From Candidatus Omnitrophota bacterium (lineage in GTDB: Bacteria > Omnitrophota > Gorgyraeia > Gygaellales > Profunditerraquicolaceae), in assembly GCA_025453395.1 (NCBI GenBank), contig JALOQK010000002.1:474509-538508 (forward strand): a stretch of 64,000 nt of DNA, in the 5' to 3' direction. The position numbers were made by a program, and so were the translations under genes. Below, piece after piece: positions 1 through 64,000 of this stretch; within the stretch, counting starts at the first letter, position 1; the number at the start of each line of letters is the position of its first letter. A model generated the notes under the pieces. That model made no database searches and was not told the origin of the DNA. It saw nothing but the letters and a program-made list of their open reading frames with translations.

Positions 1-1
1 A

Positions 2-229
2 CTTACCCCTTATGTGCTTCTGTTAGCTGCAAGTATCGTGGCATCCATGACCCTTCTTATAGTCCTCTACCGCTGTTTGGCCCCTCTTCCGCGCATAGAG
101 AAAATCCTTGATCAAGTGCTGCAGGGAGACTACAGTAAACGTATCATCTTGCGCAAAAAAGACATGCTAGAAGCGATTGCGCTGCGAGTCAACCAGTTAA
201 TTGAAAGGCTGGAAAAGAACAAAAAATAA
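2..229 (+). CDS. C-terminal fragment of a membrane-anchored protein; the gene begins upstream of the window
   Basis: The frame is open from the window edge with no stop before the first ATG at 14. The fragment has a hydrophobic helix (LLLAASIVASMTLLIVL) followed by a charged helical tail. It is the only other plus-strand coding segment and lies convergent with the minus-strand block. Confidence 0.25.
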   Translation, partial: LTPYVLLLAASIVASMTLLIVLYRCLAPLPRIEKILDQVLQGDYSKRIILRKKDMLEAIALRVNQLIERLEKNKK

Positions 230-231
230 CC

Positions 232-1095
232 CTATCCGAATTTAATATCTACCGAAGTGTGCCCGAATTCCTGAAAGCGATTGGTCTTTATTTTCACGTC
301 ACAAGGGTTACAAAAACCGAACATACCGCACTTTCTATATTTATCCTCTAAAACAAACCCCCCGTCATAAAGAGAGCCTATGGGCTTAAAATCTTGATAC
401 ACATCGTGGTGACAACGAAAAATATCCGCCTTAGGATCAATCAAGAACTCTGTGCTTTTGCATAAAACATCCTTCGGATTGTTTAGATCAAAACATCCCG
501 GGTATTTATACTGCCCGTGCATTTTACCACGATACTCTCCTAAAAAGTCTTTAAGCCTAAAATCAATCCCCATCTTTTTTGCCTTCTCTTGAGAACTAAG
601 AATTTGTTTTTTGTATTTGGGATGCAAAACCGACCAGACCCCGATACTGAAGCCTTTGTCCTGTAAAGCTAAAACCTTTGATGCAGTCTTATTAAAATCC
701 ATGGTTTCGGGATGATAACTGACTCTTATAGATGCGTAAGGCGCCTGACGCTTAACCCTGTTAGGATTGACTTTCTTGGCAAAATCATCCGCATCAAATT
801 GCAAATTAGTCAATATATCTATTGTCAATCCTGGCTTCAAATGATTGATAATATAAATAAAATCCGGGTGCAGGCTTGGCTCTCCCCCCTGCAAGCTAAC
901 CGGAAGATCCGCGCGGGATTGGATGCGGTTTAACAACTCAACCCAATCTTTTCCAGAAATCATCTTACGCTTCTTAAGATTCCCCTCAAAATTATTAATG
1001 CAATAGCTGCATTTTAAATTACAGGCAAAGGTAAGAAAAACTCCGATATAATTATAAGAATCGGGTATTTTAATCGGCTTTAAAATCTTCTTCAT
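232..1095 (-). CDS. Small radical SAM enzyme with a Cys-rich C-terminal region
   Basis: CX3CX2C motif FACNLKCSYC near the N-terminus and a GGEP glycine-rich SAM motif. Six additional Cys in the C-terminal third (CFDL, CKS, RCHHD, KCGMFGFCNPC) suggest an auxiliary Fe-S cluster. Confidence 0.65.
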   Translation of the reverse strand: MKKILKPIKIPDSYNYIGVFLTFACNLKCSYCINNFEGNLKKRKMISGKDWVELLNRIQSRADLPVSLQGGEPSLHPDFIYIINHLKPGLTIDILTNLQFDADDFAKKVNPNRVKRQAPYASIRVSYHPETMDFNKTASKVLALQDKGFSIGVWSVLHPKYKKQILSSQEKAKKMGIDFRLKDFLGEYRGKMHGQYKYPGCFDLNNPKDVLCKSTEFLIDPKADIFRCHHDVYQDFKPIGSLYDGGFVLEDKYRKCGMFGFCNPCDVKIKTNRFQEFGHTSVDIKFG

Positions 1096-1817
1096 TTGTA
1101 TTTTGCCTTTAATTTAAAAAGCTCAAGAAAAGACGGGATGATTTCTTTAAATAAAGAAAACTTACTCCCTGCCACATCCTGCCATAGCCTAAGCGGATAC
1201 TCTACAACGCCCGATCCCTGCTTTAGAAGGCGCAGTATTATTTCCAGATCGAATAACCATTTTACAATAAACCTATCCTTAAAACAAATATCAATTACTT
1301 CCTTGCGAAAGATCTTTGCGCCGCACTGCGAATCATAAACTTTTATTTTCAAGACTACCCCCACCATCGTGGCAAAAAATCTTCCACAATAATGCCTAAA
1401 AGCAAAACGCTTTATAACAGATCCCAGGCGCAGCACCCTGCTTCCTAAGACAGCGCTGCAATCAGGATAAAGAGCTTTTTGGTAGCCCATGAAATCATTT
1501 AATTCTTCCAAAGGCGTTGCCAAATCCGCATCCCAGAAACCCGCCCAAGAAACATCTTTCCAGAAAGGCATTGTCTTCAGATGCAGCATGCCCTGACGCA
1601 CCGCCTCTTGTTTGCCATAGTTCTTATCCAACGACAGAATATGGACTCTTTGGCTTAAATGCCTTCTTATAACTTCCGCGGTAGAATCATTTGAACCATC
1701 ATCAACAAACAAGAAAAAAACATTATGGCCGCTTGATAGGAATTTATTCATATCAAGCCGCTTTTCTTCGTTATAACAAGGTATTACTAAGAAGATTATT
1801 TCTTGCAGACCATGCAT
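1092..1817 (-). CDS. Family 2 glycosyltransferase
   Basis: VIPCYNEE...FVDDGSNDST and a DAD (DXD-like) motif typical of the GT-A fold. There is a 4-nt overlap with the downstream gene. Confidence 0.8.
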   Translation of the reverse strand: MHGLQEIIFLVIPCYNEEKRLDMNKFLSSGHNVFFLFVDDGSNDSTAEVIRRHLSQRVHILSLDKNYGKQEAVRQGMLHLKTMPFWKDVSWAGFWDADLATPLEELNDFMGYQKALYPDCSAVLGSRVLRLGSVIKRFAFRHYCGRFFATMVGVVLKIKVYDSQCGAKIFRKEVIDICFKDRFIVKWLFDLEIILRLLKQGSGVVEYPLRLWQDVAGSKFSLFKEIIPSFLELFKLKAKYK

Positions 1818-2515
1818 ATTGACAACCCCGGCAATTTGATCCCTGCCTTGGATAGAATGCGATTCAGATAAAAATCAAAATTCAATAAACCTCTGAATAA
1901 AAAAGTAAGTGCGTGCCCTCGGCCAAATCTCCATCCTGACGCGCCACACTGGCATGAAACCCCAAAGAACTTTTCCTTTAATTTAATTATAGCCCGCGGC
2001 AAAACAAGCGTAGAATAGAAATAAAACCCTTCTTCCACTTTCAACCCTGAAACCTGAATTAATCCGGAAAGCTTCTGATAATTATACCTACGCAGATGCT
2101 TTAAAAATTTATCATGCCCGGTAAATAAAAATTGATAGGCCGGGACAGTTATGATAAATTCTGCACCGGGCTTGATTATCCTGTTCAGAGAATATAGAAA
2201 TCCTGCTTCATCCTCCACGTGCTCCAAAACATCTAAAGCTAAAACTACATCCACGCTTTCTTGAGGAATACTTGAAAGGCTATTAATCTTTTTTATCTTG
2301 CCATTCTTGTCCTCTTGAGCATAAGCTTTATCAAATGCCCAGATTTTATCGGCATAGCCTTCTAAAGATAAACTGAAAAATAAATCTCCGGATCCTATGT
2401 CAGCATACTGCAAACCAAAAGGCTTCTTCTTTAATAACATCAAAAGAGAATCTCGGCGAGATAATTCCCAGGGGTGCCGGTTACCTTTAAACGCGGTTTT
2501 CTCAATTAGATCCAT
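1796..2515 (-). CDS. Class I SAM-dependent methyltransferase
   Basis: Motif I-like YADIGSGDLF and a downstream LALDVLEHVEDE motif characteristic of Methyltransf_11/23-type enzymes. Confidence 0.65.
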   Translation of the reverse strand: MDLIEKTAFKGNRHPWELSRRDSLLMLLKKKPFGLQYADIGSGDLFFSLSLEGYADKIWAFDKAYAQEDKNGKIKKINSLSSIPQESVDVVLALDVLEHVEDEAGFLYSLNRIIKPGAEFIITVPAYQFLFTGHDKFLKHLRRYNYQKLSGLIQVSGLKVEEGFYFYSTLVLPRAIIKLKEKFFGVSCQCGASGWRFGRGHALTFLFRGLLNFDFYLNRILSKAGIKLPGLSICMVCKK

Positions 2516-3637
2516 CTAAATAAAATTAACATGCATTGGCGGCTTGCCTTGAGTTTTTTCAAGGGCGCAATTGCCGTTCTTTAAATCCCATAAGAATTCA
2601 TTTACCTTATGCTGCAAACACAAAGTCCCGCACATGGTCCTGGGGTCAAACTCATTCGAAGCAATCAAATCCATGACTTGCCAATAGCGCTTACTCTGCC
2701 AGATTTTCTTAAAAGAAGTTTGCGCAATATTGCCGATATGAAACTTTTTATATTTGCTGTTAAAAAGCATGCCGCAGGGCGCAACTAACCCTGACCCGGA
2801 GAATTGCATAATAAATGGCGGCCCGAAACAAGCGCTGTACTTTCTTTTGCCGCAACTTAGTATCTTCGACCATTTAGCCTTAACCAGGTACTTAGAATTG
2901 GAGATACTTTCGGCTTTTTTCAAAAGATCGGTCAACCCAAAATATTTATTGTAATCAACTCCCAGGGAGCCTGTTTCATCATCACTACAGTGCTTGACTA
3001 CTAAATAATCCACACCCAATTGTTTTCCTAACTTTGCCAAAGGGATCACCTGGTCGGCATATTGCGGCAAAAGCACCATCTGAAGCCCCAAAGTCACAGG
3101 AAACTTATTTTCTTTTTTTATCTTTACACAAGTTCTTATAATCTTAACGACTCTGTCAAAAGAGTTTTCTTCGCAACCCATAACCTTGGCATATTTGCCA
3201 GCAGTAGCTGCTGAAATATTAAACCGCAAATAGGTCAGATCTTTTAACAGCCCAGGCAGCCTTTGTTCTTTTAATAAAAACCCGTTAGTGCCCAAAGCCA
3301 TATCAAGGCCATTTTTCCTGCCTCTTTCCACAGCATCATAAAGATGCGGTGAGCAGGCGCTTTCTCCGTCGCTGACAAAACTTACCGCCTTTACCCCGAT
3401 ACTTGCGGAATCATCCAAAAAACGAAAAATCACATCGCGGGTCATCTTCTTTTCGTCGTTTGCCTGAAGCTTGCCGTAACAATAGACACAGCGGTAATTG
3501 CATCTTCTGGTCAACGCGCAATCAATAGTAATAGGCGCGATCCTTTCGCCGGCCAGCCATGCCTCTAATCTTTGGCGGTGCCAAAGAAGCTTATGCCCGT
3601 CTAAAACTATATTCTTGCCGGATATCTTATCTTGCAT
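2516..3637 (-). CDS. Radical SAM enzyme with a Cys-rich C-terminal SPASM/twitch-like region
   Basis: LTRRCNYRCVYCYG (CX3CX2C) plus Cys-rich C-terminal segments (CGKRKYSAC...CGTLCLQH). The C-terminus ends in ...HVNFI, the same ending as the rSAM at 6432-7496. Confidence 0.8.
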   Translation of the reverse strand: MQDKISGKNIVLDGHKLLWHRQRLEAWLAGERIAPITIDCALTRRCNYRCVYCYGKLQANDEKKMTRDVIFRFLDDSASIGVKAVSFVSDGESACSPHLYDAVERGRKNGLDMALGTNGFLLKEQRLPGLLKDLTYLRFNISAATAGKYAKVMGCEENSFDRVVKIIRTCVKIKKENKFPVTLGLQMVLLPQYADQVIPLAKLGKQLGVDYLVVKHCSDDETGSLGVDYNKYFGLTDLLKKAESISNSKYLVKAKWSKILSCGKRKYSACFGPPFIMQFSGSGLVAPCGMLFNSKYKKFHIGNIAQTSFKKIWQSKRYWQVMDLIASNEFDPRTMCGTLCLQHKVNEFLWDLKNGNCALEKTQGKPPMHVNFI

Positions 3638-3639
3638 AA

Positions 3640-4398
3640 TTAATCTTTGTTGTATCTTTGGTATGAAATGCTGTCTTTAATCAGGTTCAAGGGTTTTTCT
3701 TTTCTTAATAAATACACTTCAAGAAAAAGCTTGATGTAACCCTTGACTACTGCCCTGAATGAACGCCAGGAAATTGCCTTAGGATTGCCTGCCAAACGAG
3801 TCCGCAGGCGATAGGGAACCTGGGCGTAAAGATACCCTCTTTTTAAAAGGCGCACCAAGATATCTGTCTGAAAGAAAAAACCCTTATTGCGGCAGGATAA
3901 TGACTTTAGCACGCTTGTGCGGTACAACACCGTCCCGTTGGTATAAGTCAAACCGATCTTAAAAGTATAATTAATTATAGATACGTAGGCAGATGAAACC
4001 AGATTCCTAAAAGCCGACCGGGCATTGCGGTTAAAAACAAATGGGATAACCATATCAACATCTGACATAAGCCATAAATAGCGGATAATCTCTTCGGGCT
4101 TATTCTCGTTATCCCCGGGCAGCATACAGACAACCTCATGCCTTGCTTTATCAACCGCATCCCAAAAAGATGCCCCTATCCCGCAAGGCGTAACATGCTC
4201 AATAATGTCAACCTGGCCCGGGAAATCACGCATTAGCTCGCGCACCAATGATCCTGTTGCATCGGTGCTGCCGTCATTTACTACTAAAACCTCTGCCTTT
4301 ATCCCAAAGGCCTTGAAGGCATTCAAGGTATCCGTTACGGCAGCAACGATATTTTTCTCTTCGTTTAAAGCCGGCATGGCTACAGTTAAAGAAATCAT
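3640..4398 (-). CDS. Family 2 glycosyltransferase
   Basis: MPALNEEKNI...VVNDGSTDATG and LPGDNENKPEE; GT-A fold signature. Confidence 0.8.
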   Translation of the reverse strand: MISLTVAMPALNEEKNIVAAVTDTLNAFKAFGIKAEVLVVNDGSTDATGSLVRELMRDFPGQVDIIEHVTPCGIGASFWDAVDKARHEVVCMLPGDNENKPEEIIRYLWLMSDVDMVIPFVFNRNARSAFRNLVSSAYVSIINYTFKIGLTYTNGTVLYRTSVLKSLSCRNKGFFFQTDILVRLLKRGYLYAQVPYRLRTRLAGNPKAISWRSFRAVVKGYIKLFLEVYLLRKEKPLNLIKDSISYQRYNKD

Positions 4399-5451
4399 TT
4401 ATCCGCCTTTAGCTATTTTTCTAATCTTGCAAATAATATTTTCCAAGTTAGGATAAAATTCTTTCTCTAGGACATGGCTGGCCGGAGTCGGGACATCAGC
4501 AAGCGCGATCCTCTCTACGGGCCGTGCCAAGAAAGAAAAACAATTCTCCGTGATCATAGAGCTTATTTCGGCGCTTATCCCGCAAAAAGCATACCCAAAA
4601 TCAAGCACTATGGCTTTTTTTGTCTTCTTGACTGAAGAAAAAATAAGCTCTGCGTCTATGGGTTTAACAGTTCTTAGATCCACTATTTCAATATCTATGC
4701 CTTCATCTTGAAGCTTCTTACCGGCCTCAAGGGCAATCGCGGTCATAAAGGAGCTGGTAATAACGGTTACGTCTTTACCCTGCCTTCTTAACACAGGTTT
4801 GCCTAAAGGCACCAAATACGCCTCTTCCGGGACATAATCTTTATAATCAAAAAGCCATCTATGATCTATAAACATAACCGGATCAGGGCAAGCAATACTT
4901 GATAAAAGCAACCCCTTAGCATCATAAGCCGTTGATGGCATAACCACTCTTAAACCCGGAATATGCGCGAAAATAGCCTGGATCGGCTGTGAATGCTGGG
5001 CAGCTGATCCCCATCCCCCTCCAATGATCGCGCGGATTACTATGGGAAGATTAACTTTTCCGCCAAACATATATTTCCACTTCGCGGCGTGATTGATAAT
5101 CTGGTCCATAGAAACAAGCAAAAAATCCGTGCGCATATGGATTAATACCGGGCGCATACCGGCCAAAGACGCGCCAATAGCGATGCCGGTAAGAGTATTT
5201 TCGCAGATAGGGGTGTCAAACACCCTATCTTTAGAAAATTGCTTATGCAGATTCAAGGTTGTACCAAAAACTCCTGCCGGGTCATCTATGCCTTCCCCAA
5301 AGAGAAATACCTTAGGGTCTTGTTTTAAGGCAATAGCAAAAGCCTCGTGTATCGCCTGGCGATAAGTGATAAGCCTGTTTCCCGCCAGGGTATTATCCTC
5401 TGGCAAAACACGCAAATCCGACAGGTCTACAGGAACTTTATCCCATGACAT
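4399..5451 (-). CDS. ThDP-dependent 2-oxoacid dehydrogenase / transketolase-like E1 component, beta subunit
   Basis: ITYRQAIHEA...DPKVFLFGEGIDDPAGVFGTT...FDTPICEN..GIAIGASLAGMRPV matches the E1-beta pyrimidine-binding and transketolase C-terminal pattern. Confidence 0.8.
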   Translation of the reverse strand: MSWDKVPVDLSDLRVLPEDNTLAGNRLITYRQAIHEAFAIALKQDPKVFLFGEGIDDPAGVFGTTLNLHKQFSKDRVFDTPICENTLTGIAIGASLAGMRPVLIHMRTDFLLVSMDQIINHAAKWKYMFGGKVNLPIVIRAIIGGGWGSAAQHSQPIQAIFAHIPGLRVVMPSTAYDAKGLLLSSIACPDPVMFIDHRWLFDYKDYVPEEAYLVPLGKPVLRRQGKDVTVITSSFMTAIALEAGKKLQDEGIDIEIVDLRTVKPIDAELIFSSVKKTKKAIVLDFGYAFCGISAEISSMITENCFSFLARPVERIALADVPTPASHVLEKEFYPNLENIICKIRKIAKGG

Positions 5452-5469
5452 TTTTATTTCGCCTTTTGC

Positions 5470-6429
5470 TTAATAAATATCTGTGCGTAAATCTTCTTTT
5501 TCCGGATAGGGGCTTTTTACGGCAAATTCCCAAGCCTCTTTTACTTCTTCATCTGCTCTATGTTCTATATCCAAAAGTTCATTTTCTTTTAATAATTTAT
5601 TGGCAAGAATCTGACGATGAAATCTTTTATAAGGGCATTTCTTCATCCACTTTTCCACTTCTTCTCTGGCGCGAAACCCTTTTTCAATATCCGTCTCCGG
5701 TCCCACATGGGTACGAAAACGATAGGTGCGCGCCTCTATAAAACAAGGGCCAGAACCTTTTCTGATGCGCGCAATAAAATCGCCTGATTTCTTATAAACT
5801 TGGATTACATCATTTCCATCAAGAAGCGCTTTGGGCATAGAGAAAAAATCTGCTATTTTATAAATATCTGGATTTGCCTGCCGAACCTTTTGTGAAGAAT
5901 TAGTCGCGTAGAAATTATTTTCGCAAACAAAAAGAATGGGCAGTTTCTTTAATTTGGCGAAATTCATACTCTCAAAGAATGTCCCCTGCTCTATTGCCCC
6001 ATCACCAAGGAAAATTACCACAATCTGCCTTTGCCTCTGTAATCTTACTGCCAATGCCGCTCCTGTCCCAATAGGAATTCCACCTGCCACAATGGCACTT
6101 GTGCCGAAAATAGAATTTTCTAAAGATACCATATGGGTGGAACCGCCCTTGCCCGAAGAACAACCGGTTTTCTTGCCATAAAGCTCGGCAAACATCTCTT
6201 TAATATCCGCGCCCTTGGCAATCAAGTGCCCGTGGTTACGGTGATAGCTAAAAAGATAATCGCTTTTCTTTAGATGCGCGCATACCCCTGTGGCAATTGC
6301 CTCTTGGCCGATATAAAGATGCACTGGGCAACGCATTTGCTGTTCGGGATAGTGCTGAATGATTTTATCCTCAAACTTGCGGATTTTAACCATCCGATAA
6401 TACAAATCTTTGATTATTCTTTTATCCAT
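5470..6429 (-). CDS. ThDP-dependent 2-oxoacid dehydrogenase / transketolase-like E1 component, alpha subunit
   Basis: YRMVKIRKFEDK...HLYIGQEA...YHRNHGH and the ThDP-binding GDGAIEQG...(x)...NNFYA motif. No E2 or E3 gene is adjacent. Confidence 0.85.
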   Translation of the reverse strand: MDKRIIKDLYYRMVKIRKFEDKIIQHYPEQQMRCPVHLYIGQEAIATGVCAHLKKSDYLFSYHRNHGHLIAKGADIKEMFAELYGKKTGCSSGKGGSTHMVSLENSIFGTSAIVAGGIPIGTGAALAVRLQRQRQIVVIFLGDGAIEQGTFFESMNFAKLKKLPILFVCENNFYATNSSQKVRQANPDIYKIADFFSMPKALLDGNDVIQVYKKSGDFIARIRKGSGPCFIEARTYRFRTHVGPETDIEKGFRAREEVEKWMKKCPYKRFHRQILANKLLKENELLDIEHRADEEVKEAWEFAVKSPYPEKEDLRTDIY

Positions 6430-6431
6430 AT

Positions 6432-7496
6432 TTAAATAAAATTAACGTGAATGGGGGGATTTTTAAGTTCCCAAAGATAGTTATTTACTTCATCCATGCG
6501 GCAGCACAAACGGCAATTATGCATATCCCACGAATTTTTCATCAACTTCTCTAATTTCCTTCTTTGAGCAGATTTCCAAATCTGCTCAAAAGAGCCTTTA
6601 TAAATATTCCCGTAACAAAAACGTTTATCGGAAATAAAAGCGCTGCAGGCATAAAGATCGCCATTTGAAACAAGATGCGCCCAGAATGGCAGCGCAAGGC
6701 ACTTTTTATAATTTCTTTCCTGGTTTAACTTTGCCATAGTATTGGCTCGAAAAATAACCTTAAATCGATCATCTGAAAAAGTGTCAAGTTTATCTTCAAG
6801 CTCACGCATTTTATTATAGGAAATAGTCTTGGACAAGCGATTAATGCTCTTGGGATGTTGTGAATACGGCTTAACAACCAGATAATCCGCGCCTAAGCCC
6901 TTTACAAGCTTTGCCATTTTAAGAACTTCTTTATTATTTTCCTTAATAAGTAGAAACTGCACTCCGATGACACAAGAATATTGATGTTTTCTCTTAACAG
7001 ATACCGCGTTTTTAATATTGGCTACTATTTTATAAAAGCTTTCTTTTGTGTTTCCATGGATGCGCGCGTAATTATTAGCTGTCGCAGCGTTAAAACTAAT
7101 CCTCAGCCAGCTTAAATACGGCAAGATAGATGAGGCTATCTTGCCGCTTAAAAGCGTGCCGTTTGTGGTTAAGGCAACATCTAAGAGCTTTTCTCTAGCA
7201 TGCCTGATTATGCTTACCAGGCCAGGATGCAAAAGCGGCTCGCCCTCGCCAGAGAATAAAATACTTTTCAATCCGGACCTGGAAACTTCAGATATAAACT
7301 TCTTTAAAACTTTCTCCGATAGGTACTGCGGCTTATAATTTAAATAATCAAAGGCGCAAAAGATACAGCGGTTATTACAGGCCCCGGTCAAGGAAATCTC
7401 CATATATAAAGGAGAGATGTCTTTTCCTTCAAGCCATTGATTCACCCGTCCGACATGATAAATTAATTTATGCGAATCAATACGGTATTTATCCAT
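6432..7496 (-). CDS. Radical SAM enzyme with a Cys-rich C-terminal SPASM/twitch-like region; paralog of 2516-3637
   Basis: LTGACNNRCIFCAF and C-terminal cysteines (CSAFISDKRFC...CRLCCRMDE). The C-terminus ...YLWELKNPPIHVNFI parallels ...FLWDLKNGN...MHVNFI in 2516-3637. Confidence 0.8.
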   Translation of the reverse strand: MDKYRIDSHKLIYHVGRVNQWLEGKDISPLYMEISLTGACNNRCIFCAFDYLNYKPQYLSEKVLKKFISEVSRSGLKSILFSGEGEPLLHPGLVSIIRHAREKLLDVALTTNGTLLSGKIASSILPYLSWLRISFNAATANNYARIHGNTKESFYKIVANIKNAVSVKRKHQYSCVIGVQFLLIKENNKEVLKMAKLVKGLGADYLVVKPYSQHPKSINRLSKTISYNKMRELEDKLDTFSDDRFKVIFRANTMAKLNQERNYKKCLALPFWAHLVSNGDLYACSAFISDKRFCYGNIYKGSFEQIWKSAQRRKLEKLMKNSWDMHNCRLCCRMDEVNNYLWELKNPPIHVNFI

Positions 7497-7498
7497 TA

Positions 7499-8425
7499 TT
7501 ATTTCTTGAGGATCTTTTTTACTTCCTCGAACGCCTGTTTAGGGGTTATAAAATACATGCAGTTTTTCTTTTGATGGCATTCTCTCTGTAAACAGGGGAC
7601 ACAAGAATAGCCTGTTTCAGGCGTAATAATTTTGCCCAAATCATACAGATAAACCTCAGAAGAAGAGCTGGGGCCAAAGAATGCGATAATCTTTTTCTTT
7701 AAAGCAATCGCCAGATGCATCCCTAAGCTGTCATTTGTAATAATCATCTTACAGGAATTAATCCAATCCATATATTCATAAAGATTATTAAGCCCCTTTT
7801 GCCGGGTAACAGAATATTTCCCCTTAAGCATTTCTTCCAGGCTATCCCAATATTGCGCTGGCCAGCTTTTATTCCTCCACTTATCTCCTACCGCCCAGTT
7901 AAAGCCAATATCGTAAATTACTTTATTAGAAGGCTTATAGCCAAGCACATATTCTTCTTTATTCCATTTTTGGTCAATCATTTCAGCTAATGCTTCCTGC
8001 CAATAACGTATGTTTTTCTTTTTTTTATCATCATCAAGGCACAAGGCAAGCACCTTCTCTGCCCCATCATAGCTCTGGGCTTTGCCCTCATATTCATCAA
8101 AGCGAAAACCAAATCTCCTCCAGGCGCTAATAGAATCTGCCAAAGCGCAAATCCCGGGGACCTTCTCAAGATTAATTACAGTGTCGAACCTCTCCCTTTG
8201 AAGCTGCAAGACATTCTCCAGATTATAAGTCATGATCCTTTTGATGCAAGAATTACCCTCTAAAAGTTGGCGCGCCTTTTCATCAACCAGCCAGCTTATA
8301 TGGTCATTCTTAAAAAAATTAAGTATGACAGTGGTGCGGATAACATCTCCTAAACTTGTGGTAGTGGAAGTCTCTTTATCCAACGTCTCCGAATAGCCCA
8401 GTTTTATAATAAGCACCTTGCCCAT
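7499..8425 (-). CDS. Family 9 glycosyltransferase (heptosyltransferase-like)
   Basis: N-terminal GKVLIIKLGYSETLD...SLGDVIRTT...ISWLVDE and C-terminal NDSLGMHLAIALKKKIIAFFGPS match the GT9 (RfaC/RfaF/RfaQ-type) conserved ends. AAGGAG lies 7 nt upstream of the ATG. Confidence 0.8.
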   Translation of the reverse strand: MGKVLIIKLGYSETLDKETSTTTSLGDVIRTTVILNFFKNDHISWLVDEKARQLLEGNSCIKRIMTYNLENVLQLQRERFDTVINLEKVPGICALADSISAWRRFGFRFDEYEGKAQSYDGAEKVLALCLDDDKKKKNIRYWQEALAEMIDQKWNKEEYVLGYKPSNKVIYDIGFNWAVGDKWRNKSWPAQYWDSLEEMLKGKYSVTRQKGLNNLYEYMDWINSCKMIITNDSLGMHLAIALKKKIIAFFGPSSSSEVYLYDLGKIITPETGYSCVPCLQRECHQKKNCMYFITPKQAFEEVKKILKK

Positions 8426-8456
8426 ATCTTCTCCTTAAGTTAGATATCGAAAGTAT

Positions 8457-8488
8457 ATTATATCAGATATCATACTTTTCTGAATCAA
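8457..8488 (-). promoter_or_regulatory. Candidate internal sigma70-like promoter with extended -10 (TTGATT-17-TGATATAAT) upstream of the GT9 gene
   Basis: Minus-strand reading gives TGATATAAT, overlapping the TGA stop of the upstream gene, with TTGATT 17 nt upstream. AAGGAG Shine-Dalgarno and ATG follow about 25 nt downstream. Confidence 0.3.
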
Positions 8489-8972
8489 AATTCAACACGG
8501 CGCTCCAGAATTTAGAAAAAAGCGCTGCCCAATAAAGTAACCCGCCGTTTAGCTTATACTTGCCATCTTGAAGCCTGACTGCCTTAATTTTAAGCAAACG
8601 CTGAAGCCTTATATCCAGCATCAAATCCGCGGAGTAAATATTTTTTAGTTGATCAAAAGTCAAAGCATCAGGGCTTTCTTTTATTTCATAGAGGATGCGG
8701 ATGCGCCGCGCAGTTTCGCTCATGTTAAAAATATGAAAATACGCGTGCCCCAAAGAAAAATAAACAAGCCCCATATATAGAATATACAAAGCGCTTAATT
8801 CTGCTTTGGCGAAAAATACGCCCAGCAGTAAAACTATCGGAAAGGCAGAAAACACAGCTAAAATAGCCGCCATTTGCGCTGAAGCAATAATTTTACTCAA
8901 GTATCTGGAAAATGCCGCGTGCAGCAGGATAATTAACAAAGGGATGCTCAAAATAATACCTATTAAGCCCAT
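8463..8972 (-). CDS. Small integral membrane protein (about 3 TM plus a soluble C-terminal domain), function unknown
   Basis: Three hydrophobic helices in the first 80 aa, then a charged C-terminal domain. Organisation is similar to the adjacent 8977-9474 product, so the two may be paralogs. Confidence 0.4.
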   Translation of the reverse strand: MGLIGIILSIPLLIILLHAAFSRYLSKIIASAQMAAILAVFSAFPIVLLLGVFFAKAELSALYILYMGLVYFSLGHAYFHIFNMSETARRIRILYEIKESPDALTFDQLKNIYSADLMLDIRLQRLLKIKAVRLQDGKYKLNGGLLYWAALFSKFWSAVLNFDSEKYDI

Positions 8973-8976
8973 TTTC

Positions 8977-9474
8977 TTAACCCTTTCCCTGTTCTAAACC
9001 TAAAATAACTCGCAAGGCAACAAAAAAGCTCAAAAAGACCCTGCCCCGCAAAGTAATATTTATTTTACCATGGCAAGTTCTTAAAAAACCTTCTTGCACT
9101 AAATCGTCAAAGCGTTCTTGCAATAAATCTTTGGTGTTAAAGTATTTTTTTAGCTCTTGCGCCGAACATCCAGAATAAGAAAATTTACTGATTATCAAGA
9201 TCAATTTAAGCGTCGGAGATACAGCTTGAGCTGCCGGGTAGAAAAGCACGTAGGAAAAAGAAAACGAATATGCCAGAGCTAAAGATAACCAGAAATCCCG
9301 TAAAGGGAAAAACTGCATAAGACAGGTAAGCCCCAAAAGCGGAAAGACTAAAAACAAAGATACAAGCGCCTGAATCTGGGCTTTGGGCCGTTTTATCCTC
9401 CACCAGATTACATGCGCAAGCAAGCTAATCAAGAAACAAAATACGCCCGAAATTAAAACATCCAATGTGATCAT
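8977..9474 (-). CDS. Small integral membrane protein (about 3-4 TM plus a soluble C-terminal domain), function unknown
   Basis: Start re-assigned to the internal ATG at 9474, which forms an ATGA overlap with the stop of the upstream gene (9471-9473). The track ORF extends to 9531 inside the upstream CDS. Confidence 0.4.
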   Translation of the reverse strand: MITLDVLISGVFCFLISLLAHVIWWRIKRPKAQIQALVSLFLVFPLLGLTCLMQFFPLRDFWLSLALAYSFSFSYVLFYPAAQAVSPTLKLILIISKFSYSGCSAQELKKYFNTKDLLQERFDDLVQEGFLRTCHGKINITLRGRVFLSFFVALRVILGLEQGKG

Positions 9475-10796
9475 GGCCTTTTGAATATAAGAAAAACTAC
9501 ACAGGCTAACACGGTAATATAATAAATCCACAACGAAAACCTGTAGAATAACGGGTTATAAATAAATTCCACCTTATGTTTTCCGGCTTGCACCTTAAGC
9601 GCCTTAAAGCAAGCGTTGGCCCTTAAAACTTTAGTTTCTTTGCCGTCTATCTTAGCCTGCCAATACTGGTCATAGCCATCACTAAAATAAATATACCCGT
9701 TCTTCGGGGCAGAACAATTAAATTTAAGGTAATTTGGACCATAAGCTTCTATCTGGTAGGAAAAACCCGAAAGATCGCTATCGGGCCCTATTATCCCTTG
9801 GGATAGGCCTTTTAAATACTCCTCGGCATCTTTTAAATCCAAACTCTCAAAAAACCTTATAACCGCAGCAGTAATCCCGGCATCTTGTCTTATTTTATCA
9901 TAAGTGGCATTTAAATCTGATCTGGCCAAAGAAACCATGTAAATATCTGCCATGCGGCTAAAATATTTTAAACGCACAAAAGTGCTTACATTATCAAGCC
10001 GATACCGCTGCCAAAGATTTAGAAAATAATCTTTGGCGCTTAAATTCAAATACAGGTATTTATAAATCTCCTTCTGCTGGGCGCTTTTCAGGATAAGTTC
10101 TTGCGTAACAGACACAGCGCTTAAAAGCTCCTGCGGGACAAAAGCCTGATCTATTTGCTTGTAGGCCTTCTCTATACCTTGGCGTATTTTCTGTATATCC
10201 GCCTCAGGAACCAGATGCACTACATAGTAATTACTTTGAAGAAGTATATCCGCCAATAATATACTATAAAAATCAAGATATGCCTTTTTATCAAAGGCCG
10301 CCCATTTAGGATAATCCGTATTAGCTAAAATTAAGAATGAAAGGATGTTCCCGGATTTTAAATAATTGGAAAGCGGGTAAGCCCCTCTTCTTATCTTATC
10401 AAGCATCTCTGCAGGATTAGAACGGATAAACCCCTGAGGCAGCAAAATATCAAAGGTGTTAGCATCAAAGGCGGCAAGAGTGTTATAAACAGCTGCCGCG
10501 AAATAACGAAACCTGGCCTCTCCATTAACCTTTTCTAAACGAAACTCAGGCAACGATACTTTATATGCGCGATCAACGAACGGGATAAGTGTCTTGTTTT
10601 CTAAAGTAACCTGCGGGATAATCTGACCGGCAAAGAAAAATAAATCTAAAGCCGCTGACACAATTAATACCCATACAGAAGCTGCCCTTTTGTTTTTCTT
10701 TATGAAATAAAAGACCAAAGCTATGGATACAGCTGTAAAAATGAAAATACAAACCGCATAGATAAAATTATAAAAATATAGGTTTTCGTCAGGCAT
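9471..10796 (-). CDS. YfhO-like GT-C glycosyltransferase, C-terminal half (TM - periplasmic domain - terminal TM)
   Basis: N-terminal TM, about 380 aa of soluble domain, then a terminal TM. The C-terminal motif YIYFSDGYDQYWQAKIDGKETKVLRANACFKALKVQAGKHKVEFIYNP resembles the conserved C-terminal periplasmic block of YfhO-type membrane glycosyltransferases (recalled from memory). It overlaps by 8 nt the polytopic ORF upstream. Confidence 0.45.
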   Translation of the reverse strand: MPDENLYFYNFIYAVCIFIFTAVSIALVFYFIKKNKRAASVWVLIVSAALDLFFFAGQIIPQVTLENKTLIPFVDRAYKVSLPEFRLEKVNGEARFRYFAAAVYNTLAAFDANTFDILLPQGFIRSNPAEMLDKIRRGAYPLSNYLKSGNILSFLILANTDYPKWAAFDKKAYLDFYSILLADILLQSNYYVVHLVPEADIQKIRQGIEKAYKQIDQAFVPQELLSAVSVTQELILKSAQQKEIYKYLYLNLSAKDYFLNLWQRYRLDNVSTFVRLKYFSRMADIYMVSLARSDLNATYDKIRQDAGITAAVIRFFESLDLKDAEEYLKGLSQGIIGPDSDLSGFSYQIEAYGPNYLKFNCSAPKNGYIYFSDGYDQYWQAKIDGKETKVLRANACFKALKVQAGKHKVEFIYNPLFYRFSLWIYYITVLACVVFLIFKRP

Positions 10797-12000
10797 CTTT
10801 ATTTTGGTTCAGCCTCTGGATTAAATCATCCGCCCCCTGCGAACAAAAATAAACAAGGACAAAGATTACAAATGGCTGGAAGATTTCCATATTACGGGCG
10901 TAAATAAGAAATGGCAGCAATAGATACTTTACCCACCCTAAATACTGCTGCAAATTAATCGACACAAGCACCAAGGCCATGAGCACAAAAATGAAATTAA
11001 ATCTAAATTTATGCCTTGAAGAAACCATCCCCCATACCGACAACAACAATGGAATAATACCGATATAAAAAGCGCACTCGGAGAAATATTGCTTGCAGTT
11101 TAGGCTGTTCCAGAATTTAGCGGCTACCCCCGGGAAAAATAGCCCCAGATAATCCGCCGGCATAATTGGAACAGAAGTCCCCTGGTACATCTGGCGCATG
11201 ATTGCGATATTTTTATCTTTCTCAATAAAAACAGCAAGAGTATGCAAAAATAGGCCTGAAATCACCAAGACGCCAATAAGAAATATTCTTCTATTCTTTC
11301 TATCCTTTATTAGGCTAAGCAAGTAGGCTTTTCTATTAAACAAAAGGCTTAAAAAGAAAAATTGCATAAAAGTTAACACATAGGCGCCCTGATAGCTGTT
11401 AAGCGATAGCCCTAAGAAAAAACAAAAACCAACCATATTATATATGTTAAATTTATCCTCCAATAAACGCATAAGAAACCACATGCCCCAAGCTGTCCAG
11501 GCAAAAGTAACAAAAACGCCCGACTGCCTAAAGCTTACAAAGGTAAAAGTAGAGAAAATAAAAACAAAAAAAGCAAAAAGCCCAGACAGCGTATACTTAC
11601 TTACTTTGCGCATAGCAAAATAAACCCCAAGGGCATAGAGAAATATCTTTGTAAGAAAATCAAGATGATACAGGGAAAAAAGCGAAAGATTAAAAAACTT
11701 GAAAATAAAAACAAGCGGGAAAGTAGTTATTTCCAAAAGGCGCAAGATCCCGATATTATAATAAAATGGCCCTCCGCAGTAATTATAAATATCCCAATAA
11801 GGAAAAACCCCGTTCATTAGGCAATTATAGAAATAATGCGCGCCTCCAAATTGCCACATTGTGTCATGCGAAAAGGTGCGCTTGAAACAGACAAAAACAA
11901 TCAATACAAAAATAAAATACAGAAAGCAAATGCAGCCCAAAAGCAACAATTCCTGTCTGTTTATCTTGGCCTTATTGAGAGAAAAAACATCCATCACCAA
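10789..12000 (-). CDS. Polytopic membrane protein, probable N-terminal half of a YfhO-like GT-C glycosyltransferase
   Basis: About 11 predicted TM helices. The conserved-looking N-terminal loop FSHDTMWQFGGAHYF...GVFPYWD resembles the D..FH / P.W region of YfhO (recalled from memory). Taken with 9471-10796 it reconstitutes a full-length (~840 aa) YfhO-like architecture. Confidence 0.45.
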   Translation of the reverse strand: MVMDVFSLNKAKINRQELLLLGCICFLYFIFVLIVFVCFKRTFSHDTMWQFGGAHYFYNCLMNGVFPYWDIYNYCGGPFYYNIGILRLLEITTFPLVFIFKFFNLSLFSLYHLDFLTKIFLYALGVYFAMRKVSKYTLSGLFAFFVFIFSTFTFVSFRQSGVFVTFAWTAWGMWFLMRLLEDKFNIYNMVGFCFFLGLSLNSYQGAYVLTFMQFFFLSLLFNRKAYLLSLIKDRKNRRIFLIGVLVISGLFLHTLAVFIEKDKNIAIMRQMYQGTSVPIMPADYLGLFFPGVAAKFWNSLNCKQYFSECAFYIGIIPLLLSVWGMVSSRHKFRFNFIFVLMALVLVSINLQQYLGWVKYLLLPFLIYARNMEIFQPFVIFVLVYFCSQGADDLIQRLNQNKDA

Positions 12001-12006
12001 AACCTC

Positions 12007-13779
12007 TTATCCTCTGGTTATGCGCCTGAAGATATAAAAATCTCCAAAATTCTTTTCCAAAATAAAATATTTTCCTATTAAATTGAAGATTTCCTCATCT
12101 GCGATTATCTTAGAAGAAATCTTGTCAGCCACAAAATATTCTACTGGCGATTGCGACAAGAAAACGAGAAGCAACATTCTGTCTGAAGCCTGAAAGATCT
12201 TTTCGGGAGGAATATTTTGGGCGATTTTAATGCCTTTACGGTAAACAAGATAATATTCTATATCCTGGCGTAATACTGTAACTGAACCATCTTGAATTCT
12301 TGAAGAAAGATATTCCACGGTCTTGCCAAGGCCTTTCTCGCCATAATTAAGCCATATCTCAAAAGTAAGGTAATCCGCCTTAGCCTGATTCAAAGAAAGA
12401 GCAATGTTTATTGGAAAAATCAATAAAACAGATGTTAAGGCAAAACCAGGCATCCAATCTTTGATTTTTAAGAAAAGGCTTATTAGGATAAAGGCAAACC
12501 CTAGAGGCAGATAGTAATACCATAAAAAGTGCCCGTTAAGGTATTTATAAAGCGGCCCCCAAAGCCCGAGAAGATAATCTCCCAGCGTATAGTAATGAGC
12601 AGTAAAAATTATGAGAACCAAACTTAAAACACAAGCCTGCAAAGCCGAAACAGTAAAAGCCTTTCCGGTTGCTTCTTCTTTTTTCTCTATCGCCCATATT
12701 GCTGTCCAGGCAACAAGGATAAGCAAGAGGTTATACGCCGGATAATGGTATTTGAGCATATCAATCGTGGGCCGAAAAAGCTGGAATGGAACCCACATGG
12801 ATAAAGCGCAAACAAAAATAAAATCCACTGTTTCAGCCTTTCGCGTTAAGAAAAAGTTTTTCACGCGGGTATAAACAAAAATTGCTCCGGCTGTAAAAAA
12901 CGCAGCTGAAACCCAATAGATATGCCAACGCAGACCATAAAAGAATCTCTCCCATAATTGAGAAAAATAATTTGGCGTAAATGCCTGCTTGCTTTTGTTA
13001 ATAAGCGTAAATTTTATAAACCCTAAAACATCTGTTCCAGTAAAGAAACAGTATAGCCACCACCCAAGCCAGAAAATAATAAAACCCGTTATGCCCACTA
13101 ACAATAAATCCAATAACATCTTCTTAAATTCGCAGGATAAAATACGGTAAACAATGATCCCGCATAAAAGAAAGCTGGGAGCCAATTCTTTTGACCACAG
13201 GCACAAAGAAAATAAAACCGCCAGCTTCAAACGGCTTTTTATGCCGCTTTTCTTATCCAAATCCCCCTTCATTTCAAAATCTATGAAAAAATACAGAAAA
13301 AGAAGAATCGTAGAAGCTAGTATGTTGTTATCGGCATTGATAACCACAGAATGCTGGACTAATAAGGGATTAACAAGGTATAGGCCCGTTAAGATTGCCA
13401 AGCCTGTTCTTTGCAGGTATTTTTTCTTGTCAGAAAGAAGCTTAAATAGTATTAGCGCTGATAAAAATAGCGACAGGAGAAAATGGAAAACTCCATACAG
13501 GCGCAAAGGCAGCTCTGCGGGGCCAAAGACCTTTTGGACAAGGGCATGGGTAAAAGTGTATAGAAGCGGATGCGTCACCGGCATGTTGCCTTCGGCCACA
13601 GGAAGGAATGTTTTAGGGCCAATGCGGCTGAATTTAAGGCCCATAGTGGCTTCTTCAGCTTCATCCAGATGAAAAGGCTGGCGCACAGCGTTACGGAAGG
13701 CTAAGTACGAGGAAACAATAATAATCCCTGCCGCTAAAACAAAACACGCTCGTTTAATGAAAAGATTAATCGCGGGCAT
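12007..13779 (-). CDS. GT-C fold glycosyltransferase, ArnT/PMT-like (GT83/GT39-type)
   Basis: 590 aa, more than 10 TM helices. The first extracytoplasmic loop after TM1 carries PFHLDEAEEATMG, a DE-containing motif like the catalytic loop-1 DE(xRYAE) of ArnT/PMT family enzymes. Confidence 0.6.
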   Translation of the reverse strand: MPAINLFIKRACFVLAAGIIIVSSYLAFRNAVRQPFHLDEAEEATMGLKFSRIGPKTFLPVAEGNMPVTHPLLYTFTHALVQKVFGPAELPLRLYGVFHFLLSLFLSALILFKLLSDKKKYLQRTGLAILTGLYLVNPLLVQHSVVINADNNILASTILLFLYFFIDFEMKGDLDKKSGIKSRLKLAVLFSLCLWSKELAPSFLLCGIIVYRILSCEFKKMLLDLLLVGITGFIIFWLGWWLYCFFTGTDVLGFIKFTLINKSKQAFTPNYFSQLWERFFYGLRWHIYWVSAAFFTAGAIFVYTRVKNFFLTRKAETVDFIFVCALSMWVPFQLFRPTIDMLKYHYPAYNLLLILVAWTAIWAIEKKEEATGKAFTVSALQACVLSLVLIIFTAHYYTLGDYLLGLWGPLYKYLNGHFLWYYYLPLGFAFILISLFLKIKDWMPGFALTSVLLIFPINIALSLNQAKADYLTFEIWLNYGEKGLGKTVEYLSSRIQDGSVTVLRQDIEYYLVYRKGIKIAQNIPPEKIFQASDRMLLLVFLSQSPVEYFVADKISSKIIADEEIFNLIGKYFILEKNFGDFYIFRRITRG

Positions 13780-13791
13780 AAGCTTTAAGGC

Positions 13792-14247
13792 CTACTTTAT
13801 CAAACGATATGCCTTAAGCCTGTCTAAAACCGCCAGGCGATATGTTTCTATGGCAGCGTTGTCTGTTTGCTTCTTAGCCATATCCACAATACGTAAAGCA
13901 AAATAAATCGGGATAGGCATATTTTCCGCAATCTGATAGAATCTATTCACGTAAACCGAATACTCGCTAAAAGAAGCATTATTCCCCAATATCGGCGAAC
14001 CTGTTAAAGCGCTGGCCTCTGCGACTTCTTTCAAGAGAATCTCTCTAATAATTTCCCTGCGCGAATCATCTATTTTATAATTATCGATTGCTCGCCAATC
14101 AAAACCATCAGAAAACTTAAATTCCGGAGTGTATGCGATGTTCTGTGATTTCTTACCCAAAGAAGCAAGAATAATGGCTATAAATATAATTAACACTATC
14201 CCCACGGAAGAAATAATAACCGTCTTCTTATCAAGCGCCTTATCCAT
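13792..14247 (-). CDS. Small membrane-anchored protein, paralog of 14266-14706
   Basis: N-terminal TM anchor (VIISSVGIVLIIFIAIILASL) then a soluble domain. The block ...GSPILGNNASFSEYSVYVNRFYQIAENMPIPIYFALRIVDMAKK...DNAAIETYRLAVLDRL aligns with ...GAPVLALNPNATDFLMAYNTFIYNFPEIVDIYYS...PLFYALHVAEIVKNGG.DTDIQGYYKMITDKL of the neighbouring gene. Confidence 0.45.
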   Translation of the reverse strand: MDKALDKKTVIISSVGIVLIIFIAIILASLGKKSQNIAYTPEFKFSDGFDWRAIDNYKIDDSRREIIREILLKEVAEASALTGSPILGNNASFSEYSVYVNRFYQIAENMPIPIYFALRIVDMAKKQTDNAAIETYRLAVLDRLKAYRLIK

Positions 14248-14265
14248 AGAATTATCCCTTTCTAT

Positions 14266-14706
14266 TTATTCCCCCTGGCCGATTATGCCTACACTTTTTA
14301 ATTTATCAGTGATCATTTTATAATACCCCTGTATATCCGTGTCTGTCCCGCCGTTTTTAACTATCTCGGCCACATGTAAAGCATAAAACAATGGCAAATC
14401 CCTGTTAGAAGGCTTGCTATAATAGATATCAACTATTTCAGGAAAATTGTAAATAAAAGTATTGTAGGCCATTAAAAAATCTGTGGCATTGGGATTTAAG
14501 GCTAAAACCGGAGCCCCATTAAAAAGACTTGTCTCGTAGGCAGATTTTAAAAAGACCATCTTTAGCTTCTTCTCCTCTGTCTTAGACAGCCCCAGCGCCC
14601 CTAAAGCATTCCAGTCATTTCCATCAAAGAAACGATACTGGCAAAATGCTGGCTTAATTACCAATAAAGATGCCATTAACAATAAGGCTAGCGTTATTTT
14701 CTTCAT
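14266..14706 (-). CDS. Small secreted protein (signal peptide), paralog of 13792-14247
   Basis: Cleavable-looking signal peptide MKKITLALLLMASLLVIKPAFC, then a domain homologous to 13792-14247. AAGGAG lies 8 nt upstream of the ATG and a TATAAT-like hexamer sits in the 39-nt upstream gap. Confidence 0.45.
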   Translation of the reverse strand: MKKITLALLLMASLLVIKPAFCQYRFFDGNDWNALGALGLSKTEEKKLKMVFLKSAYETSLFNGAPVLALNPNATDFLMAYNTFIYNFPEIVDIYYSKPSNRDLPLFYALHVAEIVKNGGTDTDIQGYYKMITDKLKSVGIIGQGE

Positions 14707-14745
14707 ACTCGCGGCTCCTTTTCTATTAATAATTATATAATTATT

Positions 14746-15738
14746 TTATCGCTTATTAATCCGATAGTCCACTACTATTCTGCTTAAAAGCGCCGAAGCT
14801 AACCCCAAGCCCCTAGCAAAAGACCTAAACAAAGACAGGATTATAAATAGCAGATACTTAAGATTACGGCACCTAATTGCCATAATAACCCCAACCTGAA
14901 GATGCAAAAATATCTGCGCAGCAAACAAGGCAAACCAAATATTGCGCAGATCATGAAAAAATAAGAATGGAAAAGTAATAATCAGCGCCAAAGCCAAAAC
15001 CGGCTGGGCATAATCTAAGAGGCCGCTATAGTCATCACCCATGGACATCTGGGGATGCTCCAAATACAATTTTACCCTCCAAAACCCATGCCAGAATTGA
15101 GTGCGCAAGTATTTAATGGGATTCTCCGGATGATAATGGCAGACTTTAACATTCTTATCAAAGATAAGCGCATAACCTTTTTTAATGATTTTATAAGATA
15201 AATCATTGTCTTCGCCGCTTGCCATGGGATACTGCTGGTTAAATCCTCCTGTTTCTTCTAAAATTATTTTTCTGGCAGAAAAGTTATACGACCCCAAGGC
15301 CTTAACCCTTAAAGGCATCTTGGCATGACGCAGCATTATCTCTTCATGAATTAGGCTGGCTAAAAGGTTTTGTGGATTGGCGATATCGTAAGAACCTCCT
15401 GCGCAGGCAACTTGCGCATCTTCATAGTATTTCACAAGATTTTTTACCCAAGCTAAGCTAGGCAGGCAATCAGAATCGGTAAAGAAAACTATTTCTCCTT
15501 TGGCGCTTTTCCATCCGGTGTTACGCGCCGCTGCCGGTCCGGCGTTATCCTGATAGATATACTTAATGCCTGTTTTATCAAGAAACTCGCCAGTCTTATC
15601 AGTTGACCCATCATCAACCACGATTATCTCTATTGCCTCACTGGGATAATCCTGAGAAAGGCAGGCCTTAATAGACTGTTTTAGGGTCTTAAAAGAATTA
15701 AAAGAAGGAATAACTATAGAAATTAATTTTTCTTTCAT
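14746..15738 (-). CDS. Family 2 glycosyltransferase with C-terminal transmembrane helices (membrane-integrated GT2)
   Basis: ISIVIPSFNS...VVDDGSTDKT, a TDSDC DXD motif, a GEDNDL acid motif and three C-terminal TM helices. Confidence 0.75.
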   Translation of the reverse strand: MKEKLISIVIPSFNSFKTLKQSIKACLSQDYPSEAIEIIVVDDGSTDKTGEFLDKTGIKYIYQDNAGPAAARNTGWKSAKGEIVFFTDSDCLPSLAWVKNLVKYYEDAQVACAGGSYDIANPQNLLASLIHEEIMLRHAKMPLRVKALGSYNFSARKIILEETGGFNQQYPMASGEDNDLSYKIIKKGYALIFDKNVKVCHYHPENPIKYLRTQFWHGFWRVKLYLEHPQMSMGDDYSGLLDYAQPVLALALIITFPFLFFHDLRNIWFALFAAQIFLHLQVGVIMAIRCRNLKYLLFIILSLFRSFARGLGLASALLSRIVVDYRINKR

Positions 15739-15744
15739 TGATCA

Positions 15745-16848
15745 TTACGTATGAGCAAGCTGCTCTTGGCCCATAAAATGCCAAGGCTGAAGAATAAGTT
15801 CCCCGGAAGATTCTTTGATGCCGCGGTCACCATAATAAGAAGCGTAATTCTTCCAGATCCCCCCGCAAATAAAACCATACCGGCATCTCTTACACTGCGG
15901 GAACTTATGTTTATGCAGAAAACTATGCGCCTGCAGTATCGCAGCAGATTTAAAATGTTCCATGCCCCAGGAAAGCCATTTTTCTTTCTCTGGCAGCAAC
16001 ATCATGCCTAGGCCTACTGCCCCAACCCATTTTAGCCGGTTTTCCCTGATAAAGGAACGCAAATAATAATTCCATTCATCGTGATCATAATGCACCTGAT
16101 GCACATTCTGCACGTGTTTTTCATAACCGGCCATCTGACAAAAAGGGATATAGCGAAAGGTAAGTTTATTAAAAAACGGCCCAAAATCATCCGCGATTCT
16201 TTTAAGCTTATCGGAAACATCCGCATAGCAGATAAAATTCTTCTTATCTGAAAACTTAGCCTGTTCAATAGGGTTAAAAAGTATAAAATTAACTATTTTT
16301 ACCCCCAAGTCCTTAAATAGCTTTGCCCGCTGATATACATCAGAAAAATTCTCTCCGTTAACCACAGAATTACAGCGCACTTTTACCGATAAACCTAAAA
16401 GATTTTCTATGGCTTTGTTTAAAAGTTTATAGCTTCCGGGCATACCGGTGACCTTATCATGAACATCGCTGGTAGAGCCATGCAGAGAAAAAAGAAAATC
16501 CTCCACCTTATTCTCAACTAAGCGTCGAGCAAAAGACCTATCTGACAGCAATATCCCGTTTGTTATCAAAGATATTTTCTTAAAACCTTTATCTCTTGCG
16601 AAAGATACAAGCTCTAGAAAATCCTTGCGGATAGTAGGCTCTCCTCCGGTAAACTCTAAAACCTGCATCTTCTTGGCGGCATAGTAAGAAATAAGATTTT
16701 TGCATCGCAGGGTAGACAAATCTTTATTTTTATTCTTAGACTTCACATCATTAAGATAATAACAAAATGAGCACTTAAGATTGCAAGAATAACCGGTGTT
16801 TATATCTATCCTTTTGGTAAGCTTAGGCGGCGGCAGTTGATTTTTCAT
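15745..16848 (-). CDS. Radical SAM enzyme with a Cys-rich C-terminal SPASM/twitch-like region
   Basis: TGYSCNLKCSFCYY (CX3CX2C), TGGEP and C-terminal CQMAGYEK...CKRCRYGFICGG. Confidence 0.75.
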   Translation of the reverse strand: MKNQLPPPKLTKRIDINTGYSCNLKCSFCYYLNDVKSKNKNKDLSTLRCKNLISYYAAKKMQVLEFTGGEPTIRKDFLELVSFARDKGFKKISLITNGILLSDRSFARRLVENKVEDFLFSLHGSTSDVHDKVTGMPGSYKLLNKAIENLLGLSVKVRCNSVVNGENFSDVYQRAKLFKDLGVKIVNFILFNPIEQAKFSDKKNFICYADVSDKLKRIADDFGPFFNKLTFRYIPFCQMAGYEKHVQNVHQVHYDHDEWNYYLRSFIRENRLKWVGAVGLGMMLLPEKEKWLSWGMEHFKSAAILQAHSFLHKHKFPQCKRCRYGFICGGIWKNYASYYGDRGIKESSGELILQPWHFMGQEQLAHT

Positions 16849-16858
16849 ATTATAAAAA

Positions 16859-17203
16859 TTATTTCTTCTTCAGCCTAGAAAGCTCTTCTTTTAAAATGCC
16901 TATTTCCTGAGCAAGTTTTTCCGTGCGGCTATTCTGCTGGCAGATATAACCAGTTAAGAACAAACTCAACAAAACTACAAATATTCCGATCACAAAAAAT
17001 ATAAAATTACTGGGAAGCTTGAAACCCAGCTTTTCCGCCAAAGAAAACAAGAAATTCTCATAGGCAGCTAAAACAATCGCTGTTGATGACAATACAAGCC
17101 ACATAAGCGCGTATTTAAAAGTTATTTTCTCCCTGCGGATAAGCTCAATAACTAACAATAAGAATACAACCGATACGCTTATGGCGAATATCTTTATTTG
17201 CAT
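16859..17203 (-). CDS. Small 3-4 TM membrane protein, DUF2304-like partner of the adjacent GT2
   Basis: 114 aa with hydrophobic helices and a charged C-terminal tail (EIGILKEELSRLKKK). It overlaps the upstream GT2 by 10 nt; the GT2 + ~115-aa membrane protein pairing is a recurrent arrangement. Confidence 0.45.
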   Translation of the reverse strand: MQIKIFAISVSVVFLLLVIELIRREKITFKYALMWLVLSSTAIVLAAYENFLFSLAEKLGFKLPSNFIFFVIGIFVVLLSLFLTGYICQQNSRTEKLAQEIGILKEELSRLKKK

Positions 17204-17928
17204 ACCTTATAGCTCCTTTTCTTAAGAAGACATAGAATAACCGCTAATGTTACCTTAAACATGTAATAACCGGATTTCAAAAACCTTATTGAAGAAACGC
17301 CTGACTGACGCGGATGCATTCTAACTGGAACTTCTTTTATCTTGGCATTATAGCAACGGGCGATAACTATTCCTTCGGGCTCCGGAAAATCAATCGGGTA
17401 ACAGCAAGAAAACAAGGCGATCAACTTTTTTCCTGTGGCGCGAAAACCCGATGTCGGATCAGTGGTTTTCTGTCCGGTCAACAAGCTTATCAAGCAAGAA
17501 AAAAACTTAATGCCCACTCGCCTTAAGAAAGAAGACTTATAATAGGCGTCTTTTGCCAGAAATCTGCTGCCTACGCAAAGATCTACATTTTCTTTCAGAA
17601 CCGGATCAAGTATGTCCTTTATAAAACTGGCATCGTGCTGGCCATCGGCATCAAATTGCACAACAGCATCATATCCATTAAGATGGGCATACTTAAAGCC
17701 GGTTTGCACTGCCCCGCCTATACCCAAATTAAAAGGAAGCCTTATAACTGAAGCTGCTGTATCTTCAGCTAATTGCGCAGTATTATCAAATGAGCCGTCA
17801 TCTACCACTAAAATATCCACATCAAGCATCGCACTTTTAATGCCGGAAACAACTTTCAGGATGTTTCCTGACTCATTCAAAGCCGGAATAATAACCAAGG
17901 TCTTAACGGCCGCCGCCCCAGGCTGCAT
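17194..17928 (-). CDS. Family 2 glycosyltransferase (polyprenyl-phosphate sugar synthase-like, soluble)
   Basis: LVIIPALNESGNI...VVDDGSFDNTAQLA...QFDADGQHD; GT-A signature like DPM/ArnC-type enzymes but without TM helices. Confidence 0.8.
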   Translation of the reverse strand: MQPGAAAVKTLVIIPALNESGNILKVVSGIKSAMLDVDILVVDDGSFDNTAQLAEDTAASVIRLPFNLGIGGAVQTGFKYAHLNGYDAVVQFDADGQHDASFIKDILDPVLKENVDLCVGSRFLAKDAYYKSSFLRRVGIKFFSCLISLLTGQKTTDPTSGFRATGKKLIALFSCCYPIDFPEPEGIVIARCYNAKIKEVPVRMHPRQSGVSSIRFLKSGYYMFKVTLAVILCLLKKRSYKVCK

Positions 17929-19148
17929 TATGCGCCTCCAACCAGAGCCTGTGTTGCCTGCTCTATAAGGCCTGTATCCGGTGCAGCCATATCGGGTTTT
18001 AAGCCATCAAAATCAATGGGGTTACCGTTGAAAAGATACCCCTTGCCTACGGTTAACTCAATAACCGCGCCATCGGGAAGGTCAAACAAACTCTTTAAGA
18101 AAACCTGTCCCGCGGTATTATCCCCCAATACCTTTGCCTTATTATAAGCCTGCATAAAACCCGCGAAGATCTCGGCGGCGCTTCCGGTGCCCTTATTAGT
18201 TAAAATTATAACCTGTCCGTTAAATTTTACTTTTGACTCTGGCGTGATCAATCCTGACGGCGCCTGGTTTCTTCTTAAATAATAAAAAAGCTTATCCTGC
18301 GCATTAAGGAAAATACCGGATATATCCCAGGCCGCCAAAGGCGGGCCTCCGCCATTATTACGCAAGTCAATAATAAGCTTATTTACAGACTGGCTGTTTA
18401 AAGACTGCACCGCCTCGCGCATCTCATTGCCGGTTTGCTCATTGAAAAATCTAATCTGCAGACAAACAACCTGCGGATTTGAGGTTGGAACAAAAAATAC
18501 CGACTGCTTAAAATACTGGGTACTAACCAATATTACCGTATAGGTACTTGCCTTAATAGGCGAAAAAATCTCCAAATTTAACTCTTTGCCTAAAGCAAGA
18601 GAAAATAACTTGCTTACATCCTGTTCAGGGATCTCAGAAACCGGTTTACCGTCTATCTTTACAACTTCATCGTTTACCTGAACGCCTTTTACCTTGGCAT
18701 CAGAACGCGGCTCTACCTGGGTTATAACAAAACGGCCATCCTTAACATGCCCTTCAAGGCCGACATCACCGGCTGAACCTAATAGCGAATCCTTAAATTG
18801 TTTGGCAATATTAGGCGGGACAAAAGTAGTAAAACTATCCTTGGGATCTTTTAGGCGTGAAATCAATATTCCGGTTGCCACATGCTTAATGGCATCATCA
18901 ACTTTGGTTTTATCTTTTACCTGCGGAATAAAAATTCTTTCTTTGAATTCTTTTACATACTGTTCGAAATTTGCTGGGTTTACTTCAAGATAGTAATTCT
19001 GCTGCATAATATCATAGGCGGCTTTCAAGTATTTTATATACTGATTGTATGTGTCTTCCACTTTTCTTTTTTGGATCATCTTATTAATCGTATAGCCTGC
19101 GATTGCTAAAGACATTAACAAGACCCCTAAAGCTATTAATTTATTCAT
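17928..19148 (-). CDS. S41 family C-terminal processing peptidase (Ctp-like) with a PDZ domain
   Basis: N-terminal signal/anchor, a PDZ-like segment (GVQVNDEVVKIDGKPV), then IIDLRNNGGGPP and GTGSAAEIFAGFMQ matching S41 catalytic-region motifs. Confidence 0.8.
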   Translation of the reverse strand: MNKLIALGVLLMSLAIAGYTINKMIQKRKVEDTYNQYIKYLKAAYDIMQQNYYLEVNPANFEQYVKEFKERIFIPQVKDKTKVDDAIKHVATGILISRLKDPKDSFTTFVPPNIAKQFKDSLLGSAGDVGLEGHVKDGRFVITQVEPRSDAKVKGVQVNDEVVKIDGKPVSEIPEQDVSKLFSLALGKELNLEIFSPIKASTYTVILVSTQYFKQSVFFVPTSNPQVVCLQIRFFNEQTGNEMREAVQSLNSQSVNKLIIDLRNNGGGPPLAAWDISGIFLNAQDKLFYYLRRNQAPSGLITPESKVKFNGQVIILTNKGTGSAAEIFAGFMQAYNKAKVLGDNTAGQVFLKSLFDLPDGAVIELTVGKGYLFNGNPIDFDGLKPDMAAPDTGLIEQATQALVGGA

Positions 19149-20476
19149 TCTCTCCCCTTGGTTTGTGCAATGAAATCAATAAAACAGCGCTTAATATAAT
19201 CCAGCATTTTCTCATTTATCCCGGGATACACGCCTATCCAAAACAAATTATTCATTGCTATATCCGTATTCTCAAGATTCCCCGCCAGTCTATGTTTAAT
19301 ATTCTGGTAAGCTGGTTGGCGCAGGATATTCCCGCAAAAAAGCATCCGCGTAGAAATAAGCCTGTCTTCCAAGAACTTTACCATTGCATCACGATTAAAA
19401 CCTGCCTCTTGCCTTACTAACAGAGGAAAACCAAACCAACTCGGCAAAGAACAGGCCTGTGCCTTAGGCAAAATAAAACAATCTTCGTATTTCTTAAAAA
19501 ACGCGAACAACCGATTAAAATTATTCCTGCGCCTAATAATAAAATCATTCAACTTCTCAAGCTGCGCCAAGCCCACAGCCGCCTGCATGTCAGTAATTTT
19601 CATATTGTACCCGATATGTGAATATATATACTTGTGATCATAGCCAAAAGGCAGCCTGCCCATCTTAAGAGAAAACCTTTTTTTACAAGTGCCATCTTTA
19701 CCGGTATCGCACCAACAGTCCCTTCCCCAATCGCGCAAAGATAATAATGCCTTTTTTAATACAGGGTTGTTTGTAATAACAGCCCCTCCTTCTCCGGTAG
19801 TAATCTGATGAGAAGGATAAAAACTAAAAGTAGCTATATCAGAAAACGATCCGGTCATTTTATTATTATACTTTGAACCTAAAGCATCGCAAGAATCTTC
19901 GACAAACCATAAGTTATATTTATTCGCTATCCTTTTGACTTCTTTAATATTAAAAGGATTGCCCAAGGTATGCGCTAAAAAGATCGCCTTGGTCTTAGGG
20001 GAAATTGCCCTTTCAATTTTGGCCCAATCAATATTATATGTGCCTAATTCTATATCCACAAAAACCGGGACAAGATTATTTTGTATAATAGCGTTTACAG
20101 TTGTGGGAAAACAGCAGGCAGTTGTTATAACTTCATCGCCTCTATTAAGCCTGCGCTTACCCAACAGAAAAGATGTTAACGCGCTAATTGCCAAAAGATT
20201 TGCTGAAGAACCGGAATTTACCAGCATACAATTATCCGCCCCGATGAACCGAGAAAATTTGCGCTCAAATGCTTCGGCGTATCTGCCTGCAGTAAGCCAG
20301 AAATCCAAAGAGGAATCAACTAAATTGATAAGCTCTTTTTCATCATAAACCCTTTTCCCGTAAGGGACCCTGGTTTTCCCAGGGACAAATTCTTCACTCT
20401 TTAGATTTCTAAAGTAGAAATCTTTTACCGCGGATAAGACATTCTTTCTTGATTTGCTATTATTCCCGCGCATCAT
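19145..20476 (-). CDS. rfbH: CDP-6-deoxy-D-xylo-4-hexulose-3-dehydrase (E1; DdhC/RfbH), PMP-dependent DegT-family enzyme
   Basis: Start re-assigned to ATG at 20476 (MMRGNN...; GGAAGGGAA Shine-Dalgarno 8 nt upstream). The track's TTG-initiated 48-aa extension overlaps the upstream CDS. Long collinear matches to my recollection of Yersinia RfbH (recalled from memory, unverified): VPYGKRVYDEKELINLVDSSLDFWLTAGRY..SGSSANLLAISALTS and FRDWGRDCWCDTGKDGTCKKRF..LPFGYDHKYIYSHIGYNMKITDMQAAVGLAQLEKL. The CxC...C [2Fe-2S]-type motif is consistent with E1. Confidence 0.85.
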   Translation of the reverse strand: MMRGNNSKSRKNVLSAVKDFYFRNLKSEEFVPGKTRVPYGKRVYDEKELINLVDSSLDFWLTAGRYAEAFERKFSRFIGADNCMLVNSGSSANLLAISALTSFLLGKRRLNRGDEVITTACCFPTTVNAIIQNNLVPVFVDIELGTYNIDWAKIERAISPKTKAIFLAHTLGNPFNIKEVKRIANKYNLWFVEDSCDALGSKYNNKMTGSFSDIATFSFYPSHQITTGEGGAVITNNPVLKKALLSLRDWGRDCWCDTGKDGTCKKRFSLKMGRLPFGYDHKYIYSHIGYNMKITDMQAAVGLAQLEKLNDFIIRRRNNFNRLFAFFKKYEDCFILPKAQACSLPSWFGFPLLVRQEAGFNRDAMVKFLEDRLISTRMLFCGNILRQPAYQNIKHRLAGNLENTDIAMNNLFWIGVYPGINEKMLDYIKRCFIDFIAQTKGRE

Positions 20477-22262
20477 AGATATTCCCTTCCAGCTCTTTTT
20501 TTGATAAAAATGGCGCCATGTTTTCCAAAGAAGAGGAAACGATGCTTCCGTCGCTGTTCTTGACGGAAGAAACCTTTGGGGCAAAAGGCTGTTTGTCTGA
20601 AACCGCCACTTCGCACACAAACGCTTTCTTAGAGGATAAAATATCCTTTATCTTGCGCGCCATATCCTTATGGCTATTAATACGCTCAGTAGCTAAGCCA
20701 TACGCCTTGGCCACCTTTAGAATATCAGGACAAGATACCCCGCTTTCCTTGCTTGAACCTACATAACGGCTGTTAAAAAAATTATCTTGCGTCTGGCGTA
20801 TGGAAATATAGCCATTGTTATTTAAAACAAAAACCTTGACTGGCAATTTATAATGGACTAAAGTTTGCAATTCTTGGATGTTCATCTGCAGGCTTCCGTC
20901 TCCCGCTAAACATACAACCGGAGTTTTCCCTAAGGAAATACTCGCCCCAATACTGGCTGGTAAATCATAGCCCATAGAAGCGCATCCGGAATTCGAAACA
21001 AACCTTTGTTTGCCGCTTACTATTCCGGCCTGATAGCAAACAACCGAAGCAGTGCCGTTACCCGTAACCAGAACATCATTGTTGCCTAGATTCGCCGTCA
21101 AATCCTGAATAAAGCAATATGGGTTTACCGGTTTATCTTTACAGCGATAGTCCTTCATAACTACAGGATACATCTTCCGCCTGTCTTTAGCCCAAGACAG
21201 CCAAGATGACCAATCCGGCAATAAAACTTTGGAAATCTGCTTTTTTAATTCCACCAGAAAACATCCCGCGTCGGCGCAAATTGTTAAATCCGCTTTAACT
21301 GTGGGCTTTTTTAATTCTGCGCTATCTATATCGACAAAGATTTTCTTTGACCTCTTGGCAAAACATCCCCAGTTATAGCCTGTCTGACGAATATTATTGC
21401 GCGTTCCGACAGAAATCAAAAGATCCGCATTTTGCAAAACAAAATTACCGAATCTGGTCCCGATAGTGCCGGGCCTGCCGGCATAAAAGGCATTTTTTTC
21501 TGGCAACAGATCAACTGCGCAAAGGCTTGTTAAAACTGGAATTCTTAATTTGTTAATGACACTGTTAAAAATTCCCCGAGAACCGCTTATTTTAATCCCT
21601 TGTCCGGCCAATATAACAGGGGATTTTGCAGCCATTAGCATCTCTACAAGCTTAGCTACCTGTTTTTTTAACAAAGAACCGGAAGTTTTCTTGGGCGGCT
21701 TAAAACTTTTTAACTTATCTGTATCGATTAATGCGGACTGCACATCAAGAGGTATATCCAGCCACACCGGTCCCGGACGTGCTTCTTGCGCTAAATACAA
21801 TGCCTTTTGCAAATGATAACGTATGCTATGGGGGTCTTTTATTAAAAACGCGTATTTAGTTATCGGCTTTACTATATCGATAATATTTATTTCCTGATCT
21901 CCCAGCTGACGCAACTTCAATTCGGGGCAAGAGGCTATTGTGGTAGAAAACTTGACCTGCCCGGATATATAAACACAACTTACAGAGTCTAACCACTGCC
22001 CAATTACCCCGGTAATAGTATTTGTCCCACCTGGTCCGCTAGTCACCAATACTAAAGGCATTTTACCGGAAGCTCGCTTATATCCTTCAGCGGCCATGCT
22101 AGCTGCCTGCTCATGGTGGAAACAATAATATTTAAGCTTATGATTTCTTCCCACAGAATCCACAAGATGCATTGCCCCGCCGCCGGAAACCATAAAAACA
22201 TCTTTTATCCGTTTACTGGATAAATAATCAAAAATATAGTCGCTTAATTTTACTTTGGGCAT
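20460..22262 (-). CDS. Acetolactate-synthase-like ThDP-dependent enzyme (YerE-type candidate for attaching a two-carbon branch to a keto-sugar)
   Basis: 600 aa. N-terminal pyrimidine domain VFMVSGGGAMHLVDS and C-terminal ThDP motif GDGSLQMNIQELQTLVHYKLPVKVFVLNNNGY. It lies immediately upstream of rfbH. Confidence 0.75.
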   Translation of the reverse strand: MPKVKLSDYIFDYLSSKRIKDVFMVSGGGAMHLVDSVGRNHKLKYYCFHHEQAASMAAEGYKRASGKMPLVLVTSGPGGTNTITGVIGQWLDSVSCVYISGQVKFSTTIASCPELKLRQLGDQEINIIDIVKPITKYAFLIKDPHSIRYHLQKALYLAQEARPGPVWLDIPLDVQSALIDTDKLKSFKPPKKTSGSLLKKQVAKLVEMLMAAKSPVILAGQGIKISGSRGIFNSVINKLRIPVLTSLCAVDLLPEKNAFYAGRPGTIGTRFGNFVLQNADLLISVGTRNNIRQTGYNWGCFAKRSKKIFVDIDSAELKKPTVKADLTICADAGCFLVELKKQISKVLLPDWSSWLSWAKDRRKMYPVVMKDYRCKDKPVNPYCFIQDLTANLGNNDVLVTGNGTASVVCYQAGIVSGKQRFVSNSGCASMGYDLPASIGASISLGKTPVVCLAGDGSLQMNIQELQTLVHYKLPVKVFVLNNNGYISIRQTQDNFFNSRYVGSSKESGVSCPDILKVAKAYGLATERINSHKDMARKIKDILSSKKAFVCEVAVSDKQPFAPKVSSVKNSDGSIVSSSLENMAPFLSKKELEGNIYDARE

Positions 22263-22265
22263 AAA

Positions 22266-23198
22266 TTAAAAGTTTATTTTTTCCCTTATGATCACAAAAG
22301 GCTTCTTACGCACCTGCGAATGAATCGCCCCCACATATTCCCCAATAACCCCTAGGAAAAATAACTGTACCCCAGAGACAATAAGCACAAATAACAATAG
22401 CCCCGCCACCGCCGGTATCTGTACCGGCCAAAAGAAAACTTTTAGGACAAGGTATACTATCGCGAAAAGAAAACTAAACACTGCCATAAGAAAACCTATG
22501 TAAGTGCAAAACCTAATCGGCAGGATAGAGTAACTAACCAGTCCATTAATAGCAAAATCGATCAGATAAAATAAATTACTCTTGGATTTTCCTTTTAATC
22601 TGGCTTTTCGTTTATAACTTATGCCTTTTTGCTTAAATCCTATAGAAGCAATAAGCCCCCTGATATAAGGCTTATAATCGTCCAGCTTAACTAATTCATT
22701 AACCACCTTGCGGTCAATAAGCCGGTAGGTTCCGACATTAACCTGTAATTTCTCCTCAGAAATGGCATTAATTCCGATATAAAAAATCTTACGCAACAAC
22801 CCCATAATCAAATTATCGCTTGTCTTGTTGCGCACGCCGTAAACAACCTGATACCCCTGTTCCCACTGGCGTATAAACTCCGGAATTAGTTCTGCCGGGT
22901 CCTTTAAACTTCCCTCAAAGGTAATAACCGCATCCCCTGTTGCGTGGCGGTAACCGGTCATCTCTGATTTAATCGAACCAAAATTCTTAGAGTAGCTTAA
23001 AACCTTTACATTTTTGTCGTTTGCGGCAATGCCCTTCAAGATTTCAAGCGTCCTGTCTGTGCTAGCGTTATCCAGAAAAATATGCTCATATTCATAATCG
23101 CTGGCCAAATCCTTAAAAATATTCTTTATTTGTTCGTATACATCTCGGACAATCTCTTCTTCATTTAAAACCCCGGTTATAACGCTTATCTTTTTCAT
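22266..23198 (-). CDS. Family 2 glycosyltransferase, GtrB/ArnC/DPM1-like polyprenyl-phosphate glycosyltransferase with 2 C-terminal TM helices
   Basis: ISVITGVLNEEE...FLDNASTDRT...VVYGVRNK and two C-terminal hydrophobic helices. Confidence 0.75.
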   Translation of the reverse strand: MKKISVITGVLNEEEIVRDVYEQIKNIFKDLASDYEYEHIFLDNASTDRTLEILKGIAANDKNVKVLSYSKNFGSIKSEMTGYRHATGDAVITFEGSLKDPAELIPEFIRQWEQGYQVVYGVRNKTSDNLIMGLLRKIFYIGINAISEEKLQVNVGTYRLIDRKVVNELVKLDDYKPYIRGLIASIGFKQKGISYKRKARLKGKSKSNLFYLIDFAINGLVSYSILPIRFCTYIGFLMAVFSFLFAIVYLVLKVFFWPVQIPAVAGLLLFVLIVSGVQLFFLGVIGEYVGAIHSQVRKKPFVIIREKINF

Positions 23199-24403
23199 GC
23201 TATTCTCCCCTTCAGGCGATTTTTAGGCACAGCATAGAGAACAGTTTGGAAACATTCCTGTTCATGGCGCCTTAAGAAAAATAAATAATCACTATTTAAA
23301 GATTTAACCAAAAGCGGAATCTTATATATATCCTCTTGGTTATGGTCCAAGCATACAGCTAAAACAGGGCAAAATCTAGAAATAATGCCCTTAATAGACA
23401 GCAACTGGTTCTTCTCCTGGCCCTCAATATCCATTTTAACATAAGAAGCAGCTACGCCCTCTATTTTTAATAGATCTCTTAAAGACAGACACTTGACTTT
23501 ATTCTTAGATCCTCCCAAAGCTGAAGAAGTTGTCCCAGTGCAATTAAAAGAAAATCTTCCTCTATGTTCACCTAATGCGCAATTATAAAGCGCAATTTTT
23601 TGCTTTAAATCCCCGGATAAAGAACACACATAGGCTTTTAATTTACCAAAACTTATTCTATCCGGCTCTATAGCAATAATCTTATTAAAGCTTTTCCTTC
23701 GCTGCTGCAGAAAATCCCTTATCGTATCCCCATCAAAAGCCCCGCAATCAGCAAATATTTCATTTCCCAAGAAAGATACAATGCTTTTAGAGAAATAAGA
23801 ACTGCCCCTGGGGCTTGTTAATCCTTCAAGCCTAAGATGCAAATGATAATATATCTGCTTTAAGAATTCCCGGCGTGATTGCTCATCAGCCAAAAGATCA
23901 AAACAAGCAAGCACCTCATCTCTATCCTTAATAATCTTTTCCGGCAAATCTACATAATAATACGGTAAAAAGTATTCCGGATGCCTCCAGAATAAACCTA
24001 CCGAATGAACAACGCACTTACACCCTAAAGAAAACAACAACTTTCTTGTGTCAGCAAACTTATGTGAGCCATTAAAAATGGTTACAATAAAAACAGCGTC
24101 TTTACCGTATTTGTCTGCGCACTGCCGCGGTGAAAATACATCTAGGCCGTTTATACGCTTCCCCCAAAGATTAGGGTCTGAATCCGAAAAACAAATAGGT
24201 TTTTCTTTGAGAGTGCGCAAAACACGCGAAACTTTCTTTCCTAAATTACCAGCGCCAAAAAGGACAATCCCCTTTTTGCCTTTGGATAACAAGCTAAATG
24301 CATTCTTTCTGCGCGAAATAACACTTGTTACATCCTCGCCCAATATATCCAAAAGCTCTTTTCTTGGCTGCATTAAGAATCTTTTACCGCGCTTAAATTC
24401 CAC
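23195..24403 (-). CDS. FkbM-family SAM-dependent methyltransferase with an N-terminal Rossmann-like domain
   Basis: C-terminal FADCGAFDGDTIRDF...IIAIEPD...ALGEHRGRFSF matches the Methyltransf_21 (FkbM) pattern. The N-terminal GIVLFGAGNLGKKV...CFSDSDP resembles the NeuD/PglD-type N-terminal domain. Confidence 0.6.
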   Translation of the reverse strand: MEFKRGKRFLMQPRKELLDILGEDVTSVISRRKNAFSLLSKGKKGIVLFGAGNLGKKVSRVLRTLKEKPICFSDSDPNLWGKRINGLDVFSPRQCADKYGKDAVFIVTIFNGSHKFADTRKLLFSLGCKCVVHSVGLFWRHPEYFLPYYYVDLPEKIIKDRDEVLACFDLLADEQSRREFLKQIYYHLHLRLEGLTSPRGSSYFSKSIVSFLGNEIFADCGAFDGDTIRDFLQQRRKSFNKIIAIEPDRISFGKLKAYVCSLSGDLKQKIALYNCALGEHRGRFSFNCTGTTSSALGGSKNKVKCLSLRDLLKIEGVAASYVKMDIEGQEKNQLLSIKGIISRFCPVLAVCLDHNQEDIYKIPLLVKSLNSDYLFFLRRHEQECFQTVLYAVPKNRLKGRIA

Positions 24404-25472
24404 GATTGTAAATAACCTGCTTTAATTCTTCATTATTAGCATAGGGAGAATCAATCATATCAATAGTAATAGGCTGATCTTTCTTGCAAGATTTAAGTAA
24501 AACTTCTCCTGACATAAGCTCGCGGCAAGAGATCTGCGCTTTCTGCAGAGGAATTGCCAGATATATATCCTCTTCGGACAGGGCATGCCCTTCTTTTAAA
24601 TCATGTTTGGCATATACTCCCCGCACCAAGGCATCCAGATACTTAATTTCTTTCTCAGAATGCACCCTGCTTGAGGCCCCACTTCCGCCACAGAGTTCTT
24701 TTGCAGCATGAAAACTCTTAAACCAGGCATCGACATGTTCTGGTAAAGAACAATATTCCGAAACTTCTCTGCCATCATCAATGTCGATATGGCGCTCAAA
24801 AGTACGCGCGCCTTTAGCATAGGCAATTAACATTGAGGCCTCTAAAGTTTTATTGGCTTCATGGGTAGAAAACCCGATTATATGCTTAGGATACCTATTC
24901 TTTAAGAAATCTATCTGATTTAATTCCATTTCTCTGGCCATAGTAGGATAAATAGATACACAATGATTAATTGCCAAAGGAATATTCCTATTCTCAAAGA
25001 AAATTACAAGATCATCCAGGTCCTTAAGGGTAGTCCCGCCAGTTGAAACAAATACGGGTTTGCGTGTTTTTGCAATCTTTTCAATCAAAACCCAATCATT
25101 GATATCTGAGCTGGCTAGCTTTATTATCTGAATGCCTAATTCTATACATAAATCAACTGACGCCTCATCAAAGGGAGTAGCCATAGTAATACAACTTTGT
25201 TTACGTATGGCCTTAACAAGCTCTTCAAAATTTTCTTTGGACATTTGCGTGTCTATGGTCTTTTTAATATAACGGATATCTGTTCTTTTCAGAAAATCTT
25301 TATGGATAAATGAATTAACATTCCTAAACTGCAATTTTATCGCAGCCCTTACGTTATTAAAACGCACTAACCTGCCATAATCAGTAATTATTTTTAAACC
25401 CCGCTCTAAACTACCCCAATGGTTATTGGCGATCTCTAAAACAAATAAATCTTCAAATATGTCCCTATTCAT
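24393..25472 (-). CDS. neuB: N-acetylneuraminate / nonulosonic acid synthase family (NeuB/PseI/LegI-like) with a C-terminal SAF domain
   Basis: FVLEIANNHWGSLERGLKII aligns with the IAEIGCNHNGS motif. TPFDEASVDLCIELGIQIIKLASSDINDWVLIEKIAKTRKPVFVSTGGTTLKDLD aligns with NeuB TPFDEDSIDFL...KIPSGELLNLPYLEKIAKL...IISTGMATIDEI (recalled from memory, unverified). IGFSTHE aligns with IGFSDHS. A C-terminal SAF-like tail is present. Confidence 0.8.
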   Translation of the reverse strand: MNRDIFEDLFVLEIANNHWGSLERGLKIITDYGRLVRFNNVRAAIKLQFRNVNSFIHKDFLKRTDIRYIKKTIDTQMSKENFEELVKAIRKQSCITMATPFDEASVDLCIELGIQIIKLASSDINDWVLIEKIAKTRKPVFVSTGGTTLKDLDDLVIFFENRNIPLAINHCVSIYPTMAREMELNQIDFLKNRYPKHIIGFSTHEANKTLEASMLIAYAKGARTFERHIDIDDGREVSEYCSLPEHVDAWFKSFHAAKELCGGSGASSRVHSEKEIKYLDALVRGVYAKHDLKEGHALSEEDIYLAIPLQKAQISCRELMSGEVLLKSCKKDQPITIDMIDSPYANNEELKQVIYNRGI

Positions 25473-25483
25473 CTAAAACCTCC

Positions 25484-26368
25484 CTATTTATCAAAACATA
25501 AAGCCTTGTTGTTTATATTACAGCAATGGCTCAAATACCAATCATACAACATCGAAATAGCTTTATCTATAGAAGTAAAGCTTATATCTTTTATTTCTTC
25601 AGTGATGCGTTTATTATCCCCGCTATATTCTTTGTCTATTCCAGGCTTTGCTATTTTTATAGGCAGCTTTTTGCCAGACACCCTAATAACTTTCTTAGCC
25701 AGTTCACGCAGCTCTATAGACTTATAAGGCGTAATATTATAGGCCTTATACTTGGCTTTATGATTAATAAAATAATCTAATATCGGCATAAAGTCATCCA
25801 CAAAAATATAGTCAAATTTACGATTTTGCTTAATGGTAACAGCCTTTACGCATACAGCCTTACAAATAGCATTAGAAATAAAGCGTATAGCGTAATCTTC
25901 ATATTTGCCAAATATGCCAAATACGCGCAGCTCCACAGCATTCGTCATCTTCTCGACATATTTAGCAATAATGTATTTGGATAAGCCGCCTTCATCTGTT
26001 GGGATATGCGCGCCAAAATAGTCTTCCTTCATTTTAGGCAAATAATACCTCTGGTCATAAACCAGCCCAGAGCTTAAAACAATTATTTTGCCGTAAGAAT
26101 CCTTGTGGCGCACCAAATTGAAAAACATCCTTGTATTATGATAAAGCTCTCCAGAAGGGTCTTTGGCGTTTCTATGCCCAGGCCTGACCGCGGCATGGAT
26201 TACAGCATCAAAATATTTATGCCTTCTAAAAAACGCGTCAACACTATCCTGGTCCAAAAGGTCTAATTGCGCATGCGTGGGGCAAACAAGCTTATATTTA
26301 GAAGCTAAAAATGATTCTTTTATATTCCTACCGATAAAACCGCTTGCTCCGGTTAAAAAAATCTTCAT
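25484..26368 (-). CDS. NAD-dependent sugar epimerase/dehydratase/reductase (SDR family)
   Basis: N-terminal MKIFLTGASGFIGRNI Rossmann motif; 294 aa. Confidence 0.7.
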   Translation of the reverse strand: MKIFLTGASGFIGRNIKESFLASKYKLVCPTHAQLDLLDQDSVDAFFRRHKYFDAVIHAAVRPGHRNAKDPSGELYHNTRMFFNLVRHKDSYGKIIVLSSGLVYDQRYYLPKMKEDYFGAHIPTDEGGLSKYIIAKYVEKMTNAVELRVFGIFGKYEDYAIRFISNAICKAVCVKAVTIKQNRKFDYIFVDDFMPILDYFINHKAKYKAYNITPYKSIELRELAKKVIRVSGKKLPIKIAKPGIDKEYSGDNKRITEEIKDISFTSIDKAISMLYDWYLSHCCNINNKALCFDK

Positions 26369-27561
26369 GCTTCGGCCGCCTCTTTTTGTTTCTTAACTGA
26401 AGAAACTATGCTTAAAATTAAGAGCGAAACAATAATTATTGGGTTAACAAGCACCGAAAGGCTTAATTCCGGCTCTAAAGCATAACGCCAGTAATTTTTG
26501 GGTATCAATAATAAAGCAAAAAGAATTATAAATGCCCTGTCAAAAAGCTTATTGCCCGGGGCGTTAATAAAGAACAAAAGTGGAATATAGAAATACATAA
26601 GCCGGTAATCCCCGGAAACATACGGGAACAACTCCATACAGCAAACTAACAGTAATATCTTCTTCCAAAATGTTTTCTCAACAATCAAAACATACAAAGC
26701 AATAAACCCAGCGCAGACCAGAGAAAACGCCATATAAGGGCTTACAAAATACGGAAGCTGAAAACGCTTTTGCGCGATAACTAAGATCGTCTTTAAAAAA
26801 CCAAATAAGCTATGCCCAAAATACAAGCCTTCATTACCAATAACATAGGCCTGTTTATAAAGACCAAGATTAAACACGAAACGCTCCCAATTAGCCCCTA
26901 TGGCCCCCTTAAAAGAAGCCAAAGCAACAAAATTAAGCACAAAAACCATCCCTAAAATCAACAAAACCTGCCTGTATTTCTTATCCGAGAGAAAAAGAAG
27001 TATGAATACTGCCGGAAACGGCTTCATGCTTATAGCCAAACCTAACAACACTGCGCTAAACCAAAACTTATTATTAGCATAGGAAGAGATACTAAAGTAA
27101 AGAGCAAATAGGCAAAGTACCTCTATATTAAGTCTATCTACGGACAAAAGAAAAGGATATGATAAAAAACAGATTACAAACATGTTCATAAAATCACTTG
27201 CCTTCTCCCCCATTTTAATGTTCTTGTGCACAATATAAGCAAAAATGGCCAAGAAAGAAAACAAAAATATAAGAAATGAGAAGAACGGCTTTAAGATTAT
27301 AAATATATACTCTATGGCAAAAAGGAACGGTAGCATGGTTTGAGTGCTCGTGGGCGGCATTCCAAGATATGGATTATAATCCGCCATGGAAAAAAACATG
27401 CTGGTGAAATCACTAAAGCAATCCCGGGGACGGAAAAGAAAAGTATTCACCGGATATCCATTGCCCAGATAGGTGCCAAAGAAATAATGATAGAAAACAG
27501 CGATAGAAAAACCCAACAATACTATTAAAGAAAGTAAACTTATCTTCTCTTTTTTGTTCAT
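26365..27561 (-). CDS. Polytopic membrane protein (about 10 TM), putative membrane glycosyltransferase / glycan polymerase
   Basis: 398 aa, highly hydrophobic with aromatic-rich loops. Its placement among GT and sugar genes suggests a Wzy-like or GT-C-like role; no diagnostic motif recognised. Confidence 0.35.
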   Translation of the reverse strand: MNKKEKISLLSLIVLLGFSIAVFYHYFFGTYLGNGYPVNTFLFRPRDCFSDFTSMFFSMADYNPYLGMPPTSTQTMLPFLFAIEYIFIILKPFFSFLIFLFSFLAIFAYIVHKNIKMGEKASDFMNMFVICFLSYPFLLSVDRLNIEVLCLFALYFSISSYANNKFWFSAVLLGLAISMKPFPAVFILLFLSDKKYRQVLLILGMVFVLNFVALASFKGAIGANWERFVFNLGLYKQAYVIGNEGLYFGHSLFGFLKTILVIAQKRFQLPYFVSPYMAFSLVCAGFIALYVLIVEKTFWKKILLLVCCMELFPYVSGDYRLMYFYIPLLFFINAPGNKLFDRAFIILFALLLIPKNYWRYALEPELSLSVLVNPIIIVSLLILSIVSSVKKQKEAAEA

Positions 27562-28838
27562 AACTTTCTCAAATTCATCTTTGAAGCTAATGATCTGCTT
27601 CGCGCAACAACCTGGTCCATATTAATATATTCAAATTCCGCAAACCTGCCCAGCAATTTTATTCCTAAAGAATCAAAAAAACTTCTTATGATTTTCATAT
27701 TCTTCTGGCGATCGCGATCATGTATAACATACCCGTAAGGCAGGTTCTTAATGTCCGTGGTTACAATATCCTTCTTGTCTATTATACCTATACAGGATAG
27801 ATTTTTAACTATTTTCTCTATTAGCAGGCTATTTGAAACCTTTGCCAGGCCGCTTCCCGGCTTTGCGGTAACTTCAGCCACAAGAGAGGAATTACCCAAC
27901 GGAACATTATTCTGGCTAAAATACCCCATAAAACATACCCGATGCGCTAAAATATCTTTATCCGGAATATAAATAGCGCTTTTATCTAATAAAGATCTGT
28001 TCTTTATGCCGATTAATACAACGCGCAAACAGTTATAACGCAAATCCTTTGCCGCCTGCATAACGCGCAAAGGCACATTTTCCATCATCCTCAAAGCTTC
28101 AGCAACCGCAAAAGTAATAACAATCTTGTTATATGGCCTTATATTTTTACCATCAGAAACAAGCCACTCTTTTCTTCTCCTAGAGATTTTCTTAATATTA
28201 AAACCACAAATGCAATCTTGCTTGCCGCCTGCAAAGGCGCTGATCAAAGACTGTATTCCCCCATGCCTGGGATAAAAGAAATTAAGCTGATGCAGATACC
28301 CTTCTGTTTCTATGCCAAGCGCGGATTTTACTATATCATCTATCGGGGGACGCGGCAGGCGGCCTACCCAATCTAAAGACATCTTATCAAGCGCAAACTT
28401 CCAGATTTTGTTATTATAAGGCAAAAGATACTTTTCGGTTATACCATCTCCGAAGTTATAATACATCCAACTGAAGAAATCTTTTGGCTTGGGATAATTA
28501 TTCCTTAAGACTCCCATCAAACAATCATAGACATCTTCCTTATCTAAAATACCAAGGCCATTCTCAAAGGGATATTTTACAAAACGCCCCTTATAGAATA
28601 TTTTGTTATTACGCCTTTGCGCATGAATATTATTGCCCAATATGCGTTTAATTAAGCCAAGAACAGCCTTGTCTTTTGAAAACAAGATATGCCCGCCTAA
28701 ATCATAGCTAAATCCGTCTTTTTTAAAACTTCGGCAAAGCCCTCCTAAGGCATTATCTTTTTCAAGAATCTGACTCTTAGGGAATAGAAAATGCTGCAGG
28801 CTAACCGCGCTCAAACCTCCGCCCAATATACCAATCAT
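27558..28838 (-). CDS. FAD-dependent oxidoreductase, UDP-galactopyranose mutase-like flavoenzyme
   Basis: N-terminal dinucleotide-binding IGILGGGLSAVSL...ILEKDNALGGLCRS...YDLGGHILF and the C-terminal motif LLGRFAEFEYINMDQVV, which parallels Glf GRLAEYKYYDMHQVI. Confidence 0.55.
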   Translation of the reverse strand: MIGILGGGLSAVSLQHFLFPKSQILEKDNALGGLCRSFKKDGFSYDLGGHILFSKDKAVLGLIKRILGNNIHAQRRNNKIFYKGRFVKYPFENGLGILDKEDVYDCLMGVLRNNYPKPKDFFSWMYYNFGDGITEKYLLPYNNKIWKFALDKMSLDWVGRLPRPPIDDIVKSALGIETEGYLHQLNFFYPRHGGIQSLISAFAGGKQDCICGFNIKKISRRRKEWLVSDGKNIRPYNKIVITFAVAEALRMMENVPLRVMQAAKDLRYNCLRVVLIGIKNRSLLDKSAIYIPDKDILAHRVCFMGYFSQNNVPLGNSSLVAEVTAKPGSGLAKVSNSLLIEKIVKNLSCIGIIDKKDIVTTDIKNLPYGYVIHDRDRQKNMKIIRSFFDSLGIKLLGRFAEFEYINMDQVVARSRSLASKMNLRKL

Positions 28839-29569
28839 CTCTTTTCCTTCCTAAAACTGGACAAAATAAATTCTATTTTTAATTTCATGAAATCCGATAA
28901 AAGTTTGGCTATAATCCCCGGAAGCTTATTTGTAGAAAGCCAACGCGAATCTCCATATGGCCTTTTGTAGTGTTTCACCGGAACCTCAACCACGCGGTAT
29001 CCTTTATGATGTGCGCGCACTAAAAACTCCGTAGAAATAAAATCTGAAATTATTCTCCCCTCCAAAACGCTATCCAAGACTTTTTTACGCATAACCCTAA
29101 AACCACAATTTATATCATGCATTCTTATGCCAAACAACAACCCCACAATGGTATTCATGCCGTTTGAGATACGGCAACGCATATGCCCATCCAGGCGCGG
29201 GAATTTATATCCGGTAATTAGATCAAAATCATCAATAAAGGGGATCATTTTCCAGAAATCAGCCGGGCTATGTTGCCCATCGGAATCACTGAAGAAAATT
29301 ATATCATTCTTAGGCAGCTTAAAAGCATCCCAAACTGCTTTAGCGTAGCCCTTGCGGTCATTGCTTGTCACCAGCTTAATGGGCAGCTGCTTAGCAAGCC
29401 GCGCAAGAACCTCTTTTGTCCCATCAGTGCTGCCATCTTCAGCTACAATAAACTCTGATCCGGGTATTTTACTTATTACCTGATCATAGTAATTACGCAC
29501 TACCTGCTCAATGATATCTACTTCATTATGCACCGGAATTATCAAAGAAATCTTATCTTTATTCACCAA
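28835..29569 (-). CDS. Family 2 glycosyltransferase
   Basis: ISLIIPVHNEVDII...VAEDGSTDGT...FFSDSDGQH. Confidence 0.8.
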   Translation of the reverse strand: MVNKDKISLIIPVHNEVDIIEQVVRNYYDQVISKIPGSEFIVAEDGSTDGTKEVLARLAKQLPIKLVTSNDRKGYAKAVWDAFKLPKNDIIFFSDSDGQHSPADFWKMIPFIDDFDLITGYKFPRLDGHMRCRISNGMNTIVGLLFGIRMHDINCGFRVMRKKVLDSVLEGRIISDFISTEFLVRAHHKGYRVVEVPVKHYKRPYGDSRWLSTNKLPGIIAKLLSDFMKLKIEFILSSFRKEKR

Positions 29570-29575
29570 GGCCCC

Positions 29576-30676
29576 CTATCTTATTATTTTCTGCAGTAAA
29601 CCTAAAATCCCTCCGATACTAATAGCCTGTACAGGGCATACCTCTTTGCAACAAAAACAAGCAATACATTTACGCGCATTGATCCTTGGGTATTTATCAA
29701 AATCTATTGCCTTAACTGGACAAATCTCATAACATTGTTTACAGGATATGCACTTCTTTGAAGACACCTTAAGTTTAACTTTGCGCACCATATTTAATAT
29801 TAGTTTAGCCGGCAAAGATTCGCCTTGCGCTTCTTTGTTGTAGGTAGAAGGCAGCTTAAAATTACTTAACCTTTCCAAATTCCCGATAATTTGCATTTTC
29901 TTTATATCCGCTTGCCCTAAATTTTCTTCTCTGGCAAGACGCATAGTATCTACCTTTGCCGGATCAGCGCCCATCATATAACAGATGATTGCGTCTACGG
30001 CCACGGTATCATTTGAAGCAATAACTTTATTAATATTGCGAAGATCTGAACTATTTGGCCCATCGCCCTGCATGCCGACAATTGCATCCATAATCACTAA
30101 ATCAGGGGGCCGGATTTTAAAAACCTCAACCACTGCTTTTGCGAACTTCTTATATTCCGGGAACATGCTGTGAAGCTTAGTTTTTTCCGAGCCTACTAAA
30201 AGGCCATAGCTATTCTTTATGCCTGCGGTAATAATAGTATTAAGATGCGTCTTAAATTTAGGCAAAGAAATAAAATAATCGCATTCTAAAACAGCCCTTG
30301 CTACAGCAGCTTCTGGGTAACCGGGGATCCCGGTCTTAACCTGTGCCGCACTCTTGCCGATATTTATATAATGACCTTTTGAGGCCTCATAGATACCAGT
30401 GACCTTAGCCACAGATTCATTATCCCCATAAGCCCTGGGCATGCCGCAATTGTCACCCACAACAACGCTTGCGCCATGGCTTATAAGGTAATCTACAACA
30501 CTTGATACAACCGCAGGATGAGTAGTTACCCCCTTATCCGGAGCAAAACTACCTAAAAGATTGGGTTTAACAAATACTTTTTTGCCTTTAAAATCATATT
30601 TAAACTCCTGAAAGACTTTTTCGATATCATGCTTTATTCTATTATAATCAGTATCCAAGATAAGGACCTTGCTCAT
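29576..30676 (-). CDS. DUF362-domain protein fused to a 2x[4Fe-4S] ferredoxin domain
   Basis: N-terminal VFVKPNLLGSFAPDKGVTTHPAVVSSVVDY..VVVGDN is DUF362-like. The C-terminal CISCKQCYEICP and CIACFCCKEVCP are two CxxCxxCxxxCP ferredoxin motifs. Confidence 0.65.
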   Translation of the reverse strand: MSKVLILDTDYNRIKHDIEKVFQEFKYDFKGKKVFVKPNLLGSFAPDKGVTTHPAVVSSVVDYLISHGASVVVGDNCGMPRAYGDNESVAKVTGIYEASKGHYINIGKSAAQVKTGIPGYPEAAVARAVLECDYFISLPKFKTHLNTIITAGIKNSYGLLVGSEKTKLHSMFPEYKKFAKAVVEVFKIRPPDLVIMDAIVGMQGDGPNSSDLRNINKVIASNDTVAVDAIICYMMGADPAKVDTMRLAREENLGQADIKKMQIIGNLERLSNFKLPSTYNKEAQGESLPAKLILNMVRKVKLKVSSKKCISCKQCYEICPVKAIDFDKYPRINARKCIACFCCKEVCPVQAISIGGILGLLQKIIR

Positions 30677-31728
30677 TTTTTGCCCCTCTTATTTAAATAC
30701 ATATTTACCAAAGCCCCTTTCATTGTGGCCGGGTCAAAACTTATAAACTTGCTCAATTCAATATACCCAAGATGCATGCAGGTAACACACTTTGTATTTT
30801 TTCCAATATAATCCCAAGCCTTCTTAAAACCAAGATCAAAACAATTTAAACCCTCTCCCCATCTTCCGGTACAAGAGCTTACCGTTCCATCGGTATCAAT
30901 AATACAAGAGGTCAACGTCTGCTGACAACGAGTATATCGTACTTTTTTGCCGCGAAGATCTTCTGGAAAGATAACTCGCTTTTCCCCAAAAGGCCAATTT
31001 AAAACCTCTTCCATGGCCAACACAGAATTCATAATCGGCCAACCATCTTTTTTATACTGAATAAACTTATGATAAAACTTTCTTCTTTCATCTTCGCTAA
31101 GCACTAAATTAGTATCTGCCATATCCGGCCTGGCGGCTTCTGATAAATTAAACGAAACATTGTATTTCTTGCTTAAATTCAAAAGATGCTCTAAAGAATC
31201 CATGGTATAACGCATCAAAACCCCATGGAGCCTGACTACCATGTTATTGGCTAAAGCTACCTCGATAGCCTCAATAACTTTATTATAACATCCCTTGCCC
31301 CTGACGCGATCATTCTGCACTGGATCTCCGTCAATACTTATACAGATACTGCTCAAGTTCTTCAACTGTTTAACCTTTTGAGGCAGAAAATAACCATTTG
31401 TGTTTAGGTCGCAAACTATGCCTTTCTTGTGCGCATAGTCAATCAGCTCCCCGATATCCGGACGCATCAATGGCTCCCCTCCTAAAAAACGCAGCCATCG
31501 CGTGCCGCAAGAATGCAGCTGATCAAAAAGCTTCTTCCATATCTGGGTACTTGGCTCTGGGACTTGCTTAAGTTTCTCGAAATCAGCATAACAATGGATA
31601 CAGCGCAAATTACACATTTTGGTAATATGCACCTCTACCCTTAACGGAATCCTTTTGCCGGTTATCTTGGCATAAAGCATTTTTGTTAAGGGACTAACCC
31701 AGGGCTTTATCTTGCGAATTAAACCCAA
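30673..31728 (-). CDS. Radical SAM enzyme with a Cys-rich C-terminal SPASM/twitch-like region; paralog of 38519-39562
   Basis: HITKMCNLRCIHCYA, GGEP and C-terminal CQQTLTSC...CTGRWGEGLNC...CVTCMHLGY. It shares the DLNTNGY / MNTNGH core with 38519-39562. Confidence 0.8.
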   Translation of the reverse strand: MGLIRKIKPWVSPLTKMLYAKITGKRIPLRVEVHITKMCNLRCIHCYADFEKLKQVPEPSTQIWKKLFDQLHSCGTRWLRFLGGEPLMRPDIGELIDYAHKKGIVCDLNTNGYFLPQKVKQLKNLSSICISIDGDPVQNDRVRGKGCYNKVIEAIEVALANNMVVRLHGVLMRYTMDSLEHLLNLSKKYNVSFNLSEAARPDMADTNLVLSEDERRKFYHKFIQYKKDGWPIMNSVLAMEEVLNWPFGEKRVIFPEDLRGKKVRYTRCQQTLTSCIIDTDGTVSSCTGRWGEGLNCFDLGFKKAWDYIGKNTKCVTCMHLGYIELSKFISFDPATMKGALVNMYLNKRGKK

Positions 31729-31729
31729 T

Positions 31730-33196
31730 TTAACCCTCTCCTGTTATGCGGTACTTCCTGAACAAATTAATAAAATCCTTGCTTCTACAGGTTAAGCAGA
31801 GCGTAATAAATTGCCAAATTAATATTGGATGCTTTAAAACAATACCAAATAAATCAAGAATAAACTTCGGCTGTTTTAAATAATCCAATACCGTCTTATA
31901 AAATGAGCCCTGAACCATGGAATCATATATCTGATAAAGCTCCTTCTCATTAAAATTGATAAACATGACAGGCCGCGCGTTATGCCCTTGAGTATCCCAG
32001 AAAATTTCTTCTGGCTTTATCCATCCTTGAGCGCTGGCCTGTTGGTACAATTCGCTTCCCGGATAAGGCGTACAAAAACCAATCCCCAAATAATCGGGCT
32101 TTATTTCCTTAAGTAGTTTACGCGTCATCTCCAGATCTTCCCTTGTTTCTTGAGGGCTGCCAATCATAATCGTAGCCAAGGCGCGAAGTTTATTCTTATG
32201 CGCGGCGGCAAAAGCTTTTTTGGTAAGATCTATAGTTATGCCTTTTTTAATGGCATTGAGCACTTTCTGTGAACCTGACTCAACCCCCAAGTCTACCTGG
32301 ACACAACCGCTTTCTTTAAGCTTCTTGGCGACACTATCTGTAAGATAATTCACCCTGGCCTGGCAGGCCCAGGTAAGATTTAATTTCCGCTTTTTTATCT
32401 GTTCACAAAATTCAAAAACCCTTTCCGGCCTGATGACAAAAGTATCATCTAATATCCAAAAGGCTTCGATCTTATAATTACGCTTTAGAAACTCCAGCTC
32501 ATCAACTACATCTTTTATTGAACGCTCTCTGATTTCATACCCATGGGTAATAGCGCTTGCGCAAAAAGTGCATCTGCCGGGACAACCGCGAGCGGTAAAC
32601 ACCCAGCCGCACCTTAACCATAAACCACGGATTGCATAGTTATTGGCAATATAATGCTCTGCGTTTATCAAATGATACGCCGGCATAGGAAGCTTGGAAA
32701 CATCCTCAAAGCCAACCCTGTCTTTTGTCTTGATATATTTTCCAGCGGAATCTTTAAAAACAATAGAAGCTACATCATTTAATGCAACATTCTGCTCTAA
32801 ATGCTCAACTGTCTTTAAAAGAATACTTTCTCCCTCGCCTAAAACAGCAACATCCGCACCTAAATTTAGAAAAAACTCTGGCAAGGCTGTGGCATGCGTT
32901 CCCCCCACAATTACTTTTACAGCCGGATAATTTTTCTTAATAAGGGGGATAAGTTTCTTTAAAACTTCCGTGTGCGAAGAAAGGCAAACAAATCCTACAA
33001 GATCGATATTTTCTTGCGCTATTTTGTTTAATAATTGATCAAAGGAAAATTCTTTTTTACCATAGGTATTAAGTTCCTCTATTTGCACAAAACGCCCAGA
33101 CTTTTCCAGGACTGCCGCTAAATAAAGCAAGCTAAAAGGCGGAGAAAAGCCAATAACTGGGTTTACAAGAAGATTTTTAAACTTCTCCATAAGCAT
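31730..33196 (-). CDS. Cobalamin-binding (class B) radical SAM enzyme
   Basis: N-terminal B12-binding Rossmann-like domain (VIGFSPPFSLLYLAAVLEKSG...DLVGFVCLSSH) followed by the radical SAM core with ARGCPGRCTFCAS. 488 aa. Confidence 0.8.
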   Translation of the reverse strand: MLMEKFKNLLVNPVIGFSPPFSLLYLAAVLEKSGRFVQIEELNTYGKKEFSFDQLLNKIAQENIDLVGFVCLSSHTEVLKKLIPLIKKNYPAVKVIVGGTHATALPEFFLNLGADVAVLGEGESILLKTVEHLEQNVALNDVASIVFKDSAGKYIKTKDRVGFEDVSKLPMPAYHLINAEHYIANNYAIRGLWLRCGWVFTARGCPGRCTFCASAITHGYEIRERSIKDVVDELEFLKRNYKIEAFWILDDTFVIRPERVFEFCEQIKKRKLNLTWACQARVNYLTDSVAKKLKESGCVQVDLGVESGSQKVLNAIKKGITIDLTKKAFAAAHKNKLRALATIMIGSPQETREDLEMTRKLLKEIKPDYLGIGFCTPYPGSELYQQASAQGWIKPEEIFWDTQGHNARPVMFINFNEKELYQIYDSMVQGSFYKTVLDYLKQPKFILDLFGIVLKHPILIWQFITLCLTCRSKDFINLFRKYRITGEG

Positions 33197-34682
33197 CCTT
33201 CTTTTTTGTCCTCCAGAAATAGCTTGTAATCGTGCTTATTACAAACACCGGATGATTCAGCATAAGCGCGCCCCAGCGAAATATAAAAGCGCGAAAATTC
33301 CTCAAGACTAATCCAGCATTTAATTTAAAGGCCTCGCTGAAATATATTTCCTCAAGCTGTTTGCGGGTAAAATTCTCAGTGTCGTAACTAGCGGTGCTAA
33401 ATTCTGAGCGCAAAAAATCATGCCCTTCTGGGATGTAGCCCTTTTCTTTGCAAATACGCATAAGGTCTGTCCCGGGAAGAGGCGTGGCAATTGACAAAAA
33501 GACCGAATCCGGTTTTATTTCCCGGATAAAGGAAAATGTCTTTTTGATCTCCTCCATCGTCTCTCCAGGATACCCCATAGAGAAAAATGTGCTAATCACA
33601 AGTCCTAACTTCTTGGCGATTTTCATGTTAGTTCTTACAATATCTAAGCTTACCGGCTTGTGGATAATATCTTTTAATACCCTATCGCTTCCGCTTTCAA
33701 CCGCAAAACGAAGCTCATACGCCCCGCAATCTTTCATCGCGCGCATCATTGGCTCATCTAACGATGCTACTACCAGGCCGTTTGGTGTCGACCAACGCAG
33801 ATTAAACTTACCTTGTTTGATTTGACTAAAAATCTTCATTGCCCTGTTATAATCAGAAGTCAAGCTATCATCAGTAAACTGTAATTCTTTGATCTTGTAG
33901 GTCTTAACCAAATGCTCTATCTCGGTCAAAACATTTTGCGGACTGCGGCAACGGTATTGGCGCAGCCAATAGTTTTTGCCAAAGCAAAAAATACAATTAT
34001 AAGGGCAGCCTCGTGAAGTTATAATGGTCAGGCTTCTTTTAATAAAAGAGAGATTCTGGTTTAGGTTTATTTTGAAATATTTTTCTATAGGCACCAAATG
34101 CCGCGCGGGAAAAGGCAGCTCATCAAGATTTTGAATCAATTTTGTTTTAGGATTCACTATAATTTTATTGCCTTTGCGATAAGCTATGCCATCAATAGCG
34201 CTAAAATCACTCCCGCCAGAATTCAATACTCCCACCAAGTCCCTAAATGGATACTCCGCCTCATGCATCAAAACAAAATCCACATGAGAATGATATTCTA
34301 AGGTTTTATCGGGAAAAAGCGTGGGATGCGGGCCGCCTAACACCGTAACGATATCCGGCGAAACCTCTTTTACGGCAGCACAGGCATCTAATGAATTGGT
34401 AAACTCTAATGATGACTGACAGGCAACGCCGACTACACCGGGCGAAAAATCACGAATAACCTTTTTTATGCTATCATAACTTAAACCATAGCGGATATGG
34501 CGGGAATCAATATTCTGCTGATTCTTAAAACCCTCTAAGGCAGCGTCTAAAACCTTAACCTGATAGCCGCTTTTTTCCATAACCGCGGCAATATAAAGTA
34601 CCCCTAAAGAAGGAGTGGTGATCTTTAACCTGCCCACAGGCAATGTGCAAGGAGGAATTAACAGGAGTATTCTTTTATTCAT
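33177..34682 (-). CDS. Cobalamin-binding (class B) radical SAM enzyme
   Basis: N-terminal LLLIPPCTLPVGR...LGVLYIAAVMEKSGYQVKVLDA B12-binding-like domain and TSRGCPYNCIFCFG CX3CX2C. 501 aa; 20-nt overlap with the upstream paralog. Confidence 0.8.
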   Translation of the reverse strand: MNKRILLLIPPCTLPVGRLKITTPSLGVLYIAAVMEKSGYQVKVLDAALEGFKNQQNIDSRHIRYGLSYDSIKKVIRDFSPGVVGVACQSSLEFTNSLDACAAVKEVSPDIVTVLGGPHPTLFPDKTLEYHSHVDFVLMHEAEYPFRDLVGVLNSGGSDFSAIDGIAYRKGNKIIVNPKTKLIQNLDELPFPARHLVPIEKYFKINLNQNLSFIKRSLTIITSRGCPYNCIFCFGKNYWLRQYRCRSPQNVLTEIEHLVKTYKIKELQFTDDSLTSDYNRAMKIFSQIKQGKFNLRWSTPNGLVVASLDEPMMRAMKDCGAYELRFAVESGSDRVLKDIIHKPVSLDIVRTNMKIAKKLGLVISTFFSMGYPGETMEEIKKTFSFIREIKPDSVFLSIATPLPGTDLMRICKEKGYIPEGHDFLRSEFSTASYDTENFTRKQLEEIYFSEAFKLNAGLVLRNFRAFIFRWGALMLNHPVFVISTITSYFWRTKKKDAYGEV

Positions 34683-36167
34683 TTATACGCTTAAATCCTG
34701 GTTAAACTTTTGATAAATACTTTCCAAGAAATCCATCGCCTTGCCCTTTCTTAAAGCAAGCCATAATGCCTTTATTACAAAAACCGGATGCCCCAAAATC
34801 GTCATAATCGCTCTTAGCAGGTACTTCGGACTATTTAAAAAAGCGATCATAGTTTGCATGTTATTACGCCAGAAAAAAGCATTCTCTAAAGAAGCGCGTA
34901 TTTTCACCAATTGATCAGCTTTGAAGCTTGCCTGCATTACCGGCACATTAGACTGCTTATTAGTCCATCTTTGATCAAAAATAATCTTTTCATCAACAAA
35001 CCATTTATTCTCTATAGCCATCTTATACAATGGCGACCCCGGATAAGGAACTAATATCAGAAATCCCACTCCTGCGGGAGCCAGTTTAGCTATTTTTCTT
35101 GTTTGCTCTATATCCTCTATTGTCTCTTCGGGATTGCCGATAATAAAAGTGGCAAAAGATTCCATCTTTACTTTCTTAAGATTACTAAAAGACCGCGCGA
35201 TCATTTCTTGAGTAATGCCTTTTTTTAAAATCTTTAATATCCGGTCAGACCCAGATTCACATCCAATGTCAACTTGCACACAGCCCGCTCTCTTTAGCAT
35301 TTCTAAAACAGATAGCTCGCCTGCTATGTCCGCGCGGGTCTGGCAACCCCAAAACATATTGACCTTCTTATCAACTATAGAACGGCAAAAATCATCAAGC
35401 CAATTTCTATCCGAGGCAAAGGTATCATCATTAAAATATATCCCTTTAACCGCGTGATTATCCCGCAGATAAACCATCTCTTCTAAAACATTTTCTACGG
35501 AGCGCCTGCGGATCTTTGCCCCATGCACAATCTTACTTGCGCAAAAAATACACTGATAAGGACACCCCCGGGAGGCATACATGGTAGTAACCCCTTGATA
35601 AAACTTGCCTCTTAATATCCCCGGAGGAGATAAATACCATTTAAAAGAAGGCGCTACCAACAAACTCCTGTCAGGTATAGGCAAAATATCCAGATCCTGG
35701 ATGAAATCCCCTCTGCCGTTATCAACGATCTTCTTGTTTCTATCTCGGTATACAACGCCTCTTATGCCAGATAAATCCATGTCCTGGGAAAGCCGATCGC
35801 AGACATCCAGCATAACAAACTCTGCTTCGCCAACAACCACAAAATCAATATTGGAATCCTCTAAAACTTCTTCCGGCAAAGCTGTGGCGTGCACCCCTCC
35901 CCAGCAAATTTTGCTGTTCTTATTCTCCTGGCGCAAATAAACGGTATATTCATGGGCCACTTGAAAGCCGGTTGTAAGCACACTTACTCCTATTAGATCC
36001 GGATTGAAATCCCTGATCGTATCTAGATTTTTCCTATGCGATGAAGGAAATGAATCAATAATCCTAACATCGCACCCGGCATTTCTTAGCATTGTCCCAA
36101 TATACAAAATCCCCATCGGAACAACGGGAGTATAATTCTCGCGAAAGAATATTAAGACAACGCGCAT
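34683..36167 (-). CDS. Cobalamin-binding (class B) radical SAM enzyme
   Basis: MRVVLIFFRENYTPVVPMGILYIGTMLRNAGCDVRIID B12-binding-like N-terminus and ASRGCPYQCIFCAS. 494 aa. Confidence 0.8.
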   Translation of the reverse strand: MRVVLIFFRENYTPVVPMGILYIGTMLRNAGCDVRIIDSFPSSHRKNLDTIRDFNPDLIGVSVLTTGFQVAHEYTVYLRQENKNSKICWGGVHATALPEEVLEDSNIDFVVVGEAEFVMLDVCDRLSQDMDLSGIRGVVYRDRNKKIVDNGRGDFIQDLDILPIPDRSLLVAPSFKWYLSPPGILRGKFYQGVTTMYASRGCPYQCIFCASKIVHGAKIRRRSVENVLEEMVYLRDNHAVKGIYFNDDTFASDRNWLDDFCRSIVDKKVNMFWGCQTRADIAGELSVLEMLKRAGCVQVDIGCESGSDRILKILKKGITQEMIARSFSNLKKVKMESFATFIIGNPEETIEDIEQTRKIAKLAPAGVGFLILVPYPGSPLYKMAIENKWFVDEKIIFDQRWTNKQSNVPVMQASFKADQLVKIRASLENAFFWRNNMQTMIAFLNSPKYLLRAIMTILGHPVFVIKALWLALRKGKAMDFLESIYQKFNQDLSV

Positions 36168-36170
36168 AAA

Positions 36171-37673
36171 TTAAATTCTTTTTCTTTTTAAGCCTAACTT
36201 CTTCTTGATATGCCAAAAATAATAACTTACGTATTGGAACCCGGATAAATCTCTTTTTGCAAACATAACAATAAAATCCACAACAAATAAAGTTAACCCT
36301 TTAGGCAAATACTTAAAATACTTTTGCAGATTATATTTGAGTATAAACTCTACTAGAGGCTTGGGCAAAAGAGGCATCGCCCTAAAAAGTATTTCATAAT
36401 TCTTGAACACTTTAAGCAAATTCCTGTTTTTTAAATATCCGTGCGAGCCGGCAATATAACAGGGAGATTCTCCTTTATTGATTGCCTCTATATCGCTTGA
36501 GGTGAGCATATCCAAACTCTTGGCAATATCTACCAAATCGGTATTGGGAAAATAGGTAGTCCAGAAACAGGTGATCCTTACCCTATTCCTAAAACCCGCG
36601 TAAGAACGCGCAGCCAATATCTGGTCCTCTTCTTTCTCGCCCGGTAGCCCAAACATATGATCGCAGGAATATTTTAACCCCACCTTGTCGCATATCTCAA
36701 AAGTCTGAATGATCTTGCTATTTTTCTCGTTCCTGAAAAGATAGTTCTTTTTAGTATCCTCGTTAAAAGTCTGCACGCCAAACTGCACCCGATGACAGCC
36801 TGCCTCCTTTAGAGAGCGCGCTGTATCCTCGTCTATGCATAGAGGATGAGAAATAGCCCTGAAGGGGACATTGATTTCTTTCTTGTAACGATGCATCAAT
36901 TCTTGGGTCCATTTCTTATCAACAGTCAAAACGCTATCGTAAAACCCCACTTCGCGGTAATTATAGCGCTTTTTCATTATGATCAATTCCTGCATTACAT
37001 TATCCACGCTCCTGCGGCGCTTATCCCTTGTATTATTGAATTTAGACATAAAATTCTGCGAGCAGTATGAGCAGGCATACGGACAACCCTTGGCAGTCAT
37101 TGTCATATACATGCGGCTTATATTAACCTCGTCCTCGAAAAGCTTTTTATCCAAAAAAGGCAGCTTTTCTAAATCAACAAGCGCTCTTACGGAATTACGG
37201 ATAATCCCTTTTTTGGTTTTAAACCAAATATTTTTGATGCCGTAATCAATATTCTTTTTTTCCATGCTGTTCAATAATTCCAACATCGCCTCTTCGCCTT
37301 CGCCAGTACAAACCATATCTACGCAAGGAAGCGAAATAATATAGTCTGGCTTGGCAGTCGGAAAGACCCCGCCAAAAATGACCGGAATATTCTTTATTTT
37401 CTTTACATCCTGGGCAACTGAAACTGCCCATCTGAAATTATCTGTAAAAACCGAAAAACCCAAGACATCAGGCTTAGAATCTATGATTTTCTTAACTAGG
37501 GCTTTTCTATCATCAAGTATCCTGTGCAGCCAAGGGATCTTAAAATAATTAACATCATCGAACAGCGCCGGATCAAAAACGAGGTTAACCGTATGACCAT
37601 GCCTTTTCACAAAGGCTGAAATTGCCTCTAAACTCAAACTCTCTGCCCCCATGAAAACAACCGTTAATCGCAT
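36171..37673 (-). CDS. Cobalamin-binding (class B) radical SAM enzyme
   Basis: MRLTVVFMGAESLSLEAISAFVKRHGHTVNLVFDP B12-binding-like N-terminus and TAKGCPYACSYCSQ. 500 aa. Confidence 0.75.
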   Translation of the reverse strand: MRLTVVFMGAESLSLEAISAFVKRHGHTVNLVFDPALFDDVNYFKIPWLHRILDDRKALVKKIIDSKPDVLGFSVFTDNFRWAVSVAQDVKKIKNIPVIFGGVFPTAKPDYIISLPCVDMVCTGEGEEAMLELLNSMEKKNIDYGIKNIWFKTKKGIIRNSVRALVDLEKLPFLDKKLFEDEVNISRMYMTMTAKGCPYACSYCSQNFMSKFNNTRDKRRRSVDNVMQELIIMKKRYNYREVGFYDSVLTVDKKWTQELMHRYKKEINVPFRAISHPLCIDEDTARSLKEAGCHRVQFGVQTFNEDTKKNYLFRNEKNSKIIQTFEICDKVGLKYSCDHMFGLPGEKEEDQILAARSYAGFRNRVRITCFWTTYFPNTDLVDIAKSLDMLTSSDIEAINKGESPCYIAGSHGYLKNRNLLKVFKNYEILFRAMPLLPKPLVEFILKYNLQKYFKYLPKGLTLFVVDFIVMFAKRDLSGFQYVSYYFWHIKKKLGLKRKRI

Positions 37674-37681
37674 TTAATAAA

Positions 37682-38518
37682 TTAACCTTTCGTTTTGTTC
37701 TGAACAAAATGTAACAATGATGCTGTAGGCGGGCAAAATACGCGGAAAGGCGTCATGCCGCTTGTGCCCAACCCGGAATTAACATGCAAATAAGTATCCC
37801 CAAATTTAAATAAACCTCTGTTGTATTTTCTTTGAAAGGAAGAAATGGTAACAAGCGGACCGATAAATGGAAGCCGGATCTGGCCTCCGTGCGTATGGCC
37901 AGAAAGCATAAGCTGCATATCAAGCCCTTTTAAATTTTCCATAATATCCGGCAGATGGGAAATAACTATCTTATATGAATCTTTATCCATCCTGGATACA
38001 AATTCCCTTAAAGAACTGATCTCTTTATCAAAGTTGCGCCAGATCTTCAGGCGGTCATACCCAAAAGGCCCCTCAATGCCGGTAATATCCAATCTTACTC
38101 CATTAACACAGAATTTCTGGTATACATTATCTAATACATTGATGCCCTTGTTCTCTAATTCTCTTCTTAGAAGCGAAATGTTGTTTTCCTTAAGCCTGCG
38201 CAAAAAAGGAAAAAACAAAAACTCTTTTAAACCCAAACTATGACGATCATGGTTTCCGTATCCGGCCAAAACCCCATAGCGCGGCTTTAACAAGCCCAAA
38301 TAATGCGCACACGCACCTATGCCCCGATTATCATCAATCATGTCCCCGCTTATAATCGTAAAATCAGAATCAATATCCTGAATTTGCGCGAATATACGGT
38401 CAAACCGTTTACTGCGGTTTATAAAATGAAAATCTGAAATATGAAGTATTTTCAAACCCTCTAAAGCTTGGAATTTACTGGGCAGATTAATACTTATGTC
38501 TTCTTTTACAAAATCCAA
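37682..38518 (-). CDS. Calcineurin-like metallophosphoesterase
   Basis: ILHISDFHF (DxH), ISGDMIDD (GDxxD), GYGNHDRH (GNHD/E) and a later GHTHGG; canonical MPP motif set. Confidence 0.75.
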   Translation of the reverse strand: MDFVKEDISINLPSKFQALEGLKILHISDFHFINRSKRFDRIFAQIQDIDSDFTIISGDMIDDNRGIGACAHYLGLLKPRYGVLAGYGNHDRHSLGLKEFLFFPFLRRLKENNISLLRRELENKGINVLDNVYQKFCVNGVRLDITGIEGPFGYDRLKIWRNFDKEISSLREFVSRMDKDSYKIVISHLPDIMENLKGLDMQLMLSGHTHGGQIRLPFIGPLVTISSFQRKYNRGLFKFGDTYLHVNSGLGTSGMTPFRVFCPPTASLLHFVQNKTKG

Positions 38519-39562
38519 TTATTTTCTCCAACCGGCCTCTATGAAACTATTCTTAATGTGATTTAGGATAACATGCGGCGAAAGCCCCAAAAGCATATTG
38601 TAATCATTAAAGCAAATAAAGGCATAGCAGGTCTTGCAACTATGGTCCTTAATATTCTCCCAAGCCCTGATAAACCCATGTTCTACAAAACTTAAAGCGG
38701 GGATCATCTGAATCATCTGCGAACAAGGATACACCTTGCCATCTGAATCTATAATGCACATATTCTTGCCCGCATGGCACTTAATGTGCCTGCCGAAATC
38801 TTTAATCGCGCCAGCCTCTATTGATTTCTTATTGTAATCTGGCCAATCCAAAGTATATTGATGAGCCTGTTTAGAAAAGAAAACCGGATAGCCCTTTTTC
38901 TTATAATCAATAATCTTTCTTAAGGCGTTTTTGTAATCTTCTCTAGAAGCCAAGAAATCCTGATTGCTTTGAAAAAATGGCAGCAAAAACTGCACGAAAA
39001 ACTTTTTTTCTTTAGCCAGATCTAAAATATGCTCTATGGCATGCACATTATATTTGCTGATCATAGTACTTGTATGCACATTGATATTATTCTTCTTGGC
39101 TAAATCAATTGCCTCTATCACTTTACGGTAAGAGCCTTTCCCCTTATACAGATCATGCGATTGTTCATCACCGTCTAAACTAATGCATAAGGTATTAAGT
39201 TTTTTAACCGCGCTTAACCTCTGAGGCACAAGGTGTCCATTTGTATTCATGTGGCATTCGATACCATTTTTACGTATATAATCAATGACCTGCTCAATAT
39301 CCTTGCGCATCAATGGCTCACCTGCCCCCAAATTTATTATCTTTGTGCCTAAAGATTTTAATTCATCGATAAGCGCCAAGAGCTGTTCAGTGGTAAAATC
39401 TTTTGTGTCGCGCTTATCATAAGTGCCATAACAATAACTGCACTTTAAATTACAGGTATTGGTCACATTAATATGCACTGTAAGCGGAATGGATTTCTTG
39501 GTAAAGGCTATGTTCAAAATAGAAGAAAAAATCCCAACCTTAGAAAAAATATTACTGGCCAT
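38519..39562 (-). CDS. Radical SAM enzyme with a Cys-rich C-terminal SPASM/twitch-like region; paralog of 30673-31728
   Basis: INVTNTCNLKCSYCYG, AGEP and C-terminal CHAGKNMC...CSQMIQ...CKTCYAFICFNDYN. Confidence 0.8.
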   Translation of the reverse strand: MASNIFSKVGIFSSILNIAFTKKSIPLTVHINVTNTCNLKCSYCYGTYDKRDTKDFTTEQLLALIDELKSLGTKIINLGAGEPLMRKDIEQVIDYIRKNGIECHMNTNGHLVPQRLSAVKKLNTLCISLDGDEQSHDLYKGKGSYRKVIEAIDLAKKNNINVHTSTMISKYNVHAIEHILDLAKEKKFFVQFLLPFFQSNQDFLASREDYKNALRKIIDYKKKGYPVFFSKQAHQYTLDWPDYNKKSIEAGAIKDFGRHIKCHAGKNMCIIDSDGKVYPCSQMIQMIPALSFVEHGFIRAWENIKDHSCKTCYAFICFNDYNMLLGLSPHVILNHIKNSFIEAGWRK

Positions 39563-40310
39563 TATTCCTCCCTACGATGACAATCTTAAAAGCAAAAAGT
39601 GATTTAAATAAATACCCGAATACGTATTCTACCGGCTGGATAAAGCTTAAATAGAACTTATAGCATGGCAATTGCATAAGATACTTACCCCCTAAAGACT
39701 CTTGATCTTTTTTTCTTAACATGATTTTCTTCAAGAACGGCTGAAGCGCCCGGACAAAATAAGGGATATAATCTATTTTCTCTATCGTGAAGCCCTCCCT
39801 TAAAAGCATATTCTTGGCGCTAGCTAAGGTAAAAAAGCGGATATGCCCTCTATCCATTATCCCGGTATCTGTATAATCAAAGTTACCGAATAAGAAATTA
39901 ATCCTGTTTAACCACGAAACCGTATTTGGAAAGGAAAAAATAATCTTGGCTCCGGGCTTAAGAAATCCCTTATAAAATTTAACCGCCTCTCTAGGCTCTA
40001 AGATATGCTCCAAAACATCGGCAAAAATAATATAATCGAAGAGAATTTCTCCTAAATATCCTTTTACTGCAACAAAATCTGTCAAATCCGCCTGGATAAC
40101 CCTGGTGATGCGTTTGACTGATTCTGCAGAAGCTTGCGGGTGCATTTCTATGCCCCAGCAAACACAGTTCTTTTTTTCTATTTCCTCGCCCAATACACCC
40201 CGGCCGCACCCGACATCCAACACCAAAGGCACAAGCTTGGAATCAGCAATAACAACCTGTCTTAAAACCGCATCATTTATTTCATCAAAATATTTATAAT
40301 CTTGTGTCAT
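39552..40310 (-). CDS. Class I SAM-dependent methyltransferase
   Basis: VLDVGCGRGVLGEE (motif I), FADVLEHILEP and KPGAKIIFSFPN (Methyltransf_11/12/23-like). Confidence 0.75.
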   Translation of the reverse strand: MTQDYKYFDEINDAVLRQVVIADSKLVPLVLDVGCGRGVLGEEIEKKNCVCWGIEMHPQASAESVKRITRVIQADLTDFVAVKGYLGEILFDYIIFADVLEHILEPREAVKFYKGFLKPGAKIIFSFPNTVSWLNRINFLFGNFDYTDTGIMDRGHIRFFTLASAKNMLLREGFTIEKIDYIPYFVRALQPFLKKIMLRKKDQESLGGKYLMQLPCYKFYLSFIQPVEYVFGYLFKSLFAFKIVIVGRNNGQ

Positions 40311-40319
40311 TCTGATAGG

Positions 40320-41303
40320 TTAGCTATGAAATACAATCTTTGCTCCTTCATGCTCAAAAGAAAACCAAAAAGGCACCAGCCCCATCTTGGCCATTGCCTC
40401 GACCAAAACAGATTTATTCTTTGGGCAATAGAAAAGAATAAATCCTCCTCCTCCGGCACCCGCAACTTTGCCGCCCAAAGCTCCGGACTTGCGCCCAGCC
40501 TCATACACTTCGTCTATGAAGCTGTCGGATACCTTGCCAGACAAACCTTTTTTTATCAACCAATGCTGATGCATTAGTTCACCAAAATCATCAAGCTTGC
40601 CCTTCTCAAAGGCAGCTCTGGTAGCAAGTCCGATTTCTTTTATCTTATGCAATCTCTGGATAGTTTTCTTATCATCCTGCTTAGTTTTTTGGTCTTGCTC
40701 AATTAAAACATCGCTTGCTGATCTTTCTTTATTCAAGAAAAAAAGCAGAAGATTATTCTGCAATTGAGCCAAATCTTCTTCCTTGATATCTACGGGATCA
40801 ACAACCACTGTGCCATCCGTATTAAAAGTATAGGCATTAAACCCGCCAAAACTAGCCACATACTGGTCTTGCTTACCAATCGGCTGCTTTAGAATATCAA
40901 GTTCTAAATGGCAAGCCGCCTCTGCCAGATCTTCAAGATTTAAATATTGCTTTTTATACGCATAAAGGCCGTTAAGCAATGAAACGGTAAAACTAGAAGA
41001 AGTGCCTAATCCGCAATGCGCCGGGACATCGGCTATAGAAACAATCTCTATCTGCCGGTTAATTTGCAACAGCTTTAATACCTCGCGGAATATTTTATGC
41101 TCTATGTCCTTAACCTGGCCCACTATTTCGGTCTTGGAATAAGAAAGGCGGATGGACTGATTAAAACGTTTATTGATATTAATATAAACGTATTTATTTA
41201 TTGCCGCGGCCATTAAGAATCCGCCATACTTTTTGTAATATGACGGTAAATCGGTTCCACCCCCGCCCATAGATAATCTAACCGGAGCGCGCGATATAAT
41301 CAT
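40320..41303 (-). CDS. GHMP-family sugar kinase, D-glycero-alpha-D-manno-heptose-7-phosphate kinase (HddA)-like
   Basis: MIISRAPVRLSMGGGGTD N-terminus typical of heptose/fucose GHMP kinases and the ATP-binding motif VPAHCGLGTSSS (PxGxGLGSS). It sits beside gmhA and the hddC-gmhB fusion. Confidence 0.7.
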   Translation of the reverse strand: MIISRAPVRLSMGGGGTDLPSYYKKYGGFLMAAAINKYVYININKRFNQSIRLSYSKTEIVGQVKDIEHKIFREVLKLLQINRQIEIVSIADVPAHCGLGTSSSFTVSLLNGLYAYKKQYLNLEDLAEAACHLELDILKQPIGKQDQYVASFGGFNAYTFNTDGTVVVDPVDIKEEDLAQLQNNLLLFFLNKERSASDVLIEQDQKTKQDDKKTIQRLHKIKEIGLATRAAFEKGKLDDFGELMHQHWLIKKGLSGKVSDSFIDEVYEAGRKSGALGGKVAGAGGGGFILFYCPKNKSVLVEAMAKMGLVPFWFSFEHEGAKIVFHS

Positions 41304-41309
41304 ATAATC

Positions 41310-42275
41310 TTAGATTGGTTTTTTGCAACTTTTATATATGGCCTCTGCTGATTTAGTTATTGCCTGAAGACTTGAGTAGGAATTATTCCAACCCAGCTTG
41401 CGGATCTTGCTTGAATCAAGCCTTACTACAGGGACATCACCCTGCCAACCCCTAGACCCGCCTGTGTATTCGTATTTAACTTTACTTAAACCCATTACCC
41501 TGGTTACAACATCCGCGATCTGCTTGACGCTTATTGAATCCAGTGTTGATACATTATAAAAATTAAATCCCTTATTCTTTCGTTGCGTCAATAAGATGGC
41601 TTTTATGACATCGCTTACATAAATATAAGACTTACTCTGTTTGCCGTTGCCTAATATCTTAAGGCGCTTTTTATCCTTTAACAATCTTCTGACAAAATCA
41701 TACCCCACCCCATGCGTCTGGTTTGGCCCCACGACATTGGCAAATCTTAAAACTGTCGCGTTAATCCCGAACATATGGCAATAAGCGCAGATAAGCGCTT
41801 CTGCGGCAAGTTTACTTGCGCCATAAGTGGAAACCGGTAAAAGCGGAGCATATTGCTCACTTAATCTATTTAAGCCAACATCGCCATAAATTCCGCTTCC
41901 AGATGAAAAAATTAGATTTTTTACACCGTTTACGCGCATTGCCTCAAGTATATTGTTCACCAGATATGTCCCTTCCCAGAAATCTATTTCTGGAAATTTA
42001 ACTGCGCGGGCGATATCAGCATTAGAAGCAAAATGATACACCAGCGAAACATCTTTAGTCAAACAACGCGATAACTTCTTTATGTCTTTAATATCAGCGT
42101 TTATTATCTGCAGACGAGAAGAACGCAAGTCTGATAAAAATGAAATATCCCCTGAAGAGAAATTATCATAAACGACAACCTTATCATTTGGACAGTTTGA
42201 TAAAAGATGCCGGCACATATGGCTTCCGATAAACCCTGCGCCTCCAGAAATAAAATATTTCTTCATATTATTCAA
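41310..42275 (-). CDS. NAD-dependent sugar epimerase/dehydratase (SDR family)
   Basis: YFISGGAGFIGSHMCRHLL Rossmann motif; a YxxxK region is present. 321 aa. Confidence 0.75.
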   Translation of the reverse strand: MNNMKKYFISGGAGFIGSHMCRHLLSNCPNDKVVVYDNFSSGDISFLSDLRSSRLQIINADIKDIKKLSRCLTKDVSLVYHFASNADIARAVKFPEIDFWEGTYLVNNILEAMRVNGVKNLIFSSGSGIYGDVGLNRLSEQYAPLLPVSTYGASKLAAEALICAYCHMFGINATVLRFANVVGPNQTHGVGYDFVRRLLKDKKRLKILGNGKQSKSYIYVSDVIKAILLTQRKNKGFNFYNVSTLDSISVKQIADVVTRVMGLSKVKYEYTGGSRGWQGDVPVVRLDSSKIRKLGWNNSYSSLQAITKSAEAIYKSCKKPI

Positions 42276-42835
42276 GTAGATATATTATTAACTATTAAAT
42301 GTAGCAGGACCGCCTGAAAACCTTCAGCATGAGGCGTAACTCTTTTTTGGTCTATAACAGGAATAAGAATGCAGGCATCGGAAATCTTGCGCGCCTCTCC
42401 TCCATCGCGGCTTACAATAGAGACAACTCTAGCGTTTTTTTCTTTAGCATAACGCATCGCTAAAACCAAATTCTGCGATACGGTCTTCGTTCCGCCTCCG
42501 ACAGAAAGAACAAGCAATACATCATTCTCAGTTAATTTAGAAACCTTCAACCATTCAATAAAAATATATTCAAAACCGGAATCATTAGTCCAGGCTGTTA
42601 ATTCAGAAACGTTATCCGAAGCAGCGTAAGCTTCAATGCGGGCTATCTTTCTAAAATCATTAACCGCGTGAGAGGCATTGGCCGCTGAGCCTCCTATCCC
42701 TAAGATAAAAAGCCTGCCGGCAGTATTTCGTAAATCTGAAATAACCGCGCTTACCTTTAAAATATCTTCGCGATTAATGCTATCAATTATATTTTTTGTC
42801 TCTGCAAAATAAATATCTATATAATCTTTGCTCAT
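42272..42835 (-). CDS. gmhA: Sedoheptulose-7-phosphate isomerase (phosphoheptose isomerase, SIS domain)
   Basis: 187 aa. LFILGIGGSAANASHAVNDF and DVLLVLSVGGGTKTVSQN..VSIVSRDGG follow the GmhA SIS pattern (GNGGS...HF / DVLLGISTSGNS...LTGKDGG; recalled from memory). Confidence 0.8.
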   Translation of the reverse strand: MSKDYIDIYFAETKNIIDSINREDILKVSAVISDLRNTAGRLFILGIGGSAANASHAVNDFRKIARIEAYAASDNVSELTAWTNDSGFEYIFIEWLKVSKLTENDVLLVLSVGGGTKTVSQNLVLAMRYAKEKNARVVSIVSRDGGEARKISDACILIPVIDQKRVTPHAEGFQAVLLHLIVNNIST

Positions 42836-43548
42836 AGTTTCAACCCCGAGTCTTGCGCATCTTTATAAAACATCTTTATCGTATCCAAGGAAAACTCGTG
42901 CAGATCATAATCAATAAGATGCATTTTCTTAATAAAATCAGGCAAAAGGGTAATTATATCAGATCCTGCCTGTTCGGCCTGAAAAATATTAAGCAGCTCT
43001 CTGGGGCTGGCCCATAAAATCTTAATGTTAGGCTTGTTTTTAATGAGAATCTTTGCCTTTTTAATAAATTCCACGGGGTCAACTCCTGTATCGGCAATCC
43101 TGCCGGAAAAGATAGAAAAAATAATATCCGCATCAGAATCGAGTTTATTGGCGACCTTCTTGATCTGCTCCAAAGTCATTATTGCGGTAACATTGACCTT
43201 TATCTTATCCTTGGAAAGCTCTGCAATAAGCTCAGAAGAGTCATCGCCCCTTGTATTCATAACCGGGATCTTCACATATATATTGGATCCAAAACCAGAA
43301 AGCCTTTTAGCCTGCTGTTTCATTTCTCTAAAATCATCGCTTATAACTTCAAAAGAAATAGGTTTGCCAGCTACAATCGGCAGAATCTGTTTTATAAATC
43401 CACAATAATCTTTTACCTGGGCCTTCCGCATAAGCGTGGGGTTGGTAGTAAATCCGTGTATATAGTCAAGCCCCGCCATAGAACGTAAATCATCAAGGCT
43501 TGCCCCATCACAGTATATTTTGACTTTAAGCGACCTAATTTTATTCAT
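42832..43548 (-). CDS. Transaldolase-family enzyme (TalC/Fsa-type, ~24 kDa)
   Basis: YCDGASLDD...GFTTNPTLM (matching DTSD...GVTTNPSII) and the active-site-Lys context VKIPV; 238 aa. A transaldolase can supply sedoheptulose-7-P to GmhA. Confidence 0.7.
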   Translation of the reverse strand: MNKIRSLKVKIYCDGASLDDLRSMAGLDYIHGFTTNPTLMRKAQVKDYCGFIKQILPIVAGKPISFEVISDDFREMKQQAKRLSGFGSNIYVKIPVMNTRGDDSSELIAELSKDKIKVNVTAIMTLEQIKKVANKLDSDADIIFSIFSGRIADTGVDPVEFIKKAKILIKNKPNIKILWASPRELLNIFQAEQAGSDIITLLPDFIKKMHLIDYDLHEFSLDTIKMFYKDAQDSGLKL

Positions 43549-43549
43549 A

Positions 43550-44875
43550 TTACTCTTTCGTATCTCTTAAATACCCAGCAAAATCAAGAATATTCTCAAA
43601 AACCAAATCCGGCTTACACTCCTGCAATCCCCCTGAATCATCCTTTTTATATTTACCGATAAAAACAGAACGCACGGACTTTTTCTTAGCCGCCAATATA
43701 TCTGCGGATGAATCTCCGACCATGTATGAATTGCCTATATCGATATTATATTTATCAATCGCCGTTTCTAAGAGCCCTGCTTGCGGCTTACGGCATTGGC
43801 ACTTCTTAACAAGAAACTGTTCTGCCGCTAGGTCAGAACCCTCCTGATGATGCGGACAAACCATAACATCATCTATTTCTACGCCATTTTCTCTGAATAG
43901 ATCCAGCATCCTATTATTGATTGCGTATATATCTTTAAGGGTGGTTTTCCCTTTTGCTGCCGCAGGCTGATTTGTGACCACGATCAAAAGAAACCCGTGT
44001 TTTTTCATCTGCTTTAACGCATCAAAAACTCCATCAATAAGACAAAATTCGTCCGGCTTTAATGGAGAATCAAACTGCTTGATATTATCATTAAAAACAA
44101 ACTTGTTTAATGTGCCGTCGCGATCAAGAAATATTGCTTTATTCTTCTGTGATAAGCGCTGTTTTATGAAATTCCTAAATTCTTCTAATGAACCCGAATT
44201 GCCTATTTCGCGGAATCTCTTTCTAGTTACAAAACCCGCAAGCAAACCATCCCTGACAAGCATAGAGTAAAAATCTGATAAATCGCCCACCGATGCGGGG
44301 ATTTTATCCACCAAAGCTTTATTTAAAAAGCTTGTGCCATAATCAATATAATCCATTTCTGCCTGACTGGACTTTTTATCGTATTTAACGATTCGGTTAT
44401 TCTCAAAAACTATGTTACTTTTATCATAAAGATTATTATTCTTAAGAATGCACATCATGCCTGAACCAGAGGAACTTTTCTTTAACAGCCAATAATTATA
44501 CAAGGCTTGCTGATAATCCATGTCCATAAAAGAGTCTCCATAAGAAAGCATAAAATCATCTTCCAAAAGCAACATGGCATTTTTAAGAGCACTCGCTGTG
44601 CCTTCAGCACCCGGCGGGTCAGGTGAATATTCTATTTTTACGCCAAATTCAACGCCATCGCCAAAAAAATCATATATATATTCTTTCCCAAAGCCAACAC
44701 AGAAAATAAACTTCTTAAAACCAGCTAAACGCAATAGGTCAAACTGATAAGAGAAAAACGGCTTGCCTTCTACTTCAGCCATGGCTTTAGGCAGATTGCC
44801 AATGACACCGCCTAAACGCGTACCCTTACCCCCCATCAAAACAACGACCTGTAATTCTCTTGCATCTGGAATCAT
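43550..44875 (-). CDS. Bifunctional sugar-1-phosphate nucleotidyltransferase (HddC-like) / D,D-heptose-1,7-bisphosphate phosphatase (GmhB, HAD) fusion
   Basis: N-terminal VVLMGGKGTRLGGVIGNLPKAMAEVEGKPF nucleotidyltransferase signature. C-terminal AIFLDRDGTLNKF...LLIVVTNQ...KG HAD motifs typical of GmhB. Confidence 0.7.
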   Translation of the reverse strand: MIPDARELQVVVLMGGKGTRLGGVIGNLPKAMAEVEGKPFFSYQFDLLRLAGFKKFIFCVGFGKEYIYDFFGDGVEFGVKIEYSPDPPGAEGTASALKNAMLLLEDDFMLSYGDSFMDMDYQQALYNYWLLKKSSSGSGMMCILKNNNLYDKSNIVFENNRIVKYDKKSSQAEMDYIDYGTSFLNKALVDKIPASVGDLSDFYSMLVRDGLLAGFVTRKRFREIGNSGSLEEFRNFIKQRLSQKNKAIFLDRDGTLNKFVFNDNIKQFDSPLKPDEFCLIDGVFDALKQMKKHGFLLIVVTNQPAAAKGKTTLKDIYAINNRMLDLFRENGVEIDDVMVCPHHQEGSDLAAEQFLVKKCQCRKPQAGLLETAIDKYNIDIGNSYMVGDSSADILAAKKKSVRSVFIGKYKKDDSGGLQECKPDLVFENILDFAGYLRDTKE

Positions 44876-45615
44876 GCCAGTTTAACAACCTTGTTATCCT
44901 GATAAATAAAAGTTTTGGGAAAAACATTACGCGCAATTCTTAAAGCCAGCCTTCTCTGCTTGATGCTGGTATATATACTGGAATCAAAGTGCACCAAAAC
45001 TAACTTCTTCACGCCGCACTGTTTGGCAAAAGAAGCTGCTATTTTTGGATTTAAATGCGGCCACGAGGGGTCATCTTGGCCTAATTTATACGAAGATTCA
45101 AGAAATAATACATCCGCGTTATTGGCAAGAGAATACAGATTATCGCAAATACCGGTATCAGTAGCAAAACTAATAATCTTATTCTCCAGTAAAAATCTAT
45201 AACCATAGCAAACCGAAGAATGCCTTAAGGGATAGAACTTTAAACCAAAGGGAAATTTTACTTTCTGTGTCAATTCTTCAACCTCTACCTGCATCTTGAG
45301 ATCTTTTATAGGGACCGAATACGGCTGGGCAATGATAGAATTAAGATTCCTTTTTATCCCCGGTGGCCCAAAAATCTTTAGGCCTTTTTTAAATCTGAAT
45401 TTTGCTAAAGCATGTAGCCCTATAATATGGTCCAAATGAAAGTGACTCAAGAAGAGATATGACTTTTTATCAGCCTTAATATACTTATCCAGCTTATATA
45501 ATCCGCTTCCCGCATCAAGAATAATGCATTCCCTCTTTGTTTCTATTAAAATACATAGAGTATTACCCATTGGGCTGTCGTACCAACCGTTAGTACCTAA
45601 GAAAAACGCCTTCAT
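44872..45615 (-). CDS. MBL-fold metallo-hydrolase
   Basis: HFHLDH (HxHxDH) zinc motif; 247 aa; 4-nt ATGA overlap with the upstream gene. Confidence 0.75.
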   Translation of the reverse strand: MKAFFLGTNGWYDSPMGNTLCILIETKRECIILDAGSGLYKLDKYIKADKKSYLFLSHFHLDHIIGLHALAKFRFKKGLKIFGPPGIKRNLNSIIAQPYSVPIKDLKMQVEVEELTQKVKFPFGLKFYPLRHSSVCYGYRFLLENKIISFATDTGICDNLYSLANNADVLFLESSYKLGQDDPSWPHLNPKIAASFAKQCGVKKLVLVHFDSSIYTSIKQRRLALRIARNVFPKTFIYQDNKVVKLA

Positions 45616-46595
45616 ATTTTGCGCCTTTTTAAAATACTACTATACCAGCCATAAGTGCTGGATAGCCCATCTTTAAGCAAAACCTTGGGCCTCCAATGCA
45701 AAATCTTCATCGCCTTAGACGAGTTAAGATACTGTTTCTTAATCTCATATTTGGCCTTGTTTAGAATATTAATCTGTAGTTTTTTCCCGGTAACACGATA
45801 AACAAGGTTTAATAATTCGAAAACTGACAGGGGTTTTTGGTTGCTGAAATTGAAGGCTTCGCCTTTTAACTTCTTGCCCCTCATGCATTGCGCAATCATA
45901 ATGTATCCGCCAACCACATCGTCAACATGAATATAATCTCTTATAAATTTGCCATCGCTTCTAATAACAAGATTTCTGCCCAAAACCAAACACCTGAAAG
46001 CGTCTGGAATAAGACGAGAAAAATTAAGGTCTCCCGGGCCGTAAATATTTCCTGAACGGGTTATGGCTACCGGAAGATTGAAAGTAGCTGCGTAGGACTT
46101 GGCAATCATATCCGCGCAGGCCTTGGATACATCATAAGGATGCTCTGCTAAAAGCGCGGCATCCTCTTGATAAGGTAGTTTATTATGGCTTCCGTAAGCC
46201 TTATCGCTTGAGGCAACTACAATTGCCTCTATACCCGTTTTTCTTCTGGCGGATTCTAACAGCTTCCAGGTGCCCTCTACATTAGAAGAAAAGGTCTGCG
46301 TTGGATTCTTAAGGCCACAAGATACAATCGCTTCAGCAGCAAGATGAAAAATAATCCTGATTCGGCGCTCTCTTATTATCTTATCTATTAATTTACTGTC
46401 CCTAACGTCACCGCTATAGGTAACAATCTTTTTATACTGCTGCTGATCAAGCAAGCGCACAGAACGATTTGTGTCAATATCTAAACCTATAACCTTGGCA
46501 TCTAATTCTAAAAGGCGTTTACATAAATTCGCCCCTAAAAACCCCTCATGCCCGGTAACTAATACCGGCTTATTCCTCCAAAAAGATTTAGGCAT
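45612..46595 (-). CDS. rfbG: CDP-glucose 4,6-dehydratase-like SDR (RfbG/DdhB candidate)
   Basis: FWRNKPVLVTGHEGFLGANLCKRLL N-terminus parallels RfbG FWQGKRVFVTGHTGFKG (recalled from memory). It lies immediately downstream of rfbF (2-nt gap). Confidence 0.7.
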   Translation of the reverse strand: MPKSFWRNKPVLVTGHEGFLGANLCKRLLELDAKVIGLDIDTNRSVRLLDQQQYKKIVTYSGDVRDSKLIDKIIRERRIRIIFHLAAEAIVSCGLKNPTQTFSSNVEGTWKLLESARRKTGIEAIVVASSDKAYGSHNKLPYQEDAALLAEHPYDVSKACADMIAKSYAATFNLPVAITRSGNIYGPGDLNFSRLIPDAFRCLVLGRNLVIRSDGKFIRDYIHVDDVVGGYIMIAQCMRGKKLKGEAFNFSNQKPLSVFELLNLVYRVTGKKLQINILNKAKYEIKKQYLNSSKAMKILHWRPKVLLKDGLSSTYGWYSSILKRRKI

Positions 46596-46597
46596 TT

Positions 46598-47368
46598 TTA
46601 CTTCCAGATTTTCCAGGGAGCGTTTCCTGATTGCCAGAGGCGCTCTAATTCATTACGGTCGCGCAACGTATCCATAGGCCTCCAGAACCCCTGATGCCGA
46701 TAGGCGGATAATTTCCCTGCCCGGGCAAGAGCCTGAACAGGTTCTTTTTCCCAAAGCACATCCCCATGAATGTAATCAAAAATCCCCTGCTCCATAACAA
46801 AAAATCCGGCATTTATCCAAGCGTTATCGCCTTTGGGCTTCTCGGTAAAGGCCTTAACTTTATTATTCCTTTCAATATCTAAACTGCCAAACCTGCCCAA
46901 AGGCTGAACCGCGGTTACTGTAGACAAGGCTTTACTTTTACGATGAGAATCCAAAAGTTTCTTTAGATTAATATTTGCCAAACCATCTCCATATGCCATC
47001 ATAAAAGTATGCTTTCCTAAATATTTGCGTACTGCCAGCAATCTTGCGGCTGTCAATGCCTCCAGGCCTGTATCCACCAAAGTAACTCTCCAAGATTCAG
47101 TTTTATTCTCATGTATAATGGTTTTCCCTTGAGCAAGATCAATAGTAACATCGCTTTTATGCAAAAGGTAATGCGAAAAATACTCTTTAATGATATACCC
47201 TTTATAGCCTAAGCAGACAATAAAATCATTAAACCCAAAGCTTGAATATATCTTCATGATATGCCACAAGATGGGCTGGTTGCCTATTTCTACCATGGGC
47301 TTCGGGACTACAGTGGTAGCTTCACTAAGGCGGGTGCCTTTACCTCCGGCAAGAATCACAACTTTCAT
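46598..47368 (-). CDS. rfbF: Glucose-1-phosphate cytidylyltransferase
   Basis: MKVVILAGGKGTRLSEATTVVPKPMVEIGNQPILWHIMKIYSSFGFNDFIVCLGYKGYIIKEYF is near-identical in pattern to RfbF/DdhA N-termini (recalled from memory). Start set to the ATG at 47368 with AGGAG 6 nt upstream. The track's extra 5 aa start at a TTG. Confidence 0.9.
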   Translation of the reverse strand: MKVVILAGGKGTRLSEATTVVPKPMVEIGNQPILWHIMKIYSSFGFNDFIVCLGYKGYIIKEYFSHYLLHKSDVTIDLAQGKTIIHENKTESWRVTLVDTGLEALTAARLLAVRKYLGKHTFMMAYGDGLANINLKKLLDSHRKSKALSTVTAVQPLGRFGSLDIERNNKVKAFTEKPKGDNAWINAGFFVMEQGIFDYIHGDVLWEKEPVQALARAGKLSAYRHQGFWRPMDTLRDRNELERLWQSGNAPWKIWK

Positions 47369-47423
47369 TTTATTCTCCTTCAATAGGCTCGTAAGTTATA
47401 GATTTGACTACAGATAGACCTTT

Positions 47424-47452
47424 ATTTTATATCGAATCTAACTATCTTTCAA
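47424..47452 (-). promoter_or_regulatory. Candidate sigma70-like promoter (TTGAAA-17-TAAAAT) driving the rfbF-led minus-strand operon
   Basis: Lies in the 131-nt divergent intergenic region. Minus-strand reading gives TTGAAAGATAGTTAGATTCGATATAAAAT. The rfbF Shine-Dalgarno and ATG lie about 50 nt downstream. Confidence 0.35.
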
Positions 47453-47475
47453 GCACAAAATTACCTTTAAACCAA

Positions 47476-47503
47476 TTGACACCGCCTAAAGAAGTAGTAT
47501 AAT
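47476..47503 (+). promoter_or_regulatory. Candidate sigma70 promoter with consensus hexamers (TTGACA-16-TATAAT) for the plus-strand GT-C gene
   Basis: TTGACA at 47476-47481 and TATAAT at 47498-47503. The ATG at 47515 follows only 11 nt later with no Shine-Dalgarno sequence, implying a very short or leaderless 5' UTR, or use of a downstream start such as the ATG at 47578. Confidence 0.45.
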
Positions 47504-47514
47504 TTTCCATAATC

Positions 47515-50028
47515 ATGCTAGAAAAACACCCCCTATTGAAGAAGATACTTTTAACTAGCTTAATTTGCCTTCCGGTTATGGCGCTAGGCGCATATTTCCG
47601 CCTCTATCCTTTAATAAATAAAGGGCCCGCCTATGCCAAGAAAATGGCCACTGAAGTTGTCCATGCGCATTTCAAAGATAAGCTTAGGCTATACATCCAA
47701 AAGACCTACCCAAATCTGGACACTAAAGAAAAGGGCAAACTCTTAAGAATTAAATTTAAAGAATCTTTAATTGATGATGCCGCTGCCATTAGCGCCATGA
47801 TTGAAGAAGGCACAAGAGAGCTTCTTAAATCCGACAATATCCGCGTAAGCCCATTTCTCTTAGAAGCGGATTCCTACAATTTCTACGGCTTAACTGAAAA
47901 TATATACAAAACCGGAAAAATAAGCCCGCAAATAGAAAAGGGAAAATACTTTAATCCGCTGATGCTTGCTCCTTTTGGCAAATGGGAGCCGTTATCATTA
48001 CACCCGTTTCTCGGATACTACCTCTACAGAGTAATTAACCTCTTCGAAACGGGAGTAGAACTCATGGAAGCGATAAAATGGCTAGTAATCCTTATCTCTG
48101 TAATATCAGTTATTCCGTTTTTCCTTGTGTCTTTGCGCCTGAGAATATCTGCGTTAAATACCTTTGTCGGGCTTATTTTCTTTATATTGGGTCCGCTGTT
48201 TGTTCAAAGGACTGTCTGGGGATGGTATGACACAGATGTCTACAACATATTCTTCCCGACGCTGATATTGCTTTCTGTCTTCAGCATGTTTCTTGCGCTG
48301 GATAAGCCTAAGAAGCCGTACCTGATAGCTATGCTGACCTCTTTTCTTACTGCGGCTTATGAACTTTTTTGGCATGGCTGGGGTTTTATTTTTGTAATAA
48401 TGCTGGCGGCGCTTCCTTTTATTCTTCTGGCAGATTACAAATTTAACCACAAACAATATGCCAAAAAAATTATTTTATGCTACGCAACCTATCTTATTTC
48501 TACTTTTTTTTGTATAAGCATACTAATATCCCCGCACACATTCCTGTATACCTTTGAGGAAGGCCTTAAGATGCTCTCCAGTTTCTTAGGCGCAAAATTT
48601 GACCTCTGGCCGAATATTTTCTTGACGGTCGGAGAGACGCAAAGCATGTCTTTGGAAAAAGTTTCGTTTTTAGTAGGGGGAAACTACAACTATATATATT
48701 TCCCGATAGCGGGATGCTTGATGTTTCTTTTTTCTTCCTTTAGGCTAAGAAATATACGCTTGCTGTTTTCAAGTATCCTCTTAACCGTATTCTTACTGGG
48801 AACTCTATATCTGGCTTTAAAAGCAGTAAGGTTTTCCATCCTGCTGAGTGTGCCAGCGGCGCTATGTTTTACCCTTTTCTTAGAATATACATCCAAAGGC
48901 GTAATCTATTTGGTAAAAAACAAATTTAAAAAGCAACATTTTGTAAAACCCGCAAAATCAATTATGGCGGTTATTTTCTTGGCACTAACAATTATCCCGA
49001 TTTCTTCTGCCGATCTAATAGCTGGAAGAATAACGCCTATCTATAACCAAACATGGGATAACGCCATGCAGAAAATAAAAAAGCTCACCCCCGAAAACAG
49101 CATAATTAACACATGGTGGTGCCCGGGGCATTTTATTACGGCTGTTGCCAAAAGGCGCGTAGTGGCCGACGGAGCGTCCCAACAAGAGCCTCAAACCTAC
49201 TGGATCGCTAACGCGCTTCTTTCTAACAGTGAAGAGCTTTCTCTTGGAATATTGCGCATGCTTGATTTGAGCGGCAATAAGGCGTTGGAGTATTTAGAAT
49301 ATGAGCATGGGATGATTGTTTCTGATGCCACAAGCCTCTTAAAGAAGATACTGCCTCTTAACCAACAGGAAGCAGATGCGGTTCTTGCCTCTGAAGGATT
49401 TACACCTGAAGAAAAAACCACGATCTTAAGGATGACGCATCAAACACCTTTTGCGGCATATATAATGGTCTACACGGAAATGGTTGACTCATACGCAGCC
49501 CTTCCCTATATAGGTAATTGGGATTTTAAAAAAGCTGAATATTTAATACTTAACACACAAAGTAATAAAAATATCCGCATACCTTCGCGCGATTCCAAAG
49601 ATTTCTTAGATTTTATTTTCTCTCTATCAGGAGGATTACCTGCCTGCAGCCCCAGATACAATGAAGTTGCGCGAAAAGACAATAAGATAAGGTTTGAAAA
49701 TAACTTCGTACTCAATATTGACACAAAAGAAGGTTTTATAATCTCGCAAAAGGACGGGTCAATAATCCAACCCAAAAGCATATTCTATGCGGAAAATGGC
49801 CAGCTTCAAGAAAAGAAATACGCCTCCAGCACTCTCCCATATTCCGTGCTTTTAGCAGAAAACAATAACTCGTACGCGATATTTCTGCTTGATGAATCGG
49901 TAGCAAAGTCATTCCTTTTCAAGCTTTATTATCTTAAAGGCAAGACTCTAAAACACTTCACGCCTGTCTTTACCGAGGAAAGCCCCACTAAAGATATGGT
50001 AATAATGTTGTATAGAATAAACTGGTAG
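47515..50028 (+). CDS. GT-C fold membrane glycosyltransferase with STT3/AglB/PglB-like architecture (candidate oligosaccharyltransferase-like enzyme)
   Basis: 837 aa with about 13 TM helices and a ~350-aa C-terminal soluble domain. The first extracytoplasmic loop has EADSYNFYGL (D-x-Y-x-[FY]-Y, as in STT3 DPYFNYR, recalled from memory). About 50 aa after the last TM sits NTWWCPGHFI, positionally equivalent to WWDYG but with Cys-Pro replacing Asp-Tyr. Confidence 0.5.
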   Translation: MLEKHPLLKKILLTSLICLPVMALGAYFRLYPLINKGPAYAKKMATEVVHAHFKDKLRLYIQKTYPNLDTKEKGKLLRIKFKESLIDDAAAISAMIEEGTRELLKSDNIRVSPFLLEADSYNFYGLTENIYKTGKISPQIEKGKYFNPLMLAPFGKWEPLSLHPFLGYYLYRVINLFETGVELMEAIKWLVILISVISVIPFFLVSLRLRISALNTFVGLIFFILGPLFVQRTVWGWYDTDVYNIFFPTLILLSVFSMFLALDKPKKPYLIAMLTSFLTAAYELFWHGWGFIFVIMLAALPFILLADYKFNHKQYAKKIILCYATYLISTFFCISILISPHTFLYTFEEGLKMLSSFLGAKFDLWPNIFLTVGETQSMSLEKVSFLVGGNYNYIYFPIAGCLMFLFSSFRLRNIRLLFSSILLTVFLLGTLYLALKAVRFSILLSVPAALCFTLFLEYTSKGVIYLVKNKFKKQHFVKPAKSIMAVIFLALTIIPISSADLIAGRITPIYNQTWDNAMQKIKKLTPENSIINTWWCPGHFITAVAKRRVVADGASQQEPQTYWIANALLSNSEELSLGILRMLDLSGNKALEYLEYEHGMIVSDATSLLKKILPLNQQEADAVLASEGFTPEEKTTILRMTHQTPFAAYIMVYTEMVDSYAALPYIGNWDFKKAEYLILNTQSNKNIRIPSRDSKDFLDFIFSLSGGLPACSPRYNEVARKDNKIRFENNFVLNIDTKEGFIISQKDGSIIQPKSIFYAENGQLQEKKYASSTLPYSVLLAENNNSYAIFLLDESVAKSFLFKLYYLKGKTLKHFTPVFTEESPTKDMVIMLYRINW

Positions 50029-50032
50029 GAAA

Positions 50033-50587
50033 TTACGCGGCAACCACCGTCTTGGTAATAGACATATTGCACTTAACGGTGCCTTTTTCTTTATCCTTAG
50101 ATGCGATATTATAGCTTACAATATTGAAAAGGCTGTTTGAGGTTTCCAGACGGAAAATAAAATCGGCCAATTGCTCCATTGTGGCTTCGCATGACAAGCT
50201 TACAGAATATTTCTTCATCAGCTTCTCTTCTTTCAAATCCACCGGCTTAATCTCCCCTAAACTGACATTAGCCTTATTCGCTAATGTCTCTATTTCTTTT
50301 AATATAGAAGACAGCTCTTCTTCCTGTGATGTGGCATTAGATAAATAAACCGAGAATTCTTGGTCTTGTTTCTGGATTAAATCTTTCTGTGAAAGAATTT
50401 TCAGGTTTTTCTTTATGGAAAGCTCCTGCATGCGTATCTGCTCTTCCTGTGAACCTATTTTAGCTAAAATCGCGCTTAACACCAAACGGTCAAAAATAGC
50501 CATCACTAAAAATGCTACAGCTATATAAGTAATCAACTTTTCCTGTTTAGAAAATTTACTCCAATTAAATTCTAACTTACTGGCCAT
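50033..50587 (-). CDS. GspM/PilO-like bitopic inner-membrane pilus assembly protein
   Basis: 184 aa: short cytoplasmic N-terminus, one TM (LITYIAVAFLVMAIF), then a coiled-coil-rich periplasmic domain. It is the last gene of the gspE..gspL..gspM-like cluster. Confidence 0.45.
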   Translation of the reverse strand: MASKLEFNWSKFSKQEKLITYIAVAFLVMAIFDRLVLSAILAKIGSQEEQIRMQELSIKKNLKILSQKDLIQKQDQEFSVYLSNATSQEEELSSILKEIETLANKANVSLGEIKPVDLKEEKLMKKYSVSLSCEATMEQLADFIFRLETSNSLFNIVSYNIASKDKEKGTVKCNMSITKTVVAA

Positions 50588-50590
50588 ATT

Positions 50591-52021
50591 TTACCTCTGC
50601 TCTAATTTAGCGCTTATTTCAAAATCAGCCACATCTTTACCCGCCTCTTTACGGTTAGCGGTATTTTGGGCGGTAACATCTTTAAAATACTTTGAATTTT
50701 CTAAGGAAGTAACAAGCGCGAACACCTCCGACATGGCCTCAGCTGTCCCTTTAATGAATATAGTTGAATCCTGATCAATGCTTATATTCTTTAAATATAC
50801 GCTTGTGGGAATTAGCTCATAAAGCCATGATATAGAATCTAAAGCGTGATTTTTCTTTTTGAGGGCGTCTTTTATAACAATGATCTTGCTTAATTTACCT
50901 TCAAGATTAGCCACATCCGGAGAGGTGCTTTTAAGCTGTTCTTGAAGCCCGGAAAGATATACCCCGCGGTAATAAATCCTCACCAGAAGCATCGCGCAGA
51001 TGAAGATAACTATAAGCATTACCAAGAACCCGCTCTTGATGATTTCCTTGCTTCTTTCCTGAAAAGCCATCTTTAATTTTAAATCCAGCGGCCTTAAGTC
51101 TATCCTGGCATCCTCTGCCGAAATAACCAAAGCGATTAAAGATGACAAGGCCAGCTTTTTATCCTCCTGTATAACCTCGGCAGGGACAGAAACACTCTTA
51201 TAAAACAAAAGGTCCTTGGACGGCATAGTAAATGCCATTGAGGCGCTTGCCTTAACTAACTCCACCATATCAACGGGGCCTATGAAATTGATTTCATCTG
51301 GCATAACATCTATTTCTTCGGCGCGGTAAGCGTCAAAAGACTTCTTAAGCTCATCAGCAAACCTTAAGATACTTGCATTCTTATCAGCTAAGAAATCATT
51401 ATGCCCAACCGGGATATTTCTGACAAAAACACTCATACCTTTAGATATAATAATAAAATCAGAATTAACCTGAGATATTCTAACAACAACGCTGGGGCTG
51501 GCTTTTTTCTCTATCTTAAGCAGTTTTATGCAAGATAAGCCTATATTTTCCGCGGCGTATTGCACGCGGGCGACTTGGAAACCTGCTAAGTTGATAATTT
51601 CTATCTGCCTCTTAAGCTCTGCCTGCACGACTATCACAACCAAAACTTTAGTATAACTATTATGATATGTGCCGATATTGACATGATCAATGATAATTTC
51701 TTCTCTTGCGTAAGGGGTATATCTTCCGGATTGAAGATCAATTATCTCTTTTATTTCCTTATCGCTTGTGGAGGGCACTTCTATATTCTTAGTGATAACA
51801 GCGTGGGAATCAATGCTTAAAATAACTCTGAAATTGCTTGCCTTAAGCGCCTTGACATTGTCCTTAAGCAACTTCGCAATACCAATGGCATCACAAGATT
51901 TAATATCAAAAACTTTAATCCCTGTTATTTCATATTTAGCGCCTGCGCGCTTGCCGTAACATAAATTTACAGTATCCCCGCGGAAATTTACCGCAAGCAC
52001 ATTTCGTATTTTATCAGCCAT
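50591..52021 (-). CDS. GspL-like / PilM-PilN fusion-type assembly protein
   Basis: 476 aa: an actin-like cytoplasmic domain (about 300 aa), a single TM (IIKSGFLVMLIVIFICAMLLV), and a periplasmic C-terminal domain. The topology matches GspL, which is structurally a PilM+PilN fusion. Confidence 0.55.
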   Translation of the reverse strand: MADKIRNVLAVNFRGDTVNLCYGKRAGAKYEITGIKVFDIKSCDAIGIAKLLKDNVKALKASNFRVILSIDSHAVITKNIEVPSTSDKEIKEIIDLQSGRYTPYAREEIIIDHVNIGTYHNSYTKVLVVIVVQAELKRQIEIINLAGFQVARVQYAAENIGLSCIKLLKIEKKASPSVVVRISQVNSDFIIISKGMSVFVRNIPVGHNDFLADKNASILRFADELKKSFDAYRAEEIDVMPDEINFIGPVDMVELVKASASMAFTMPSKDLLFYKSVSVPAEVIQEDKKLALSSLIALVISAEDARIDLRPLDLKLKMAFQERSKEIIKSGFLVMLIVIFICAMLLVRIYYRGVYLSGLQEQLKSTSPDVANLEGKLSKIIVIKDALKKKNHALDSISWLYELIPTSVYLKNISIDQDSTIFIKGTAEAMSEVFALVTSLENSKYFKDVTAQNTANRKEAGKDVADFEISAKLEQR

Positions 52022-52023
52022 AA

Positions 52024-53052
52024 CTATGCCCCGTTCTTAATACTTTCTCGCCAATACTTTACTGACCCGGACAACACATCATAAACACAATCCACATCTA
52101 TTAATCTTTTGCCTGCCCCATAACCTGCTTTTGCGTGCAAATGAACACAGGAAGATTTATCCGTTAACAGGCCATTTAGGGCCTTTTGCAGCTGTTCAAT
52201 TTCAGACTGCATCAAAACCGAATCTTTATTTAAATCTTCAATATAATTTTTGATTTCTTCTTCTACAACATCATCTTCTGTCCCGCATATTTTATCCGCG
52301 CCCTTACGGAACATGCTGATCTTTTTCACAAGAACACTGTCTAAACCTAAAATCTCAAGGACCTTAAGGGAAGCTGAATTAATATTAACCCTGCCATTAC
52401 CATAAATAGTAACATATGATTTGATTTTATTAAAGTCTTCTTCTTGCATCCCGGGGATATCTTTTAACTCATCGATAAACTCAATATTAGAGTTCTTAAG
52501 CCACGCAGAAGACGCGAACCCATAAAAAACTTCTTCGGCAGCTGCATTACTGGCTAAATCATCATTATCTCTATAATCAATAATACGGTTACTTAAATCT
52601 TCGGCCTTAGCATCGCTTAAAGCGCAAACTTTAACAAAAAGATTCTTAATGGTCTCAAAAGAAGCTGTGTTCAAGTTAATTTTGCTTTCTTCATCAATAA
52701 CCCCGTAACAAACTTCATCCCCGCAAGAACTTCCAAGCTGCCCGTTATAATCCAGAGAAAGATTGATTCCGCCTAATTTTCTTTCCCCGAAGAATTCAGG
52801 GTTATTAGAAAGAACGCTTTTAAGCCCGTAGAACTCTTGCTTTACCCCCTGATTGGCCAGCTGCCATATCCCAAGATCAACCGCTGACATAGCTGCTAAA
52901 CGTAATTTGTCGCTATCCTCTATTCTCTTGACGAATAAAATCTTCTGGTTAACAGCCGCACCGATGAAAACCACAAATACCGTCAAGCATGTTACCACCC
53001 AAAGGCTTAAGAAAAGTATAGAGCCTTCTTTCTTTTTTCTTAATTGACGCAT
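52024..53052 (-). CDS. GspK-like large minor pseudopilin
   Basis: 342 aa. N-terminal MRQLRKKKEGSILFLSLWVVTCLTVFVV hydrophobic pseudopilin-type segment, then a large periplasmic domain; size and position typical of GspK. Confidence 0.55.
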   Translation of the reverse strand: MRQLRKKKEGSILFLSLWVVTCLTVFVVFIGAAVNQKILFVKRIEDSDKLRLAAMSAVDLGIWQLANQGVKQEFYGLKSVLSNNPEFFGERKLGGINLSLDYNGQLGSSCGDEVCYGVIDEESKINLNTASFETIKNLFVKVCALSDAKAEDLSNRIIDYRDNDDLASNAAAEEVFYGFASSAWLKNSNIEFIDELKDIPGMQEEDFNKIKSYVTIYGNGRVNINSASLKVLEILGLDSVLVKKISMFRKGADKICGTEDDVVEEEIKNYIEDLNKDSVLMQSEIEQLQKALNGLLTDKSSCVHLHAKAGYGAGKRLIDVDCVYDVLSGSVKYWRESIKNGA

Positions 53053-53621
53053 AGATTAATTATCCTTGATAAATCTACGGCCCTATTATTCTTTATTATC
53101 CTTATATTAACCCTAACAGCGCTTGGCAAAGGATTGTCGCTTTGCGAATCCCATATTTCTGTAAACTGCTTTTTCTTTGGGTAATAATAACTAAAAGACA
53201 GGCTTTCTACTTTCTCCACGATAGGGCTGGGGCTGACCGCATATTTACTCACTTTGACCGCTTTCCAACTGTTAAATGTGCGTAAAATATCTTTATTATC
53301 TTGGTCAAAATAATACCTAACGCGCCCCAAACCTAAATAGCTTGTTTTATCCTGATGGACATAATCTACCGTGGTAAATGATAATTCTTTTTGGCTGCCA
53401 TAACCTAAAATACGCGAGAAAACGCATAAATTATGCAGGTCATTGGTTATTTTATCAAAAAATACTGCCACCTGCACATCCCCGGAGCCGTCTTTTATTC
53501 TCTGCCAAATTTTTACTCCAGAAGAAAAACTCTGATACACCAGAACCCCTAATACCGCCAACAAAACAACAACTATATTTAATTCAATAAAACTAAACCC
53601 AGGGTGAGTTTTAATCTTCAA
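53040..53621 (-). CDS. Minor pseudopilin (GspJ-like) with a prepilin-type N-terminal cleavage/methylation motif
   Basis: MKIKTHPG|FSFIELNIVVVLLAVLGVL: a G-F-(S/T)-(L/F)-I-E class III signal-peptide motif. Confidence 0.6.
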   Translation of the reverse strand: MKIKTHPGFSFIELNIVVVLLAVLGVLVYQSFSSGVKIWQRIKDGSGDVQVAVFFDKITNDLHNLCVFSRILGYGSQKELSFTTVDYVHQDKTSYLGLGRVRYYFDQDNKDILRTFNSWKAVKVSKYAVSPSPIVEKVESLSFSYYYPKKKQFTEIWDSQSDNPLPSAVRVNIRIIKNNRAVDLSRIINLCVN

Positions 53622-54018
53622 AATAAAAACCTCGCGAGAAATCTATTTTTTTAGCCTCGTTTACTATCGTCAAAACCAACCCTGCATGATACATATTCTT
53701 CTTTGGTGGTTTTTCTTGCGTGACAGGCGAGATATTTGTTTTCCAGGAATAACTGACACCGGATTCTTGGCCTAGAAATGATGCCAACCCGGAGGCAAAA
53801 ATCTTGGCCTTCCCAGGAGAATTCTTCATTTCCCAAACAAGATTATTAGCCACACAGGAAACCGCTATTCTTTTTAGCAAATACTGGTCTATGCTTAAAG
53901 ACCTTAACAAAGACTGGAAAATAACCACTATCGCCAAAGACAAAATAGCGCTTGTAAGCATAATCTCCACCAAGGTAAATCCCGCTATTGTTTTGCTACT
54001 GCCAATTGGAGATATCAT
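53611..54018 (-). CDS. Minor pseudopilin (GspH/GspI-like) with a prepilin-type N-terminal motif
   Basis: Start moved to the internal ATG at 54018 (MISPIGSSKTIAG|FTLVEIMLTSAIL). The track ORF extends to 54078, deep into the gspG-like gene. Confidence 0.55.
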   Translation of the reverse strand: MISPIGSSKTIAGFTLVEIMLTSAILSLAIVVIFQSLLRSLSIDQYLLKRIAVSCVANNLVWEMKNSPGKAKIFASGLASFLGQESGVSYSWKTNISPVTQEKPPKKNMYHAGLVLTIVNEAKKIDFSRGFYFED

Positions 54019-54412
54019 CCTTGCTTTCCTTGCCGTCCTTTCCCAAACTCCAGAGATCATAATCTGGGCGATGCTCACCAGGAGATTTATACAAATATTC
54101 TTTACCCCATGGATCAGCTGGCCTTCTTTCTAAATATGGGCCATTCCAGTTTTCCGGCACAGGGGAAATTGTCGGCTTTATCATCAACGCAATTAAATTC
54201 TGCTCTGTGGTCGGGAAGCTGCCGTTATCTAATTCATAAAGCTTCAAGGCTGTAGCAAGATTAACTGTGATATCGGCCTTACAAGCAGCGGTTTTGGCTT
54301 GTTCGGACCGGCCGACAAGCCGCGGTAAGACCATAGCGGATAATGAACTTATAATTATCACCACCAGCAATATTTCTATTAAAGTAAATCCTTCTTGCTT
54401 TTTTTTATTCAT
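53996..54412 (-). CDS. gspG: Major pseudopilin / type IV pilin, GspG-like
   Basis: MNKKKQEG|FTLIEILLVVIIISSL prepilin motif and a GspG-like body (YELDNGSFPTTEQ...NWNGPYL...PADPWGKEYLYKSPG, matching the DPWGNPY motif). Confidence 0.8.
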   Translation of the reverse strand: MNKKKQEGFTLIEILLVVIIISSLSAMVLPRLVGRSEQAKTAACKADITVNLATALKLYELDNGSFPTTEQNLIALMIKPTISPVPENWNGPYLERRPADPWGKEYLYKSPGEHRPDYDLWSLGKDGKESKDDISNWQ

Positions 54413-54424
54413 AGGGTAATAGGG

Positions 54425-55630
54425 TTAATTTACAAATAAATTAAGCTGCAATATCGGCAAAAGCATGGCAATTATAACATAACTTAACACTATGCCCACG
54501 ATAAGTATCGTAACCGGCTCAAGGTACGAAGTAATGACTTTAAGGGCATCATCGGTATCTTCCTGAAAATAGCGCGCGATTTCCGCGAACATCTCATCAA
54601 GCCTGCCGGATTCCTCTCCGACGCTAACCAAATTCCCAAAGAATTTAGGCAGGATATTTGATTTCTTTAAATCCACCCCCCAAGCGCCACCCGATCTTAT
54701 CCTTTCAGATGCCGAAGAAATTTCTTTCTTTATGGCTTCATTGTCCATAACAGGTATAGCTAAATCTACGGCCTTTAAAATATTAATTCCGCTTTTAAGT
54801 GAAAGTTCCAAAGAGGCGCTAAAACGCGCCAACTCTGATTTCACAATGAAACCATTATATAAAGGAATTGCTAAAAGCACTTTGCTTAATAGGATTTTAT
54901 TGCGCTTGGCTATATTTCTTAGCACGAAAACTATTAAAATACACGCCAACAAGAACCAAATAAAATAAGACTTTAACAACTGGCTTGCCCAAAGGAGACT
55001 ACTGGTTACCCAGGGAAGCTGTTGCTCTAAATTAACATACATAGAGCTTATTTTGGGGACAACAAACACAAGCATAAAAACTACCGTAGCAAGTCCTACC
55101 AGCAACATAAAACAAGGATATATTAAGGCAAATTTCACTTTTTTGCGCAGTTCATGCTCCTTTATAAGGTACCCGCCTACTCTATCCAAAGCTAAAGATA
55201 AATTGCCGGTATTTTCTCCGGATCTTATAATAGCTATGTATAACCCGGGAAAGACCAGAGGATATTTAGCCAAACAAATCGATAAGGCCGCGCCGGATCT
55301 TACGTCAGCAATAATCTCATCTATAATCTGGGACAGGCCGTTACTTGCGGTTTGTTCTTCTATTATGGCAAGGGCCTTTAATATGGGCACACCGGTTTTT
55401 ACCAAACGCGAAAGCTGGCCTGTAAAGATAATAACCTGTTTTAAGGAAACTTTGGAATGAGCCTGGCTATAGCTTGTGCGCTGCAGATCTCCAGAAACAA
55501 GCTCTAACTTAACAGGCACCAGGCCCTGGCGGTTAAGTAAATCCACAGCGGCATCTCTGTTAGAGGCCTCGAGTATCCCTTCTTTTAGCTCTGTGGGGCT
55601 TTTTTTAGCTGTATATTTAAAATTAGGCAT
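54425..55630 (-). CDS. gspF: Type II secretion / type IV pilus platform protein (GspF/PilC family)
   Basis: 401 aa with two repeated cytoplasmic domains separated by TM helices. Characteristic ...GENTGNLS.. and ...GEESGRLDEM.. repeat motifs of GspF/PilC. Confidence 0.85.
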   Translation of the reverse strand: MPNFKYTAKKSPTELKEGILEASNRDAAVDLLNRQGLVPVKLELVSGDLQRTSYSQAHSKVSLKQVIIFTGQLSRLVKTGVPILKALAIIEEQTASNGLSQIIDEIIADVRSGAALSICLAKYPLVFPGLYIAIIRSGENTGNLSLALDRVGGYLIKEHELRKKVKFALIYPCFMLLVGLATVVFMLVFVVPKISSMYVNLEQQLPWVTSSLLWASQLLKSYFIWFLLACILIVFVLRNIAKRNKILLSKVLLAIPLYNGFIVKSELARFSASLELSLKSGINILKAVDLAIPVMDNEAIKKEISSASERIRSGGAWGVDLKKSNILPKFFGNLVSVGEESGRLDEMFAEIARYFQEDTDDALKVITSYLEPVTILIVGIVLSYVIIAMLLPILQLNLFVN

Positions 55631-55631
55631 A

Positions 55632-57791
55632 TTAAGTCCTTATTTTGCTGCGCTCAATTATAAGCCTGTTTAACTTAGCCCTGTCCGCTCCCGATAGATC
55701 CAGAAAACATATCGCGATATGGTAACTTATGCCATCTTCAACTTCTTCTACCCTGACAACCCTGCTTAAGCAATTTATATTTATTTCCGAAGAGATATTA
55801 ATGCTGATGTCTAAGATCGCGCCTAAAACAAGCGGCTCATGATAACTAAAAAGCACGCCCCCGCCACCAACGTTCTTAGTCATCGTGTTTATATACGGCA
55901 TATCCTGGGTAGGAAATTTATGCTCTTTGGAATAAAATTTCCAGGAAAACGGGATATTAATCGGCAAGCGCGGAAAAAGCCGGCGGGTGTGCGAATCATC
56001 GTATTGTAACGAATCCGTTTCTATAGTAGCCAACGGCGCGGGCTGAACAAACGATTCTTCAGGCTCATCAGCATAATCCTGCTCGGTAACTTTAATAATT
56101 TCTTCAGCGGTAGTAACTCCGGTAATAACCTTTTCCCAACCGTCTTTCCTTAAGGTGCGCATCCCTTCTGAAATAGCCAAAGACCTTAACATCTTTGAAG
56201 ACGGTTTATTAAGAATCGCATCTTTCATGGTAGAATCCATAAAAAGTATTTCAAATATGCCTGTGCGGCCGTGGAAACCTGTAAAGTTGCAAGATTCACA
56301 GCCTGACCCCGTGTAAAGCTTGATTTCCTCCGGGCAGACAATGCCTAATTCTTTGGATATTTGAAGTTTTAGCTTTTGTTTATTAGAGGTATCCTCTTTC
56401 TTGCAAAATGGGCAGATAACCCTGACCAAGCGCTGGGCGATAAAAGCGTCAACGCTTGAAGAAATCAGAAATGCTGGCACTCCTATATCTATCAATCTTG
56501 TAATACCGCTTGGCGCGTCATTGGTATGCAGAGTTGAGAACACTAAATGTCCGGTCAAAGCAGAACGCATGGCGATTTCCGCGGTCTCTAAATCCCTTAC
56601 CTCTCCGATCATGATCACGTCCGGATCATGCCTTAAAATAGACCTCAAGCCCTTCGCGAAAGTAAGCCCTATTTCAGAAGAAACTTGGATTTGCACTAAC
56701 CCGGGTATTTCATATTCCACCGGATCCTCTATGGTGACAATCTTCTTTTCTTTTTTATCAATGCGCGATAGACAGGTATAAAGAGTGGTAGTCTTACCGC
56801 TTCCGGTAGGGCCTGTGACAAAAATAATGCCATGCGGCTTGCTTATTAAATTCTCAAATGTCTTTATGTCAGAGGATGAAAGCCCAAGCTTGCCTAAATC
56901 AAAGGTCATTTGGGAAGGCAGTATGCGGATAACCAGGCTTTCGCCATATACGGTAGGGATAAATGATACCCTTAGGTCTAATACCTCATTTTGCACCTTG
57001 ACCACCGCTCTTCCGTCTTGAGGAAGTCGGCGCTCCACAATATTAAGGTTGGCCATAATCTTAATCCTGGAAAGCACTGGTTTCAGGTATGGTTTTATCT
57101 GGCTGGAAAGGCTTGTATCGTACAGAACCCCATCTATGCGATAACGCACGTTAAACTCTCCCCGGCAAGGCTCAATATGAATATCAGTCGCGCGTTTTTT
57201 ATAGGCCTCAAGTATAATTTGATTAACCAGCCTTACTATTGATTTATCATCCGCCAATTTATCTATATCGGAAATCTCTTCCTTGGAAGCTGTATCCAGT
57301 TTAATATTCTCGCTCATGGATTCATCGGAAGTAATCGCTCCCGCAACATCAGCCCCTAAGCCATAAAGCGCGTTAATTTGCTCCAACACATCAGACTCAT
57401 TAGCCATAACCATTTTTATTTCATAACCAAAATGCAGCCTTAATTCATCCTGTGTTTTTATATCAAGCGGATAAATCAATGCTATAGTAAGAAGCCTGCC
57501 CTCTATGCTTACCGGGACAAAACGATAGTGCCACGCGAATTTATAAGGAATGACTTCCGACAAGCGTTTATCTATCTTGATTGAATTAATCTCTAAATAA
57601 GGCAGGCCAAGATCAGATGACAGATTCTTTATGATACTTGTTTCATTGACTAAATTCTCTTTCACCAAAAGGCCAAGAACCGATTTATCAGATGACGCGT
57701 TATTCCTGATAAGCCTTGATAAAACATCCTCTGGAACTATGGCATTCTTGCGCACATAAGATAAGATTATTTCATCAAATTTTGAGTTCAT
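55632..57791 (-). CDS. gspE: GspE/PilB-family assembly ATPase with N-terminal GSPII_E_N domain and an additional C-terminal PilZ-like domain
   Basis: Walker A GPTGSGKTTT, Asp/His boxes and the tetracysteine CPFC...CESC zinc motif. After the ATPase core (to about aa 570) a ~130-aa C-terminal extension carries RRLFPR (RxxxR) and, 34 aa later, TKNVGGGGVLF (a D/NxSxGG-like motif): the two-part PilZ c-di-GMP-binding signature. Confidence 0.85.
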   Translation of the reverse strand: MNSKFDEIILSYVRKNAIVPEDVLSRLIRNNASSDKSVLGLLVKENLVNETSIIKNLSSDLGLPYLEINSIKIDKRLSEVIPYKFAWHYRFVPVSIEGRLLTIALIYPLDIKTQDELRLHFGYEIKMVMANESDVLEQINALYGLGADVAGAITSDESMSENIKLDTASKEEISDIDKLADDKSIVRLVNQIILEAYKKRATDIHIEPCRGEFNVRYRIDGVLYDTSLSSQIKPYLKPVLSRIKIMANLNIVERRLPQDGRAVVKVQNEVLDLRVSFIPTVYGESLVIRILPSQMTFDLGKLGLSSSDIKTFENLISKPHGIIFVTGPTGSGKTTTLYTCLSRIDKKEKKIVTIEDPVEYEIPGLVQIQVSSEIGLTFAKGLRSILRHDPDVIMIGEVRDLETAEIAMRSALTGHLVFSTLHTNDAPSGITRLIDIGVPAFLISSSVDAFIAQRLVRVICPFCKKEDTSNKQKLKLQISKELGIVCPEEIKLYTGSGCESCNFTGFHGRTGIFEILFMDSTMKDAILNKPSSKMLRSLAISEGMRTLRKDGWEKVITGVTTAEEIIKVTEQDYADEPEESFVQPAPLATIETDSLQYDDSHTRRLFPRLPINIPFSWKFYSKEHKFPTQDMPYINTMTKNVGGGGVLFSYHEPLVLGAILDISINISSEININCLSRVVRVEEVEDGISYHIAICFLDLSGADRAKLNRLIIERSKIRT

Positions 57792-57804
57792 AAATTCTAA
57801 AAGG

Positions 57805-60178
<2,374 letters not shown>

Positions 60179-60190
60179 GCGCGCCCTAAG

Positions 60191-60934
60191 TTAAACCCTC
60201 TCCTCGATATGCTGTTTTTCTGCTAAAACTATCTCATTAATTTTAGAGGCAAGGCTGCCATCCAATGTCAAAGTGCCGAACCTCAAGATAGCCCCTGCCA
60301 ATACCGAATTATCTATTGTCTCATTCAACGAGAGACCCTTTTTAAGCTTAACGGATAAAAGCTCGCCTATTTTAGAGCGTTGTTTATCATCCAAGGGCAT
60401 AGCGCAAACAACATCCACGGAATTGACCCCTGAATCAATAGTCCCAAAATTAGCGTTCTCCAGCTCTTTTAAGAATTCATCCCACAGGATATTATTGATT
60501 TGGGTTACCGCGGTTTTGCTTAAGATGCGCGAAATCATCGAGCCGCAACGCTCCACCATTTTAGTTTCTGTCTCTTTGCGAATATCATCATGTATCTTAT
60601 TTATTGTCTTTTGGGCCTTAGTAATGATATCTTCACTTTCAACCTTGGCACGCTTAAAAGCGCTTTCCTTGATCTCATAGGCCTCTTGAGTGGCCTTATC
60701 TTTTATTTCACTGGCTACATTTTCCGCCTCTTGCTTTTTCCTATTATATTCGTCCTCTATTTCTTTAATCCTCTGCGCTATTTCATCCTTCTTCTTTTTG
60801 ACATCTTCATAAGAAGTCTCAAGCCTATTTACGGAACTTTCCGTATCCTTGGTCAAGACTAATTTTAGAAAAAATATAACTACGCCAAAAATAATGGTCT
60901 GAACAACAATAAGTTTAATTAGAAAATCCCCCAT
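60191..60934 (-). CDS. atpF: F-type ATP synthase b subunit carrying a delta (OSCP)-like C-terminal domain
   Basis: N-terminal TM (LIKLIVVQTIIFGVVIFFLKLVL) and a long charged coiled coil typical of b. The last ~110 aa (...IDNSVLAGAILRFGTLTLDGSLASKINEI) match the delta C-terminal IDPSLIGG..V..GD.ViDgSv pattern. No separate delta gene is present. Confidence 0.6.
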   Translation of the reverse strand: MGDFLIKLIVVQTIIFGVVIFFLKLVLTKDTESSVNRLETSYEDVKKKKDEIAQRIKEIEDEYNRKKQEAENVASEIKDKATQEAYEIKESAFKRAKVESEDIITKAQKTINKIHDDIRKETETKMVERCGSMISRILSKTAVTQINNILWDEFLKELENANFGTIDSGVNSVDVVCAMPLDDKQRSKIGELLSVKLKKGLSLNETIDNSVLAGAILRFGTLTLDGSLASKINEIVLAEKQHIEERV

Positions 60935-60943
60935 AAATTCTCC

Positions 60944-61159
60944 TTATTTAGCTCCAAAAAGCTGAAAAATAACTAACAGTCCTAAAATAGCCAACACCTC
61001 TACAAAAACAAGTATGATTATTGTACCCATTAATATTTTTGATGCCGACGATGGATTTCTCCCCAGCGCCTTTATGGTAGAATAACCTATAGCGGCAATA
61101 ACCGCTGAAGGCCCTAAAATTACAACCCCGACTATTAAAAGCACAATAACTGTATTCAT
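60944..61159 (-). CDS. atpE: F-type ATP synthase c subunit (proteolipid)
   Basis: 71 aa, two hydrophobic helices with a loop (GRNPSSASK) and the conserved carboxylate in helix 2 (FVEVLAILGL). Confidence 0.75.
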   Translation of the reverse strand: MNTVIVLLIVGVVILGPSAVIAAIGYSTIKALGRNPSSASKILMGTIIILVFVEVLAILGLLVIFQLFGAK

Positions 61160-61405
61160 CTAATCTCCCACCTCAACTATGGCCACACAATCATTTCTTA
61201 AGAATTTAATTATCCCTCTGTTAATGCTTATCGCCTCTTGCCAATCTATGATAATATCCCCTTTGCCCAAAAGACTCATGATCGGGTAATGGCAAGATAA
61301 AAGCTCAAACTCTCCTTTTTCTCCTGGGACAAAAACAGTAGAAACATCTCCTTTATAGAGAATAGAATCGATATCCAGCACCGTAAAGAAAAATTTACCG
61401 ATCAT
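61160..61405 (-). CDS. atpC: F-type ATP synthase epsilon subunit, beta-sandwich domain only (C-terminal helical hairpin absent)
   Basis: 81 aa. FTVLDIDSILYKGDVSTVFVPGEKGEFELLSCHYPIMSLLGKGDIII parallels the epsilon N-terminal pattern (L.VV..E...F.G.V..V.V.G.EGE.GIL.GH.PL...L..G...I). Confidence 0.6.
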   Translation of the reverse strand: MIGKFFFTVLDIDSILYKGDVSTVFVPGEKGEFELLSCHYPIMSLLGKGDIIIDWQEAISINRGIIKFLRNDCVAIVEVGD

Positions 61406-61406
61406 C

Positions 61407-62924
61407 CTATTTATTCGCTGAAATGGTAATTTCCTGAACAGCAGCTTCTTGTTCCTGCCCTTCAGCAGCTCTTTTTTCCATAAGCACTTTCAGGTAATCA
61501 TTGATCAGAAAAATCAACTCTTGCTCAATGCCTTCATCAAAATCCCTTTTAGCGCGCAGCTTTTGTAAAACTTCAGGATTCCGCTTAAACGCAAAATCAT
61601 ATATTTCTTCTTTAAATATAGCGATCTCTCCCATTTCCAGATCTTCCAATAAGCCTTTATTATGAGCTAAGAACATAAGCACTTCCCCTTCCATGGGTAC
61701 CGGCTTATCGCGGTCTTGTTTTAAAAGCTCATACAAAATCTTGCCCTTACCCAATTCCCTCTCTGTTTCTTCGCTCTGACCGGAAGCCTTAAGCCGTGAC
61801 AAACGCTGCAATTCTTCAAAACGCACATATTCAAGACGCAGGGTCTTACTTACCTTTTTTATCGCCGGCCATTGCACTTTGCTTCCGATACGGGAAACTG
61901 ATAAACCTATACCGACCGCTGGCTTAAAGGCATCATTAAAAAGCTGCGCGCTTAAATAAAGCTGTCCATCGGTCATAGATACTAAATTTGATGGCACATA
62001 ACCTGTTAAATCGCCTTCCAGAAGTTCAACAATAGGCAAAAATGTCATTGAGCCTCCGCCTTTTTCTTTATTTAATTTAGCCGCGCGCTCAATCATTCTG
62101 GAATGCAAATAAAATACATCTCCCGGATAAGATTCTCTTCCGGGGGGCCTGCCTAAAATAAGCGATATTTCTCGATATGCCCAGGCATGCTTGGTAAAAT
62201 CATCAAAGATTACCAGCACATCCCTGCCTTGATTCATAAAAAGCTCGCCTATGGAACTAGCCACGTATGGCGCCAGATACATCTGCCCCGGAGGCTGCCC
62301 CGCCATAGCAGCGACAATGATCCCGTAATCAAACATATCGAATTTCTTAAACAACTCCACAACCCTGCTCATGGCTGCTTTAGATTTACCAATTGAACAG
62401 TATATACAAATAACGTTCTTACCTTTTTGATTAATAATAATGTCAGTACAGAGAGTCGTCTTGCCGGTCATTTTATCTCCTAATATAAGCTCTCTCTGTC
62501 CTTTGCCAATGGGGATTATGGTATCTATTATTTTTATCCCCGTCTCAAGCGTTTCTTTGATAATTTCTCTCTCCAGGATAGACGGAGCTTCAGGAAAAAT
62601 AGGAAGATAAACTTCTGGAGGGATAACTCCCAAGCCATCCAAAGGCTCACCTAAAACATTAACCATGCGCCCCAGATATTTACTGCTTACGGGGACATTG
62701 AACGGCTCCAAGGTCATGGTTGCGGTATCTCCGGTTTTTATCGGCTCCTGCTCTTTAACAATAAGAACTTGCGTTTCATCCTCAGAAAAACCAATAATCA
62801 TGCCCAGCGTACCATAACCAAATCTAATCAACTGCCCATTAATACAATGTTCAAGGCCTTTAATGGTCACAATACAACCGCGGACCGCTTTAACCAAACC
62901 AAACTCTTTATACTGTAGGCTCAT
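61407..62924 (-). CDS. atpA: F-type ATP synthase F1 alpha subunit
   Basis: 505 aa. Walker A GDKMTGKTTLCTDIIINQKGKNVICIYCSIGKSKAAMSRV matches alpha GDRQTGKTA...IINQKG...CIYVAIGQKAS (recalled from memory). Confidence 0.9.
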   Translation of the reverse strand: MSLQYKEFGLVKAVRGCIVTIKGLEHCINGQLIRFGYGTLGMIIGFSEDETQVLIVKEQEPIKTGDTATMTLEPFNVPVSSKYLGRMVNVLGEPLDGLGVIPPEVYLPIFPEAPSILEREIIKETLETGIKIIDTIIPIGKGQRELILGDKMTGKTTLCTDIIINQKGKNVICIYCSIGKSKAAMSRVVELFKKFDMFDYGIIVAAMAGQPPGQMYLAPYVASSIGELFMNQGRDVLVIFDDFTKHAWAYREISLILGRPPGRESYPGDVFYLHSRMIERAAKLNKEKGGGSMTFLPIVELLEGDLTGYVPSNLVSMTDGQLYLSAQLFNDAFKPAVGIGLSVSRIGSKVQWPAIKKVSKTLRLEYVRFEELQRLSRLKASGQSEETERELGKGKILYELLKQDRDKPVPMEGEVLMFLAHNKGLLEDLEMGEIAIFKEEIYDFAFKRNPEVLQKLRAKRDFDEGIEQELIFLINDYLKVLMEKRAAEGQEQEAAVQEITISANK

Positions 62925-62933
62925 ACTTTCAAG

Positions 62934-62962
62934 ATTATATCACAAATTTCCTATATGCTCAA
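62934..62962 (-). promoter_or_regulatory. Candidate sigma70-like promoter with extended -10 (TTGAGC-17-TGATATAAT) upstream of atpA
   Basis: Lies in the 51-nt gap between the coiled-coil gene and atpA. The atpA ATG follows about 9 nt after the -10 hexamer, implying a very short leader and no obvious Shine-Dalgarno sequence. Confidence 0.35.
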
Positions 62963-62975
62963 TACCGCAAAACTT

Positions 62976-64000
62976 CTATTTAACTTCAGACTGCTGCTTA
63001 GGCTTGGTGATTTTATTATACTTAGCAGAACCTGTATCCGCCTTAAGCCTTCTATACCAAAAAAGCCCCACGAAGATGCTAAATATAATCAGGAATATAA
63101 TAACAATTAAAAAAACCTGCCAGACTTCTGCTTTGGGAATATTCTCCTTTTTCTTTATATCGGCAATCTTAAGCTGAGCCTGAGGGTCTTGCTCTTTTAA
63201 GACGCTAAAAAATTCCTGCGCGCGCACAATATCAGCAATTAACCCCTTCATCTTATCCAAGCTCTGCTTGATTTTCTTTTCGCGCTCGAGGTTGTCATTA
63301 TAAAGCGATATCTTATCCCTGATACCAGAAGCTGTTTTCTGAGTTTCTAGTATCTCCTGCGAGCTCTTAGTTATATCAGAAAGAAGCATATCCCCTAATT
63401 TATTATATTTGGTTTCTTTTAATATGCTCTTGAAATCATCCGCCTCGCGCGCATATTTATCCATTAATTCCGGGGAAAAACTCCACATATCCTTTATTTC
63501 CAATTCATATTTCTTGCGTTCTCCGGCTTTCAGCTTTTCTTTTTTACTTAAATAATACTGCCCTACCTTGTTATCATAGCCGATATCAAATCCGGGATTA
63601 GAAACCAGATATTCTGGCTGCACGCCTTTAGGCAGGTAACTTGTTACTGTTGTTTCCGCCTCTTCCTCTGCTGTATTAGTAGCCTCTACAACATAACGCA
63701 CGGTGCGCGCGTTTTCCATTCCAGAAGACTTAATTGCCAAATAATCCAAAGATAAAATATCATTCTCCAGTTGTGACAAGCGTTCCTTATTCGCGCGATA
63801 CAAACCGATCTTGCGCTCAATATCACCAGCGGCTTCGGTTTGCGACTTTGATATATCATCCAGCTTAAGATTAATATTATCGGCCAACATCTTAGCGGTA
63901 TCGTAACTTGATGAATTCTTCATCGTATTTAACTTCTCGCCAAGTTTATTTCTTAGGCTATCCACTTTGTCGCTAGGAATATCCCACTTGTCCTGTATGA
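62976..64000 (-). CDS. Coiled-coil protein with a C-terminal transmembrane anchor; the 5' end lies beyond the window
   Basis: The track start at 63965 is a GTG and the frame stays open to the window edge. The protein is mostly charged/helical (predicted coiled coil) with a single TM near the C-terminus (VWQVFLIVIIFLIIFSIFVGLFWY) and a short basic tail. Confidence 0.4.
   Translation of the reverse strand, partial: IQDKWDIPSDKVDSLRNKLGEKLNTMKNSSSYDTAKMLADNINLKLDDISKSQTEAAGDIERKIGLYRANKERLSQLENDILSLDYLAIKSSGMENARTVRYVVEATNTAEEEAETTVTSYLPKGVQPEYLVSNPGFDIGYDNKVGQYYLSKKEKLKAGERKKYELEIKDMWSFSPELMDKYAREADDFKSILKETKYNKLGDMLLSDITKSSQEILETQKTASGIRDKISLYNDNLEREKKIKQSLDKMKGLIADIVRAQEFFSVLKEQDPQAQLKIADIKKKENIPKAEVWQVFLIVIIFLIIFSIFVGLFWYRRLKADTGSAKYNKITKPKQQSEVK

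What the first reader, a model, noticed from the sequence alone, without database searches (positions are those of the whole stretch)
29576..40310. Four tandem cobalamin-dependent radical SAM enzymes bracketed by Cys-rich radical SAMs, a DUF362-ferredoxin, a metallophosphoesterase and a methyltransferase
Four consecutive ~490-500-aa class B (B12-binding domain + CX3CX2C) radical SAM genes lie in one overlapping array at 31730-37673. They are diverged paralogs rather than nucleotide repeats. They are flanked on both sides by paralogous radical SAMs with Cys-rich C-terminal regions (30673-31728, 38519-39562), a DUF362 + 2x[4Fe-4S] ferredoxin that could serve as an electron donor, a calcineurin-like phosphoesterase and a class I SAM methyltransferase. 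All of this is embedded between nucleotide-sugar and glycosyltransferase genes. Class B radical SAMs typically perform methylation or other radical chemistry at unactivated carbons (GenK, Fom3 and TsrM are named from established knowledge). Four in a row inside a glycan locus suggests iterative radical C-methylation, epimerisation or other radical tailoring of a sugar, lipid-linked glycan or phosphorylated intermediate. No characterised glycan pathway is known to use such a set.
Basis: partly seen in the sequence, partly recalled or inferred. Interest (0 to 1): 0.85.

Follow-up and report, generated by a model that had tools for sequence, protein, structure and literature searches.

The report
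B12 radical-SAM cassette for heptose tailoring
An uncultured Omnitrophota bacterium carries a conserved, uncharacterised set of four vitamin-B12-type radical enzymes and helper genes that comparative genomics ties to a seven-carbon sugar (heptose) destined for the cell surface, pointing to an unknown kind of sugar modification shared with other ultra-small uncultured microbes.

Summary
Genes 31730-37673 encode four B12-binding radical SAM proteins that are 24-32% identical to each other. They are flanked by two paralogous small radical SAMs, a metallophosphoesterase, a class I methyltransferase and a DUF362/2x[4Fe-4S] protein, on a MAG labelled Candidatus Omnitrophota. None reaches the cut-off of any curated family.

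The new result is comparative. Each of the four paralogues has its own orthologues in other metagenomic contigs, including a population labelled Candidatus Nealsonbacteria. Those cassettes are repeatedly co-linear with an NDP-heptose gene set (GmhA-, HddA-, GmhB/HddC-like genes and a transaldolase), a GalE-like epimerase, an ArnC/DPMS-like GT2, a UDP-galactopyranose-mutase-like flavoprotein and GT-C transferases. In one archaeal locus the heptose nucleotidyltransferase is fused to a B12_2-like enzyme.

The best reading is radical tailoring, most likely C-methylation, of a nucleotide-activated heptose. The product would be loaded onto polyprenyl phosphate and transferred outside the membrane. 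The chemistry itself is unproven.

Tandem arrays of this clade are common (up to 8 copies), and distant arrays in Bathyarchaeia sit in non-glycan contexts. The DUF362 domain has a LarA-like fold, so the protein is not a plain ferredoxin. I found no literature on this cassette.

The parts
43550..44875 (-). Fusion of an HddC-like sugar-1-phosphate nucleotidyltransferase (N-terminal) with a GmhB-like HAD heptose-bisphosphate phosphatase (C-terminal)
   Evidence: Pfam NTP_transferase plus HAD. NCBIfam GmhB 143 bits against a cut-off of 178, and HddC 75 bits against 300. Orthologues lie next to the cassette in L090, L164 and L095.
42832..43548 (-). Transaldolase/FSA-family enzyme, the likely supplier of sedoheptulose 7-phosphate
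   Evidence: Pfam TAL_FSA E 2e-36. Conserved beside the cassette in L090, L164, L095 and L085/L086.
42272..42835 (-). GmhA-like SIS-domain sedoheptulose-7-phosphate isomerase
   Evidence: Pfam SIS_2. NCBIfam gmhA 65 bits against a cut-off of 209. Conserved synteny.
41310..42275 (-). GalE-type NDP-sugar 4-epimerase-like SDR
   Evidence: Best PDB match 3ehe (GalE-1), 244 bits. The sequence has S...YxxxK and lacks the dehydratase TDE motif. Orthologues score 239-404 bits in L085/L086, L089, L090, L091, L095, L096, L098 and L164.
40320..41303 (-). HddA-like GHMP kinase (heptose 7-phosphate 1-kinase)
   Evidence: NCBIfam HddA 185 bits against a cut-off of 600. Orthologues score 286-507 bits next to the cassettes.
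39552..40310 (-). Class I SAM methyltransferase
   Evidence: Pfam Methyltransf_23 E 9e-16. Orthologues (228-297 bits) lie directly upstream of the phosphoesterase (with two rSAM_b-like genes in between in L089) in L089, L090 and L164. Class I methyltransferase domains are fused to B12_4-like enzymes in P0392 and P0441.
38519..39562 (-). Small radical SAM 'rSAM_b' with a twitch/partial-SPASM-like C-terminal cysteine set
   Evidence: Pfam Radical_SAM E 7e-30, SPASM below threshold. Four invariant C-terminal cysteines. Orthologues in L088, L095 and L089. Homologous domains are fused to B12_4-like enzymes in P0408, P0471 and P0510.
37682..38518 (-). Cassette-specific metallophosphoesterase (YaeI/LpxG-like)
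   Evidence: Pfam Metallophos. NCBIfam LpxG 95 bits and YaeI 92 bits, both below cut-off. Only about 18 close homologues exist, followed by a sharp drop in score. The five whose context was read (P0258, P0252, and the phosphoesterases of L083, L089 and L090) sit in B12-rSAM cassettes.
36171..37673 (-). Class B radical SAM 'B12_4', the core member of heptose-linked cassettes
   Evidence: Pfam B12-binding plus Radical_SAM. CPYACSYC motif. Orthologues score 479-842 bits in L083, L088, L089, L090, L091, L095, L096, L098 and L164. There are 2065 50%-identity clusters at E<=1e-30.
34683..36167 (-). Class B radical SAM 'B12_3', the second core member
   Evidence: Pfam. Orthologues score 380-674 bits in L083, L088, L089, L090, L091, L099 and L164. 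Best NCBIfam match HpnJ, 202 bits against a cut-off of 578.
33177..34682 (-). Class B radical SAM 'B12_2', whose relatives are fused to a heptose-type nucleotidyltransferase
   Evidence: Pfam. AF2 model pLDDT 90.7 with a class B fold. Orthologues score 584-640 bits in L083, L084/L099 and L088. Fusion proteins P0036 and P0038. Best NCBIfam match Sden_1168 family, 288 bits against a cut-off of 575.
31730..33196 (-). Class B radical SAM 'B12_1'
   Evidence: Pfam. Orthologues score 529-557 bits in L083, L084 and L088. Borderline hydrophobic C-terminal helix at residues 446-470.
30673..31728 (-). Small radical SAM 'rSAM_a', a paralogue of rSAM_b
   Evidence: Pfam Radical_SAM E 4e-19. 36% identical to rSAM_b. 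Shares the same invariant cysteines.
29576..30676 (-). DUF362 (LarA-fold) domain fused to a 2x[4Fe-4S] ferredoxin domain
   Evidence: Pfam DUF362 E 3e-49 plus Fer4. The AF2 model (pLDDT 89.8) best matches LarA-family racemases, E 4e-5 and TM about 0.4. An orthologue is present in L083 (374 bits). More distant homologues stand alone.
28835..29569 (-). GT2 resembling polyprenyl-phosphate glycosyltransferases (ArnC, DPMS, AglJ, PpgS)
   Evidence: The top NCBIfam hits are all polyprenyl-phosphate sugar synthases, and all are below cut-off. PDB ArnC 69 bits and DPMS 54 bits. Orthologues score 111-251 bits in L083, L085/L086, L090, L096, L098, L163 and L164.
27558..28838 (-). UDP-galactopyranose-mutase-like flavoprotein
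   Evidence: PDB UGM entries 3ute and 4dsg, E about 1e-27. Orthologues score 329-577 bits in L083, L090, L096, L098, L163 and L164. The L163 orthologue has a faint Pfam GLF hit.
26365..27561 (-). GT87-family GT-C membrane glycosyltransferase, a presumed user of a polyprenyl-phosphate sugar
   Evidence: Pfam GT87 E 2e-11. Six hydrophobic segments. GT-C genes (PMT_2/TMEM260-like) lie inside related cassettes in L013 and L086.

Best explanation
The region is the centre of a conserved biosynthetic cassette that makes an unusual, heavily tailored heptose for a cell-surface glycoconjugate.

The steps below are inferred from homology and synteny unless marked otherwise.
1. A transaldolase, a GmhA-like isomerase, an HddA-like kinase and a GmhB/HddC-like fusion build a nucleotide-activated D-glycero-D-manno-heptose.
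2. A GalE-like SDR epimerises it.
3. The four class B radical SAM enzymes tailor the sugar while it still carries its nucleotide handle. B12_4 and B12_3 are the core pair and B12_2 and B12_1 an accessory pair. Each has its own site or reaction. They act together with the two twitch-type radical SAMs and the class I methyltransferase. The most likely chemistry is methylcobalamin-dependent C-methylation at unactivated carbons plus an O- or N-methylation.
4. A UGM-like flavoenzyme converts the product to the furanose form.
5. An ArnC/DPMS-like GT2 loads it onto polyprenyl phosphate.
6. After flipping, the GT87 GT-C enzyme adds it to a glycan assembled by the rest of the roughly 47-kb operon.
7. 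The metallophosphoesterase probably cleaves a nucleotide-diphosphate or phosphodiester handle.
8. The ferredoxin module of the DUF362 protein may feed electrons to the iron-sulfur and cobalamin centres.

Shown here: the domain content, the paralogy, the orthology of each member across contigs, the synteny and the fusions. Inferred: the substrate, the order of steps and the reaction type.
For: Domains and motifs.

Class B fold of B12_2: AF2 pLDDT 90.7. Best PDB folds are AprD4, TsrM, MgmA, TokK, CysS and OxsB.

One-to-one orthologues of all four paralogues:
- L083: 557-674 bits.
- L088: 546-590 bits.
- The contig population labelled Candidatus Nealsonbacteria (L084, L095, L099, L163): 529-666 bits.
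- An NJ tree places each window paralogue in its own orthogroup.

Co-linearity with the heptose genes, SDR_41310, the methyltransferase, the phosphoesterase, GT2 and the UGM-like gene:
- L090 and L164 have the same gene order as the window.
- L089, L091 (no heptose-route gene on these two), L095, L096 and L097/L098 also show it, in part or in shuffled order.

Fusions (Rosetta-stone evidence):
- HddC-like nucleotidyltransferase fused to a B12_2-like enzyme (P0036, P0038). It sits in an archaeal locus with STT3, a GHMP kinase (353 bits to the window's), SIS, HAD, TAL, GT2 and a GT-C.
- B12_2-like enzyme fused to TPR repeats and a DegT aminotransferase (P0055).
- B12_4-like enzyme fused to a small radical SAM (P0408, P0471, P0510).
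- B12_4-like enzyme fused to a methyltransferase (P0392, P0441, L104).

Heptose-route assignments.
GT2 is most like ArnC and DPMS.
UGM-like assignment.

Three unrelated phosphoesterase folds recur in these cassettes: Metallophos, PHP and NPP. This suggests a required phosphoester cleavage step.

The phosphoesterase subfamily is small and cassette-specific.

Precedents, from review PMC9204698:
- GenK, Fms7 and MoeK5 are class B radical SAMs that C-methylate sugars.
- Fom3 needs a cytidylylated substrate.
- HpnJ, Fom3, MoeK5 and SD1168 share one similarity cluster.

The same operon carries other sugar C-C-bond-forming systems: RfbF and RfbH with a YerE-like ThDP enzyme, and an E1 alpha/beta pair.
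Against: There is no biochemical or glycan-structure data for any member.

All heptose-route, GT2 and UGM assignments fall below the curated equivalog cut-offs.

The closest solved relative of B12_2 and B12_3 is AprD4, a sugar 1,2-diol dehydratase that is not a methylase and, from prior knowledge, does not use cobalamin. Methylation is therefore not established.

Some related cassettes lie beside housekeeping or unrelated genes: L082 and L087, and the FliR side of L084.

Distant tandem arrays in Bathyarchaeia sit with amidohydrolases, CobD and redox proteins, not glycan genes.

The roles of the phosphoesterase and of the DUF362 domain remain unexplained. L090 and L164 lack the DUF362 protein, B12_2 and B12_1.

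The weak C-terminal hydrophobic helices of B12_1 and B12_3 would fit a lipid-linked substrate as well as a nucleotide-linked one.
Confidence: 0.55

Rival explanations
1. The substrate is the same (a nucleotide- or lipid-linked heptose) but the chemistry is different. Some or all of the four class B enzymes are not methylases. They would catalyse radical deoxygenation (as AprD4 does), ring contraction or carbocycle formation (as HpnJ and OxsB do), or epimerisation. The product would be a deoxy-, carbocyclic or rearranged higher sugar.
For: AprD4 is the best sequence and structure match in the PDB for B12_2 and B12_3 (74 and 84 bits; TM 0.71-0.80). HpnJ, which contracts a sugar ring in hopanoid biosynthesis (own knowledge), is the best NCBIfam hit for B12_1 and B12_3 at about 200 bits. 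Review PMC9204698 stresses that function cannot be read from sequence in this class.
Against: All these matches are far below family cut-offs. The characterised members of the same similarity cluster are mostly single-site C-methylases: Fom3, MoeK5, GenK and Fms7. All four window proteins have strong B12-binding domain matches.
Confidence: 0.25
2. The cassette installs or methylates a phosphorus-containing substituent (a phosphonate or phosphinate) on the glycan. B12_2 would act as a P- or C-methyltransferase of the PhpK/Sden_1168/Fom3 type, and the phosphoesterase would process the phosphorus group.
For: The best NCBIfam match of B12_2 is the Sden_1168 family of P-methyltransferases, 288 bits. 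One homologue (P0096) is named phosphonoacetaldehyde methylase by JGI. A phosphoesterase is a constant partner.
Against: The score is half the family cut-off of 575. The physiological role of SD1168 is itself unknown. No PEP mutase or phosphonopyruvate decarboxylase was found among the annotated ORFs of the window. Core cassettes such as L090 and L164 lack a B12_2 orthologue altogether.
Confidence: 0.05
3. The enzymes modify a lipid and not the sugar. The target could be the polyprenyl carrier or a membrane or hopanoid-like lipid. The sugar genes would be neighbours only.
For: Partial similarity to HpnJ and to the 'lipid biosynthesis B12-binding/radical SAM' family, 87-135 bits. Borderline hydrophobic C-terminal helices in B12_1 and B12_3. 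The cassette contains polyprenyl-phosphate-type GT2 and GT-C enzymes.
Against: There are fusions to a nucleotidyltransferase and to a DegT sugar aminotransferase. Co-linearity with the heptose genes recurs in several unrelated contigs. No isoprenoid or lipid-synthesis gene lies in the window or in the related loci examined.
Confidence: 0.07
4. The radical SAM set matures a ribosomal peptide (RiPP), with B12-dependent C-methylation plus SPASM/twitch-type crosslinking.
For: Sub-threshold NCBIfam hits to ApyD, to RiPP C-methyltransferases and to several SPASM peptide maturases.
Against: Genes abut or overlap, with no space for a precursor ORF. No precursor, protease or exporter lies nearby. Every informative neighbour and fusion partner is a sugar enzyme.
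Confidence: 0.03

Closest known systems
GenK, Fms7 and MoeK5: cobalamin-dependent radical SAM C-methyltransferases acting on sugars (gentamicin, fortimicin, moenomycin)
   Same: The architecture is the same: an N-terminal B12-binding domain plus a CX3CX2C radical SAM core. They tailor a sugar at an unactivated carbon. They belong to the broad similarity cluster that also holds HpnJ, Fom3 and SD1168, which are the best named hits of B12_1-3.
   Different: Those enzymes act singly in actinomycete antibiotic clusters on aminoglycoside or phosphoglycolipid intermediates. Here four to seven distinct orthogroups act together in a cell-surface glycan locus of uncultured anaerobes. The inferred substrate is an NDP-heptose. 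Membership could not be tested because no model for these families was available.
Fom3 with Fom1 and FomD (fosfomycin pathway): a B12 radical SAM methylase that needs a cytidylylated substrate
   Same: The logic matches: nucleotidyltransferase, then a class B radical SAM acting on the nucleotide-tagged substrate, then hydrolytic removal of the tag. Compare the HddC-like::B12_2-like fusion and the constant phosphoesterase partner. The FomD step is from my own knowledge.
   Different: The Fom3 substrate is a phosphonate, not a sugar. The phosphoesterase here is a metallophosphoesterase, not a FomD-type hydrolase. The analogy is inferred and not tested.
AprD4 (apramycin radical SAM 1,2-diol dehydratase)
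   Same: It is the closest solved structure and sequence for B12_2 and B12_3, and it acts on a sugar ring.
   Different: Sequence identity is only about 20%, and the NCBIfam AprD4 model scores 26-114 bits against a cut-off of 500. AprD4 does not use cobalamin and is not a methylase (own knowledge).
HpnJ (hopanoid-associated B12 radical SAM, converting a glucosamine side chain to a cyclitol ether)
   Same: It is the best NCBIfam hit for B12_1 and B12_3 at about 195-202 bits, and it acts on a lipid-linked sugar.
   Different: The score is about one third of the family cut-off of 578. The locus has no squalene-hopene cyclase or other hpn genes.
GDP-D-glycero-alpha-D-manno-heptose pathway (GmhA, HddA, GmhB, HddC) as used for S-layer and capsule heptoses
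   Same: The complete four-activity gene set is present and conserved next to the cassette.
   Different: All scores are below equivalog cut-offs. GmhB and HddC are fused. A dedicated transaldolase is included. The nucleotide used is unknown.
Three-component polyprenyl-phosphate sugar systems (ArnC/ArnEF/ArnT; Dol-P-Man synthase with a GT-C such as AglD/AglS; PpgS/Rv3779)
   Same: An ArnC/DPMS-like GT2 is paired with a GT-C (GT87 here; PMT_2 in L013 and L086). Related cassettes carry small SMR/EamA or LPG_synthase_TM membrane proteins.
   Different: The sugar carried is inferred to be a radically tailored heptose or heptofuranose. No flippase candidate lies inside the window's cassette itself.

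Membership tests
Class B (cobalamin-binding) radical SAM enzymes | N-terminal B12-binding Rossmann domain (PF02310) | tested here: met
   All four proteins match: E 1e-21, 2e-19, 6e-24 and 4e-16, all above the gathering score.
Class B (cobalamin-binding) radical SAM enzymes | Radical SAM core with a CX3CX2C cluster motif | tested here: met
   PF04055 scores 71-85 bits. One CX3CX2C motif in each protein, at residues 205, 226, 202 and 197.
Class B (cobalamin-binding) radical SAM enzymes | Overall fold like solved class B enzymes | tested here: met
   The B12_2 model (pLDDT 90.7) matches AprD4, TsrM, MgmA, TokK, CysS and OxsB with TM 0.64-0.72. This was tested for B12_2 only.
Class B (cobalamin-binding) radical SAM enzymes | Actual binding and use of cobalamin | not testable with these tools
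   AprD4 shows that a B12-like domain does not guarantee use of cobalamin. Cofactor analysis of purified protein is needed.
HpnJ (TIGR03471) | Score at or above the curated equivalog cut-off (577.6 bits) | tested here: not met
   B12_1 195, B12_2 199, B12_3 202 and B12_4 80 bits.
Sden_1168-family P-methyltransferase (NF038361) and PhpK family (TIGR04479) | Score at or above the curated cut-off (575 and 600 bits) | tested here: not met
   B12_2 scores 288 and 100 bits. The others score at most 127 and 139 bits.
AprD4-family diol dehydratase (NF033070) | Score at or above the curated cut-off (500 bits) | tested here: not met
   26-114 bits.
GenK, Fms7 and MoeK5 sugar C-methyltransferases | Orthology to a characterised member (phylogeny or a family model) | not tested
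   No family model or reference sequence was available in the tools. There is only indirect placement through review PMC9204698.
SPASM/twitch radical SAM (for 30673-31728 and 38519-39562) | C-terminal auxiliary-cluster domain (PF13186, 7-Cys SPASM motif or half-motif twitch) | tested here: inconclusive
   SPASM scores 18.5 bits against a cut-off of 21.5 in one protein and does not match the other. Four C-terminal cysteines are invariant across 8 orthologues in a 'DG.VYPC ... CX2C' pattern, enough for one auxiliary cluster.
GDP-D-glycero-alpha-D-manno-heptose pathway | All four activities are encoded (isomerase, 1-kinase, 7-phosphatase, nucleotidyltransferase) | tested here: met
   SIS, GHMP, HAD and NTP_transferase domains lie in adjacent genes. 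The best NCBIfam names are GmhA, HddA, GmhB and, for the nucleotidyltransferase half, HddC as the second-best hit.
GDP-D-glycero-alpha-D-manno-heptose pathway | Each enzyme reaches its equivalog cut-off | tested here: not met
   HddA 185 against 600, GmhA 65 against 209, GmhB 143 against 178 and HddC 75 against 300 bits. These are relatives, not proven equivalogs.
UDP-galactopyranose mutase | Sequence similarity to solved UGMs and a GLF domain | tested here: inconclusive
   PDB UGMs match at E about 1e-27 over residues 8-320. Pfam gives only Amino_oxidase and NAD_binding_8 for the window protein. The L163 orthologue has a faint GLF hit.
Polyprenyl-phosphate glycosyltransferase (ArnC/DPMS/AglJ type GT2) | Closest relatives are polyprenyl-phosphate sugar synthases, and the score reaches the equivalog cut-off | tested here: inconclusive
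   The top four NCBIfam hits (ArnC, AglJ, Dol-P-hexose transferase, PpgS) and the top PDB hits (ArnC, DPMS) are all of this type. Scores are 47-70 bits against cut-offs of 325-529.
RiPP maturation system | A precursor-peptide gene adjacent to the maturases | tested here: not met
   Gaps between genes are at most 9 nt or the genes overlap across 28835-41303. No small conserved ORF was seen in the orthologous cassettes.

The most novel reading that the evidence does not exclude
Uncultured anaerobes with small cells (Omnitrophota, the CPR lineage Nealsonbacteria, and archaea including DPANN groups) use batteries of two to seven distinct cobalamin-type radical SAM enzymes, with twitch-type radical SAMs, to build a previously unseen class of multiply C-alkylated, or otherwise radically rearranged, heptose or heptofuranose. 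They do this on a nucleotide handle and then export the sugar through a polyprenyl-phosphate carrier to decorate their surface glycans or glycoproteins. This would be the first radical-SAM-based tailoring route for a primary cell-envelope sugar. It would also give a physiological role to a large part of the thousands of unassigned B12-radical SAM genes in these lineages.
Probability: 0.35. Interest if true: 0.85.

Novelty: new variant of a known kind. Interest (0 to 1): 0.65.

Why it matters
Class B radical SAM enzymes are among the largest pools of proteins with unknown function in anaerobic and uncultured microbes. B12_4 alone has 2065 related 50%-identity clusters at E<=1e-30.

This cassette supplies something rare for such proteins: a concrete and testable substrate hypothesis, an NDP-heptose. 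The hypothesis rests on recurrent synteny across phyla and on a nucleotidyltransferase fusion.

If it is confirmed, radical C-H functionalisation of sugars would extend from antibiotic pathways to primary cell-envelope glycans. New sugar structures would be revealed on the surfaces of Omnitrophota and CPR organisms, which live attached to other cells. The set of regiospecific sugar-alkylating or rearranging enzymes would also be of interest for biocatalysis.

Tried and rejected
- Curated family assignment. NCBIfam gave no hit above cut-off for any of the ten proteins in the finding. Sequence matches to the PDB are all remote.
- Literature. Eight searches for the cassette or its parts found nothing relevant. 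One Bathyarchaeia paper only counts such genes.
- DUF362-ferredoxin as a cassette marker: rejected. Homologues at 40-45% identity are solitary genes in unrelated neighbourhoods.
- Fused methyltransferase domains of P0080 and L104 as orthologues of the window's methyltransferase: rejected. The similarity is only generic class I (E 0.002-0.005). Those of P0392 and P0441 are somewhat closer (E about 1e-10).
- Bathyarchaeia arrays as supporting synteny: rejected. Their context is amidohydrolase, CobD and redox genes.
- Phosphonate reading: no PEP mutase in the window.
- Hopanoid reading: no cyclase or hpn genes.
- C7-cyclitol reading: no sugar-phosphate cyclase.
- Promoter and terminator scan. Counts are not above shuffled expectation. 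Only the divergent pair in 47384-47514 is positionally sensible.
- Nucleotide repeats. None were found beyond a 33-nt stretch encoding the cluster motif.
- Hydropathy. The C-terminal helices are only borderline, so they do not decide between soluble and membrane-bound action.

Full report
**Observation**

The window comes from a metagenome-assembled genome labelled Candidatus Omnitrophota. Its proteins are NCBI MCU0666209-MCU0666242 on a 542,597-bp contig, where they carry only generic names. The same sequence is present in Logan run SRR12684589 and on a 197-kb JGI contig.

Nearly every gene from about 47.4 kb down to 0.2 kb is on the minus strand. In the stretch around the finding they are tightly packed.

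- four proteins of about 490-500 aa with B12-binding plus Radical_SAM domains (31730-33196 = B12_1, 33177-34682 = B12_2, 34683-36167 = B12_3, 36171-37673 = B12_4);
- two radical SAM proteins of about 350 aa (30673-31728 = rSAM_a, 38519-39562 = rSAM_b);
- a DUF362 plus 2x[4Fe-4S] protein (29576-30676);
- a calcineurin-like phosphoesterase (37682-38518);
- a class I methyltransferase (39552-40310).

Each radical SAM has a single CX3CX2C motif. The four class B proteins are only 24-32% identical to each other, and rSAM_a and rSAM_b are 36% identical. At the DNA level the only repeat is a 33-nt stretch that encodes the cluster motif.

**Family placement**

None of the ten proteins reaches the curated cut-off of any NCBIfam model.
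- B12_1 and B12_3 are closest to HpnJ (about 200 bits against 578).
- B12_2 is closest to the Sden_1168 'P-methyltransferase' family (288 against 575).
- B12_4 is closest to nothing in particular (at most 103 bits).

Sequence matches to solved structures are remote: AprD4, TokK, MgmA, OxsB, TsrM and CysS.

An AlphaFold model of B12_2 (pLDDT 90.7) superposes on exactly these class B enzymes, with AprD4 best at TM 0.71-0.80. Class membership is therefore established by domains and fold. The reaction type is not: this class includes methylases, a diol dehydratase and ring-contracting enzymes (PMC9204698).

The small radical SAMs keep four invariant C-terminal cysteines in a twitch/partial-SPASM pattern.

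**The four paralogues form a conserved set**

Searches with B12_2 and B12_4, with locus retrieval, gave 150-odd related loci. I scored all their ORFs against the window's proteins.

One-to-one orthologues of all four window paralogues occur together in three places:
- L083: 557-674 bits;
- L088: 546-590 bits;
- a contig population whose phosphoesterase NCBI labels Candidatus Nealsonbacteria: 529-666 bits. Loci L084, L094, L095, L099 and L163 are 99-100% identical in DNA.

A neighbour-joining tree of 64 class B proteins puts each window paralogue in its own orthogroup. It also shows at least three further orthogroups that relatives have and the window lacks.

B12_4 and B12_3 are the most widely shared pair. 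They are also present in L089, L090, L091 and L164.

Each enzyme therefore has its own conserved role. This argues against simple iterative action by redundant copies.

**Link to a heptose**

Upstream of the cassette in the window lie:
- a transaldolase;
- a GmhA-like isomerase;
- a GalE-type epimerase-like SDR (best PDB match 3ehe, 244 bits);
- an HddA-like kinase;
- a GmhB/HddC-like fusion.

Together these are the full gene set for a nucleotide-activated D-glycero-D-manno-heptose, although every score is below the equivalog cut-off.

Downstream lie:
- a GT2 whose best named relatives are all polyprenyl-phosphate sugar synthases (ArnC, AglJ, Dol-P-hexose transferase, PpgS, DPMS);
- a flavoprotein similar to UDP-galactopyranose mutases (E about 1e-27);
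- a GT87 GT-C transferase.

This arrangement recurs.
- L090 and L164 have the same order: heptose genes, SDR, methyltransferase, phosphoesterase, B12_4, B12_3, further B12 and radical SAM genes, GT2, mutase-like gene.
- The Nealsonbacteria-type contig, L096 and L097/L098 have the same components in other orders or in part. L089 and L091 carry the SDR and cassette genes but no heptose-route gene (L089 only a weak SIS match).

The strongest single piece of evidence is an archaeal locus (L085/L086). There an HddC-like nucleotidyltransferase is fused to a B12_2-like enzyme (P0036, 770 aa). It sits between an STT3 oligosaccharyltransferase and orthologues of the window's GHMP kinase (353 bits), SIS, HAD and TAL genes, GT2 (112 bits) and SDR (about 240 bits), plus a GT-C.

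Other fusions point the same way:
- B12_2-like enzyme with a DegT sugar aminotransferase;
- B12_4-like enzyme with a small radical SAM;
- B12_4-like enzyme with a class I methyltransferase.

**Accessory genes**

The phosphoesterase belongs to a small subfamily of about 18 close homologues, after which scores drop sharply to generic YaeI-like proteins. The members whose context I looked up sit in these cassettes.

In other cassettes its place is taken by a PHP-type or an NPP-type phosphoesterase. This suggests that some phosphoester or pyrophosphate cleavage is a required step. By analogy with LpxG, and with the fosfomycin logic of a nucleotide handle followed by hydrolysis, I infer removal of a nucleotide or phosphate handle. 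This is not shown.

DUF362 shares a Pfam clan with LarA (PMC11770544). The model of the window protein (pLDDT 89.8) best matches LarA-family racemases, though weakly (E 4e-5, TM about 0.4). Homologues at 40-45% identity are solitary genes in unrelated contexts, and L090 and L164 lack the gene. Only the C-terminal dicluster module supports the 'electron donor' idea.

**Limits**

Tandem arrays of this clade are common. At least 4 copies occur within about 20 kb in 17 of 60 genome loci and 11 of 29 metagenome loci, and the maximum is 8.

The distant arrays of Bathyarchaeia sit among amidohydrolases, CobD, Rnf-like and aldo-keto-reductase/ferredoxin genes, not glycan genes. Some closer cassettes abut housekeeping genes.

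The heptose link holds for B12_4 relatives at 44% identity or more (the B12_4 orthogroup) and for the archaeal fusion, not for the whole clade.

No RiPP precursor can fit between the genes. No PEP mutase, hopanoid gene or cyclitol synthase is present.

**Interpretation and novelty**

The best-supported model is radical tailoring of a nucleotide-activated heptose, most likely by C-methylation. This would be followed by furanose formation, loading onto polyprenyl phosphate, and transfer by a GT-C outside the membrane onto the glycan built by the rest of the operon. I put overall confidence in this model at about 0.55.

The main rival keeps the substrate but changes the chemistry to deoxygenation or rearrangement (0.25).

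Sugar C-methylation by class B radical SAMs is known from antibiotic pathways: GenK, Fms7 and MoeK5. A multi-enzyme cassette wired to the heptose pathway of a primary surface glycan, shared by contigs labelled Omnitrophota and Nealsonbacteria and, in reduced form, by an archaeal locus, is not described in anything I could find. I rate it a new variant of a known kind, with interest 0.65.

Noticed in passing
window 232-1095, 2516-3637, 6432-7496, 15745-16848: There are four further radical SAM genes, two of them with SPASM domains, in the same minus-strand gene array. That makes ten radical SAM genes in this one glycan locus.
   Followed up: partly
window 19145-22262 and 45612-47383: A CDP-3,6-dideoxyhexose route is encoded. 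RfbF (386 bits, above the cut-off of 300) and RfbH (679 bits, above 423) are true equivalogs, and there is also a CDP-glucose 4,6-dehydratase-like gene. An acetolactate-synthase-like ThDP enzyme lies directly beside RfbH. This resembles YerE-type two-carbon branching, as in yersiniose biosynthesis (the YerE analogy is from my own knowledge).
   Followed up: partly
window 2516-6429; L003: A pyruvate-dehydrogenase-E1-like alpha/beta pair lies with a GT2 and a radical SAM/SPASM gene. The same four-gene module sits next to a B12_2-like gene in a Magnetobacteriaceae MAG (L003; 258-618 bits). It may be another two-carbon sugar-branching module.
   Followed up: partly
window 47515-50028 (+): An STT3-family protein is transcribed divergently from the operon. 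It has a TIxE-like 'TVGE' motif, but 'WWCPG' stands where oligosaccharyltransferases have WWDYG. It may therefore not recognise the usual N-X-S/T sequon.
   Followed up: no
window 47384-47514: The 131-bp divergent intergenic region holds the only perfect 12/12 sigma-70-like match of the scanned 20 kb (+ strand, 47476-47503). It also holds the best minus-strand match (47452-47424, 10/12). This is consistent with the head of the long operon, although overall counts do not exceed shuffled expectation.
   Followed up: partly
window 24393-25472, 23195-24403: A NeuB-like nonulosonic-acid synthase (123 bits, below the cut-off of 400) and an FkbM methyltransferase lie just downstream of the cassette. 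NeuB and DegT homologues also accompany distant B12_4-like arrays in L107, L113 and L123.
   Followed up: no
L117, L118, L123, L126-L128: These loci hold tandem arrays of five to eight B12_4-like class B radical SAM genes (33-38% identical to B12_4). The arrays are interleaved with radical SAMs of about 446-447 aa; the one checked (L117) carries an HMPTM-type zinc ribbon. In L123, L127 and L128 the arrays lie next to DegT aminotransferases, and L123 also has an LPG_synthase_TM gene.
   Followed up: partly
L063, L067 (Bathyarchaeia / Thermoproteota): Arrays of six class B radical SAM genes are interspersed with Amidohydro_3 enzymes, CobD, an RnfD-like/ferredoxin protein, aldo-keto-reductase-ferredoxin fusions and large PQQ beta-propeller proteins. 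This is a different, non-glycan context of unknown function.
   Followed up: partly
L163 1-1946: Small SMR/EamA-type membrane proteins reminiscent of ArnE/ArnF flippase subunits lie directly upstream of the mutase-like gene and GT2 in the Nealsonbacteria-type cassette.
   Followed up: no
window 55632-57791: A type II secretion / type IV pilus ATPase (T2SSE with an MshEN domain) carries a C-terminal PilZ domain. This suggests c-di-GMP control of the adjacent pilus/T2SS gene set.
   Followed up: no
window 44872-45615: A metallo-beta-lactamase-fold protein resembling RNase Z or a cyclic-nucleotide phosphodiesterase (113 bits, below cut-off) sits between the CDP-hexose genes and the heptose genes. 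It is a second candidate phosphodiesterase in the operon.
   Followed up: no

Follow-up and report, generated by a model that had tools for sequence, protein, structure and literature searches.

The DNA window analysed here, 64,000 nucleotides in length, contains a gene for an STT3-like (GT66) membrane glycosyltransferase, the position of which is given, together with those of the other features considered, in Table 1. This is, as the first-pass annotation had described it, a lone plus-strand gene, i.e. the sole plus-strand ORF of at least 150 aa located outside any minus-strand ORF of the window; the other gaps contain small minus-strand ORFs, and neither tRNA genes nor Rfam matches were found in the window. 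The sigma-70-type promoter that precedes the gene had been described as near-consensus, and turned out to be a full consensus match, with the -35 box TTGACA at 47476-47481, a spacer of 16 nt and TATAAT at 47498-47503. Because this promoter ends 11 nt upstream of the ATG, which is not preceded by a Shine-Dalgarno sequence, a near-leaderless mRNA is predicted. The divergent promoter directed toward the sugar genes matches the consensus at 10 of 12 positions.

Downstream, the STT3-like gene is convergent with a T2SS-like (type IV filament) operon, the stop codons being 4 nt apart. The operon genes encode a PilO-like protein, a PilM-PilN fusion, GspK, GspJ, a minor pseudopilin, GspG, GspF and a GspE that bears MshEN and PilZ domains; the assembly platform is thus of the PilM-PilN/PilO type. 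The ORFs scanned, both those of the window and those within 10 kb in related loci, included neither the secretin GspD nor the prepilin peptidase GspO, whose genes may lie in another part of the genome.

Upstream, a minus-strand run extends from 47383 to 232. It had been taken for a nucleotide-sugar operon. Nucleotide-sugar genes are present, but the run is not purely of that kind, since an S41 peptidase, several GT2s, GT-C candidates and nine radical-SAM genes are part of it as well. The part of it adjoining the STT3-like gene is a lineage-specific island with heptose-pathway genes, a NeuB-like gene, DegT, a TPP enzyme, epimerases, B12-radical-SAM genes, GT2s (including a second ArnC/AglJ-like one) and a GT87-like gene. 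An initiating phosphoglycosyltransferase (PglC/WecA-type), Wzx, Wzy and WaaL gave no typical Pfam match among the ORFs of at least 150 aa scanned. Beyond the island lie the S41 peptidase, a small GT2 and a DUF2304 membrane protein, the ORF of the latter overlapping the stop region of the GT2. The best NCBIfam matches of this GT2 were PpgS (1.2e-28), AglJ (9.5e-20), a Dol-P hexose transferase and ArnC, all four well below the equivalog cut-offs.

Table 1. Coordinates of the features discussed, with the strand and the basis of each assignment.
Feature	Position in the window	Strand	Basis
YfhO/PgfM-like GT-C candidate of the island	9471..10796		
DUF2304 small membrane protein, GacJ/Rv3632-like	16859..17203	-	Pfam DUF2304 PF10066, E=8e-21
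GT2, GacI/PpgS/AglJ-like candidate polyprenyl-monophosphate sugar synthase	17194..17928	-	NCBIfam
S41 C-terminal-processing peptidase with PDZ domain	17928..19148	-	Pfam and NCBIfam
Lineage-specific sugar-biosynthesis island, separating the S41-GT2-DUF2304 genes from the STT3-like gene	19145..47383	-	
GT87-like GT-C candidate of the island	26365..27561		
Sigma-70-type promoter, TTGACA-16 nt-TATAAT	47476..47503	+	12/12 consensus match, also read from sequence
STT3-like (GT66) membrane glycosyltransferase gene	47515..50028	+	ATG start, 837 aa ORF
Helical insertion specific to the clade, external loop 1, residues ~31-105	47605..47829	+	AF2 helices 31-64, 70-87, 89-105
Codon of D119, EL1 catalytic Asp (~PglB D56 / STT3A D49)	47869..47871	+	Alignment to STT3A
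R232...D239-x-D241, predicted metal-binding Arg and DxD	48208..48237	+	>=95% conserved
Codon of E374 in EL5, 'TVGE' (~TIxE/SVSE; PglB E319)	48634..48636	+	Invariant
Codon of R439, predicted donor-phosphate-binding Arg (~PglB R375 / STT3 R404-405)	48829..48831	+	Invariant
Periplasmic C-terminal alpha/beta domain, residues ~505-837	49027..50025	+	AF2 secondary structure
WWCPGH, residues 534-539, at the WWDYGY position	49114..49131	+	Aligns column by column with STT3A and Pyrococcus AglB
T2SS-like (type IV filament) operon	50033..57791	-	Pfam and NCBIfam
GspG gene	53996..54412	-	Part of minus-strand T2SS-like operon

Fold and catalytic centre of the STT3-like protein

The kinship with GT66 proteins (STT3/AglB/PglB), including an OST-type C-terminal domain, is genuine according to Pfam, a PDB profile search and Foldseek. 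Residues 110-468 matched Pfam STT3 PF02516 with E=2.5e-20 (73.8 bits versus a gathering score of 24.5), and the same domain was present in all 37 relatives examined. When the family profile was compared to the PDB, STT3A and AfAglB were matched with E-values of 9e-17 and 4e-16, respectively, and the best NCBIfam match of the 837-aa transferase was the archaeal STT3 model. In Foldseek searches run with the AF2 model (pLDDT 89.4, pTM 0.84), ranks 1-19 were all occupied by OST catalytic subunits, with E-values of 5.9e-20 for PglB (TMt 0.66-0.67), ~1e-13 for AglB and ~1e-12 for STT3, while DPY19, AftA, ArnT and PMT scored far weaker. A PMT/ArnT/YfhO-like fold devoid of the STT3 domain is not what the model shows.

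The topology predicted earlier, with about 13 TM helices preceding a periplasmic domain, was borne out by the AF2 model and by hydropathy, which gave 13 TM helices and a C-terminal domain of ~333 aa. The isolated C-terminal domain of PglB (3aag) was matched by Foldseek with E=5e-8, and the PF21436 core-domain model aligned in its expected place, residues 530-583, with E=0.0045 and 17.9 bits, below its gathering score of 23. A peculiarity of the clade is an insertion of ~70 aa, folded as three helices, located in external loop 1 (EL1) between TM1 and the catalytic Asp; the distance between these two points has a median of 91 residues in 151 clade members.

Concerning the catalytic residues, the D-x-Y-x-F-Y motif noticed earlier in EL1 (EADSYNFY) corresponds to residues 117-124, and in the alignment its D119 falls on D49, the catalytic Asp of human STT3A; the equivalent Asp is D56 in PglB and D47 in AglB (PMC7226087). 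R232, D239 and D241 are spaced identically to R147, D154 and D156 of PglB, and the GWYDTD sequence aligns with STT3A GSYDNE, such that the DxD corresponds to STT3A D167/E169. R439 aligns with the Arg of STT3A 'VMVRLML' (R405), while E374 was assigned by motif inspection; the HMM left that loop unaligned. The roles ascribed to the residues of the metal and catalytic site were taken from PMC7226087. D119 was invariant in 34 of 34 sequences, and D119, R232, D239, D241, E374 and R439 were each conserved in at least 95% of 166 relatives, most of which are 30-50% identical to the window protein. As read from these alignments, the predicted metal and catalytic centre is complete, and its conservation at such a low overall identity indicates strong purifying selection on the active site.

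The WW motif and the acceptor pocket

WWDYG is regarded as a universal signature of the N-glycosylation enzymes in the three domains, and its Asp reads N-X-Ser/Thr. At that place the window protein displays NTWWCPGHFI (residues 532-541), as had been noticed, but at ~31 residues after the last TM helix rather than at ~50. The substitution of WWCPG for WWDYG is real, but the Cys is not the feature that is conserved. In the clade sample (166 proteins, 80 species loci, 173 species matched), Pro is the norm at position 536, which is occupied by P in 110 proteins, S in 22, C in 16, A in 9 and T in 5, and never by Asp. Position 537 is Pro, replacing Tyr, in 163 of 166, and no WWD was found in any of the 80 species loci. 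The clade motif can be written as WW[P/S/C/A/T]PG[H/Y], with WWCPG as a minority form. The Trp pair is conserved in the orthologs (W534 in 162/166, W535 in 165/166), with the first Trp lost in a few members (SWGPGH, GWSPGH). The protein P0179 carries an intermediate form, WWDPGH, which indicates that PGH can go together with the canonical Asp.

A 'DG[AG]' motif is located 18 residues after WW, a spacing which we take to match that of DGG in PglB. Concerning the second signature of the pocket, the DK/MI motif carried by the kinked helix opposite WWD, no conserved Lys or Ile was found at the sequence-assigned candidate position, 658/659, which is occupied by E/D or by a mixture of K/Q/N; anywhere C-terminal to WW, the DK pattern (DXXKXXX[M/I]) occurred in 39 of 161 proteins and the MI pattern (MXXIXXX[I/V/W]) in 5 of 161.

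Going by sequence comparison, then, the residue that reads N-X-Ser/Thr has been lost in the clade, where Asp and Tyr are both gone. PglB carrying D459V, Y460N or Y460C as its only change is expressed, yet inactive (PMC3527161). The Trp-Trp-Asp pocket for the +2 Ser/Thr is said to exist in all OST enzymes, and the WWDYG loop is conformationally plastic (PMC3703281). It seems reasonable to consider that sequon recognition may be altered, with a probability of about one half. Since both Trp are kept, hydrogen bonding to a +2 hydroxyl could still take place.

Conserved neighbours of the STT3-like gene

The sugar operon had been viewed as the relevant partner of the transferase, an opinion which overlooked the conserved partners: the T2SS-like operon, a serine protease and the GacI/GacJ-like pair. 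A T2SS-like operon occurs within 10 kb of the STT3-like gene in 57 of 64 informative species loci. It is usually convergent with that gene, without co-transcription; in six species the STT3-like gene is embedded among T2SS genes and is followed, on its own strand, by gspK and S41. The gene adjoins one for an exported serine protease of S1 or S41 type in 66 of 77 loci, and the S1-type proteases retain GDSGGP in 47 of 50 cases. S41 orthologs lie directly beside the STT3-like gene in L002, L003, L009 and 14 other loci, while in the window the S41 peptidase is displaced by ~28 kb of sugar genes. Hallmarks of GspG were seen in 41 orthologs of the major pseudopilin. Neither a sequon nor any other Asn motif was conserved among them, and N-X-S/T was absent from 21 of the 41. 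Genes of ATP synthase are conserved in the same syntenic block, so unrelated genes can stay linked in Omnitrophota, and the conserved neighbourhood alone is not proof of function.

The GT2-DUF2304 pair is a conserved neighbour in the sub-lineage of the window. It lies 28 kb from the STT3-like gene in the window and is absent within 10 kb in most loci: of the 86 related loci, it was near the gene in 7, namely L003 and 6 of the 80 species loci. In L003, whose GT2 and DUF2304 proteins are 51% and 54% identical to those of the window, the GT2 is 20 nt from the STT3-like gene (between gene calls); in L053, L061, L069, L072 and L075 the pair is divergent and 32-153 nt away (tblastn hit edges); and in L009 it belongs to the S41 operon adjoining the gene. 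GacJ is an activator of its GT2, and GacI/GacJ and PpgS/Rv3632 feed GT-C enzymes; those characterised among the enzymes fed by GacI/J modify polysaccharides, not proteins (bioRxiv 10.1101/180810).

By contrast, the sugar island varies. It is missing in L009, where S41 is 177 nt from the STT3-like gene, and it is shorter in L001, the closest relative. Any homolog of the window sugar genes was found beside the STT3-like gene, within 10 kb, in 14 of 80 species loci, and nucleotide-sugar genes in 3 of 80. The earlier proposal of this transferase as the best candidate for transferring the product of the 47-kb operon is thus weakly supported.

Interpretation and comparison with known systems

We interpret the product of the STT3-like gene as an OST-like enzyme of altered acceptor recognition, member of an Omnitrophota-wide clade, an explanation that, taken whole, we consider about as probable as improbable. 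The enzyme would be a single-subunit GT66 GT-C protein, with its 13 TM helices and a periplasmic OST-type domain, which at the periplasmic face would take a glycan, possibly one sugar, from a polyprenyl-phosphate carrier and attach it to the amide of Asn in exported proteins, choosing the site in some way that does not depend on an Asp reading Ser/Thr at +2. The GacI/PpgS/AglJ-like GT2, together with its DUF2304 partner, would start the donor, which in the window genome would be supplied by the nucleotide-sugar genes placed between this pair and the transferase. The S1/S41 serine protease and the T2SS-like pseudopilus would form the functional setting, either as substrates or as a partner machine. 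The parts of the explanation differ in strength: Asn as the acceptor is a matter of even chance, the monophosphate-linked donor made by the GT2 is tentative, and T2SS- or protease-related targets are doubtful. A more ambitious version, in which a phylum-wide, vertically inherited OST branch, possibly of archaeal origin, would combine a new acceptor code (no +2 Ser/Thr reading), a polyprenyl-monophosphate donor made via a GacI/AglJ-like GT2 and coupling to the T2SS-like pseudopilus and the exported serine protease, seems somewhat unlikely.

Among the alternatives, the protein could be an ordinary N-X-Ser/Thr OST, in which the Trp pair and the PGH-context residues still form the pocket and the missing Asp is compensated. 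The near-constant Trp pair, the intact catalytic set, the plasticity of the WWDYG loop (PMC3703281) and the coexistence of PGH with Asp in P0179 agree with this. We hold it nevertheless as unlikely, considering that each of the changes D459V, Y460N or Y460C alone abolishes PglB activity (PMC3527161), that the P/S/C/A/T mixture at position 536 is unlike selection for a hydrogen-bond acceptor, that even the first Trp is dispensed with in a few members, and that no conserved Lys or Ile of DK/MI is recognisable in the sequences. The loss of the WWDYG signature could also mean that this STT3 homolog is inactive and serves as a structural component or scaffold, which is extremely improbable in view of the conservation, at 95% or more in 166 sequences, of all the metal-binding and catalytic residues.

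The acceptor could, on the other hand, not be a protein: the enzyme would then be the STT3-fold counterpart of GacL/Rv3779, moving a single sugar from a polyprenyl-monophosphate onto an envelope glycan or lipid. The degenerate peptide +2 pocket and the GacI/PpgS-like GT2 with DUF2304 directly beside the gene in several loci point in this direction, since characterised pairs feed polysaccharide-modifying GT-C enzymes (bioRxiv 10.1101/180810). A low probability is given to this possibility too, as D119 and E374, the two residues by which OSTs hold and activate the carboxamide of Asn, do not vary, the periplasmic core domain of OST type is retained and the GT2-DUF2304 pair is near the gene in a minority of loci. 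We know of no GT66 member with a non-protein acceptor. The terminal glycan or heptose transferase that the first-pass annotation gave as its alternative is close to this possibility. Finally, the enzyme could be the dedicated terminal transferase of the 47-kb sugar operon, with the T2SS and protease association reduced to inherited gene order, of which the ATP-synthase genes provide an example. It shares back-to-back divergent promoters with the first sugar gene, and the island is inserted exactly between the transferase and the S41-GT2-DUF2304 genes, running into the latter on the same strand; L001 has its shorter version there too. Against this, which makes it improbable, sugar genes are rare neighbours compared to the T2SS operon and the protease, the STT3-like gene is embedded among T2SS genes, with gspK following, in the six species mentioned, and the island has GT-C candidates (GT87-like, YfhO/PgfM-like) and an ArnC/AglJ-like GT2 of its own, without matches to the initiating, Wzx, Wzy or WaaL models among the ORFs scanned.

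Returning to the OST-like enzyme of altered acceptor recognition, its clade is large, Omnitrophota-wide and undescribed, its members coming from 173 species-representative genomes and falling into over 150 clusters at 50% identity; no literature was found on the WW[P/S/C/A/T]PG[H/Y] clade. As catalytic residues are kept while the Asp and the Tyr are discarded, it can be seen as a natural experiment on the rewriting of acceptor specificity. If Asn is still glycosylated, a new sequon rule and a glycoengineering tool would follow, in a field that actively seeks relaxed or different OST specificity. If the acceptor is not a protein, this would be the first such GT66 enzyme. If the more ambitious version is true, it would amount to a bacterial system of protein glycosylation, unknown until now, that serves a secretion or filament machine. 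The tight linkage to the T2SS-like operon and the protease offers a concrete starting point for studying the cell surface of Omnitrophota, a phylum that is uncultured and of suspected host-dependent lifestyles.

Compared to known systems, the linkage of a transferase to a type IV filament operon recalls pilin glycosylation (PglL/PilO/TfpO, TfpW, and archaeal AglB acting on pilins and archaellins), but GT66 is not the family used for pilins in bacteria, where the OTases are O-OTases of the Wzy_C type or the arabinosyltransferase TfpW, and the filament is here T2SS-like (GspG, J, K), with a GspG-like major pseudopilin that lacks a conserved Asn motif. The occurrence, in some loci, of a GT2 and a DUF2304 protein beside a GT-C enzyme is shared with GacI/GacJ/GacL of Streptococcus and PpgS/Rv3632/Rv3779 of Mycobacterium; unlike those systems, which modify polysaccharides, the window GT-C has the STT3/OST fold and the OST catalytic residues, and the pair is near it in a minority of loci. 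In the euryarchaeal AglJ/AglK-AglB route, Dol-P-linked donors are started by a DPM1-like GT2. The likeness to it lies in the combination of an STT3-family transferase with a small GT2, of which AglJ is the second-best curated match, in the archaeal STT3 model as best NCBIfam match of the transferase, and in the lack of a PglC/WecA-type initiating enzyme among the ORFs of at least 150 aa scanned; P0036, the nearest canonical relative, has an archaeal-type gene context. However, the host is here bacterial, the GT2 is paired with a DUF2304 protein of the bacterial GacJ/Rv3632 type, and AglB keeps WWDYG. With respect to PglB, AglB and STT3 as a group, the window clade departs in its WW motif, the ~70 extra EL1 residues and a DK/MI that is not recognisable in the sequences, and with respect to PglB also in the location of the gene, which is outside a pgl-type cluster and beside the T2SS-like operon and the protease. 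With the whole group it shares the GT-C fold of 13 TM helices, the alpha/beta domain on the periplasmic or lumenal side, the EL1 Asp, the Arg and DxD with PglB spacing, the EL5 Glu and the donor-phosphate Arg, and with PglB it shares being a single-subunit, bacterial enzyme.

GT66 homology, active site and gene

The 837-aa product of the STT3-like gene matched the Pfam STT3 family with E = 2.5e-20 (73.8 bits; cut-off 24.5), and a profile built from 34 relatives recovered STT3A of human and dog (9e-17) and the AglB of Archaeoglobus (4e-16). The AlphaFold2 model obtained from the alignment of the 34 relatives (pLDDT 89.4, pTM 0.84) displays 13 TM helices followed by an alpha/beta domain, ~333 residues long, in the periplasm. 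When this model was compared with the PDB using Foldseek, ranks 1–19 were occupied exclusively by oligosaccharyltransferase (OST) catalytic subunits, with E values of 5.9e-20 for PglB (TMt 0.66–0.67), ~1e-13 for AglB and ~1e-12 for STT3; the isolated PglB C-terminal domain matched at 5e-8. DPY19, AftA, ArnT and PMT were many orders of magnitude weaker, so the alternative of a GT-C enzyme of the PMT/ArnT/YfhO type, which the first-pass annotation had named as a refutation, was rejected (E ~1e-4 or worse versus ~1e-20 for PglB). It can be said that the protein is a genuine STT3/AglB/PglB (GT66) homolog. The first-pass annotation was right in its core observation, an STT3-like topology with about 13 TM helices, and in its call of homology; the C-terminal periplasmic domain that it placed at ~350 aa is present.

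The conservation of catalytic residues was counted in an alignment of 166 sequences of the clade formed by the Omnitrophota relatives; the roles assigned to their OST equivalents come from PMC7226087. The following residues were at least 95% conserved: D119 in external loop EL1 (EADSY; STT3A D49, PglB D56); R232, D239 and D241, the Arg and DxD metal site (PglB R147, D154 and D156, with identical spacing); E374 in EL5 (TVGE, the TIxE/SVSE motif; PglB E319); and the donor-phosphate Arg R439 (PglB R375, STT3 R404-405). D119 confirms the D-x-Y motif proposed earlier for the first external loop at the STT3 catalytic position. Judged from sequence, the catalytic apparatus of the clade is intact, and the idea of a catalytically dead enzyme was rejected because of this conservation. 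EL1 carries in the clade a helical insertion of ~70 residues, the distance from TM1 to the catalytic Asp having a median of 91 residues.

Among plus-strand ORFs of at least 150 aa in the window, only the STT3-like one is not nested within a minus-strand ORF, as expected from its earlier description as the lone plus-strand gene of the 64 kb. The leftover intergenic gaps are occupied by small minus-strand ORFs, and tRNA and Rfam scans of the whole window gave no tRNA and no Rfam family. The promoter, previously described as near-consensus TTGACA/TATAAT, matches the consensus fully. With 11 nt between the -10 box and the ATG, and the Shine-Dalgarno sequence absent, the transcript would be nearly leaderless. 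An opposite-strand promoter (10/12 match) points toward the first sugar gene.

The clade and its WWxPG[H/Y] motif

An exhaustive HMM search against 1.84 billion cluster representatives gave 1385 matches at E<=1e-30, the best 150 of which were all below ~1e-186 and nearly all full-length. Relatives occur in 173 species-representative genomes, with titles overwhelmingly of Ca. Omnitrophota; a Ca. Omnitrophica MAG has a protein annotated as hypothetical, slightly shorter in its annotated length, whose sequence is identical to that of the window protein. The Omnitrophota-type locus was also seen in records titled 'uncultured Planctomycetales', 'Patescibacteria group bacterium' and 'Lysobacterales bacterium' (L007, L009, L033 and others), titles which are probably coarse or wrong labels or reflect mis-binned contigs; L009 and L033 include the downstream operon resembling a type II secretion system (T2SS-like), and L009 also an ATP-synthase gene. 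Our literature search found no paper on this clade, nor any linking Omnitrophota/Omnitrophica with STT3, OST or pilus glycosylation.

In phmmer alignments WWCPG fell column for column on the WWDYG of STT3A and Pyrococcus AglB, which bears out the replacement noticed in the first-pass annotation. Position 536 was Pro in 110 of the 166 sequences, Ser in 22, Cys in 16, Ala in 9 and Thr in 5, and Asp in none; position 537 was Pro in 163/166, Gly538 was invariant and position 539 was His or Tyr. In a few members even the first Trp is absent. The 80 species-representative loci displayed WWPPGH (54), WWPPGY (7), WWAPGH (7), WWSPGH (6), WWCPGH (5) and WWPVGH (1). Therefore, the Cys of the window is a minority variant and the signature of the clade is WWxPG[H/Y]: the motif is conserved among relatives, its Cys is not. 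Sequence-level mapping of the second signature (DK or MI) gave no recognisable conserved residue.

All OST enzymes have been described as possessing the Ser/Thr pocket (PMC3703281), and PglB of C. jejuni is expressed but inactive when it carries any one of the substitutions D459V, Y460N, Y460C and G461D (PMC3527161). The motif of the pocket is, at the level of sequence, lost throughout the clade. Asp and Tyr are gone, and where Asp stood the residue is small and variable; this argues that the +2 Ser/Thr would no longer be read in the classical way. An Asn (amide) acceptor is favoured by the invariant pair D119/E374 and by the OST core domain, which is kept.

The nearest canonical relative is P0036, with WWDFGH in an archaeal-type context. 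P0179 (L087, 10001..12115; WWDPGH) and P0037 (629 aa; WWPYGY, EL1 short as normal) are possible evolutionary intermediates. The P0179 locus holds an archaeal S-layer-type protein, DUF5131 and a giant beta-helix protein; homology search with P0037 gave only a few relatives, AglB-like and of archaeal type, and led to no Asp-less group that had been named or characterised. Two paralogs coexist in one MAG (CAZRVK01; L007 and L010), the WWCPGH copy adjoining a T2SS-like operon and the WWPPGH copy (38% identity) lacking T2SS and protease genes within reach.

Conserved neighbourhood of the STT3-like gene

The sugar operon is not what is conserved around the STT3-like gene. The T2SS-like operon lies within 10 kb of the STT3-like gene in 57/64 informative loci and encodes GspE, GspF, GspG, minor pseudopilins, GspK, a PilM-PilN fusion and a PilO-like protein. 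It is convergent with the STT3-like gene in 51 loci, as it is in the window, where 4 nt separate the two stop codons; in 6 others the STT3-like gene lies inside the operon in the operon's own orientation, followed by gspK and an S41 peptidase gene. This inverted arrangement was seen in L003, L053, L061, L067, L069, L072 and L075; WWPPGY occurs in all six inverted species loci checked (L053–L075), and P0035 of L003 has WWPPGH. GspE, with N-terminal MshEN and C-terminal PilZ domains, is likely under c-di-GMP control. ATP-synthase genes precede the operon, gamma and then an alpha/beta-type subunit leading directly into the GspE gene in the window, L001–L004 and many of L007–L086, a junction conserved phylum-wide. 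Since these genes share the same conserved block, synteny alone is no proof of function.

An exported serine protease gene adjoins the STT3-like gene in 66/77 informative loci. In 50 loci an S1-type gene directly precedes the STT3-like gene in the same orientation (GDSGGP kept in 47/50); for the S41 type, 8 loci have it upstream, 6 have it downstream in the same orientation and 2 have it divergent. So, two unrelated families fill the same slot, seen immediately upstream in L002, L004 and L011–L086, an apparent non-orthologous displacement of S1 trypsin-like and S41/PDZ proteases. This hints that the system may require a protease partner. The enzyme may be functionally tied to the T2SS-like and protease module. 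The major pseudopilin was considered as a canonical acceptor and rejected: the GspG-like protein has no conserved N-X-S/T and no conserved Asn motif except the generic GspG 'LDNG'; a non-canonical substrate role is neither supported nor excluded.

The feature is real and well defined: a clade of OST-like GT66 proteins whose Ser/Thr pocket is degenerate, whose EL1 bears an insertion and whose gene context is conserved and distinctive.

Sugar genes and the GT2/DUF2304 pair

Features of the window
Feature	Position	Strand	Remarks
STT3-like ORF	47515..50028	+	ATG start, 837 aa
Its promoter	47476-47481, 47498-47503	+	TTGACA, 16-nt spacer, TATAAT; 12/12 match
ATP-synthase/GspE junction	55632..60178		
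S41/PDZ peptidase	17928..19148	-	then GT2 and DUF2304 genes on same strand
GT2	17194..17928	-	244 aa; best curated matches PpgS, AglJ, Dol-P-hexose transferase, ArnC
DUF2304 protein	16859..17203	-	114 aa; E=8e-21
Second GT2 to GT-C	26365..29569	-	with flavin amine-oxidase-like gene
Second GT2	28835..29569	-	ArnC/AglJ-like
GT-C	26365..27561	-	GT87-type
Overlapping ORFs	10789..12000, 9471..10796	-	8-nt overlap; only 9471..10796 matches YfhO/PgfM-type GT-C C-terminal end
589-aa ORF	12007..13779		no family match
Four tandem radical-SAM paralogs	31730..37673	-	B12-binding, among sugar genes
Six further radical-SAM genes	30673..31728, 38519..39562, 15745..16848, 6432..7496, 2516..3637, 232..1095		two with SPASM domains
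Two adjacent small proteins	13792..14706	-	151 and 146 aa; N-terminal hydrophobic segments, visibly similar

Nucleotide-sugar genes lie within 10 kb of the STT3-like gene in 3/80 loci, and any homolog of the sugar genes of the window in 14/80. The proposal that the enzyme transfers the product of the 47-kb operon is narrowed to a putative, lineage-specific link. Furthermore, the sugar island has the second GT2 near its own GT87-type GT-C, plus a YfhO/PgfM-like protein, which makes the STT3-like enzyme one of several possible terminal transferases. The second GT2 and its neighbours resemble a separate module for polyprenyl-P-sugar transfer. Among the ORFs of at least 150 aa scanned, none was found to encode a PglC/WecA-type initiator, Wzx, Wzy or WaaL.

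Concerning other island genes, the two overlapping ORFs may be a single split or frameshifted large membrane glycosyltransferase, and the two small proteins look like paralogs. The abundance of radical-SAM genes suggests that the glycan could be C-methylated, or altered by other radical reactions, to an unusual extent.

The GT2/DUF2304 pair is adjacent to the STT3-like gene in a minority of loci only. In L003 the orthologs (51% and 54% identity, respectively) are 20 nt away and divergent, and the pair is similarly close in L053, L061, L069, L072 and L075. In L009 an S41-GT2-DUF2304 operon is divergent at 177 nt, which is the layout of the window minus the sugar island; the ~28 kb of sugar genes were therefore probably inserted in the window. 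The donor may be made via this pair, with the island as a possible supply. With archaeal AglB the initiating role belongs to AglJ and AglK. In the characterised pairs GacI/GacJ and PpgS/Rv3632, the polyprenyl-monophosphate HexNAc produced is used by a GT-C enzyme (bioRxiv 10.1101/180810); the GT2 and DUF2304 proteins of the window would be a candidate pair of this type.

Follow-up and report, generated by a model that had tools for sequence, protein, structure and literature searches.

Gene content of the locus

The window, by which we mean the whole 64-kb stretch of DNA analysed here, carries on its minus strand a series of co-oriented genes in which an F-type ATP synthase operon is followed by an assembly ATPase and a set of pseudopilin and platform components. 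The ATPase is encoded by an uninterrupted, ATG-started open reading frame of 719 aa (55632..57791; the earlier note gave no strand for it, which is the minus strand), and the open reading frame list together with Pfam domains identifies it as a GspE/PilB-family protein with an MshEN-T2SSE-PilZ layout. An identical protein (P0001) is on record from an NCBI Candidatus Omnitrophica MAG. One base past the ATPase stop codon begins a gene for a GspF-like platform protein (54425..55630, minus strand; Pfam T2SSF, 174.9 bits), which scores 312 bits against the NCBIfam GspF model, under its cutoff of 424. Further along the same strand lie the major pseudopilin GspG (53996..54412; TIGR01710 144.5 bits against a cutoff of 88.85, Pfam T2SSG 110 bits), minor pseudopilins resembling GspI (53611-54078; Pfam N_methyl), GspJ (53040-53621; Pfam T2SSJ) and GspK (52024-53052; Pfam T2SSK_1st), each with a weak match to the NCBIfam model of the same name, a GspL-like PilM-PilN fusion (50591-52021; Pfam PilM_2 and PilN) and a PilO/GspM-like protein (50033-50587; Pfam PilO/T2SSM_b, NCBIfam GspM_XpsM E=1.3e-8).

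The genes for the alpha, epsilon, c, b/delta, gamma and beta subunits of the ATP synthase (57805..62924, minus strand; assigned by Pfam, with the c subunit by open reading frame) end 13 nt ahead of the ATPase start codon. No convincing terminator was found in this gap; promoter and terminator scans did not rise above shuffled controls. The synteny is conserved, with an F-type ATP synthase operon directly upstream in 13 of 13 related loci. Pfam searches of window open reading frames of at least 150 aa, and of the 10 kb around relatives, gave no GspD secretin, GspC or prepilin peptidase GspO; genes for these may lie in another part of the genome. The locus also contains no PilT-like retraction ATPase.

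The ATPase itself scores 565.2 bits against the GspE equivalog TIGR02533 (NCBIfam cutoff 630.25) and 553 bits against the PilB equivalog TIGR02538 (cutoff 675.65), and its assignment to either subfamily is ambiguous because it stays under both cutoffs. Since GspG exceeds its equivalog cutoff and is accompanied by GspF-, GspI-, GspJ-, GspK- and GspM-like genes and by the PilM-PilN fusion, we classify the machine, on gene content, as type II secretion-like within the type IV filament family. Pilus extension, as suggested by the earlier note, is thus not the best description of what this operon serves. A surface type IV pilus driven by a PilB-type motor, serving to attach to host or prey cells instead of secreting protein and extended under c-di-GMP control, is a rather unlikely reading, although several observations speak for it: the GspE and PilB scores lie close together, the closest solved N-terminal domains belong to PilB proteins, PilM, PilN and PilO are all matched in Pfam, and neither the window nor the 10 kb around relatives contains GspC or a secretin. 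Omnitrophota have moreover been reported to depend on hosts and to have secretion or pilus loci in the neighbourhood of giant adhesin-like genes (bioRxiv 10.1101/2023.11.21.568195, 10.64898/2026.06.07.730766). Against it stand the GspG score, the GspI/J/K- and XpsM-like genes and the lack of a retraction ATPase at the locus.

Domain architecture of the ATPase

From its N-terminus, the protein comprises an MshEN-like domain (aa 1-148; 57348..57791), a first flexible linker (aa 149-177; 57261..57347) for which the full-length model gives a pLDDT under 50 and the alignment is variable, the T2SSE ATPase core (aa 179-566; 56094..57257; Pfam PF00437, 434.6 bits), a second flexible linker of low pLDDT (aa 567-602; 55986..56093) and a PilZ domain (aa 603-719; 55635..55985), all on the minus strand. 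The core proved as complete as the earlier note had described it, and the coordinates of its elements were checked: the N-terminal domain is present, and Walker A (GPTGSGKT, aa 327, 56790-56813), the Asp box (aa 354), Walker B (DPDVIMIGEVRD, aa 389), the His box (aa 413) and the Cys4 zinc motif (CPFC/CESC, aa 460/498, 56289-56414) were all found. The Walker A, Asp, Walker B and His boxes, as well as C460, C463, C498 and C501, are invariant in an alignment of 115 sequences whose overall identity is only about 50%.

An extension beyond the ATPase is indeed present; its 153 aa are made up of a linker of 36 aa and a PilZ domain of 117 aa. The linker is rich in acidic, Ser and Pro residues, falls below a pLDDT of 50 over aa 577-602 in the full-length model, and is unconserved among orthologs; its counterpart, which was parsed in 88 of the 120 orthologs, is enriched in E/S/A/P and has a median length of 27 aa, counted from a slightly later ATPase end point than the 36-aa figure. 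In the full-length AlphaFold monomer (pTM 0.45), only the linkers and some stretches of the core fall under a pLDDT of 50, and the N domain (pLDDT 80-96) and the PilZ domain are both modelled confidently. The predicted structure thus has a three-module layout with PilZ tethered to the ATPase by the second linker; this monomer model gives no confident contact of PilZ with the rest of the protein and no confident placement for it.

The C-terminal PilZ domain

The tail is a genuine, canonical PilZ domain, a conclusion on which the profile score, the predicted fold and motif conservation among orthologs agree. Pfam PF07238 matches well beyond chance, with 40.4 bits in the whole protein (E=4e-10) and 44 bits in the tail alone (E=3e-11), against a gathering cutoff of 22.5, and covers profile positions 2-101 of 102. 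An AlphaFold2 model of the tail (pLDDT 80, pTM 0.71) shows a six-stranded beta-barrel followed by a C-terminal helix (tail residues 116-133), and when this model was compared with the PDB by Foldseek, hits 1-48 were all solved PilZ domains, mostly bound to c-di-GMP. The best match was MotI (5vx6; E=3e-6, probability 1.0), and Alg44 (4rt0), YcgR (5y6g), BcsA (4p00), MrkH and MapZ were also among the PilZ matches. The PilZ domain that had been proposed for this region from motifs is therefore borne out by a profile hit above the gathering score and by a PilZ barrel.

Both stretches that the earlier note assigned to the bipartite PilZ signature can be located, with some corrections. The first, RRLFPR (aa 603-608; 55968-55985), contains RxxxR in R604-LFP-R608, preceded by R603. 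The RRxxxR form has been linked to binding of an intercalated c-di-GMP dimer. The second, NVGGGG (aa 640-645; 55857-55874), reads NxGxxG in this protein and not (D/N)xSxxG, the motif Ser being replaced by Gly, a change that could weaken the predicted binding of c-di-GMP in the source organism. The two motifs are separated by 31 residues, or 37 from start to start, where a distance of 34 had been reported. Their expected conservation was upheld among orthologs: xRxxxR is kept in 119/120 and [D/N]xSxxG in 112/120, with NxGxxG in a further 5/120, and the motif-to-motif offset is 38 residues in 99/120. Nowhere in the tail is conservation higher than in RxxxR and [D/N]xSxxG, R604 and G645 being invariant and R608, S642, A643 and G644 at least 90% conserved across the 115 sequences, which we read as selection on the ligand residues.

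A non-canonical PilZ domain of the Xanthomonas type was also considered as an identity for the tail, and was ruled out by the RxxxR loop and the full barrel.

Distribution of the fusion

The same architecture, 700-775 aa in length, occurs in all of the best 120 homologs, which come from independent NCBI, JGI, ENA and Logan assemblies and of which every named one belongs to Omnitrophota. It is virtually inconceivable, then, that the fusion is an artefact of a missed stop codon, a frameshift or the mis-assembly of a gspE gene with a small PilZ gene: related stand-alone PilZ proteins of about 120 aa do exist (P0131, 38% identity to the tail), but the frame is uninterrupted, and we reject an artefact because of these 120 independent full-length orthologs. 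A search of GTDB genomes with four close tails returned 11 loci, eight of them named Omnitrophota and the other three from TPA MAGs labelled 'uncultured Planctomycetales' with identical synteny; we take the latter name to be imprecise. The window tail alone found no loci in GTDB genomes, and a search of representatives of all proteins, which carried no taxonomy, gave top matches that were for the most part small PilZ proteins or pieces of the fusion.

The claim that this architecture is unusual holds in one sense, in that the fusion was absent from the literature searched, but not in another, as it is not rare within the lineage. It goes unmentioned in two PilZ surveys (the Galperin & Chou preprint and a sequence-network preprint), in a review of PilB cofactors and in full-text literature searches. 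As far as we have checked, the ATPase-PilZ fusion is apparently undescribed.

The N-terminal domain and stand-alone MshEN proteins

The N-terminal domain has the MshEN fold (Pfam PF05157, formerly T2SSE_N; 66.9 bits at aa 61-145), with Geobacter PilB (5zfr, E=2e-14) as its nearest solved relative and further matches to solved MshE N-terminal domains. The c-di-GMP motif of MshE, represented by NF053729, is a tandem 24-residue RLGxx(L/V/I)(L/V/I)xxG(L/V/I)(L/V/I)xxxxLxxxLxxQ. No match to this model was obtained in the window protein at E<=0.01, and weak matches were seen in 10/24 fusion orthologs, the best of them (E=6e-8) far poorer than those of stand-alone MshEN proteins. The residues themselves have been lost: in motif 1, R1, G3 and Q24 are each found in 0/120 fusion orthologs, and in motif 2, G3 is found in 0/120 and Q24 in 3/120. 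Read from sequence, the ATPase's own MshEN domain thus keeps its fold, but in essentially all 120 orthologs the residues of the c-di-GMP motif are gone. The degeneration of this domain, where ATPases of this kind usually bind c-di-GMP, lends weight to a takeover of sensing by PilZ.

Directly upstream of the fusion, 11/13 related loci encode a stand-alone MshEN protein whose motif is intact (NF053729 E about 1e-16, 58-63 bits, cutoff 38), and some of these genes overlap the start codon of the fusion. Motif 1 of these proteins has R/K in 10/12, G3 in 12/12 and Q24 in 12/12, and motif 2 has G3 in 12/12 and Q24 in 11/11. At the window locus no stand-alone MshEN gene was found by regex and tblastn across the 64 kb.

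PilZ proteins of Xanthomonas or Pseudomonas bind PilB's N-terminal domain but not c-di-GMP. By analogy, the tail could be a ligand-independent protein-protein adaptor, with the c-di-GMP sensor elsewhere, for instance in the upstream stand-alone MshEN protein. The missing motif Ser in the window protein and the intact MshEN neighbours in relatives would fit such a role, and the PilZ of Xanthomonas, which binds the MshEN-like N-terminal domain of PilB, offers a precedent (PMC8389850). We nevertheless consider an adaptor quite improbable. In non-binding PilZ proteins RxxxR is missing and the barrel is rearranged (bioRxiv 10.1101/814665), yet no part of this tail is better conserved than the two motifs, and its fold agrees with that of canonical PilZ structures in the ligand-bound state. 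The window clade, moreover, retains the PilZ tail at a locus that has no stand-alone MshEN gene.

A proposed model for c-di-GMP control of the ATPase

The explanation that we favour, and hold to be reasonably probable, is that the protein is the hexameric assembly ATPase of a type II secretion-like machine carrying a linker-hung PilZ domain predicted to bind c-di-GMP. The tail would then probably let c-di-GMP switch the machine directly. c-di-GMP metabolism in the source genome is an assumption here, as regex and tblastn searches gave nothing credible for GGDEF, EAL or HD-GYP genes in the 64-kb window; an Rfam scan of the same window returned no c-di-GMP riboswitch or other RNA family.

Bound nucleotide would be wrapped by the RxxxR loop, which begins exactly at the linker end, and this wrapping may shift the seat of the barrel relative to the ATPase domain facing the cytosol or to the N-terminal domain, so altering hexamer activity or docking to the GspL-like/GspF platform. 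The most likely sign would be activation, with high c-di-GMP promoting pseudopilus assembly and secretion, a weak inference by analogy with MshE, Xanthomonas PilB-PilZ-FimX, BcsA and Alg44. Both the route of transmission and the sign are guesses, because the monomer model places PilZ in no confident contact. In the systems described so far, c-di-GMP acts on such ATPases through an N-terminal MshEN domain (PMC4624772, PMC5013675), or by way of a separate PilZ bound to PilB's N-terminal domain, FimX raising ATPase activity about 3-fold (PMC8389850).

A broader joint reading is that Omnitrophota have rebuilt the c-di-GMP input of the motor, the disabled MshEN site of the ATPase being replaced by two separate receptors, a PilZ in cis and, in most lineages, a translationally coupled stand-alone MshEN that could pair with the degenerate N-domain. 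The genes would share one transcription unit with those of the F-type ATP synthase and lie downstream of a gene for a giant or large surface protein, and the product would be a machine gated by c-di-GMP through which members of an episymbiotic phylum interact with host or prey. We regard this combination as unlikely.

Comparison with known systems

To our knowledge, the only routes known for c-di-GMP control of type II secretion and type IV pilus motors are N-terminal MshEN domains and separate adaptors. A canonical PilZ domain fused to the motor and conserved across an uncultured phylum would be a third, simpler wiring, and the fusion would offer a compact single-protein system for studying how a PilZ signal is transmitted to a hexameric ATPase. 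A further prediction is that c-di-GMP controls secretion or attachment in the host-dependent Omnitrophota, beside giant surface-protein genes. The basis for this proposal is sequence and predicted structure only.

Among the closest parallels are ATPases of the MshE and PA14_29490 type, which share the ATPase family and N-terminal MshEN fold and in which c-di-GMP acts directly on a type II secretion or type IV pilus assembly motor, as predicted here (PMC4624772, PMC5013675); in the Omnitrophota protein, however, the 2 x 24-residue motif is without its Arg, Gly and Gln, and the receptor fold is PilZ, at the opposite end of the protein. The PilB-PilZ-FimX complex of Xanthomonas citri likewise attaches a PilZ-fold module to a PilB/GspE-type ATPase as a link to c-di-GMP, and its ATPase N-terminal domain does not itself bind nucleotide, as we predict for Omnitrophota; its PilZ, however, is separate, degenerate, rearranged and non-binding, and the EAL domain of FimX senses c-di-GMP (PMC8389850), whereas the Omnitrophota PilZ is covalently fused, canonical and retains its binding motifs. 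BcsA and Alg44, both matched by the tail model, carry a canonical PilZ, C-terminal or fused, on the same polypeptide as the machine that it regulates and gate an enzyme in cis, but there the output is a glycosyltransferase or co-polymerase and not a hexameric secretion ATPase, and the Omnitrophota linker is long and disordered, with no equivalent of the gating loop identified. YcgR and MotI (DgrA) also use a PilZ module to control a molecular motor, as is presumed here; these are free-standing proteins that carry an additional PilZN domain and target the stator or rotor of the flagellum, whereas the Omnitrophota protein has a single PilZ fused to the motor that it presumably controls.

A secretion ATPase with a C-terminal PilZ domain

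The ORF at window positions 55632-57791 (minus strand, ATG start) encodes a 719-aa ATPase with three Pfam domains: MshEN (aa 61-145, 66.9 bits), T2SSE (aa 179-566, 434.6 bits) and PilZ (aa 603-712). The PilZ match spans profile positions 2-101 of 102 and scores 40.4 bits in the whole protein and 44 bits in a separate scan of the last 153 aa, against a gathering score of 22.5. The GspE core signatures reported in an earlier note on this DNA were all located, with Walker A at aa 327, Walker B at 389, the His box at 413 and the Cys motifs CPFC and CESC at 460 and 498; an Asp box is likewise present, at 354.

Pfam, a structure model and motif conservation among orthologs provide three independent lines of evidence that the tail is a real PilZ domain, as the earlier note had proposed. 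An AlphaFold2 model of aa 586-719, with 32 ortholog tails as input (pLDDT 80.3, pTM 0.71), consists of six strands and then a C-terminal helix, the canonical PilZ layout described by Galperin and Chou (bioRxiv 10.1101/814665). The best 48 PDB matches of this model in Foldseek are PilZ domains without exception, the majority solved with c-di-GMP. Matching structures include MotI/DgrA (5vx6, E=3e-6), a P. aeruginosa PilZ domain (4xrn), Alg44 (4rt0), YcgR (5y6g), BcsA (4p00), MrkH, MapZ and PlzA. The note would have given up its reading had the tail lacked any PilZ or beta-barrel match, or had the motifs been unconserved; Pfam, AlphaFold2 and Foldseek all returned PilZ, and both motifs recur among orthologs.

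The best 120 homologs (49-58% identity over the full length) are all annotated with PF07238, PF05157 and PF00437. xRxxxR is found in 119 of them (RR in 54, KR in 54), [D/N]xSxxG in 112 and NxGxxG in five, and the offset between the two motifs is 38 residues in 99/120. Across 115 aligned sequences R604 and G645 never vary, R608, S642, A643 and G644 reach a conservation of at least 90%, and the linker ahead of PilZ has zero conservation. In the window protein, the first half of the claimed bipartite signature, RxxxR, is present (RRLFPR, aa 603-608), and the second motif, NVGGGG (aa 640-645), is NxGxxG rather than (D/N)xSxxG, with Gly in the place of the Ser. These positions place 31 residues between the motifs (37 start to start), not 34 as previously counted. 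Two barrel cysteines outside the usual PilZ signature, C674 and C695 (CLARVVR and CFLD; window 55635-55985, minus strand), are also at least 90% conserved.

A full-length model (115 sequences in the input) has a pTM of 0.45. It is confident for the N-terminal domain (aa 1-148) and for PilZ (aa 603-719), and pLDDT drops below 50 at residues 149-177 and 577-602; the fusion therefore comprises three modules on two flexible tethers. The second tether, between ATPase and PilZ, shows an enrichment of E, S, A and P; its median length is 27 aa (88/120 parseable orthologs). No inter-domain contact is readable from this monomer model.

Distribution and novelty

The ATPase-PilZ fusion is not mentioned in two PilZ surveys (bioRxiv 10.1101/814665 and 10.1101/2020.02.11.943704), nor in a 2025 ComFB paper (PMC12448109) from the same domain experts. 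It is likewise missing from a 2024 review of PilB cofactors (PMC11656802) and from two preprints on Omnitrophota genomics. Its description as an unusual architecture thus agrees with the surveyed literature, but not with its frequency within Omnitrophota, where it is common (120/120 best homologs, all named ones belonging to this phylum). An identical protein is on record at NCBI, from a 542-kb contig of a ‘Candidatus Omnitrophica’ MAG, and the domains are already marked by automated Pfam annotation. We rate the parts and their logic as known, and the covalent wiring, conserved across a phylum, as new.

The MshEN domain is degenerate in the fusion and intact in a separate protein of most relatives

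Where ATPases of this family sense c-di-GMP, they do so with a pair of 24-residue motifs that lie within about 55 residues of the start of MshEN (PMC5013675). NF053729, the NCBIfam model of the MshE-type motif, does not match the window fusion and matches 10 of 24 orthologous fusions weakly (E<=0.01; best E=6e-8). When 120 fusion N-termini were aligned with 12 separately encoded (stand-alone) MshEN proteins of the same loci, the fusions retained the hydrophobic scaffold and had lost the key positions: in motif 1, R/K at position 1, G at 3 and Q at 24 each occur in 0/120, and in motif 2, G3 occurs in 0/120 and Q24 in 3/120. The corresponding stand-alone counts are 10/12, 12/12 and 12/12 for motif 1, and 12/12 and 11/11 for motif 2. 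Judged from these residues, the usual c-di-GMP site of the fusion ATPase is disabled.

The stand-alone gene (150-190 aa), which encodes an intact c-di-GMP motif, lies between atpD and the fusion in 11 of 13 loci (L001, L003, L006-L013 and L015), is present as two tandem copies in L012, and overlaps the fusion start codon in L001 and L013. Its products at L001:9480-10004 and L003:9284-9760 score 62.9 and 57.7 bits with NF053729 (cutoff 38). Neither the window nor its closest relative, L004, has the gene at this position.

Putative regulation through the PilZ tail

Control of the fusion by c-di-GMP through its PilZ tail, as put forward earlier, is supported, with corrections, as a putative function by sequence and modelling. 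PilZ would bind c-di-GMP, and binding would reorder the RxxxR loop, whose start is the end of the linker, possibly shifting the barrel relative to the ATPase domain or the N-domain. In the published machinery the ATPase domain is the cytosol-facing part, and a Xanthomonas PilZ docks on the ATPase N-domain (PMC8389850). MshE, PilB-PilZ-FimX, BcsA and Alg44, taken as analogues, point tentatively to activation as the likely sign of regulation. In the window fusion, Gly in place of Ser in the second PilZ motif may lower affinity.

The fusion belongs to a type II secretion-like operon

Genes downstream of the fusion share its orientation, with overlaps or gaps of at most about a dozen bases. They encode GspF (54425-55630), GspG (53996-54412; TIGR01710, 144.5 bits, cutoff 88.85), GspI-like (53611-54078), GspJ-like (53040-53621) and GspK-like (52024-53052) pseudopilins, a PilM-PilN fusion equivalent to GspL (50591-52021) and a PilO/GspM-like protein (50033-50587). 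From these neighbours we call the machine a probable type II secretion-like system in preference to the pilus machine assumed earlier. A surface pilus is a tenable, less likely alternative. The ATPase scores almost alike with the NCBIfam GspE (565 bits) and PilB (553 bits) models, below both cutoffs. Secretin, GspC, prepilin peptidase and PilT were found neither in the window (Pfam, 59 of the 60 ORFs with a length of 150 aa or more) nor within 10 kb in relatives.

Between gspF and gspG, most relatives carry a gene of ~280 aa that matches Peptidase_MA_2 weakly (L001:13427-14266, L003:13464-14318), also implied by a ~1-kb gap in L006, L009, L012 and L013; the window clade is without it. Directly beyond the type II secretion-like operon, and convergent with it, lies an 837-aa STT3/PglB-type oligosaccharyltransferase (47515-50028, plus strand), an arrangement repeated in L004, which may be linked to glycosylation of envelope proteins such as pseudopilins. 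A ~47-kb glycan-biosynthesis cluster lies on a single strand (232-47383, minus). Four of its ten radical SAM enzymes are tandem B12-binding paralogs (31730-37673), and it also contains numerous GT2 glycosyltransferases, methyltransferases, NeuB, heptose-pathway-like genes, TPP enzymes and a DegT aminotransferase; two of its large ORFs (10789-12000 and 12007-13779) have no Pfam match.

Upstream genes and synteny

In all 13 distinct loci with upstream DNA (the window, L001, L003, L004, L006-L013 and L015), the fusion is immediately preceded by ATP synthase genes and followed by GspF, with other T2SS-like genes next wherever the contig reaches. The F-type ATP synthase operon of the window (57805-62924, minus strand) directly precedes the T2SS-like operon, with 13 nt between the end of atpD and the fusion start codon. 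Its order is alpha-epsilon-c-b/delta-gamma-beta in the window and L004, and epsilon-c-delta-alpha-gamma-beta in the remaining loci; no gene for the ‘a’ subunit was seen in the cluster.

Ahead of the ATP synthase genes, relatives carry a large or giant gene (L001:1-4109, L003:1-3348, L004:1-4711, L016:3-5361). Its product is 7609 aa long in L001 and has a minimum length of 2612 aa in L003 and of 1352 aa in L016, the contig of the window organism itself. At 62976-63965 (minus strand; region 62976-64000), a window ORF covers the C-terminal portion of a 432-aa protein that has no Pfam match and is homologous to the C-terminal region of these giant proteins.

Other PilZ proteins

The homology searches also returned ~160-aa proteins (P0193, P0196, P0210, P0158, P0172, P0215, P0225, P0227 and P0141) with a PilZ domain closely resembling the fusion's tail, preceded by a ~45-aa piece resembling GspF residues 1-43 (37% identity to window GspF, pairwise E=0.009); on this resemblance, they are a possible further PilZ link to the fusion's machinery. 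Two larger proteins were also met, P0233 (939 aa), with three PilZ domains and then an Hsp70-like domain, and P0198 (3205 aa), with ten PilZ-like stretches.
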